DNA of 33,648 bases, taken from Welwitschia mirabilis (taxonomy: Eukaryota). The DNA lies in the NCBI GenBank assembly GCA_051453625.1, contig JBOZIK010000001.1, positions 34,439,858 to 34,473,505 on the forward strand, given 5' to 3'. This document shows, piece after piece, positions 1 through 33,648 of this stretch. The number at the start of each line of letters is the position of its first letter. Position 1 is the stretch's first letter. The notes under the pieces are model-generated. The model was not told where the DNA came from, searched no databases, and saw only the letters and a program-made list of their open reading frames with translations. The position numbers were made by a program, and so were the translations under genes.

Positions 1-7
1 CCTCTAT

Positions 8-1535
8 TGGAGTGTGTATTTATGTAAACGATTACACTCAAGAAGATCTTGTCATTTACAAATAGATATAGATATTTTTCATAACATAATACACTAATAT
101 AGATGGAAGTGGACCCAAATGTTATAACGCATTGAAGGCCTAGGCTAGAAGAAAGAGAATTGATTTTGAGAAGAAATATTTATGTATATTAGTAATAAAA
201 ATAGAATGCAATGTAGAAAATCATAATGCAAACACACTTGTAAAAAGTTAATCTAGAAAAGAAAATTTATCATGCACCTAAACTAATAATGCTCAACCTT
301 GATAAAGGTTTCCATCATAACCTATATTAATTAAGAAGCTATCACAAAATTAGAAGTATAATAATAATCATAGGAAAATAGAAAAGAGTTTTTATATTAA
401 TCTTGAACTAACATCCATGTTACAAAGCAACCAACCTAAATGGAGGAATCACAGTTCAACACCAAGAAAGACATCTCTGTAAAACTACCAAGGAGGGATC
501 TTTGGCCCTTCGATCTCCTATCACAAGAATTTTTGGTGTAATCAAGGATAAGCAGGAGTCAAAGATGGAATTAATACTTATCAACAAATAAAATAAAAAA
601 TAAAAACTAGATAAATAGGCATAGATATAACCCTAACAACCATGTAAGAGAAACAAAGATAAATGGAAAAATTTAGGTGAAGTTCAATGAAGTGCTATAA
701 TAGATGTTGTCCTACTAGTGGTTTGGATGATATAACAGATAATGCCACCTCATAAGCATTCCATGTCATCTACTAAATTGATTTGAGTTAGCATCCTTAT
801 TGGCTTTAACTATTCTTTCATCCATATAATCATCTAGATGATAAGGTGAATGATAGGCTTTTATAAGTGTTTATGTAATGTATTAGCCTCAATGTTTACA
901 AGAAGTTTGCTTTAAAATAGGAGATATTATAAACTACTATAAATACTACAAAATGTTATGGAGATTACATGTTTTTATATTTTTCATCCAAGCTATTCAT
1001 TATCATAGAAATCCAGCATAAAACTATCTAATATATTGTAAAACTAATTAAAACATCTTATTAAATACATGAAAGTTAGTAGCACAACATAGCCCCCATT
1101 TATCCTTATCAATTCCTAATAAAATTAAATGGTAAACCATGATAGCAAAACAACTTATTCAATAATAAAGATGACTAAGATATTAAAAAATTAACTCAAA
1201 ATTTTTTTTAGAAATCTCAGAGACTTTTCACCTAATTGAATAACTAGCCATACCATCATCCAGGTCATTATTTGGAACATAGAAAGGACGATAGGCTCAA
1301 AAATGATTTTGTTAAAAATAGAAACCTGTAACAGAATTTTTTTTAGATAGATAATCAATAAATGTACTAATTAATTAAAAGCCTCCCACTGAAATGCACA
1401 TTGAATAACTAAAAAGATCACAATAAATAAATTTAATCCTCATCATAACATGTAAAAAGGAAAATAAGCATGAAAATTAAATAAAAAATACACCATGATA
1501 AAACTCAAAATAATGATATATATGTAGACGGCTCA
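8..1535 (-). repeat. LTR of Athila-like gypsy family (3' or solo LTR, minus orientation)
   Basis: Starts TG at 8 (TGGAGTGTGTATTTATG). Positions 8-125 are the reverse complement of 8925-9040. Shares further blocks with the other LTR copies (ATGGAGGA..CACCAAG ~440-460; GTAGCACAACATAGCCCC ~1079-1097). The right end at ..GGCTCA 1535 is approximate and no TSD was found. Confidence 0.7.
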
Positions 1536-4168
1536 GGTGTAAGGGGAGAAGATGGAAGATGATCAATATCAATAAAGAAATGGAGGTTCAATATATGGAA
1601 ATAGAATAAACTGTCTCATCTTCCTGAACATGGATAGCCTCTAGAATGTCAACTATAAAACTACTATATGGATTTAACACATTGGTGCATGTCAACTATC
1701 TGATCCTTAAAGTGCTAGAATCTCCTCTTAACTATTAGGATCCTCTACTCTAATGCTCAAGTCCTTTGATCTAGGACCTAAATCCTATGATTTAGTATCT
1801 GGATATTATGATTAATAAAAACCTTCATGATCTAAATGGTCTCTCCCAAGAGGGTCTGGATTTTCTCAAGTGTGACTCTAACTATAGGTCCTTGTATCTG
1901 AGATATCTCTGCCTCTCCTGATATCTCGATGTTCATATCCTAAAGACAGTAAGTAGAAGTTTGAACATGTAAAAGGAACTCCTTATCCATGGGATATAGT
2001 ATCCCAAATTGTCTAAATAAAGTTGATAAGAGCCATGAATAACCCAAAGTCTATAACTATCATGCCTTTACCATTGACTTGAGTCTCCTCCATATGAATG
2101 TCTCTAGGTTTATCTACTCTTCATGCCTAAAAGCTACTAGTATGTGCAAATGTGCAACCATCACATAACTATCATGAAATAATAGAATAATGTTATGAAT
2201 CAGCCCTCTGTGAAGAACTTTGTATACAGGGATCAAATGAATAATAGGAACTCCCTACTTATCTAGTGTCAAATTGGTCGGGATGTTTAATGTATCATCA
2301 TATGTATTAATGCTTCTCTATTCCTCTATCCAGAGCATGTGCAAATTATTTTAATAGTTTTCTTTGTCAATTACATGCTTTCTAATTTAAGCTAGAGCAT
2401 GTGAAAATTATCAAGAGTGTCTCAAAGTTTTTAAATAAGGTAAACAAAACAAAAGATATAAATATGAATGTTTCTTCTCTAGATGCTTATTTCCTACTCT
2501 TCAAGCTTAGGAAATAAGCATTATTTTATTATTACTTGGTATATATCATAATTAGATAATCTACTTGATAAAATGCATATCATTATATGATTCATATTAG
2601 TGTTTTCATTAGAACTCAATAATTCAACTTTAAAGGAAATGATTTTATTGTGAATTCCTTGAGTACTTTTAAATAGATAAATTATACTATGGAAGTACTA
2701 GCAAGTGGTAGAAATAGTAACAAAGATGTGATGGTTACTACTCTTTTAGGCACTAGCTCTAGGTCATGTTATGTAGAATATATATATGTAGAACCTTAAT
2801 TAAGAGGTGCATTTCCAAGTTTTGAGAAAATGGTAAGTAATTCTTGTTGAGTTTCCACATTGTTGGGAAAAATATGTAGAAGTAAATCTCTTTTTCCTTC
2901 TTACAAATGCAATGATAATAGTTCTCTTGTTATATTAAAGATAATCAACATAGAATGGGGGATCTTTTGATCTATCCATATTCCATTTATAGATATTAAC
3001 AAGGCATTCAATATTCCAAAAGCTAGCAAATTTTATTTCTTATAGTATTATTAGAAACATGAACTTAATTGATTTTTGGTTGTAAAGTAATTCTGTCTAT
3101 CTTAGAATTGGTTGGAAGTCCAGGAAGAACTATCTTTCCTTTTAACAAATTATGAAATGGAAATATTAAACATGAAGAGCTTATTCATTAAAAAGTTCAT
3201 GCATTAAAGATTATAAAAACACTTTAGGACCTTTTTCTAGGTCTCTTGTAATGTTTTATGAGTTTGTTGTAGTTTTATGTTTCCATTGTTTTAGTTGTTT
3301 TTGGATTATAATTAGCCTGCATGGACATATGATTGGTGGTCTACATTAATGCGATGTAGCATTTGCCTGATCATAGAACAACACGATGTGTTGGGAGAAG
3401 GTCGCATTAAGTGAAAGGCTTATAGCATCAGGGATGATTCTTTTCTGACATTTCAGTTTATCATAGCAAAACCTATGTGTAATGTTTATATGATGTATTA
3501 ATGTTTTTGGGCAAAATTTAATGACACAAAATGCATAAAGGAGTTTTGGTATGTTAGTAATAAATCAATGCTGTATATCATAGTTGATGGTTCATAATTA
3601 AAAAATATTTTCTTTATGAAAAAGGAAATCAATCCTTTACTTATCAAATTATACTTTGCAACAAACTTTTAAAAACTTCTAAATAATATCATATTTAGAA
3701 ACCTACAAATAAACATTTTAAAGTCCAAAATGAATGGCAAAAACAATTTAAGAAACTATTGTAAACACTTAATGAAAAATGTTTTGAAATGATTATATTT
3801 GTATTCAAGAGGAATCATAAGAAGCAAAAAAAAACATTCTTAAAATACTTAACATATTAAATAGAAGATTTTAAAAACTCTAATAGACACCAACATCAAA
3901 GAAAGGAGGAGAATAATTTACTTTTGATTCATTACTTTTGTCTGTACAATAGTCTCTTCTTTGTCTTGCTAAGCTTAAGAAATAAGAGATTGTCTTCCAA
4001 TGTTACATGCTACTTTAAGACAAATCATTGGAACTTATTTTTATATAACCATATTCAAAAATTGCCTTAATGTTATGAGATCTAAGTAAAATCATCTACA
4101 ACTATCTATGGTTGTTAATAGATCTAGTCATCTAGAATATAGTTTTTATGCTTATTAGCTAATTCTTG

Positions 4169-4937
4169 TGATGTGTACTTATGATTTTAATTCTAATATT
4201 ATAAAGATTAAATTTGACTTACAACACCTAAAAAGCTAATAATCTAATTGCAGATAATATACGTTTACATAGTGGAGTCAAACCAAATGTTATACACTTA
4301 GAGAAGACTTCTAAAAGAGAACTTGGAAAATTGATTTTAGAAAGGGAAGGAGAACATATTTTTGAATTTTTATTTTATAAGAAATGAAATATAATGATAC
4401 AATGATGAAGATAAAATGAAATGCAATGGAATGAAATAAAATGAAATGAAATGCAAATTTAATGTAATTAATTAATCAAATTTCCAGTCTATTGTCACTT
4501 AGATTGATCCTTGTAGCCTATATCAATTACATTTGTATGTCACTTTCATTGAAATTAAGATAAGTTATAAGGAAGAAACAAATAAAATTGATTTATATTA
4601 ACAAAATTAAAGTACATTCACTTATAACAATAACTCATCAATGGAAGATTCACTACCTAACATCAAGGTAGTCCTTCTCATAAGTAGGATTTTCTCCAAC
4701 AATCTCTAATCATTATAAGAATTTGGATGATAAAAAAAGATATGGAATAAGATCCAAGAGGGTTTGTTTATAGTTTGGGATGGATAGTAAGGGTCACTAA
4801 GGGATAAGAAATGAAAACAAATGATTATAATCTACACTTTCATAACAAATAGATTAGTTTTTAAAACTATTCTATTTGTCATCCTTCTAGTCATATCCGT
4901 GAAACATTTAGCCCATAAATCATGTAATATATGTATC
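4169..4937 (-). repeat. 3' LTR
   Basis: Starts TGATGTGTAC. Direct repeat of 16900-17679: CCAAATGTTATACACTTAGAGAAGACTTCTA vs CCAAATGTCATACACTTAGAGAAGACTTCTA, and 4856-4906 vs 17630-17679. Right boundary inferred from the adjacent PPT. Confidence 0.75.
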
Positions 4938-4939
4938 TG

Positions 4940-4947
4940 TCCCCTCT
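4940..4947 (-). promoter_or_regulatory. Polypurine tract candidate
   Basis: The + strand TCCCCTCTAACTAAATGTGCAAGTCATCTCAA resembles the Athila PPT context (TCCCCCACACTTAAA..GCTTGTCCTCAAG); the minus strand reads AGAGGGGA next to the LTR. Confidence 0.45.
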
Positions 4948-5689
4948 AACTAAATGTGCAAGTCATCTCAACCAATGTAAACCATGAATAAAATGATAAG
5001 AACTTGGTGTAGATATGAAAAATAATCCTATATGACAACTCAAGATAGCCATGGACTAGATCCTACAAAAGCATGTTTTTGAAGCATGACAAGAATAGTA
5101 AATGAAACTAATAGCTCATGATTATAAGGTTAAGTGATAGAAGAGATCATAAAAAATAGAGACTATTAAGGAAAGGGTTAAGAGGAAGGGCATAAATGCT
5201 ATTATACTAAAGGATGGTTAAGGTGGAGGTTAATTGAACTTTATTCATAAGAGTTAAGTGATGAAAATATAACAAGTAGACTAAAAATGACAAGGTACTA
5301 ATTGTTATTTTTGAAAAAGTGAGAAAAATGAATTTAAGAAGACAAACCAACAAACTAAAATNNNNNNNNNNNNNNNNNNNNNNNNNNNNNNNNNNNNNNN
5401 NNNNNNNNNNNNNNNNNNNNNNNNNNNNNNNNNNNNNNNNNNNNNNNNNNNNNNNNNNNNNTAAAATAAGATAAAAATAAAAATGAATAAGACATGACAT
5501 AAAGAAGATTAACTTTTTTCCTAAATTCTAACCTAGTAAAACTTATTGGTAAAGATTATAAAGGTACTTGGTATAGAAATGCATGATTTAATGTAAAATA
5601 CCATAGAGTACCATTCAAGAGGGCAATGATGATGATAATATCTAATGGTTATCTTTGAAAAGTATTACATCATGTTTAAACTATAATTC

Positions 5690-6020
5690 AATCCCTCTTT
5701 ACTTATGACAATCATAGTACTTTGATAAGATATCATCCAATGATCAATATACTTAGATACTCACAAAGTCTGTGCCTTAGAGTGATGAGAGTTTTTAAGT
5801 TAATAGGGTGTTGAATAATACTATTCATCATGATGAAGGGGAGTGCAACCTTTACCAAGAGAATAAGAACCCATAAGCCTAGGCTAGATCATGGTCAACT
5901 AATCCTCTGGAAAAGTTCCCACATCTATCATATTGTATTGACAAAGGCCTCTCTTGGGAAAATTTTCTCTGATATGCTTATGATAGTACACCATGGTATA
6001 ATTGCATAAGGGTGGATCTT
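5690..6020 (-). pseudogene. Possible remnant of the Athila extra (env-like) ORF
   Basis: Frameshifted translation ..RENFPKRGLCQYNMIDVGTFPED*LTMI/LGLWVLILLVKVALPFIMMNSYYS, located between integrase and the 3' LTR where Athila carries an extra ORF. Similarity is weak. Confidence 0.3.
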
Positions 6021-6469
6021 TTTTATTCCTTAAAATATGTTTTCTCTCTTGCCTTAAATGTTTTTATTATTTCTCATTAACTTAGACTTCCAATTTTGAA
6101 AGTTTTGATTAATCATTGAAATGATAAAGTAATAAAGTATATGACTAAATACAAGCATCAGATTAACATAATTAATACTTTACAATAAAATAAATAGGAA
6201 TAATAATTGTAGACATGGGAATATCTTAATATTAGCTAAATCCAATCTTTACCATATAAAAACCAAAAATAAAGAATCACTTAGTCATGGTAACACCTAT
6301 GAAAGTCAAACATAAATCAAGTTAAAGATGATCAAACAATATCATAACTTAAACCAAGGAATAAGGCTAAGAAATAATTTACTAGATGGCAAAGGGGATA
6401 TTCTCTTTTTTGCAAAGAGGATATTCCAATTTAATTACTTTTATCATGTTTAAGATATAAGAACAATCA

Positions 6470-7329
6470 TCCAAAGATGTATAAAGTTTTAACCTTTGTT
6501 CATTTACTTTTTAGGTTTCTTGAGTTTAAAGAGTAGAGATCTTAATAGAGCCATGGGAATGTACTCTTTTTACATGATAAGAACTAAGCTGCTTAGAGGT
6601 CAACTTGTTATGTAAAATATGTACTCAAGTATTATACAAAATCACAAATTGACCTAGTTTAAAGGATTTATGTAGAAGCTTTTTCTCATGACAAAATTTG
6701 GCTTGGGATTTCTAGATGAATTGTTTATGGATAACAATAATTATTTTCTTATTAAGATATTGAATTTGTGTTAAATGATAGTGAATATTCTTCTCATGAT
6801 TCAATACATTATGTTGATGAATAATATGATAAGAGTTATAGAAAACATCAATAGGTAGAACACAAGTCTTGTCATACACAAGTCCATAAGGTGAACATCC
6901 AAGTGAATTACATAAGTAGTATGATAAGCCCATAGCACATTATTAAGTTTAACAAATGAAAATTTCTTATTTTTCAAACTATATTTTTATAGTATTTTCT
7001 TAATCTCTTTACTAGCATTCTCAGATTGACCATTTGAAATTCTATGTTTAATTCCTAGAAAAAGGAGAAGTTTACTAAGAATATTATCAATGAAGTGGGT
7101 ACCTTGATCACTAAATAAGATTTTAAGAAAGCCAAACCTATTAAAAATATTGGATTTTAGAAAGAAACACATAGACTGGGCATCATTAGTTTGAGTAAGG
7201 ATTTCTTTAATCCATTTCATGACATAGCCTATAACTACCAAGATGTAATTTTTGTTATACTAAGATAGTGTAAGAGGGCCTATGAAGTCTATAATCTAAT
7301 AATTAAAAGTTTCACATTCAAGGATAGGT
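6470..7329 (-). pseudogene. Gypsy integrase core and C-terminus (copy A), decayed
   Basis: IDFIGP..YILVVIGYVMKWI..TNDA..FLKSNIFNRFGF..ILFSDQGTHF..NGQSE..KEIKKIL; LGCSPYGLVYDKTCVLP; KVNEQRLKLY (consensus VNGQRLK). Contains stops and frameshifts. Confidence 0.92.
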
Positions 7330-7739
7330 NNNNNNNNNNNNNNNNNNNNNNNNNNNNNNNNNNNNNNNNNNNNNNNNNNNNNNNNNNNNNNNNNNNNNNN
7401 NNNNNNNNNNNNNNNNNNNNNNNNNNNNNTGTAAACATTGCTCTTAATCAATTTTTGTAATGAAACATTTTTCTTTGTTCACTTTTGTTTGTTTGTCAGA
7501 ATATTTTATCTATCTATATTTTCAAATCTAACATTTCTTTACTCACCTTTGCACTTCATTTCTTAAGTTATTCAAATTCAAAAATACCCATCATCTACCT
7601 TCTCACTTCCATCTGCTTTCTTTACTTTATTATCCAATATGGGACGTATTATTTTTCTCGGCCGGGTACGGGAAGGGGGGGTGGAGAGGGTGGGATGGTG
7701 GGGGGATGGGGGGGGGGGAGGGGGAGGAACCCATTTTCA

Positions 7740-9040
7740 TGGCTCATTTTTAGTTATTTCAAAGCTTTCATAAGACATAATTTAAACATTTTACTTCATA
7801 CACATTATGCATTACATGCTATTTTGCTATGAGATGTGTTTTATGAGCCTGTTTTATAATTTTCATATTGATTTTTTTAAAAATAAATTGGCTTAGATTT
7901 ATGGTTTTTTGCCTGGTTTTTATCAAAGACTGACAAAAGCTAAGTGAGGGGCTATGTTGTGCTGCCAATTTGTGGTTATTTGATGGAGTTTTATGAGCTA
8001 TTTTGCAGGACATTTACATAGGTTTAGGTGAAATTCTGAGGATATTGGAGAATCAATAGAAGATCTCGGAAATGTACAATCCTTACTAAGATTTGAGGAA
8101 TTTAAGGAACATTCTGATACTCATAGCTATAAAAGAAGAATTTTGATAGAAAAGGCTAGCTTTTACTGATTTGGATGTTAAAGAAGGCCATCGTTCCCTC
8201 TGTCATCCCCACAATAGGCAGGACGATGATAACATTTTATGCTGACGTAGACTACTGAAAAACTACTAAGTTATCATTTTGAGTTATCTTTTGTAATGAG
8301 ATGTCATCCCCATCATTGTTTCGACAACAATAATGATGACACTGATATTGTAACCAACTCCGATAGCCAACCCTTAACCATTTCATCTATTTCTTATCTG
8401 TAAAAGAGCGCGTATTACACCACTTTCTATTTGTCATTTTTGAGTTTGTAATTCTATAAATAAGACCCCTTTTGACTCTCCTCTCTATCTTCATTGCATT
8501 GGAAATTCTCGCGATAGGAGATCAAAGGGCAGAAGATCCATCTCGAGCGTTACAGAAAGATGTTCACTTGGTGGAGCATTGTGTATCCTCCATTGAGTCC
8601 CAACTATTTTATAACCTATATATTATTACTTATTAATATAAACTCTATTTTCATGTTTGCATATTAGTTTGTTAAATGTTCCTTATGGTTTATGTTACCC
8701 TTGATCTGGTGGCAATTTCATTGATGATATAAATCATTAAAAGGGTAGTCTTTGTTAAGGCTAAAAAAAAGTAGTTTAGTTTCATTTTGCATTGCACTTA
8801 CATTTAGTTTCATTTTGAATTTGCATTACATCCTTTATTTTCTACATTATTTTTTAAGCTTCTGTTACTTTACTTTGTGAAAAGTAATCCTTAGTCTCAT
8901 CTCATAATCTTCAACAAGAATAAAACAGTTGGGTTTACTCCCACTCAGACTAGTGAGTCATATTATGTAAGAAATCTATTTTATTTATGAAATGATAGAA
9001 TCTTTTTGAGTATAAAATGCTTGCATAAATACACACCACA
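7740..9040 (+). repeat. LTR of the same family in opposite orientation, abutting integrase (solo or 3' LTR of a nested insertion)
   Basis: Ends ..GCATAAATACACACCACA at 9040, the reverse complement of the window start. Aligns with 32340-33648 (GGACATTTACATAGGTTT, GTATCCTCCATTGAG). No PBS follows and integrase sequence resumes at 9041. Left boundary obscured by a gap and low-complexity sequence. Confidence 0.8.
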
Positions 9041-9880
9041 ACAAAGTTCAGAAGGTAAAAATCTAAGTGAAATATGCCAAGCAATATGTTAAGTTTATAG
9101 CACATCATTAAGTTTGAGAGACCAAGATTTCTCAATTTTGGAAATGAGTTTTTGGAGTATTTTCTTAATCTCTCTATTATCATTCTTAGATTAACCATTT
9201 ATTTCAGGGTAATAGGCATTTGCAATTCTATGTTCACATTGTACAAAATTATGAAGTGAGTACCTTGGTCACTAATTAAAATTCTAGAAAAGCTAAACCT
9301 ATGGAATATATTGGATTTTAAAAAGGAGCACATGGTTTTGGCATCATTGATTTGAGTAGGAAAACCCATTTTGTGACATAGTCTACAGCTACCAAGATGT
9401 AATTCTTGTTGCAAGAAGATGAATTAAGAGGGTCTATAAAGTTTATTCCCCAACAATCAAAAGGTTCACATTGAAGGATAGGTTGTAAGAACATATCATG
9501 AGATTTTGTTAGGCTTCCAAAACGTTGACATGCATCACATCTTCATGCATGATCAAAAGAGTCTTTGAAAAGGGTAGGCCAATAGAAGCCAGCATGAAAG
9601 GTTTTGATGATCATTTTTTAGCCATTAGAGTAACCTCTACAAACATTATCATGGTAAAGGGAAAGAATGTTAAGCTGTTTCCACTCTAGCACACACTTAT
9701 GCATGATTTTATCTTTATATCTTCAATATATGTATGACTCATTCCATTCATAATCTCCTATTCTATAGAGAAACTATTCTTTAGTTATAAGTCCAATGTT
9801 GGGGGGTTTTAAAAGTGATAAGATAGTTTAAAATATTAGCATACCAAGGAGTACCATGTTGATAGGATATAGCATATAAT
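9041..9880 (-). pseudogene. Gypsy integrase zinc-binding region and core (copy B), truncated by the LTR
   Basis: PWYANI; HAGFYWPTLFKD; CDACQRFGSLT; CEPFDCWGINFIDP; FLKSNIFHRFSFSRILISDQGTHF; NREIKKILQKL..WSLKLNDVL. Confidence 0.92.
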
Positions 9881-9969
9881 TCATGGATGTAAAAAAATTG
9901 TTCATTAGGAAAGAAAACCTCAATAATAAGACTGGAAGAGGAATGTAAAGGATTCCTTTCTTGAGGGAT

Positions 9970-10340
9970 TTTTGAAAGATGATCAACAACATAATTTTAT
10001 TTACCTTCTTTATCTATGATGATTAAGTTGAATTCTTCCATTAGAAGTATCCATGAAATAATTCTAGCATTTAAATCTATTTTTTTCATAAGATAGTAAA
10101 TGGCTACATGATGGGAATAGACATTGGTATGAAAACCAAGAAGGTACTATCTTAGTTTGTTAAGGAAAAATATGATAGAAAGGATTTCCTTTTTAATGAT
10201 GATATAGTTCAATTAAGCTCCTCAAGGGTTTTACTAATGTAATCAATAAACTTGTATTCCTTTTTATGTTTTTATCCTAAAACTCCACCTATTATAATAT
10301 TGCTATCATCACACATTAGTTCAAAATTTATGATCTAATT
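9970..10340 (-). pseudogene. Gypsy RNase H, decayed
   Basis: FELMCDDSN..GGVLG; KEILSIIF; ARIISWILLMEEFNLIIIDKEGK*NYVVDHLSK. Confidence 0.88.
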
Positions 10341-11440
10341 GAGTTCTTCTATAATGTGTTCGGAAGTGAGTTTGTCCTTTATATTTTCAAAGGCATTTTG
10401 AAAATCTTCACTCCAATAAAATTTGAAATCTTTTTTAAGAAGGGAATTAAGAGGTTTACAAATCTTGACATAGTCCTTAATTAATCTTCTATAGAATCTG
10501 GAATGGCTAAAAAAGGATGTTACTTATTTGACATTAGTTAGAAGAGATAGGTTCTAATGATATCTATTTTCGAAGGGTCCATTATAATACCATTACAAGA
10601 AATGTAATGACCAAGTACAATCCCACTCCTCACAAGAAAATTACTTTTCCTCCAACTAAGATGAAGGTCACTCTCTATACAATGGTCAAGGACATTTTCC
10701 AATATTTCTAAGATTTGTTTAAAAGAGTTATCAAAGATAGGAAAATCATCCATGAAGATCTTAATAGAATCCTTAATAATATCTAATAAAATACCCATCA
10801 TGTCTTTTTGGAAGGTTTATGGAGTATTACATAGGCCAAAGGACATTCTTCTAAAGACAAAAGTAGAAAAATAAAAGGTGAAAGTTGTCTTAGATTGATC
10901 TTCATTGGCAATGAAAAATTGGTTATAACCACTATATCCATCAAGGAAGTAATAATAAGCATGACCTAGGATTCTATCAAGATGTTGATCAAGAAAGGGA
11001 AGGAAAAAGGATCTTTTTTGATTACATTATTGAGTTTCGTAAAATTAATGCATACTTGCCACTTTTACCCCTTTTTGAATACTATAGTAAGAGGGCTAAT
11101 CTATTTACTATCTAAAATGGCATAAATGATACATATACCAATAATTTTAATAATTTTATCCTTGACTACCTGATTAATAATAGGACTAAGTCTTCTTTAA
11201 GGTTGCTTAATGGGTTCAGCATTGTCCTCTAGGTAAATTTTGTGTTGAATAATATGAGGAGGATTAACGCTAAGATCTTTATGAATCTAAGTAAAAGCTT
11301 CTATTTTTGAAGTGAGAAGTTGAATTAAGGCTTTTTCTTGAGAAGGATGAAAATGAGAACTAATATTCAATGGCTTATTAGGATTATTATTCAAGAAGAT
11401 GTATTTCAAATCATTGGGTAGGTCTTTAAGTTAAAGATCA
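10341..11440 (-). pseudogene. Gypsy reverse transcriptase, decayed
   Basis: LKDLPNDLKYIFL; YYYFLDGYSGYNQ; KTTFT..FRRMSFGLCNTP*TFQ; KIFMDDF catalytic motif; LSWRKSNFLVRSGIVLGH (ORF 10538-10801). Confidence 0.95.
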
Positions 11441-11799
11441 CTTTCATCCTTTATAGTTGTGGAAAAACCATCTTGATGTAAAAGATTTTTAATGGATCTT
11501 ACATATTGAATATCATGATTGAGTATGGGTTGAAAGTACTTATGAGAATCATCATTAAAAGAATGGTTTAAGAGATCTTAATTGTGATTATAAGGATTGG
11601 AGTAGTTTAAATATTTAAGAATAATAGAAGATTCATCCTCATCATCAAATAATGTAGAGTTATGTAATGAAAAAATCCTTTCTTATAAAGGATAATGTTG
11701 AACTAACATATAAGATCTAATCTTTTCTTCCACGTCTAATTTAGTTCATGTGTTTTTCTTAACAACACTAAATACTATAATATTAAACTTTTTATTGCC

Positions 11800-12170
11800 T
11801 ATATATGACATTCCATCATCCCTATGCAAATATCAACAACACAGTGGGTTGTTGTATAAAAGATTCTTCCTAAAAGTAGAGGGTATCCTCCATTATGGTT
11901 AACCTTAATGATGATCACATCTATAGGATATAAAGCTTTCTAAATTTAAATTAATAAGTATTTAATTATTTCTACAGGTTTTTAATTATTGCATTAGCTA
12001 ATTCCAACACTATTATAGTAAGTTTAATTCTTCCTTCTAATCCAAACATTCTACAAATGTGTAAAGGCATAATGTATCCACTTGCTCCAATGTATATTAA
12101 GGTTTTCTTGATTTTCTCATTTTCCTCTAAAACAACACAAATTATGGTTGTCATTGGATCTTTAACCATA
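11800..12170 (-). pseudogene. Gypsy aspartic protease, decayed
   Basis: KDP..TLIYIGASGYIMPLHICRMFGL..LELANAIIK (consensus ALCDLGASINLMP..LQLADRS); PLLLGRIF. Confidence 0.8.
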
Positions 12171-13805
12171 AGACATTTTTAAGAAAATAAGTTGAAAAGG
12201 GATTGTGTAATAAACACTTTACTTGGGATTATTCTCTTTTGTTTCCTTCTCACTAAGTCCTTCCAAATTTTTTTGTACTTGGGGTTTTCTTAAAGGATTT
12301 TTCAAAAGGATAGGTTAATAGTGACATCATTTATAATTACCTTCAAGTACCTATCATAAGTTGGATTGGTGTTTAATATATCCATTTATGGTGTAGTCTT
12401 CTTCTTTAGATATTATTGGTAGAGTTAAGAGTAGAATGAAAGTTTATTTGATTAAGAATTCCAACATCATCATCTTGAGGTACTTCCTTGTCTTTGTGGA
12501 AAGAAGCTAAGGATTATTCATGGGGAATAGGATCATATCCACTTCTTCTAACTAGTTTTCAATCTTTCTTTACATTATTTAAATTTGGATTAGTTTGGGT
12601 GGCAAGTGATCCTTGTGATCTTTGATTTCCTAGCATGTTTTATCAAAGGAGATTAATCAAATTTTCTAAGTTCTTGTTCTAATTTTATAGAATTTCATTT
12701 ATGGTATCTTGTGTTTTTTTAAATTCTTCCATTATTTTCCTACAAGAATCATTACTATTATAGTTAGAAAAATTGGATTACGCATTATGGCCTCTGAATT
12801 TATTATCAAATAAGGGTTTGAAAGATGTTGAAGCTTCATTATTTCATGGTGGATATTATTGGTTGATTCTAAAGTTGTTTGGCCTTTGATTGAATGCATA
12901 AAATGCATTAAACATGACCTCTCTACAAGTTGGTAAAGCTAGGCATTCTTTGGTAGAGTGAGAGTTTTCATCGTATATTTTATAATGNNNNNNNNNNNNN
13001 NNNNNNNNNNNNNNNNNNNNNNNNNNNNNNNNNNNNNNNNNNNNNNNNNNNNNNNNNNNNNNNNNNNNNNNNNNNNNNNNNNNNNNNCCTTCATTGAACA
13101 TGACCTCTTTACAAGTTGGTAAAGCTAGGTATTATTTGGTAGAGTGAATATTTTCATCACATATTTCATAGTGGTTGTGTTTATTTAGCAATTTTACATT
13201 AGTTAATGTTGTTGTGTGACTCTCTTAGGTACTATTAAGATCACTAAGTAGGGTGTTAACCTTTGGTTGTTTTTCTTCATGTTACACTTTTTTCGAATCT
13301 CTAAGCATTTCACCTATAGGTCTAGTATCTTTACATGTACNNNNNNNNNNNNNNNNNNNNNNNNNNNNNNNNNNNNNNNNNNNNNNNNNNNNNNNNNNNN
13401 NNNNNNNNNNNNNNNNNNNNNNNNNNNNNNNNNNNNNNNNNNNNNNNNNNNNNNNNNNNNNNNNNNNNNNNNNNNNNNNNNNNNNNNNNNNNNNNNNNNN
13501 NNNNNNNNNNNNNNNNNNNNNNNNNNNNNNNNNNNNNNNCTTTTATGTCTTGAGGAATAATTTTCATAAGGTTATTCTTAGAAATTAATTACTTCCTTTA
13601 TTCTAATCCTCATGAATATCTCATTTATGAATCATTTGATAAATACCTCTTATACTTAATTCAACTCTGAAGGATTTGGTATTTGATGATTTGAAGCCAA
13701 TTTTTCACTTTTTCTCTCCAGGTAAAGGAAAAGATGATCATGTAAGTTATATCTAAAATTTTGTTTTTCCTATTTTCTAAAGTAAGGATGAGTTGTTCAA
13801 TCTTA
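12171..13805 (-). pseudogene. Gag region, copy 1 (gapped)
   Basis: MIIFSFTWREKVKNWL (retrotransposon gag motif) and a knuckle-like ICDENIHSTK*Y segment; homologous to 13920-15430. Confidence 0.8.
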
Positions 13806-13919
13806 NNNNNNNNNNNNNNNNNNNNNNNNNNNNNNNNNNNNNNNNNNNNNNNNNNNNNNNNNNNNNNNNNNNNNNNNNNNNNNNNNNNNNNNNNNNNNNN
13901 NNNNNATAACACCAATAGT

Positions 13920-15430
13920 AGTTGCTTCTAGATCTTTAAACTTAAGACATTTTTGAGAAACTAAGTAGGAAATATATTGTACAATGAATACTTTACTTGA
14001 AATTACCCTCTTTTATTTTCTTTTTACTAAGCTCTTTCAAATTTTGTTGTAATTGGGGTTCTCTTGAAGGATCTTCCAAAAGGGAAGGTTGATAGTAACA
14101 TCATTCATAATTGCTTTCAAATACTCATCATAAGTTGGATTGTTGTTTAATCTTTCTAGCCATGGAATAGTCTTCTCATTGGGATGTTGGTTGTTTTTGT
14201 TGATTTAGGAAAGTTTAATTGATCAAGAATTTCAATATCATCTTTATGAGATTTTTCCTTATCTTTATGAATAAAAGTTAAAGGTTTTTCATAAGAAGCA
14301 GTATTATGTCCACTTCAAGTTACTACTTTCCAATCTTTCTCTGTATCATTTGAGTCTAAAATAGTTTGAGTGGCAAGTGATCCTTAAGGTCTTTAATTTT
14401 CTAACATGTTTTATCGAAGGAGGTTAATCAAATTTTTTAAGTTTTTACTCTAATTTTCTAAGATTTCATTAATGGTATCTTGTGTCATTTTGAGTTCCTC
14501 CATCATTTCTCTATAGGGATCATTTTTATTATAGTTGAAAAAATTGGGCTGAGAGTTATGACCTCTATATTTGTTGTTAAATGAATGTTGTAAAGATGTT
14601 GAAGGTCCATTATTTCTTGGTGGATATTATTATTTACCTCTAAATTTGTTTGGCCTTTGATTGAATGCATAGACTTCTTTAAATATGGCCTCTCTATAAG
14701 TTGGTAAAGCTGGGCATTCCTTGGTAGAATGATAGTTTTCATCACATATTTCATAACGGTTGAGTTAATTTAGTAATTTTGCATCAGTTAAATCTTTTAT
14801 GTAACTCTCCAATGTACTAGTAATATCACAAAGTAGGTTTTTATCCTTTGTTTATTCTTCTTCATGTTGCACTTTTTTAAGTCTCTAAGAATTTCACCTA
14901 TAGTTCTAGTGTCTCTACATGTAGTTTTTGACTGATTTTGACTTCTTTTTATAAGGTCCTGTCTAAAGTTAAATTGAGTAAATCTTCATCACATAAAAAA
15001 TCTATCATTTATCTGGTTTAATCATTCAATCCACTATATAAGTGATTAATAAGTTCTTGTTTTTCAAACTCATTCACTGAGTTGAATGACATAGTAATCA
15101 AAAATCTTTCATATGTTTAGGAATAATCTTCATAAGGGTATTGTTGAAAATTTATTACTTCTTTTCTTCTTATCCTCATGACTATCTCATTCATAAACCA
15201 TTTGATAAAGAATTCTTGTACATTATTCCATGACTTAAGACTTCTATGTGGAATGGTTTTAGGCCAAGTTTTTGCTTTTCCTTTTAAGGTAAAAGGAAAG
15301 GTTATCATGTAGGTCCTATTTGAAATTTTTTTTTTTGATTTCCTGAGGTAACAATGAGTTGTTCAATATCAGCTATGTGTTGGAATGGGTCTTCATTAGG
15401 TTCTCTAGAAAAGGTAGGATAGGCATTTAA
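13920..15430 (-). pseudogene. Gag region, copy 2
   Basis: PTFSREPNEDPFQHIADIEQL; MITFPFTLKGKAKTW..SLKSWNNVQEFFIKWF..RKEVINFQQ; ICDENYHSTKECP. Confidence 0.88.
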
Positions 15431-16071
15431 TTTTTTTAACTCTACATCATCTCCAATGGGTTTTGAAGTTTCCTCTTTTTATTAGTTAACATATCCTTTA
15501 GAGTGATATTTAAACTAGAGGCTTCTAATGTTTTATGTGATGACTTGTTGAATGCCATAGAGGTAGAATAATTAGGATGGTTAGGCTAAGAAGAAAATGT
15601 AGGATTTTTATTAGAACTTGATTGATTTTCAAAAATTTTCAAAGATTTAGGAGTATGTAAATAAGAAATAGTAAATGTAAAATAATCATCTTACTTAATT
15701 AAAGAACTAAACTTTTCTTTCTCATATTAAGTTCTTGAATTAAAGTCCACCAAACCTTATTTGATTACTTCTTGAAGGAAATGTCTTTCATGAATGTGTT
15801 TGCCTTTGTTTCTATTTATTATTACCCTGTAAGATCAAATTATATTATACAAACTTTTTTACATTCAAATGGTAACAATGTCTAGGATCACTTGAATGTG
15901 TAAGGAGTAAGATACACTAAATGAATGTGGTACTCACTTAAATCACACAAAGTAAAAAGTGTAGATCAAGTATATTGAAAATAATAATTAATGTGGTAAA
16001 CCCTAAGATCACACAAAGTATAAGGGATAGATATAACAAGGATTGACAATCTCCTCCACCTATGTTGACTG

Positions 16072-16159
16072 CCTATATAGTGATGTGTACGTGATGGGAA
16101 GACACTAAAACAATTACCTATATAGTAGTGTATGTGACGGAGAGACATTGAAATAGTTA
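16072..16159. repeat. Two-copy ~45 bp tandem repeat in the retroelement 5' leader
   Basis: CCTATATAGTGATGTGTACGTGATGGGAAGACACTAAAACAATTA followed by CCTATATAGTAGTGTATGTGACGGAGAGACATTGAAATAGTTA. Confidence 0.75.
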
Positions 16160-16873
16160 ATTGAAGGAGGTGTTTACCTTAATAGGCTAGTAATTGCTAC
16201 TAGATAGGCCCCATAGGGTAACTAATACATTCATGCTGTGGGTTCTCAACATGCATCTCAATACCACCCTGATCATATATGAGGTTTCTACCTATTACTT
16301 ACTTTGATGGTATATGAGGTGGGTACAACGATGGTAATGAGGTCAGCTGGCACATTTGGATGCTACTTATAGTGCTTAGTGATTACTAACAAGGAAGCCA
16401 TCTTCCTTAGGATAGCTTGGCTAGGTAGCTTTAGTTCAAGAGCAATAGTGACTAGCCATAGATATGAACCTGCTTGTAAGACATGGGTGCAGATACAATA
16501 ATTCCCATTATTGGGATTAGGAGAAAAGGTAGATATGACACATGAGAAGAAGTAGGCCTAGAAAAATAATCTTAGAAAATATAAAATTTTGAAAATAAAT
16601 TTAAAAAATGATTTCTAAATATAAATTACTAAATTAAAATATAAATCCCTTAAATTAAGATTGCACTTGAATCTAAAGAAAAGAAAATTGCAAGAAATTA
16701 AAAATAAAAATTACAATGTGCAAGGGAGGGAGATTAAAGTAAACTCCAAATGGATAATCAAGCAATTACAAGTAGATCCAAGAGGATAAAATACAACACT
16801 ACTCATAAACAATTTGAAGTAACTTCAAGATACTTACTTGAGTAATGATAATCGTTTTTTTATATTGAAGTCT

Positions 16874-16891
16874 TCATCAACAATGATGCCA
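16874..16891 (-). promoter_or_regulatory. Decayed primer-binding site, tRNA-Asp type (Athila hallmark)
   Basis: Minus strand TGGCATCATTGTTGATGA vs consensus TGGCGCCGTTGCCGGGGA: 7 differences, 6 of them C>T or G>A. Lies just inside the LTR at 16900. Confidence 0.7.
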
Positions 16892-16899
16892 AAATTTCA

Positions 16900-17679
16900 C
16901 AATGTGTATTTTTGCTTTCAATTCCAATATTTTAAAGATCAAATTTGACTTGAAACACTTAAAAAGATGATAATCTAATTACACATAATACACATTTGCA
17001 TAGTGGGATCAACCCAAATGTCATACACTTAGAGAAGACTTCTANNNNNNNNNNNNNNNNNNNNNNNNNNNNNNNNNNNNNNNNNNNNNNNNNNNNNNNN
17101 NNNNNNNNNNNNNNNNNNNNNNNNNNNNNNNNNNNNNNNNNNNNNNNNNNNNNNNNNNNNNNNNNNNNNNNNNNNNNNNNNNNNNNNNNNNNNNNNNNNN
17201 NNNNNNNNNNNNNNNNNNNNNNNNNNNNNNNNNNNNNNNNNNNNNNNNNNNNNNNNNNNNNNNNNNNNNNNNNNNNNNNNNNNNNNNNNNNNNNNNNNNN
17301 NNNNNNNNNNNNNNNNNNNNNNNNNNNNNNNNNNNNNNNNNNNNNNNNNNNNNNNNNNNNNNNNNNNNNNNNNNNNNNNNNNNNNNNNNNNNNNNNNNNN
17401 NNNNNNNNNNNNNNNNNNNNNNNNNNNNNNNNNNNNNNNNNNNNNNNNNNNNNNNNNNNNNNNNNNNNNNNNNNNNNNNNNNNNNNNNNNNNNNNNNNNN
17501 NNNNNNNNNNNNNNNNNNNNNNNNNNNNNNNNNNNNNNNNNNNNNNNNNNNNNNNNNNNNNNNNNNNNNNNNNNNNNNNNNNNNNNNNNNNNNNNNNNNN
17601 NNNNNNNNNNNNNNNNNNNNNNNNNNNNNTAGTTTTTTAAACTATTGTATTTATTATCCTTCCTATTATTCTTGTGACA
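16900..17679 (-). repeat. 5' LTR (mostly N gap, right end unresolved)
   Basis: Homologous to 4169-4906 on both sides of the gap; PBS adjacent. Confidence 0.75.
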
Positions 17680-17941
17680 TAGCAGACAACCAATCTAACT
17701 TTCAACTAATTCTTGACATGTGTTGATCATCCAACCTATGCTAACTATCATCTTGGGTGTTATTCCAACCACATGAGGCATGTTAGAACCTATTTAATTA
17801 CTCTTGTTATATGTCATTCTATAATGGTTATCCTAGTGGTAGACAAGAAAAATATTAGATCTTATCAAACAACTATCATTTTACATAAGTCATATGAATG
17901 ACAAGGTAGATGACTAGTTTCTCACTACTAGAAATGAACTC

Positions 17942-18215
17942 TTTTAGGGCATTTATTTTAATACATACCTTAAGTAAAGTGCCTTATAACACTTTTATTA
18001 AATAAATCTTATAAAAATCCTTTTATGGCATTTGCTTAAACAAACACCTTAAAAAGCCATTTCGAATTTATTCCCTAGCATTTATAAAAAAACGTCTTAA
18101 TAATAAGACATGTATTATGTATTAAAGGAGATAAAAAGTATAGTATTTAAGGCATTTATTTAGATGAAAATATTAAATAATGTAATGGTTTTACCCCTAA
18201 ATAAAAAAGGCCTTA
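17942..18215. repeat. CACTA left subterminal repeats
   Basis: Variants in both orientations: TAGGGCATTT, AAGTGCCTTA, ATGGCATTT, AAACACCTTA, AAACGTCTTA, TAAGGCATTT, AAAGGCCTTA. Confidence 0.85.
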
Positions 18216-18365
18216 ATATTTTTAATAGCAGATCCACTTAATATGACATTCTTAGCATGTAACTTCTTCATTAAATGTTAGTTTTATGCCAAATCACACT
18301 TTCTCAATAGAGTTTTTAAGGAGAAAGAATATGAAGGTTTCATTACTATGTTTTGCATCTTTCAG

Positions 18366-19102
18366 ATGGAGCAATAGCTTCTTGAAGTCTACATTTATAT
18401 CTACAATTTAGGGGAGTAACTTTATTCTCAGTTTCATGTATTTAAAAATAATTGGTGCTTTCGATTGATACATCTTCATATTCTAAGGTTACATCATGAA
18501 ATTTTCTAATGATAAATGCTGCTAATCATTTTGTGAATGCTGAAAAACATTTCTTGTAATTTTGAATGCTGTGAAATACTAATGCAAATCCCTAATGCAC
18601 TTTTTTTGTTGATTTTTGTTTCCTTTTATTTCCAGCGATTTTGTGATCACTTGGGATGAATTGACGCAGAGTGAAGAGTATTTTAAAAACTTGTTTAAAG
18701 CAAGGCTAGGAAATAATGCCTATGATGATTTGAACTATTGAGGATCATCTAGAGATAGTAGAGGTAAAATAACAGAGCTAGAATATTGGCTTTTCTCTTT
18801 TCCATAACTTATAAAGTAGACATCTTGAGTTAACTAGCAGTTACTTATATTAAAAAAGACTAACATTTTGATATGTAATTCGGTAGTCATTGATGTTTAC
18901 TATTTCTTGAAGTTATTTCAATATCCTATAATTATTTTAACTTTTTTTTAACGTTTTTGTAGTTCACTACTTAAACAATCTTTATCATTTGGGAAGAATT
19001 GATAATTCTATTCTTTTATTATAATTATTTCCTTTTTATAGATCAAATCCTTAGATAACATAAAGAAAGTTAAGGCCAGAAAAGAATGATACATTAACTC
19101 AA
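18366..19102 (+). pseudogene. Unidentified captured gene fragment, three exons (18366-18415, 18636-18763, 19042-~19102)
   Basis: Polypyrimidine-AG acceptors and GT donors with matching phases. Spliced: MEQ*LLEVYIYIYNLGD|DFVITWDELTQSEEYFKNLFKARLGNNAYDDLNY*GSSRDSRD|QILR*HKES*GQKRMIH*L. All stops can be explained by C>T. Confidence 0.6.
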
Positions 19103-19710
19103 GTTGATCATTTGTGAATCTTTGTCATTTCAAAAGCAGATATCCTAAAATTTTAGTTAAGATGATTAATAATGGTAATATCAATAAGACACTCCTATGT
19201 TATTTATTTGAAGTTTCTAGGTATTTCTAATTTTTCTTTTTCACTTCAAATTATTTCCTTTGTGTACTCCTAAATATTCAGATGATAGCAAAATCGCTCT
19301 AAAATAACTTATTGACTTTAAGAAATAAAATAATCCTAAATTTTTTTATAGTTTATGTAAATGTTTTTTCTAACTGTTACTCTTCTTTTGATTGTACCTA
19401 ATTGAGTGTCTAATAAAATTCTTGACCTGATCCTATATTGCAAATGGTATTCATAACAAAATAATGTATCTAATAGAATTCTTTTTCCTAGTATTTTTGA
19501 TTTTAAAATAATGTGAATCAAAATCTCTCAACTTAGCAAATATCATTGTTTCTATGCTTAGTATACAAGTGCATTGCTAGTAGCTCTTTCTTAAAATGTA
19601 TCATAATAGATATTCAATCTTAAATATTTCATTAGAAAAAATCTATTAATGCTAATTAGGTTTCTAATGGAGTATCTGTATTAAAATTGTTTGTGATTGA
19701 TATGATCTAG

Positions 19711-20073
19711 GTGAAGCAAAGGTTTGTGAAAATGAAGAGAGTTTATGCAGCACTTAAAGTTTTAGCTAATGCAATTGAGCATCTGATGAGAGAATTAGCC
19801 TCAGAGGAAGGAGATGTTTTTATACAAGATGAGGTAGCTACATAGTATTTTTCTTCCATGAATTTATTTGGATGTTTGTTTCTAGTGTTGTTTCATTTCT
19901 TGCATCTTATGGGCTCCATAATAGAGTGAAAAATTAACATTATTTTTACTCATTTTATGTAGTTGAAAAAGAAATGCAATTGAATAAGGTACTAATAGAA
20001 GAAACATTGACATACAACATTGTGCCTAAGGATGTATAGTCAATTAAAAAATACAATTGATTTAATTGCAGAG
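19711..20073 (+). pseudogene. CalS: Callose synthase (CalS9/CalS10, GSL10/GSL8-like) N-terminal fragment, two exons (19711-19833, 19963-20073)
   Basis: VKQRFVKMKRVYAALKVLANAIEHLMRELASEEGDVFIQDE|LK/EMQLNKVLIEETLTYNIVPKDV*SIK/NTIDLIAE resembles the recalled CalS9/10 stretch ERKTVKRKRVFATLKVL..EE|LK..D...EDLIAYNIIPLDA..TNAI..FPE. GT-AG intron 19834-19962; exon 2 has compensating frameshifts. Confidence 0.85.
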
Positions 20074-21021
20074 GTGGCTCTCCTCATATATTGAAAAAAA
20101 ATTAGTTTTTTATTCTGCTACTTGTGTAAAGATTTGCAATTGATTATGTTATTGCATGGGTATTTGAAAGCTTATTCTTTGTAGTCCATAAGATTATTAT
20201 TTAGTTGTGATAAAACCATATAATATGCTAATATCCAAAATGAACTTATCTCTTCTTTGCCTATTACATCTAATGCACTAAGAATGTTGTTGCATGTNNN
20301 NNNNNNNATCTGTTATATTAGTTAGTTGCCCAAAAAGCCACTTTATAGATAAGTATAAAATTTTGAAATGATCATATGCATATTTTTCAAATAGCCCTAG
20401 TGCTCTAGATGACATTCAAACAATAGTGTATGACCTCTTAAGTGTAATTAAATAAAAGTTAATTACATCTTAGAATCATAAAAGTCAATTTAATTTTTAT
20501 TTTATCCTTTTCTTGACTTCTAGCTGAAAACATGCAAGGGGATTTCTTATGTAGCATATCTACAGTTTTAACAATAAAATTTTGTTTTAGCATTTANNNN
20601 NNNNNNNNNNNNNNNNNNNNNNNNNNNNNNNNNNNNNNNNNNNNNNNNNNNNNNNNNNNNNNNNNNNNNNNNNNNNNNNNNNNNNNNNNNNNNNNNNNNN
20701 NNNNNNNNNNNNNNNNNNNNNNNNNNNNNNNNNNNNNNNNNNNNNNNNNNNNNNNNNNNNNNNNNNNNNNNNNNNNNNNNNNNNNNNNNNNNNNNNNNNN
20801 NNNNNNNNNNNNNNNNNNNNNNNNNNNNNNNNNNNNNNNNNNNNNNNNNNNNNNNNNNNNNNNNNNNNNNNNNNNNNNNNNNNNNNNNNNNNNNNNNNNN
20901 NNNNNNNNNNNNNNNNNNNNNNNNNNNNNNNNNNNNNNNNNNNNNNNNNNNNNNNNNNNNATATATAAGGTACCTATGTTTAAAGGTACTGTGTCTTTCC
21001 TTATTTCATAATACATCTTAC

Positions 21022-21302
21022 TTCAACCACGTCCACTAGTTCTGACATTGTTGCACTATCACCTCCCATAACTATACATTCAGCACTCTTCTAGTTTCTA
21101 GAATAATATTTTGGGGTATTTTTCTATCAACATTTATTTATCATCTAAAGCTGATTATCCATATAGATGCCTTCAGATAATAATAGTACAAAACTACCAA
21201 AATGAAACAACTAATTTCTCATGCTAAGGAATTATATGTGTCAAGTTCTAGCTTTACTCAGATGTAAAGAAGAAAGCAATGTCCTATAGTGCAAATGTAG
21301 AC
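21022..21302 (-). pseudogene. Unidentified captured gene fragment, two exons (21302-21258, 21097-21022)
   Basis: Phase-2 compatible junction, donors GTAAAG and GTAAGA. Spliced: STFAL*DIAFFFTSE|N*KSAECIVMGGDSATMSELVDVVE. Confidence 0.55.
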
Positions 21303-22057
21303 CTTCAGTTTATCATCTTTAGAAACCTTAATGATTACTAGCATATGGATAACAATACACCATTTGTAATCAAACACTTAAATGAAACTATCAAAATAGT
21401 TCTATAACTTTTGCTTCCAATCTTTAAGTATAAATGTTTCATAAGCTAAAAGTCACTAATTTAGAAGTGAAAAAACTTTGTGAACTTTCTAATTTATTCT
21501 AGGTGGTTTTATTTAACATGGTAAATGATTAAAGTAATCCCAAGAGATATCCAACTAAAAACATACACACACACTAGTGCAATGGACAAATGAATTTTAT
21601 CCTATCTTTTTATGTTATGCATATTCTTGCTATGTAAATTTATAGAAACTAAACAAGATAATAGTAATCTGATTATAAATACCATTCTTATTTCTAATGC
21701 TTAGAGAAAAAGAATTTATCTAATTTAGTAGGTATTATCTTATGTAGTTTAAAAAATCTTAAGCAATGAAAACAATTAGATTCCATCCACACTTTGGTAA
21801 GGTATGTTTATGAGAAAGTCTCTTTAGATCTTTCTGCATACTTGAGATTATTAGTCAAGCATATGAGGTTAAATCTTTTTTAGAGTAGTGATATTGATCA
21901 TTTGAAAGTTACTTATTATGAAGTATTTCTTACTGTGAAGTATTACCTTAGTTTTAGAAACTAGTGGTTTTAACATATTCAATAATTATGAGGTTAGCAA
22001 ACCTCCCTTAGAATGATGAAATTTTTTTACAAACTATTATTTTACCTTGATCTATAG

Positions 22058-22429
22058 GTTTCCATAAATGACACCATATTAAGCATTGCTACACTAGATG
22101 AGTATGACCTTTTTCATGAAGGGTATTGGTATTAATTAGAAGTTTTAGCTTTGGTAAGGTTTTCAATCCTCTCTAATGTGCTTTTTACCTTATCTTTTAC
22201 TTACCTTGGTCGTGACTCATGCTTGCTTCAGCTAAGCATGACTAAAACTTTAGAAGATTTAATTTATTTTTAGTTCATTTTCCTCTTTCTTTTAGAAGAG
22301 TCATATGACTAAGTTACCTTGTATGCAGTTCTTGGTAAACCCCAACCTCTAATTTCTGAAGAAGTTGTTAAAGAATAAGTTATTTAATGGAAAAGTTTTC
22401 TATGGTCTTCCTTTTATCTCTCAACTTAG
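22058..22429 (+). pseudogene. ABCG: Full-size ABCG (PDR) transporter fragment, two exons (22058-22211, 22329-~22429)
   Basis: VSINDTILSIATLDEYDLFHEGYWY*LEVLALVRFSILSNVLFTLSFTYLG|LLGKPQPLISEEVVKE matches the PDR-associated region motif LF.E.YWYWIGVGALLGF..LFN.LFTLAL.YL.PLGKPQA.ISEE. Phase-1 GT-AG intron 22212-22328. Confidence 0.9.
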
Positions 22430-22600
22430 GTAATTGATTTTCTCTTCTAGAATTTGCAAATACATATTGTTCCTAAAACATTTGTGCCATTTATTCATTA
22501 TCAATTCTCCTTTGAAATGTGGATTCAATAGCCTAGTATGCATTCATAGTGTTCATAAAACTAAATATCAAACTATCCGTGTTGGAATGAAATTTTATAC

Positions 22601-23022
22601 CAGTGGATGGAAAAGCTTAAATAAAATCCTTATTGATAGTGGAGCTGCTAGTTAAAACACTGATTGATATGTTAACCTATATTCCTAGCCAATCTAATAA
22701 GCTTGTAATGAAGAAAATGAGATACATTAACTTGACCAGCAAAATACATTACATGTTATAATGAAAAAAATTTCTATAGCCAATGTACTCTAAAATGAAT
22801 TTCGGGATTACCCATAATGCACTGATGTGAAATGGTTTTTGATAAAAACAGATACATAGATGATTCATTTGATAGACTATGGAATGTTAAGAAATAGGAA
22901 TTCTTCTTTACTACTATTACTACTAGAGCAATTTGTCCACTGGAAGAGTAAGTGACAAGCCTCCTTCCAAGGTAATGCAGACTACCATTGTTAGCAAATA
23001 GACATTTTCATCCACTCTTGCA
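22601..23022 (-). pseudogene. Unidentified captured gene fragment, exons 23022-~22912 and 22676-22601
   Basis: After acceptor CTATAG: ARVDENVYLLTMVVCITLEGGLSLTLPVDKLL followed by a TAG/TAA run (possibly decayed Gln codons). The second AG..GT-bounded 76-bp block has an ambiguous frame. Confidence 0.5.
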
Positions 23023-23455
23023 CTATAGGCAAGGAAGAGCCAATCCTATAGAAATCTCTATTTTGCATTGTATTTTTTAGAAACTAAAGTGCTAAATGAA
23101 AAGATGTAAGGGAATTCAATTTGTATCATGATAACAATGAGCTCTATTACTACATTTTGCATTGTATTTTGCAAAAAATGAAGTGCTAAACATTTTAGAT
23201 ATTAAACATCTCTTATTAATGTGTGCTTTCCTTAATGTTAACTTTTATTTCTAGAATTAACTTTCCTTTTGGTACATATGCTAACTAAAAGGAAAAGCTA
23301 ATATAAATGTGCATCTGCGCTTCTGTTTGCTTTCTTTTCTTTTTCTTTTCTTTTCTTCCTTTGTTTTTTTTGCATTTTTTCCATGGTTATAGATTAATTC
23401 TATAGTTATAATGTAATTTCTTAGTTTCTGACATACTAGTATTTCAAATCTATAG

Positions 23456-23606
23456 GCCACACTCACATGAGTGTTCTGGAAGTGGTTTGGATGGTGAACT
23501 TTAATTTATAAGTTGGGAAGAATCTCTCATTTCCACTCAATAGGGAAAAACAATGGACTATTCTACCCCACTGATGGATTTATTATATCATGATGTAACA
23601 ATTGAG
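23456..23606 (+). pseudogene. RDR1: RNA-dependent RNA polymerase (RDR1-like) catalytic exon, 151 bp
   Basis: PHSHECSGSGLDGEL*FISWEESLISTQ*GKTMDYSTPLMDLLYHDVTIE vs recalled RDR1 RPHPNECSGSDLDGDIYFVCWD.ELIP....PMDY.P....LDHDVTIE. Acceptor CTATAG, donor GAG|GTAAG. ECSGS and HDVTIE favour RDR1 over RDR2 and RDR6. Confidence 0.88.
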
Positions 23607-23996
23607 GTAAGGTTGTGCTTTATTTTAAATTATTTATTAAATGCATTACGTGTACTAATAAGATAGAAAAACATTGAGCCACACTGACAATGTAGTTAGG
23701 CAGTTTTATTAATTGTCATTTATTATGTAGGTATCTGATTATCTTTATATCCACCCTTCAATCCACAACACTTTATTTTATATCAACAATATCAATTTTT
23801 GTTGGAACCATTCATTTTTTCTTTGGAGACAGTATTTTAATTTGCATATTTAATCTTGTTTTGATTTATGATGTAAAATAGCTTAAAGGATTTTAATTGT
23901 AGTTCATCAATTTAACTATTGAAACATGAATTTAGTATGGGGACCTTGCATTTTCCTACTATCCCTTGAGCATATCTTCCAAAAGGATTTAGGTAC

Positions 23997-24106
23997 CTAT
24001 GTAAGATAACTAGCTTCCCAGATTTGACAAAACAGAAGAGGTGTTTCATAGGCATGACATTACTAGGTTCAGAATATATGATATCCATTCACAAAATGGA
24101 GCACAT
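23997..24106 (-). pseudogene. Possible additional captured exon
   Basis: 110-bp higher-GC block bounded by TTAG and AG|GTAC. Candidate reading CAPFCEWISYILNLVMSCL*NTSSVLSNLGS*LSYI; not recognised. Confidence 0.3.
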
Positions 24107-25199
24107 CTAATCTTCTATGCTTAGGAGAATAATCTAGAGTACACAATTAATACATAAGTAGTATCTTATATTTGTACATGCACAGTCAAGGATGTCAACC
24201 TAAGGAGCTAAGAAATGAAAGTAAGACATGTAATGAAAAAAATTACTGACGTAAATTAAAGCAAACACATCAAAATCTCAGGTAAGAAAGTGGATAATTG
24301 ATGAAGGAGACAAATAATTATCTTTTAACTATAGCCATATTTACAGCTTATGCTTCCTGATGCTTCTTCTTTGCACATATAGTAACTTACAACTAGTTTA
24401 CTACCAACATATCCATGCAGTTTTTGATGCCTTGCTTTTTCTTATTAATTTTAAATTAATTATTATTCATTTGAAATTATAATAACTAAGATTAGCTTAT
24501 CATGTTTATGAAGATCATTCTTTGTTTAGCATTCACAGTCATTATTGTATCTTAAAAATCAATTATGACAAGATCCATAAGTGCTTTTAAAGTAATCTTT
24601 ACTTGAATTATGACATAGGTAATCTTGAAGGGGTATCTAATAAAATCTAGAAATTTTGGCTTTGTAGAGTCTATTATCTGCTTTACTCTNNNNNNNNNNN
24701 NNNNNNNNNNNNNNNNNNNNNNNNNNNNNNNNNNNNNNNNNNNNNNNNNNNNNNNNNNNNNNNNNNNNNNNNNNNNNNNNNNNNNNNNNNNNNNNNNNNN
24801 NNNNNNNNNNNNNNNNNNNNNNNNNNNNNNNNNNNNNNNNNNNNNNNNNNNNNNNAAATAGAATGAGATATTGAGAAGGAAATTCCATAAGCTATAAGAA
24901 GGCTCTCAGAGATTAAGAGTTAAATGTGAATGAATTCCACATCCTCTAGATGCTCCTTTTCTCTTCTCTTAAAGTTATAAAGGTTTATGACTACTAATTT
25001 GTTTTATGCATAAAAGGCCTAACCCTTTCTATACATCAAAATTTAGCCCTAGGTTTATCCTTAAATTAAAATGTAACATTAGAGATTGGCTAATGTTAAA
25101 AGATTCTTGACCTAGGGAAAGCATCTGTAACTAATCATTTAATATGGACATGTCAGCATTTTTTAGAATCACAATAACAGATCATTTGATAACTACACC

Positions 25200-25485
25200 T
25201 TAGGGGCATTTATTATATTAATATCTTTTGATGAGGTGATGCCTTTTGAGTAGTTTATTTGATAAAATGCCTCATTTATGAAAATAAATGGCTCAAAAGG
25301 CCTTTTAAGGCGTTTTCGAGAAAAATGCCTTGAAATCCTCTTAAGGTGTTTCTTTTAAAAATACCTAAAAGACCTTTAAAAGCCTATTGGCTTGGTTTTT
25401 TTAAAGCATTTTATAAAGAAATGCCTTAAAAGTATTTAAGGCATTTTTAGGACGTTTTAAGATGTTTTAGAAATGCCTTAAAATC
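25200..25485. repeat. CACTA right subterminal repeats
   Basis: Many copies in both orientations: GGGGCATTT, AAAATGCCTC, TAAGGCGTTTT, AAAATGCCTTG, TAAGGTGTTT, AAATGCCTTA (twice), TAAGGCATTTT. Confidence 0.9.
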
Positions 25486-26445
25486 CTATATTTCTTGTAG
25501 TGTCTCTTACTCAAATGCACTTTAATCATCATCCTTTATTCCACTATTATAATGGAGTAACTTCCCATTTTGGAAATCATTGCATTTCATGATCTACATG
25601 GAAGCTTTGAATAATTTTCATAAATCCATGAAAATCCTTTCAATAGGACCTAAACATGTGCTTCATAAGTATGTCAAATAGGTCAATTTGGCTTTACAAC
25701 ACTAATGTTATAGACATTTTTATTACCAATATTTCATGTGAACTCTATTTTTCTTTTCTCAAGATGATAACTTTTATTCTTATAAAGTGAATCATGAATT
25801 ATGGAGTATGAATTCTTTTACAATTGTACTATTGGTTTCCATGTACTTTGAATTGTTAGTGGCTTAATAATATAAATAAATTGATACATAATATACAAAA
25901 CTAAATTTACAAACATATTATCACACACATTCAAATAAAACTTTATGGTTGTTGTGGAGGCAATATCCATTTTATAATATTTTCTTAGAAAGTAGAAACT
26001 ATAATTAAAATTCTTTATTCCCTTTTGTTTTATTCATTTTTATATGAAAAAGAGAAAAATCAAGTCTAGTGAAACCTTTATGATAGTTAATAATGTGACC
26101 TAGAGCTTTTGAAAATAAGCCTTTATCTATAATCATGAAGTTTTAAATGAATGTATTTTTAGGATTTTATAAAATGCCTAGCTACAAGTATGAGTATCTA
26201 CATAACATTAGTATCAAAACAACGGGAAAATGAGAAACATAGATAGGATTTCAAATTTTTCAATTTAGATCCTTTTACCTTTGTTTTATAGATTGCATAG
26301 AACATATTTAGATCCCATGATGAATAATATTAGAATTTTATATTTTTGATTTTGTTTCTAATAAAAAATCAACTACTATTTGGGTACTATTATATGTTTA
26401 AAATTAAGAATAAATATGTGATTATTAGAATTTGAAAATATTCTT

Positions 26446-26651
26446 TATTATAGTGGATTATGCTTGAACTTAGAAATATTGATTGTAATAGAACACATTA
26501 CTTATTATGAAAGTTAGGCATTCATTATGAAAATGTTTCTCATACTAGTGCAATTGTACTTAATGAAGAGTTAAACTTTTATAAAATGTGATGTGCATTA
26601 ATATTAATATTTTAGCCAATACTAATAAGTTCAAGCATAATATCCTATAAA
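26446..26651. repeat. Fold-back inverted repeat (MITE-like)
   Basis: Perfect 16-bp inverted pair ATTATGCTTGAACTTA (26457-26472) / TAAGTTCAAGCATAAT (26626-26641), extending imperfectly to arms of ~70-80 bp. Confidence 0.75.
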
Positions 26652-27133
26652 ATAATAAATAGACATTACCATTAATAAAGAATCTTTTCATGTTTCTATC
26701 ATTATATTTGTATGATTTTATTTCCAAACATTACCACTAACTAGATAGCAGTTATTTCTAGTAGAAAATTAAATTGAACATTTGAAATGCTGTATAGGTT
26801 ATTAAAGCATCCACATAAAGAAAAAGATAATGTAATGGAGTTACTCTAATTTTGGTTCCTTGTAATTTATCAGTTTATTATGTTTAGTAAGACCACTATG
26901 ATAGATATTTATGAGCATATGTCTTTAATTATGGAATATGAATTAATACATGTTGATAAGGCTCAATACAAATATTATGACAAACATCCATAATTGTTTT
27001 CTTAGTCTTTATGAGTTTTCTTGGGTTTTGTTTCATTTGGTATTTGAATGTATGGAGAAGATAAAAAATCATAAACTTAATAAGAAAAAATAACTTTGTG
27101 TTCTTAAACAAATTTCTCAAAATTATACTATAG

Positions 27134-27279
27134 ATTGCCTAACAAGTAATGTGAGATGGGAGGATGGTATGCATTAGAATCCAACCTCATCCTTAGGTAC
27201 TAGGGAATCCATTCTAGTCTTGTCTTTTAAAACAATAGTTACAATGGGGTAGCTCAAGCCTAAGAATTTTTATTTGAAA
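27134..27279 (+). pseudogene. Unidentified exon-like fragment, probably cargo of the second CACTA
   Basis: CTATAG acceptor and GTAATT donor; CLTSNVRWEDGMH*NPTSSLGTRESILVLSFKTIVTMG*LKPKNFYLK, both stops TAG (possibly from CAG). Confidence 0.45.
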
Positions 27280-27879
27280 GTAATTATGTAACATAATATT
27301 TCTTAATTCTTAAGATGCATAATGTGCTTCTTAAATCTAGTTCATAATATGTTACTAGCTTTCTGTTGCAATTCCTCTCATTTTTGTAAAACAGCCACTA
27401 GTGTTTATATGAAACTAGATGTCTTAGGTAATAAGTAAGAATATGATAGAAATTAGTATTCTTATTTCTAAGATAAACTATCATTTATTTATAATATGAT
27501 CATTTTATCATCTTTTTCTTATGTGTCATCTATGTTGTTATCAAAATGATTAAGAAGTACTAGCTTGTGTTATAGCAAGATTAACATGATTTGGACCTTA
27601 ACATGATTATTTTGGATACCTAGAGCTAAATATACTGAATATTAATGTTAGTGCTTTTTCTTGACTTTTATTAGTAGATGTCTCAAAAAAAATATATGAT
27701 CTAATTAGTGTCTTTTTGACTAAAGATGAATTTTCCTTATTAAAGTCATGTATTAGTGTTTGGTTTATACTATGATATTTTGTGAAACAAGTTTGGTTAT
27801 GTTTTATTATGAAGTAATGGCAACTTTTATTGAACTTCTCAACATCATATTTCTTAAGAGAGTCCTTAAATTGACATTA

Positions 27880-28216
27880 GACTTTTTATGATGTTTTTCA
27901 ATAAACACCCTAAAAATCTAGTTTTATGATATTCTTAAGGCTAATTTAGAAGCATCCTAAAAACCACTTTTTAGGACATTTTCTAGAGTCACTTTAAAAA
28001 TAACCTTTTAGATGTTTTTATAAATGCCCTAGCAAAGATATTTTAAGACATTTTTGGGTGGTTTTTTAGGGTAGTCTTAAAAATGCTATAAACGGTTTAG
28101 AGCAATTATGGAAAAGCTTTCAAAGAATTTTAAAAGCATTGGAAATCATTTAGACAATTTTCAAGGCCTTTTAAGGCATTTTTAAAATACTTTAAGAGCT
28201 CAAATTTCTAGTAGTG
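27880..28216. mobile_element. Orphan right end of a second CACTA of the same family
   Basis: TIR ATTTCTAGTAGTG (28204-28216) preceded by subterminal repeats (TAGGACATTTT, AAATGCCCTA, TAAGACATTTT, TAAGGCATTTT). Flank is AAA; no separate left TIR found. Confidence 0.88.
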
Positions 28217-28399
28217 AAAGAGGTATTCAGCTATGTTAAAGTAGTCACCATTTCAAATAATTCTAATCATATGAAGATGACTATGATAGGCATTGATTAC
28301 ATGAGATATGGATGCAACATTTAAAATTATAAGCCTAAAATTATAACTTAGTTTTTATAGAAGTATTTATAAGGTAGGATTTCTTCCCTAATTGGTCTA

Positions 28400-28700
28400 T
28401 ATTCAACATTAAATTGAACATGACAATAGCTAAGGGTTTGATAAGCATATAAGATAAGCTATCATGATGTTTAACTCCTCACAAAGTATTGAGAAATAGA
28501 TTACCCAAAGATCATCTTCATTAATTGTTGCATTTCAATAGATCTCAAAAATAGCCTTTGGGAAGTAGTTGGTACCATCTTCCTTCAACAAACAATTCCA
28601 ATTTTTTACTTCAATTTTATTAAGATAAAAGGTTGCAAAAAAATTAAAGAATGATGTGAAGATGGATTTTACTAGAAACGGTTCTGTTCTTTCACTTATG
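28400..28700 (-). pseudogene. Athila-type extra (env-like) ORF remnant
   Basis: FFATFYLNKIEVKNWNCLLKEDGTNYFPKAIFEIY*NATINEDDLWVIYFSILCEEL resembles the W..L....YP.LV.EFY.N motif of plant retroelement extra ORFs; lies downstream of the gag-pol remnant at 30670-31900. Confidence 0.45.
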
Positions 28701-29743
28701 ATGGCTTAAAATAACAAAATAGAAGAAAGAAAAAGAAATTTAAATGGAAGAAAAATAAAGGTAAAAGTTAAGAAAGTAAAAAATGAAGTGAAAAATAAAT
28801 AAAATAGAATTTAGATATGAAAACTTGCTTACTAATAAAATGTAAATCAAGAGGAAGCCAAAATAGCACTGTAAGAGGAAGTGAGACATAGAGAGGATAA
28901 TAAATGATGATGCAAGTGAGGGTATATAATAGCATTAACAAAATATAGAAATGTAGGCAAAACAAATGTGAGAAGAGTTGTAGTAGCATGAAGACCATAA
29001 AAACTATGAATGCTTAATGTATATGATTTAGAAATCATAAGTTTATATATAAAGTAGGTGAAATAAGGATCATCATATGACTATATTTTATAAATGGCTT
29101 AGGTTGATTTCATCTTAAATCTAGATATGAATACAGGTCTATTTTTTCATTGAAAGAAAATAAAAATAATTATGTCTTGATATGGATGATGAAAACCAAT
29201 AAAAATGTGATGAAATGGATGAATTAAATAATAAATCCTACTATGCATACTATGAATAAATGAGACAAGATTAATACAAGCTAATGGTCTTATTTCTTTA
29301 TATAATTTTGGGTATATCTTTTACCAAGAAAAAGAAAAGTATAAATCATTAAATACTTGTGAATTCACAACTAGGTACAGAATCATAAATTTAATTGTTA
29401 AAATAATAAATCAAAAGATATCTCCAATTCCATCTTGATTTCATTCCTTTTCCTTCCTCTTTCATTGGCATCTAATTTTTAAGCATTTAGTCACATTGAG
29501 AATTTAATGTTGTGATACTTTCTTCTAACAAATTTAATATGTTATACAAGAAGGATTTTGTGCTACATTACTAGAAAGTGTCTATAACCTCGATGTAGAT
29601 GAATGTATCATAATGAATTATTAAATTTACATTGCCAACAATATCCATAGCTTAATGCAATTAATTAAACCAAAGAAAAATGATTATAAATATGTCCTAA
29701 TATAACTTCAAGACTTTTTTTTAATTTTCTTTTCTCTTTATAA

Positions 29744-29827
29744 TACACACACATGTGCACGCGCGAACGCACACACGCGCGCGTGTGCGCGCACACACAC
29801 ACACACACACCCACACATACACACACA
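29744..29827. repeat. Compound (CA)n/(CG)n microsatellite
   Basis: ACACACACATGTGCACGCGCGAACGCACACACGCGCGCGTGTGCGCGC(AC)n..., almost uninterrupted purine-pyrimidine alternation. Confidence 0.95.
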
Positions 29828-30669
29828 AACACTTCTTAGTCTAATATAGAAGTGATCTCATTTCCATGAATGTTTTAAAATAAAGAAACACAATGGAAGA
29901 AGAAAATCCATCTTTTTCCTTCATTCCAAATTGAAGATCTTTAAATTCATGTAAATCTTAATGAATAACTTAAAAGTTCAAAGGACTAGCCAATAAAAAA
30001 GAAAAAACCTATAAAATTTTAACTGATATTTTAAAACGTAAGAGATCTCTTTATTCATGGATTTAAAGAAAGGCCATTAACTAAGATTAGTAAGTCTCAT
30101 GGATTTACAAGATGATGGAAGAGATAGATGAAATATAAGTAATGAAGGAATATATGAAGGTGATTTGGATGAGTAAAAATGGCTAAAGTATGAGTGAGAT
30201 AAATAGATATAATTAGGGTTTTTAATAAAAATAGCATGCTTAAATAGATGAATGTTTTCCATAATTTAATCCAAGAATTCTAGGGATAGAGTAGATAAAT
30301 CTGATTTAAGCTTATTTGATAATACCAAGTTAGATTTAAAGAATGGTGTGTAATTAATAATGAAAAGGAAATATTTGAATTATTATGGTTTTACAATCAA
30401 AAGAATAACATGGATAACTAGGTAACAAATTAGGCTTAGAAATTTTTTCATAATAAGACTACATACATGAGTTAAAAAAGCTCAAGAAAGGTATTGGAAG
30501 AATACTCATAAGGATTCAAACACCATGCCTTATAAGAGGAATATCCTATTTTGTTCTCTTACTTAACCAATAATTCTTGTAAAACATTTTTCTTTGATGA
30601 AGATATAGATGAACTAGAAATCAAAGAATAAGAAGGGTCATCATCAAAGGCATATATTAAATTCTCAAG

Positions 30670-31900
30670 AGGTTAGTCCACATTAATAGAAGGATTGTTC
30701 TTAATATTAACATATAAATTATAATCCAAAGAATATAGAGTAAGAGGGAAAATGTTTTTCTCATAGAAAGAAGAATCAAGATCATTTACACTTTTAATAT
30801 ACTTGACTCCTTTTAAATCATTAAGTTGTTTTATGATATTAAAGGTATTTAACTTAATACTTATGTTATCAAAGAAAATATTCATTTGATTATTTCTACA
30901 ATTGATAATAGCATTAGAAGTAGTGAGAAAAGTTCTTTTAAACATAATATGAATGATATGACTACTAATATTTTCAATCTTTAAAACTGTAAAGTCCAGA
31001 AGAAAATAGTAATTTTTTACTTAAAAGACCACATNNNNNNNNNNCTACTATACTCAATGATTTTTTTAAAGAATTATTAGCTAATTACAATTAAAGTTTA
31101 GTATTCATAAAATCATTTAAAACAAGTTTCTTATAGATACTATAAGACAAAATATTGACACTATATTTAAGATCTAACAAGGCTTGTTAAAAGTTTATAT
31201 TTTTAATGGTAATAACTATGGTAGGACAGCTTGAATCTTTGTAATTAAGGAGGGTTTTATTTTAAATGATAGTACTAATTCATTAACCATGGAAGACTTT
31301 ACTTTTTATAATCATTCTTATTTTAATAGTGCATAGATCTTTTAGGAATTTAGCATGGAAAGATGCTTATTTAATGATTCTAAAGAAGTGATATTGATTT
31401 TCACTTCATTGAAAATTTTTATTGATTCTTGTTGTTTCTTAGTCAATATATTTTTTCTAATTTATTAAGGGAAGGGTAGGTGTTCTTTATAAGTTAAGAC
31501 GACTTTTTCTACTTCATTAGTCTTCTCTACCTTTTCCTCAATTTTAGGCTTATATTATTGTACTTCTTATTCTAGTAGTTGTTTCTATTTTATCTCTTTG
31601 TTGATTTCTTTTCCACTTCTTAAATGTATGAACTTAGTCTCCTTAATTTATGCATCTTCTATAAAATTAGAACTACTTCCATTAGGCGCATGTGTAGCAG
31701 GAAGCTTTCCCTTCTTATCTAGACTAAGTAATACAAGATAGGTATGATAGATTAACTTCGATATTATATTCCTTATTCTAACCTTTTGTCATTATAAGCT
31801 ATTGATGTGATGTTGAGCTTTTTTAAACTTATGAAATGTAGCCTCTAATGAGTTGAAATTTGGAGAAGGATTTTAACTCTTATGTTAACTAGTTAAGGAA
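30670..31900 (-). pseudogene. Another Athila-like gag C-terminus plus protease remnant
   Basis: PFP..IFNEVKINITSLE..HAKFLKDLCTIK; KDSSCPTI..QALLDLKYSVNILSYSIYKKL..LAN; RTFLTTSNAIINCRNNQMNIFFDNISIKLNTFN. No RT or integrase recognised downstream. Confidence 0.85.
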
Positions 31901-32339
31901 CAACTTCTTGCTACAAGCCGTATTAAGTCTACTTCGTATACAGAGCCTATCGGTGCCTATCTACAGTTGTTGCAGGGATGCAGTGAGTGTACTTGTATCA
32001 GCCCCTGCCAGTAGCTTGTTAATAACAAATTATCTGGATATGTCATAGTCATATAATATAGGTGAGGTATAGGTAAGGTATAACATATGAGACCCTCTTA
32101 GCTAGGTTTATCTTATTTTCATAAAATGTTTGGGTGATTTCTCTATCTAAGATGATAGGTGTTAGAGTAAGATCTTTGATTTTTCCCTAGTCATTCTAAA
32201 GTATTAACTTGTTTCTTTTACTTCCTCTTAGAACATGAAGTATCCACAAGATAAATGTTGTAATGAATAGATGGAGTTATGGGTTAGGAATGATTTCAAG
32301 AGTTTTAATCTTTTTAGAAAGTGTTGAATCTTCTTTTAT

Positions 32340-33648
32340 TAATAGTAAAGTCCTTCATATTTTAAGTGGTTATTAACAATTTTCTTGTATTTCTCTTCCA
32401 CTATTCCATTCTTTGTTATTTTAGTGTAATATGAGTGTATTTAAACCCTTTAGTAGTAATAAAAATTAAGAGGTTAATGTTAAATCACTTTCATTTTTAA
32501 AGGACCTATGGTAGTGGGACCTACCTATTAACTAATAAAAGGTATTAAAGCTACTTACCATATGGCATTGGATGTTGTTGTGATCCTAATTTGTAGGAAT
32601 TTGGTGGTGTGTTTTAAGTGCTTTTGTAGGACATTTATATAGGTTTGGATGTAATATTGATGATTGTGAAGATCTAATAGCGTGATTATTAAAACATATA
32701 ATTCTTAGTGTATTTAGAGTTTTTCTCAAGCTTATTCTATTACTACATATTTGGAAGAGGAATATATTATGCTGAAGGATGATTACCTTTGAAATTGAAG
32801 ATATAAAAGCTTGTCATCCCCTCTAGTATCCCCATGATAGACAAGACAATAGCACTTCTAACATGGATAGAAGCTATGGGATTGATAGTAGATACTAAAG
32901 ATAATGGAGTGCCTTTTGTTATAGGGTGACATCCCCTCTGTTGTCCTCATGATAGTTAAGATGATAACTATTTTTCTATGGTTAGAAAGAATTATCTGTA
33001 TAATGGGGTTAAGCGACCCATTTGGGCTATTAGGGTTTATTTTCTAACTTTTAGGGTTGAGCTTATAGAACTTCAATGTAAAACTATAAATACCATTCTG
33101 CTCTTTCATTTTTATTTCCATCTTTTGTATCAAATGTTCTTATGACAAAAGACTAAAGGAAAAGAGGTCCATCTTATAGCTACAAAGAGGAGTTACCTTG
33201 GTGTTGGGTAAAGTATCCTCCATTGAGGAGCTGTTCCTTTATTGTAAGTGGATGTAAAGTTCTATGATTAATTTAAATACTCTTTTCACTCAAATTTTGC
33301 TTATGTCCCTTATGGTGTAAGTTGGTTATAGTCTACTAATAATTCTATAACTTATTTAGATCATAACAGTAACTTTATTAAGGTTGACTTTGGTTAATTT
33401 AAATTTGCATTATTATTACATTTCCATTCCACATTGCAGTCCATATTCTATTTGGTATATCTCATAGTTCATATTGATTAGAAATAAATTAAGTACTCTT
33501 CTTAATTGATTTGAATTATAGAGAATCTAGTTCTTATGATATAAGGATTAGAATCTAATAGAATTCATTCCACTTCCATTTTCATTTCATCTCCATTCAA
33601 TTTGCATTATATTTTACTTTGTTATTTGCTTTTAGTTATTTAAAGATA
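32340..33648 (+). repeat. LTR of the same family, plus orientation, running off the window end
   Basis: Colinear blocks shared with 7740-9040: GGACATTTATATAGGTTTGG, TCATCCCCTCT..TCCCCATGATAG, CTTGGTG..GTATCCTCCATTGAG, and TTTCA/TTGCA pentamer tracts. Left boundary approximate. Confidence 0.8.

Follow-up and report, generated by a model that had tools for sequence, protein, structure and literature searches.

CACTA-superfamily transposons with gene-fragment cargo are an established kind of element, familiar in soybean, morning glory, Arabidopsis and maize. The soybean CACTA element Tgm-Express1, from the wp allele of F3H, holds five unrelated fragments in 5.7 kb according to the sections of its description used here (PMC1947982), and maize Pack-CACTAs, in the portion of the survey cited, often hold several loci (PMC8903248). 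The excerpt on FbCACTA1 of Flaveria gives a duplication of 3 bp at the target site (TSD) and subterminal repeats of 9–11 bp (PMC13369971), and an extract of the work on rice describes CACTA elements that carry pre-miR820, targeting OsDRM2 (PMC3459959). A tandem-insertion model of capture, as outlined in part of its source, predicts close insertions in the same orientation together with derivatives that have one end only (Catoni et al. 2019; PMC6379663).

We analysed a window of 33,648 nucleotides of Welwitschia mirabilis, meaning the whole stretch of DNA presented above. Positions 17923–25502 of the window represent, with a probability of roughly three in four, a single insertion of a Pack-TYPE transposon, non-autonomous and of the CACTA (En/Spm) superfamily, that carries decayed pieces from three or more unrelated host genes, captured as genomic DNA. 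The present element adds a member to a known group, and, because multi-fragment gene-carrying CACTAs have been described since the mid-2000s, the case adds an example, not a principle. The coordinates of its features are collected in the table.

Table. Features of the element and its surroundings, in positions of the window.
Feature	Position	Strand	Remarks
Left TSD, TCT	17920–17922		Identical to 25503–25505
Left TIR, CACTACTAGAAAT	17923–17935	+	12/13 against right TIR; 13/13 against third end at 28216
Left subterminal region	17936–18250		TTAAGGCATTT / AAATGCCTTAA motif in 8 copies at ≤2 mismatches, both orientations
Exon-like piece	18636–18741	+	Polypyrimidine tract and AG acceptor, 34-codon open frame, stop
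Exon E1 (putative captured)	19711–19833	+	AG acceptor and GT donor; one of six frames open (41 codons)
Assembly gap, 10 N	20298–20307		Inside element
Patch E2, 33 bp	20524–20556		AG acceptor left, no donor right; adjoins 364-N gap
Assembly gap, 364 N	20597–20960		Inside element
AMP deaminase exon fragment	21544–21663	+	2a3l_A (Arabidopsis AMP deaminase) residues 469–507, E 6.7e-4, 20.2 bits
PDR-type (ABCG) transporter exon fragment	22059–22210	+	PDR_assoc PF08370, E 4.9e-8, 33 bits (cutoff 24.9)
RNA-dependent RNA polymerase (RDR) exon fragment	23456–23650	+	RDR2 7eu0_M residues 818–884, E 2.9e-9
Assembly gap, 166 N	24690–24855		Inside element
Patch E5	24925–24985	−	Sole open frame of six is on minus strand
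Patch E4	25120–25175		One open or nearly open frame per strand
Right subterminal region	25190–25489		10 motif copies (≤2 mismatches), several as inverted pairs 18–19 bp apart
Right TIR, CACTACAAGAAAT (read on minus strand)	25490–25502	−	12/13 against left TIR
Right TSD, TCT	25503–25505		Identical to 17920–17922
CACTA fragment nearby, one-ended, with a right-type end only	27870–28216	−	Outside element, same orientation, 2.7 kb downstream

The element is 7580 bp long and opens at 17923, where tct is followed by CACTACTAGAAAT, and closes at 25502, where ATTTCTTGTAGTG is followed by tct. Its ends have the 5′-CACTA...TAGTG-3′ form of the superfamily, with short TIRs that agree at 12 of 13 bases, and adjoin the 3-bp duplication TCT on both sides, bearing out the two CACTA ends and the TSD reported in a preliminary description of this DNA. 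In the window, CACTACWAGAAAT at ≤1 mismatch has four occurrences where 0.24 would be expected, a count reached in 0 of 100 shuffles, while two random 3-mers of the window are equal with a probability of 0.026, which is the chance level for a TSD of only 3 bp at a site where, with a third end nearby, CACTA ends are locally clustered. Both DNA runs, X1 and X3, which carry two organism labels and are independent data sets, have single-copy contigs that read across the left junction (X1 record 1 at 17731–18078, X3 record 9 at 17731–18126; two mismatches each). At the right junction, 56 contigs in X1 and 64 in X3, with 32 more at 25501, lose similarity exactly at 25502 and run beyond it into heterogeneous, dissimilar flanks (agreement 0.41–0.44). 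With at least 56 contigs per DNA run diverging at this position, 25502 is therefore the terminus of a high-copy family. DNA depth in the right end bin is 4407 (X1) and 7904 (X3) against about 5–11 in unique flank, so that the element end, with its 56–96 diverging contigs, stands at about 400–1500 times single copy.

The regions next to the termini are rich in a short repeat. At ≤1 mismatch, AAATGCCTTAA is found 17 times in the window against 2.1 expected (shuffle maximum 5), with four copies at 17944–18216 and six at 25305–25481, and at ≤2 mismatches the motif occurs 25 times in the 988 bp of three end regions against 26 times in 30,926 bp elsewhere (25.3 versus 0.84 per kb). Subterminal repeats, direct and inverted, thus lie no more than a few hundred bp from either end, as in other CACTA elements, and delimit the element as the preliminary description had it. 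A TnpA-like protein provided in trans would presumably bind to these clusters of the 11-bp motif.

The absence of a recognisable transposase, likewise proposed before, holds in six-frame Pfam scans of the element: no transposase family matched at E ≤ 10, PDR_assoc and RdRP being the only matches, and the plus frames of the right flank likewise contained no domain of a transposase. The TIRs thus enclose significant similarity to host coding genes (PDR_assoc, RDR2, AMP deaminase) and no transposase, which is what the term Pack-TYPE denotes. At least three identifiable host genes had been described inside, and fragments of three are indeed present, from genes for AMP deaminase, a PDR-type ABC transporter and an RDR. 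All of this tool-identified cargo is on the plus strand and all of it contains in-frame stops, two in the AMP deaminase fragment, one in the PDR fragment and two in the RDR fragment. The identified cargo accounts for about 460 of the roughly 7040 known bases, and the interior is mostly AT-rich DNA without assignment.

At 20 bits, the match to AMP deaminase is weak. Two stretches that we took to be possible further exons of this gene, 21748–21801 and 21884–21921, gave no match when tested as such, nor did 22329–22379 when tested as a possible next PDR exon; word-based protein searches with the AMP deaminase, PDR and E1 pieces also returned nothing. The RDR fragment additionally matches RdRP (PF05183; E 1.1e-3, below the Pfam cutoff) and covers what we take to be the region of the catalytic DxDGD motif, which here reads GLDGEL and then a stop. 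RNA reads diverge at 23454, right after an AG, 52 of them in run X14 and 29 in X17. Translated by hand, this loose end continues an open frame whose last residues, ahead of R-P-H, are G-Q; RDR2 has G-E-R-P-H at this place.

Four or five further patches in the element are without a named gene. RNA reads that are 90–95% alike and come from other loci cover the RDR exon and at least three of these patches, which supports the earlier claim of additional host-gene-like fragments in that the patches match sequence transcribed elsewhere in the genome. The E1 reads, 90–95% alike, part uniformly from the element at 19709 (X14: 14 reads, agreement 1; X17: seven). Protein searches with E1 found no homologue; an exhaustive search gave a single match, judged spurious. 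On E2 the loose ends are uniform at 20522 and at 20556 (X14: 19 reads each; X17: five at 20556), as they are on E4 at 25119 and 25175 (20 and 22 reads in X14, eight and six in X17), so both match expressed sequence elsewhere. E5 has a few RNA reads, of which four to six carry other letters at 24936, 24973 and 24976. The exon-like piece at the left lies in DNA of single-copy depth, and RNA reads are absent from it (bin 18484–18897: depth 8 and 10, RNA 0), and the atlas search with it gave no usable match.

The edges of the patches bear on how the cargo was acquired. At three of the four RNA-covered patches, the left edge (19709, 20522, 23454) is an AG acceptor after a pyrimidine-rich tract and mRNA reads diverge there, a pattern that favours capture at the DNA level over retrocopying; at E4, neither edge shows a canonical splice site. 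The cargo would thus have been acquired as genomic DNA, introns included, with exons that keep adjoining intron ends. The retained introns first described would lie at these three edges, and of the described clusters of GT-AG exons, exon-like pieces with an AG acceptor, in places also with a GT donor, are present. Cargo on both strands was not confirmed, the sole hint of the minus strand being the open frame of E5, and six or more serial captures are not supported, with only three donor genes identified; neither is the suggestion of an undescribed family. Nor is an unusually high load supported beside the five fragments in 5.7 kb given in the cited sections on Tgm-Express1 (PMC1947982).

The cargo is present in several copies. 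Between seven and ten distinct contigs per DNA run lie over 23485 and 23752 and eight over 21759, and summed depth over the cargo is 35–108 (X1) against about 8–11 for unique DNA; the RDR patch itself, with its seven to ten contig variants per run, is at about 10–20 times single-copy depth. A multi-copy cargo fits transposition after capture. The cargo comprises three unrelated gene families, and its 90–95% alike RNA reads from other loci have uniform continuations. Among the 206 X14 reads placed on the stretch, 183 are 90–95% alike and 192 lie only partly on it, and the two RNA runs, X14 and X17, give no sign of transcription of the present copy itself. This copy lies in retrotransposon-rich, gene-poor DNA.

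Since the element contains three N gaps, totalling 540 bases and with sizes that are estimates, and its cargo is multi-copy, the scaffold could mix copies. The CACTA ends would then be real and the intervening contigs (17630–20297, 20308–20596, 20961–24689 and 24856 onward) would have been joined by read pairs across family copies, so that the 7580-bp order of cargo would not exist as one molecule. The seven to ten contig variants per run, an interior depth varying between 8 and 108, and the fact that among the contigs listed (16 of 14,685 pieces) none spans a gap or links the left to the right end all agree with such a mosaic. We nevertheless consider it unlikely, given that the TCT flanks match and the ends are correctly oriented, and even a mosaic would still consist of copies of the same Pack-type family, leaving the kind of element unchanged.

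A different vehicle could also have brought in the genes: a Helitron or Pack-MULE bearing the AMP deaminase–PDR–RDR block may have invaded a plain CACTA, or two one-ended CACTA remnants may flank that block. Same-strand blocks of fragments are typical of Helitron cargo, the three identified fragments share one strand within 2.1 kb, and there is indeed a CACTA remnant with one end at a distance of 2.7 kb. However, a scan of the interior for Helitron-like 3′ ends (GC-rich hairpin and CTRR) gave only two weak 6-bp hairpins, no long MULE-type internal inverted repeats were found, and the matching TSD argues for a single CACTA insertion, which makes this account quite improbable. Least credible of all is that the pieces are not captured genes, being either chance matches or an ancient local gene cluster decayed in place. 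In its favour, the pieces are decayed and of small size, and of the three matches two are modest (E 6.7e-4; Pfam RdRP below cutoff), but RDR2 matches at E 2.9e-9, PDR_assoc scores above its gathering score, 2.1 kb hold single exons of three unrelated genes, paralogous loci yield RNA reads that match at 90–95%, and the patches are multi-copy. One CACTA insertion with captured host sequence thus remains our preferred reading.

The element would have moved by cut-and-paste with TnpA/TnpD of an autonomous relative. Uptake of the cargo would follow most simply the published route, in which same-orientation insertions arise close together first, the inner ends are then lost and the outer ends re-mobilise the whole block; the cargo is presumably non-functional by now. 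The intact element together with the one-ended relative downstream matches an intermediate of the published Arabidopsis capture model.

Pack-type transposons duplicate and rearrange parts of host genes and mislead gene annotation, and the present element calls for masking as a transposon and ought not to be called as AMP deaminase, PDR or RDR pseudogenes. Specialists may find interest in the natural configuration of an intact element and a one-ended relative, as in the intermediate of the Arabidopsis model, and in the multiplied cargo fragment from a gene of the silencing pathway. RDRs make the double-stranded RNA that is needed for transposon silencing. It is pure speculation, and very doubtful, that transcripts or small RNAs of the family's multiplied RDR exon might dampen the host RDR as a counter-defence like that of miR820; the RDR piece has no hairpin or inverted duplicate in the present copy.

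Compared with the described systems, the locus combines familiar traits. The miR820 CACTAs of rice, in the extract cited, are a CACTA family with sequence related to a host silencing gene, as the multiplied RDR fragment is here (PMC3459959). Tgm-Express1 has a TIR of the Tgm type CACTATTAGAAAA (PMC3193017 Table 2), in contrast to CACTACTAGAAAT and CACTACAAGAAAT here, and its donors are other genes; it sits in a gene intron with its cargo exons spliced into host transcripts, whereas the present copy lies in repeat-rich DNA with no transcription of its own seen. The right TIR agrees with that of maize En1 (En/Spm), CACTACAAGAAAA, at 12 of 13 bases (PMC3193017 Table 2) and the left TIR with that of FbCACTA1, CACTACTAGAAAA, also at 12 of 13 (excerpt of PMC13369971), a likeness that is a trait of the superfamily and assigns no family; the subterminal motif AAATGCCTTAA is unlike the FbCACTA1 consensus given in the same excerpt (PMC13369971). 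The packFinder definition of a Pack-TYPE element, in the portion of its description for maize and rice used here (Gisby and Catoni 2022), describes the present element in having TIR and TSD, no transposase match and a coding-gene match; that pipeline also drops singletons by clustering, whereas we applied the definition to a single copy. Arabidopsis Pack-CACTA1a, as characterised in part of its source, resembles the element in its CACTA termini, 3-bp TSD and lack of a transposase, and probably in its chromosomal DNA from several loci (PMC6379663). Mobility of the Arabidopsis Pack-CACTAs was observed in real time, whereas in Welwitschia, another species with another family, copy number and the heterogeneity around the ends suggest it.

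An inverted repeat matching at 12 of 13 bases encloses the 7580 bp of the element (17923-25502), and TCT is identical on both flanks; the left junction reads tct followed by CACTACTAGAAAT, and the right junction reads ATTTCTTGTAGTG followed by tct. With at most one mismatch allowed, the window contains CACTACWAGAAAT four times where 0.24 occurrences are expected; 0 of 100 shuffles reached this count, and the three exact matches lie at both element ends and on the minus strand at 28204-28216. A one-mismatch copy at 10591 (CATTACAAGAAAT), considered as a left end, was dismissed: it lies inside a reverse-transcriptase-like ORF and is free of subterminal motifs. The probability that a random pair of 3-mers in the window is equal is 0.026. 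The 11-base subterminal motif AAATGCCTTAA and its complement, with at most one mismatch, give 17 matches versus 2.1 expected and 5 in the top shuffle, and several copies form inverted pairs with a spacing of 18-19 bp. With at most two mismatches, the end regions hold 25 matches in 988 bp (25.3 per kb), versus 26 matches in 30,926 bp outside them (0.84 per kb). CACTA termini, a 3-bp duplication of the target site (TSD) and subterminal repeats are the hallmarks of CACTA (En/Spm) elements, bearing out a preliminary description of this DNA that had proposed both ends and a TSD. The right terminal inverted repeat (TIR) differs at one of 13 bases from that of maize En1, as printed in Table 2 of PMC3193017, and the left TIR differs at one of 13 bases from that of Flaveria FbCACTA1, as given in an excerpt of PMC13369971. 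The same description had recognised no transposase; a Pfam scan at E ≤ 10 of all six frames of 17923-25502, read through with stops as X, likewise reports two families, neither of them a transposase, and the 540 N bases are too few to hide a CACTA transposase gene.

Features of the element and its surroundings, in window coordinates (X14 and X17 are public RNA runs kept as raw reads)
Feature	Position	Strand	Details
Decayed LTR retrotransposon, left of element	6700-15400	-	profile domains
Integrase core	6990-7259 and 9202-9423	-	
Reverse transcriptase	10541-10816	-	
gag	15120-15362	-	
AAATGCCTTAA matches, ≤1 mismatch	17944-18216		n = 4
Exon-like piece	18636-18741		good acceptor, 34 codons, stop; single-copy DNA depth, 0 RNA reads
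RNA break	19709		X14 14 reads, agreement 1; X17 7
RNA breaks	20522, 20556		X14 19 reads each
AMP deaminase (AMPD)	21544-21660	+	Arabidopsis 2a3l_A residues 469-507, E 6.7e-4, 20.2 bits
PDR_assoc (plant PDR ABC transporter)	22064-22210	+	Pfam E 4.9e-8, 33 bits, cutoff 24.9
RNA-dependent RNA polymerase (RDR)	23448-23648	+	Arabidopsis RDR2 7eu0_M residues 818-884, E 2.9e-9
RNA break	23454		X14 52 reads; X17 29
RNA breaks	25119, 25175		X14 20, 22 reads; X17 8, 6
AAATGCCTTAA matches, ≤1 mismatch	25305-25481		n = 6
One-ended CACTA fragment, right-type end only	~27870-28216		2.7 kb downstream, same orientation as element
AAATGCCTTAA matches, ≤1 mismatch	28043-28181		n = 2

Three named donors account for the identified cargo, namely AMPD, a PDR transporter and RDR, in agreement with the three identifiable host genes of the preliminary description, and four or five unnamed patches complete the tally. 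The RDR piece also matches Pfam RdRP at E 1.1e-3, under the cutoff of that family. The aligned stretch of RDR2 contains DLDGD, which we take to be the catalytic DxDGD motif; at the same point the element reads GLDGEL and then a stop. Every identified piece has in-frame stops (two in AMPD, one in PDR and two in RDR); the cargo is decayed and non-coding. Three further stretches are candidate exons, two for AMPD (21748-21801, 21884-21921) and one more for PDR (22329-22379). All are bounded by AG and mostly by GT, and serve as leads; they have 0 PDB matches at E ≤ 10 and, across six stretches, 0 NCBIfam families.

The exon-like patch at 19711-19833 (E1) has a GT donor as well as its AG, and only a single frame of the six is open. 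A word-indexed homologous-protein search at E ≤ 0.01 finds no match for E1, the AMPD stretch or the PDR stretch, which we attribute to the pieces being too decayed or too short, and E1 has no usable match in the ESM Atlas. An exhaustive HMMER match of E1 to a 1174-aa repetitive protein (E 2.2e-4) was judged spurious, with six matched stretches and only a sub-threshold TadZ_N. For the exon-like piece near the left end, ESM Atlas scores over 18637-18738 are at most 0.84, giving leads only. The identified pieces all lie on the plus strand and do not confirm the cargo on both strands that had been proposed: the three minus frames of the element contain 0 Pfam families, and their sole PDB match (E 1.1), to a colicin immunity protein, is not credible. 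The sole hint of minus-strand cargo is 24925-24985, where the only open frame is on that strand. Self-BLAST finds no inverted copy of the cargo in the window. A 37-bp direct repeat of 86% identity (23060-23096 and 23154-23190, 94 bp apart) lies between the PDR and RDR pieces.

We compared 16000-28400 with about a quarter of each of the two RNA runs and with two public DNA runs stored in contig form (X1 and X3, carrying different organism labels). Nearly all RNA reads on this stretch come from other loci: 183 of 206 reads in X14 and 68 of 81 in X17 are only 90-95% alike, 192 of 206 and 81 of 81 lie only partly on the stretch, and 2 of 206 and 0 of 81 are at least 99% alike. The quarter of X14 and X17 that was read gives no sign of transcription of the copy at 17923-25502. 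The reads cluster on four patches and then continue as uniform unrelated sequence. Specifically, the breaks at 19709, 20522 and 23454 sit at an AG that follows a pyrimidine-rich tract in the element, as expected if the element has an exon plus an intron end while the reads derive from donor-gene mRNA after splicing. No canonical splice site marks the edges at 25119 and 25175 in the element, and the edge at 20556 has no GT donor. Translated by hand, the loose end at 23454 continues an open frame whose last residues, G-Q, precede R-P-H; RDR2 has G-E-R-P-H at this point. Because reads break at three AG acceptors and the frame at 23454 continues in an RDR2-like manner, the sequences support the capture of cargo at the DNA level, as the preliminary description had argued.

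The left junction is spanned by single-copy contigs in both DNA runs (X1 record 1, 17731-18078; X3 record 9, 17731-18126), with two mismatches apiece. At the right end, similarity is lost exactly at 25502 in 56 contigs of X1 and 64 of X3 (plus 32 at 25501), and contigs past this point run into unlike sequence, with an agreement of 0.41-0.44. Because contigs diverge there and the final element bin has a summed depth of 4407 (X1) and 7904 (X3), versus 8-11 and 5-7 in the unique flank at 25936-27591, a family whose copies number in the hundreds terminates at position 25502, although repetition within the element inflates this figure. The interior has a summed depth in X1 from 8 (18484-18897) to 108 (23452-23865), compared with 8-11 for unique DNA, and the numbers of covering contigs in X1 and X3 are 7 and 8 at 23485, 10 and 9 at 23752, and 8 and 8 at 21759. 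Since the contigs on the cargo are many while the AMPD and RDR gene families are small, the simplest reading is that the fragment-bearing block was itself multiplied, that is, transposed after capture, with contigs too short to link the block to these ends elsewhere. At 19188, 21759, 22680, 23485 and other positions, every public contig and RNA read differs from the window base; at 23485, for example, the window has G, and all 7 + 8 contigs and 67 + 35 RNA reads have A. Such universal mismatches are either private changes of this element copy or accession, or assembly errors.

Given three internal gaps and multi-copy cargo, family copies could have been joined as a mosaic in the scaffold, and none of the 16 contigs listed among 14,685 pieces bridges 25502 or any of the internal N gaps. 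Against a mosaic, one insertion is favoured by the matching 3-bp flanks and the correctly oriented ends, though the likelihood ratio is only about 40 to 1. None of the 15 joints listed among 211 skips 17923-25502 as an empty allele would, and the empty site that the preliminary description had suggested seeking in paralogous flanks was not found by self-BLAST of flanks and interior against the window. Joints from 25272-25448 to 28158-28168, considered as deletions, were rejected; their sides measure 21-25 bases and reflect the likeness of two right ends. The loose ends cited here come from 24 of 1,617 loose-end entries. A scan of the element interior for Helitron-type ends gave two weak 6-bp hairpins only.

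The AT-rich window (G+C about 28%) is a scaffold interrupted by ten N runs. The two integrase cores to the left of the element suggest two nested or tandem LTR elements. A very high-copy repeat (16414-17241, depth 3800-15800) lies directly left of a 585-N gap. The agreement among the loose ends at 17041-17044 is about 0.8, so the gap is likely to conceal a further part of that repeat. To the right, about 230 bp (25503-25738) are repeated and the DNA beyond is unique. Because the depth of bin 25522-25935 is high (749 in X1 and 349 in X3, versus 5-11 in unique DNA) and single-copy contigs begin at 25739, the element lies beside or inside another repeat.

The one-ended neighbour contains seven motif matches, is flanked by AAA, and lacks a matching left end anywhere in the window. 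Its terminal 13 bases at 28216 match the left TIR at 17923 at 13 of 13 positions, and the pair 17923 and 28216 thus forms perfect 13-bp TIRs. The mode of action of TnpA and TnpD is established for the En/Spm superfamily. The element cannot move alone. By analogy, its subterminal motifs would be bound by a TnpA-like protein that an autonomous relative supplies, and cleavage at the CACTA termini would fall to a TnpD-like transposase. Cargo may have been taken up when close insertions in the same orientation were followed by faulty excision that removed the inner ends, so that the outer ends could mobilise everything between them. This route has been watched in Arabidopsis and is the best documented one (PMC6379663, PMC8903248). 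The element and its neighbour fit the intermediate configuration of this model, in which a terminal-deletion derivative lies beside an intact element.

In rice, a CACTA-borne miR820 targets OsDRM2 (PMC3459959). We regard it as highly improbable that the multiplied RDR fragment similarly feeds small RNAs against host RDR as a counter-defence; the window copy carries neither a hairpin nor an inverted duplicate of the RDR fragment and gives no sign of transcription in the X14 and X17 reads compared. Comparable elements are named for morning glory, wheat, maize and Arabidopsis in the introduction of PMC6379663. The preliminary description had considered the number of captured genes a high load. 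Set beside these relatives, the gene-fragment load does not appear exceptional, because soybean Tgm-Express1, a 5.7-kb CACTA element, carries pieces of five unrelated genes, introns as well as exons (PMC1947982), and in maize no other Pack-TYPE superfamily holds as many distinct loci per element as the Pack-CACTAs (PMC8903248).

Follow-up and report, generated by a model that had tools for sequence, protein, structure and literature searches.

RDR is a polymerase that drives RNA silencing, and the locus described here raises the question of how a solitary, decayed exon for its active site came to lie between the ends of a transposon, and whether such a captured exon could feed back on silencing. 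The window, by which we mean the whole 33.6-kb stretch of DNA that was analysed, is AT-rich (GC ~0.27–0.32), contains ten runs of N that represent assembly gaps and has no Rfam family at gathering score. The first-pass annotation had described a 151-bp exon with intact splice sites in this window, with the catalytic DLDGD decayed to GLDGE and with two stops, and had judged the copy too decayed to code. All of these statements held up. Translated from 23457 on the + strand, the exon encodes the three segments PHSHECSGSGLDGEL, FISWEESLISTQ and GKTMDYSTPLMDLLYHDVTIE, separated by in-frame stops at 23502–23504 (TAA) and 23541–23543 (TAG). The codon of the first Asp of DLDGD has become GGT (23484–23486) and that of the third GAA (23496–23498), AG lies directly upstream (23454–23455) and GTAAGG directly downstream (23607–23612). 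Many matches in the HMMER search described below were short predicted proteins consisting of R/PHPNECSG...HDVTIE/V (slashes at the exon limits) with intron read-through on both sides. As these short RDR proteins show identical exon limits, the borders seen here correspond to conserved natural ones. RDR mRNA reads cease to match the window exactly at 23454, which provides read-based support for the 5′ border, the 3′ border not being among the 24 of 2,096 loose ends listed.

With its stops read as X, the fragment matched the Pfam RdRP family (PF05183) at profile positions 426–478 of 582 (E 1.5e-4) at 21 bits, short of the 23.8-bit cut-off, which is no surprise for 50 residues. The best phmmer match in the PDB was Arabidopsis RDR2, residues 821–870 (E 7.5e-9). 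An exhaustive HMMER search of 1.84 billion representative proteins returned 73 proteins at E ≤ 1e-3. The top match, a repetitive low-complexity protein of 2073 aa, is not an RDR and was excluded from later sets; that match aside, the RDR exon was present in all 25 sequences inspected, and 214 of the proteins collected carried the exon motif. Word-indexed protein searches with the 50-residue fragment gave three candidates, none of them scoring, and a near-match search gave no candidate, because decay has left the fragment with too few exact words in common with its relatives; the exhaustive HMMER search found them. When 135 full-length RDRs were used as tblastn queries (mostly angiosperm RDR1, including ten from legumes, together with Cucurbita RDR2 and others), all 135 matched at 23430/23454–23642 (best E 4e-13). 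No other RDR part was found in the 33.6-kb window with these 135 queries, the remaining matches on both strands having E > 0.2. The tblastn alignments also extended past the exon, into DILVF--QIY upstream and VRLCFILNYLLN downstream. We rejected this extension as chance similarity in AT-rich intron sequence, since the short RDR proteins show a conserved intron right after HDVTIE. Pfam, phmmer against the PDB, HMMER and tblastn all pointed to an RDR, and judged from these alignments the match to RDRs is not due to chance.

The fragment had initially been labelled RDR1-like. To place it among the RDRs, 213 exon segments were split by the residue that follows ECSG, into a Ser set (RDR1-type; 191 segments, 161 distinct, RDR1-named where names exist) and a Gly set (RDR2-type; 22 segments, 19 distinct, RDR2-named where names exist); the sets thus rest on one residue, with names checked for few members, and RDR6 sequences were left out. 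The fragment scored 65.1 bits against the Ser-type (RDR1-like) profile versus 59.3 bits against the Gly-type (RDR2-like) profile, and 62.6 versus 60.7 bits when the splitting residue was masked. Its best identity was 26/50 to both types, the maximum for any RDR exon in the set. In a FastTree phylogeny it fell among the Ser-type sequences, but on a branch of 1.25 and with weak supports (0.09–0.81). The RNA transcript described below continues as ...MEYSAPP, without the RRPR of RDR2 exons. Overall, we assign the fragment to the RDR-alpha class (RDR1/RDR2), undecided between the two with a leaning towards RDR1. The RDR part of the original label was therefore sound, and its RDR1 part is reduced to that leaning.

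Like plant RDR1/RDR2, the fragment has the natural exon borders, and it aligns end to end with residues 821–870 of Arabidopsis RDR2 (PDB 7eu0/7roz), the segment with the DLDGD active-site loop. Unlike plant RDRs, it is one exon alone, with two stops, GLDGE instead of DLDGD and an identity of at most 26/50. Both the catalytic DLDGD and an open frame, the marks of a functional RDR, are absent. The RDR piece has decayed without constraint and encodes nothing, two of the three catalytic Asp residues being lost. Position 23485, whose G turns the first Asp into Gly, was also inspected in public sequence data with ≥85% likeness to the window, which comprise DNA contigs from two runs (X1 and X2) with two organism labels, and RNA reads; the contig and read results given throughout draw on 40 of 1,520 differences, 15 of 344 joints, 24 of 2,096 loose ends and 16 of 12,892 pieces. 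The G was absent from all 16 DNA contigs covering the position (5 in X1, 11 in X2) and from all 191 RNA reads, every one of which carries A. This G is either private to the copy in the window or an assembly error.

In two RNA runs chosen by species label (X14 and X17), the highest RNA depth of the window lay over the RDR exon (18+19 in X14, 9+8 in X17). At 23454, 98 X14 and 50 X17 reads leave the window and run upstream into GATTGCTTAGTTTTCCCACAAAAAGGTGAA. This sequence translates to DCLVFPQKGE and corresponds to the conserved last residues encoded by the preceding RDR exon (compare VDCVVFPQKGxR in RDR1 and DCLIFPQKGER in Cucurbita RDR2); the window has AT-rich intron at this place. As the upstream continuation is the preceding RDR exon, the reads represent genuine spliced RDR mRNA, and both RNA studies show expression and splicing of a donor-like RDR transcript. 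All reads over 23485 (128/128 in X14, 63/63 in X17) have the A that restores the Asp. On the downstream side, matching of the reads is interrupted at 23540/23544 by a cluster of mismatches, and the loose-end consensus CATGACAGACCAATGGAGTATTCTGCCCCA (frame HDRPMEYSAP) agrees with the window at 22 of the 30 positions of 23541–23570. Sorted by likeness to the window (≥99, 95–99, 90–95 and <90%), the X14 reads numbered 2, 19, 173 and 228, and over ~87 nt the likeness between RDR transcript and fragment is 85% or more. At least one X14 read differs from the window at 23485 alone over its aligned part. Behind 23540/23544, two or three slightly different transcript variants were seen, which continue as ...ACAGACCAATGG... 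and ...ACAGACCCATGG..., and in X17 as ...ACAGCGCAATGG..., and which suggest that at least two RDR paralogues or alleles with this exon are expressed. Judged by likeness to these reads rather than from a genomic locus, the fragment is a moderately diverged copy of an exon from an expressed host RDR, and the expressed RDR gene with the closely related exon is its probable donor.

We next consider what surrounds the exon. CACTA (En/Spm) elements typically have 13-bp terminal inverted repeats (TIRs), and their autonomous members carry a Tnp2/Transposase_21-type transposase and a TnpA-like gene. The exon had been placed inside a transposon by the first-pass annotation, and such a transposon could be delimited: a CACTA element of 7,580 bp at 17923–25502, with TIRs that agree at 12 of 13 positions and a TCT/TCT target-site duplication (TSD), encloses it (Table 1). 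The terminus pattern CACTACWAGAAA has three exact matches in the window, at 17923 (+), 25502 (−) and 28216 (−); with up to one mismatch there are five matches, versus 0.6 expected, and none of 100 shuffles reached five. A subterminal TTAAGGCATTT-like motif occurs 17 times in the window, versus 2.2 times expected and a count reached by none of 100 shuffles, and clusters at 17944–18216, 25305–25481 and 28043–28181; the first motif is equally distant from the end at the 5′ and 3′ termini. The 3′ terminus reads ...ATTTCTTGTAGTG, ending at 25502, and the chance of a 3-bp match such as that of the TSD is ~1/64. About 190 contigs per DNA run stop matching the window at 25501/25502 and then continue into unrelated sequence (agreement 0.4), the behaviour expected of a transposon end. 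CACTA TIRs (10–54 bp long according to the available text of PMC4938662), a 3-bp TSD and subterminal repeats, the features by which the accessible parts of PMC4938662 and PMC2613891 define the superfamily, are all present, and we therefore assign 17923–25502 to CACTA. A Pfam search of the + frames from 19001 to 27003 and of the − frames from 18001 to 27902 detected no transposase domain; it excluded the + frames of 17923–19000 and the 540 N of gaps inside the element and returned only two host fragments. We therefore class this copy as non-autonomous, which leaves its superfamily membership unaffected. Among the 15 of 344 joints listed, there was no empty site or insertion polymorphism. A contig across the left junction (17731–18085, 2 differences) occurs under both organism labels of the DNA runs, so the insertion is common to both.

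Table 1. Positions of the CACTA element's parts, its captured host pieces and other features of the window
Feature	Position	Strand	Remarks
Integrase core (rve)	6987–7259	−	E 4e-6
Reverse transcriptase (RVT_1)	10538–10816	−	E 1e-5
gag (Retrotrans_gag)	15117–15362	−	E 1e-6
Left target-site duplication TCT	17920–17922		Directly before 5′ terminus; TCT repeated at 25503–25505
5′ terminal inverted repeat CACTACTAGAAAT	17923–17935	+	12/13 versus reverse complement of 25490–25502; 13/13 versus reverse complement of 28204–28216
5′ subterminal repeat region (TTAAGGCATTT-like motifs)	17936–18220	+	Four motifs at 17944–18216
Captured host-gene exon	19711–19833	+	123 bp, open 41-codon frame, AG before, GT after
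Start of exon-like host piece	20524–20596	+	AG 20522–20523; runs into assembly gap
Start of exon-like host piece	21262–21330	+	AG 21260–21261
Captured PDR-type ABC transporter exon fragment	22058–22210	+	One in-frame stop; AG 22056–22057
Decayed RDR catalytic exon	23456–23606	+	151 bp; GLDGE for DLDGD, two stops, AG/GTAAGG borders
Short exon-like host piece	25119–25175	+	X14 loose ends
3′ subterminal repeat region	25200–25489	+	Six motifs at 25305–25481; very high genome copy number
3′ terminal inverted repeat (reverse complement CACTACAAGAAAT)	25490–25502	−	Terminus pattern, contig ends
Right target-site duplication TCT	25503–25505		Same TCT as 17920–17922
Second CACTA 3′ end, same family	27880–28216	−	Subterminal motifs, CACTACTAGAAAT terminus; 2.7 kb past element

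A second 3′ end of the same family lies beyond the element without a partner 5′ end, and the DNA between the two 3′ ends (25.9–27.7 kb) is single copy. A comparable arrangement, with ends in tandem, has been proposed for intermediates from which new Pack-CACTA elements arise. The inverted repeat 17922–17954/28185–28217, both arms of which start with CACTACTAGAAAT, would give an element of 17923–28216; we dropped these limits because of the 25502 terminus with its matching TSD and the contigs that end at 25501/25502. The mobile unit could nonetheless be a larger composite of this extent that includes 2.7 kb of single-copy DNA, as a tandem-insertion intermediate of a new Pack-CACTA: the terminus at 28204–28216 matches the 5′ TIR at 13 of 13 positions and has its own subterminal motifs, and the order 5′ end, 3′ end, 3′ end resembles a route outlined in the available text of the review PMC13317346. 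We regard such a composite as quite unlikely, as its flanks are TCT and AAA and thus form no TSD, whereas 17923–25502 has TCT/TCT, as hundreds of contigs end at 25501/25502, and as the stretch at 25.9–27.7 kb is single copy, so that the composite has not been copied. We therefore retain 17923–25502 as the element.

Within these limits, the RDR exon is accompanied by other host-gene pieces. RNA reads (≥85% likeness) pile up on short islands with sharp loose ends at the island edges; as reads of spliced parent mRNAs match the captured exon alone, these islands can be read as captured exons. Loose ends were found in X17 before 19709 (11 reads), behind 19833 (9 reads) and before 21261 (17 reads), and in X14 before 20522 (19 reads, agreement 1.0), before 25119 (20 reads) and behind 25175 (22 reads; agreement 0.99–1.0 for the latter two). 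About 1.3 kb upstream of the RDR exon and on the same strand, the PDR_assoc family (PF08370) matched at 22064–22210, residues 1022–1070 of the frame beginning at 19001 (33 bits versus a cut-off of 24.9; E 5.2e-8). The 41-codon open exon translates to VKQRFVKMKRVYAALKVLANAIEHLMRELASEEGDVFIQDE, for which no Pfam family was matched. Capture took place at the DNA level, as the pieces retain their borders (AG/exon/GTAAGG for RDR and AG/exon/GT for 19711–19833) and parent-mRNA reads break there. Behind 22763, 12 of 14 X14 RNA reads carry an extra AAA, with an RNA depth of 7/5 in bin 22666–23024; these reads likely reflect a related transcribed locus or another captured piece. Counting the RDR and PDR exons, the host pieces in the element number at least five or six; they are unrelated to one another, and every one lies on the + strand.

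Copy number was read from the DNA contigs of X1 and X2. Just downstream of the RDR exon, positions 23650–23780 are covered by 10–18 contigs in X1 and 14–20 in X2, and the summed contig depth is 120–133 in bin 23384–23742 versus 6–14 in the single-copy bins 25897–27691. The cargo is thus multi-copy rather than single-copy, with a depth 10–20 times that of single-copy DNA and 5–20 contig variants; the resulting ~10–20 cargo variants per genome, at ≥85% likeness, include the real RDR gene(s) and, being derived from depth and contig counts, are no true copy count. The termini are far more abundant: summed depth at the left end is 1303 and 262 in the two DNA runs, and at the right end (bin 25179–25537) 8440 in X1 and 6171 in X2, whereas in the interior of the element it is 20–185. 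As interior depth is far below that of the termini, cargo-bearing copies are a minority of the family. Of the suggestion that copies with the RDR cargo might have amplified more than copies without it, only the multi-copy state of the cargo was recovered, and depth gives no hint that the RDR cargo favoured amplification.

The three assembly gaps inside the element (20298–20307, 20597–20960 and 24690–24855; 540 N) matter for its interpretation, as the contig with the RDR and PDR exons (20961–24689) contains neither terminus and is linked to the TIRs by scaffolding and by the similar multi-copy depth on either side of the gaps. The exon might accordingly be a relic of an RDR pseudogene broken by indels, or have been brought by a nested element, and lie between CACTA ends by accident or mis-scaffolding. 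Besides the three gaps that part the exon's contig from both termini, the abundance of transposon debris nearby (rve, RVT_1 and gag remnants at 7–15.4 kb) is in keeping with such an origin. We nevertheless consider it unlikely, as the 135 queries revealed no second RDR exon across 33.6 kb, the 3.7-kb contig, itself multi-copy, also carries an unrelated PDR exon in the orientation of the RDR exon, multi-copy depth is alike on either side of each gap, and the TSD is intact. The multi-copy state of this two-exon contig and the even depth across the gaps lend independent support to an element with captured cargo. The debris itself consists of degenerate LTR-retrotransposon remnants on the minus strand between 6987 and 15362, broken by stops and assembly gaps. 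Within the same region, 7567–7773 is a short G-rich/C-rich stretch in otherwise AT-rich DNA, that encodes runs rich in Gly on the + strand and in Pro on the − strand.

Overall, these data make it likely that the dead RDR-alpha catalytic exon is cargo of a 7.58-kb non-autonomous CACTA element of the Pack-CACTA/Tgm-Express1 type. Such an element would have taken up genomic DNA of several unrelated host genes, with exons, splice sites and parts of introns, and would have captured, in one strand orientation, at least three or four exon pieces besides those of RDR and the PDR ABC transporter. The cargo-carrying element would then have been copied by transposase supplied in trans, and the RDR piece would have decayed without constraint, acquiring two stops and losing two of three catalytic Asp residues. 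The expressed RDR gene with a related exon under the same species label would be the probable donor.

Two known systems resemble this arrangement. In soybean, the 5.7-kb CACTA element Tgm-Express1 contains five fragments of host genes whose splice sites still work, as given in the available text of Zabala & Vodkin (PMC1947982). Like it, the 7.6-kb element described here is a non-autonomous CACTA with 13-bp-type TIRs, a 3-bp TSD and subterminal repeats, and holds several unrelated host fragments with their exon/intron borders kept. Its subterminal motif is TTAAGGCATTT-like, in contrast to the TTGGCAG and AATCTTACAG motifs reported for Tgmt*/Tgm-Express1 in the accessible part of PMC2613891, and as these motifs differ, the two belong to different families. 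The cargo genes also differ (RDR and PDR here), and the present fragments are known from DNA, not as chimeric transcripts. The Pack-CACTA elements of Arabidopsis and rice (Catoni et al., PMC6379663, available text) are likewise non-autonomous CACTA elements with captured chromosomal DNA inside, and the extra 3′ end at 28216 recalls the tandem-array route in the accessible part of PMC13317346. Whereas mobilisation of Pack-CACTA was seen experimentally, according to the available text, mobility of the present element is deduced from its TSD and copy number.

Could this cargo act on silencing? In maize, captured gene fragments have been discussed under a model of epigenetic conflict and camouflage, in which element siRNAs may hit the donor gene (bioRxiv 10.1101/777037, available text). 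This model provides a general framework for the feedback loop on which the first-pass annotation had speculated, and its extension to an RDR locus is by analogy, through which an effect on silencing via shared small RNAs would be possible in principle. If the cargo were functional in this sense, small RNAs from the element, including those with RDR-exon sequence, would act on the host RDR by methylation or cleavage and either damp silencing or camouflage the element. Published siRNA cross-talk between captured fragments and their donors (available parts of bioRxiv 10.1101/777037 and PMC13317346) gives this idea a precedent, and the ≥85% likeness of an expressed RDR transcript to the fragment across ~87 nt, the existence of near-identical stretches (the X14 read that differs solely at 23485) and the multi-copy cargo region would fit it. 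We nonetheless hold a functional cargo to be very unlikely. The donor-like RDR transcript has the top RNA depth in both RNA runs and so is not silenced, most RNA reads are only 85–95% alike, which makes the copy 10–15% or more diverged, and the 22/30 match over 23541–23570 means that long perfect matches are scarce for the copy in the window. Cargo-bearing copies are, moreover, a family minority, and their cargo comprises at least five or six unrelated pieces, RDR being just one. Sister copies of younger age may resemble the donor more closely. A further version, in which a CACTA subfamily with an RDR1-like exon feeds 21–24-nt RDR-matching small RNAs that turn down the silencing-amplifying polymerase, with the copy in the window as an old decayed member, we judge very improbable. 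The number of unrelated pieces beside RDR points to a capture that was incidental, and on present evidence the exon then decayed neutrally.

The carriage of gene fragments by CACTA elements is a known route of exon shuffling in plant genomes, of which the present element is one more example. What sets it apart is what it carries, an exon for the active site of a polymerase of RNA silencing. In a look-up of terms, 'RDR', 'RNA-dependent' and 'Argonaute' were absent from the available text of bioRxiv 10.1101/777037 and of the 2026 review PMC13317346, and no report of RDR cargo was found in the open-access literature, supplementary tables of captured genes lying outside this scope. Were feedback through the cargo to be true, the silencing machinery itself would be subject to negative feedback, or camouflage, driven by a transposon, and if small RNAs from the cargo act on the donor RDR, the element would offer a direct test case for 'epigenetic conflict' at a gene of the silencing pathway.
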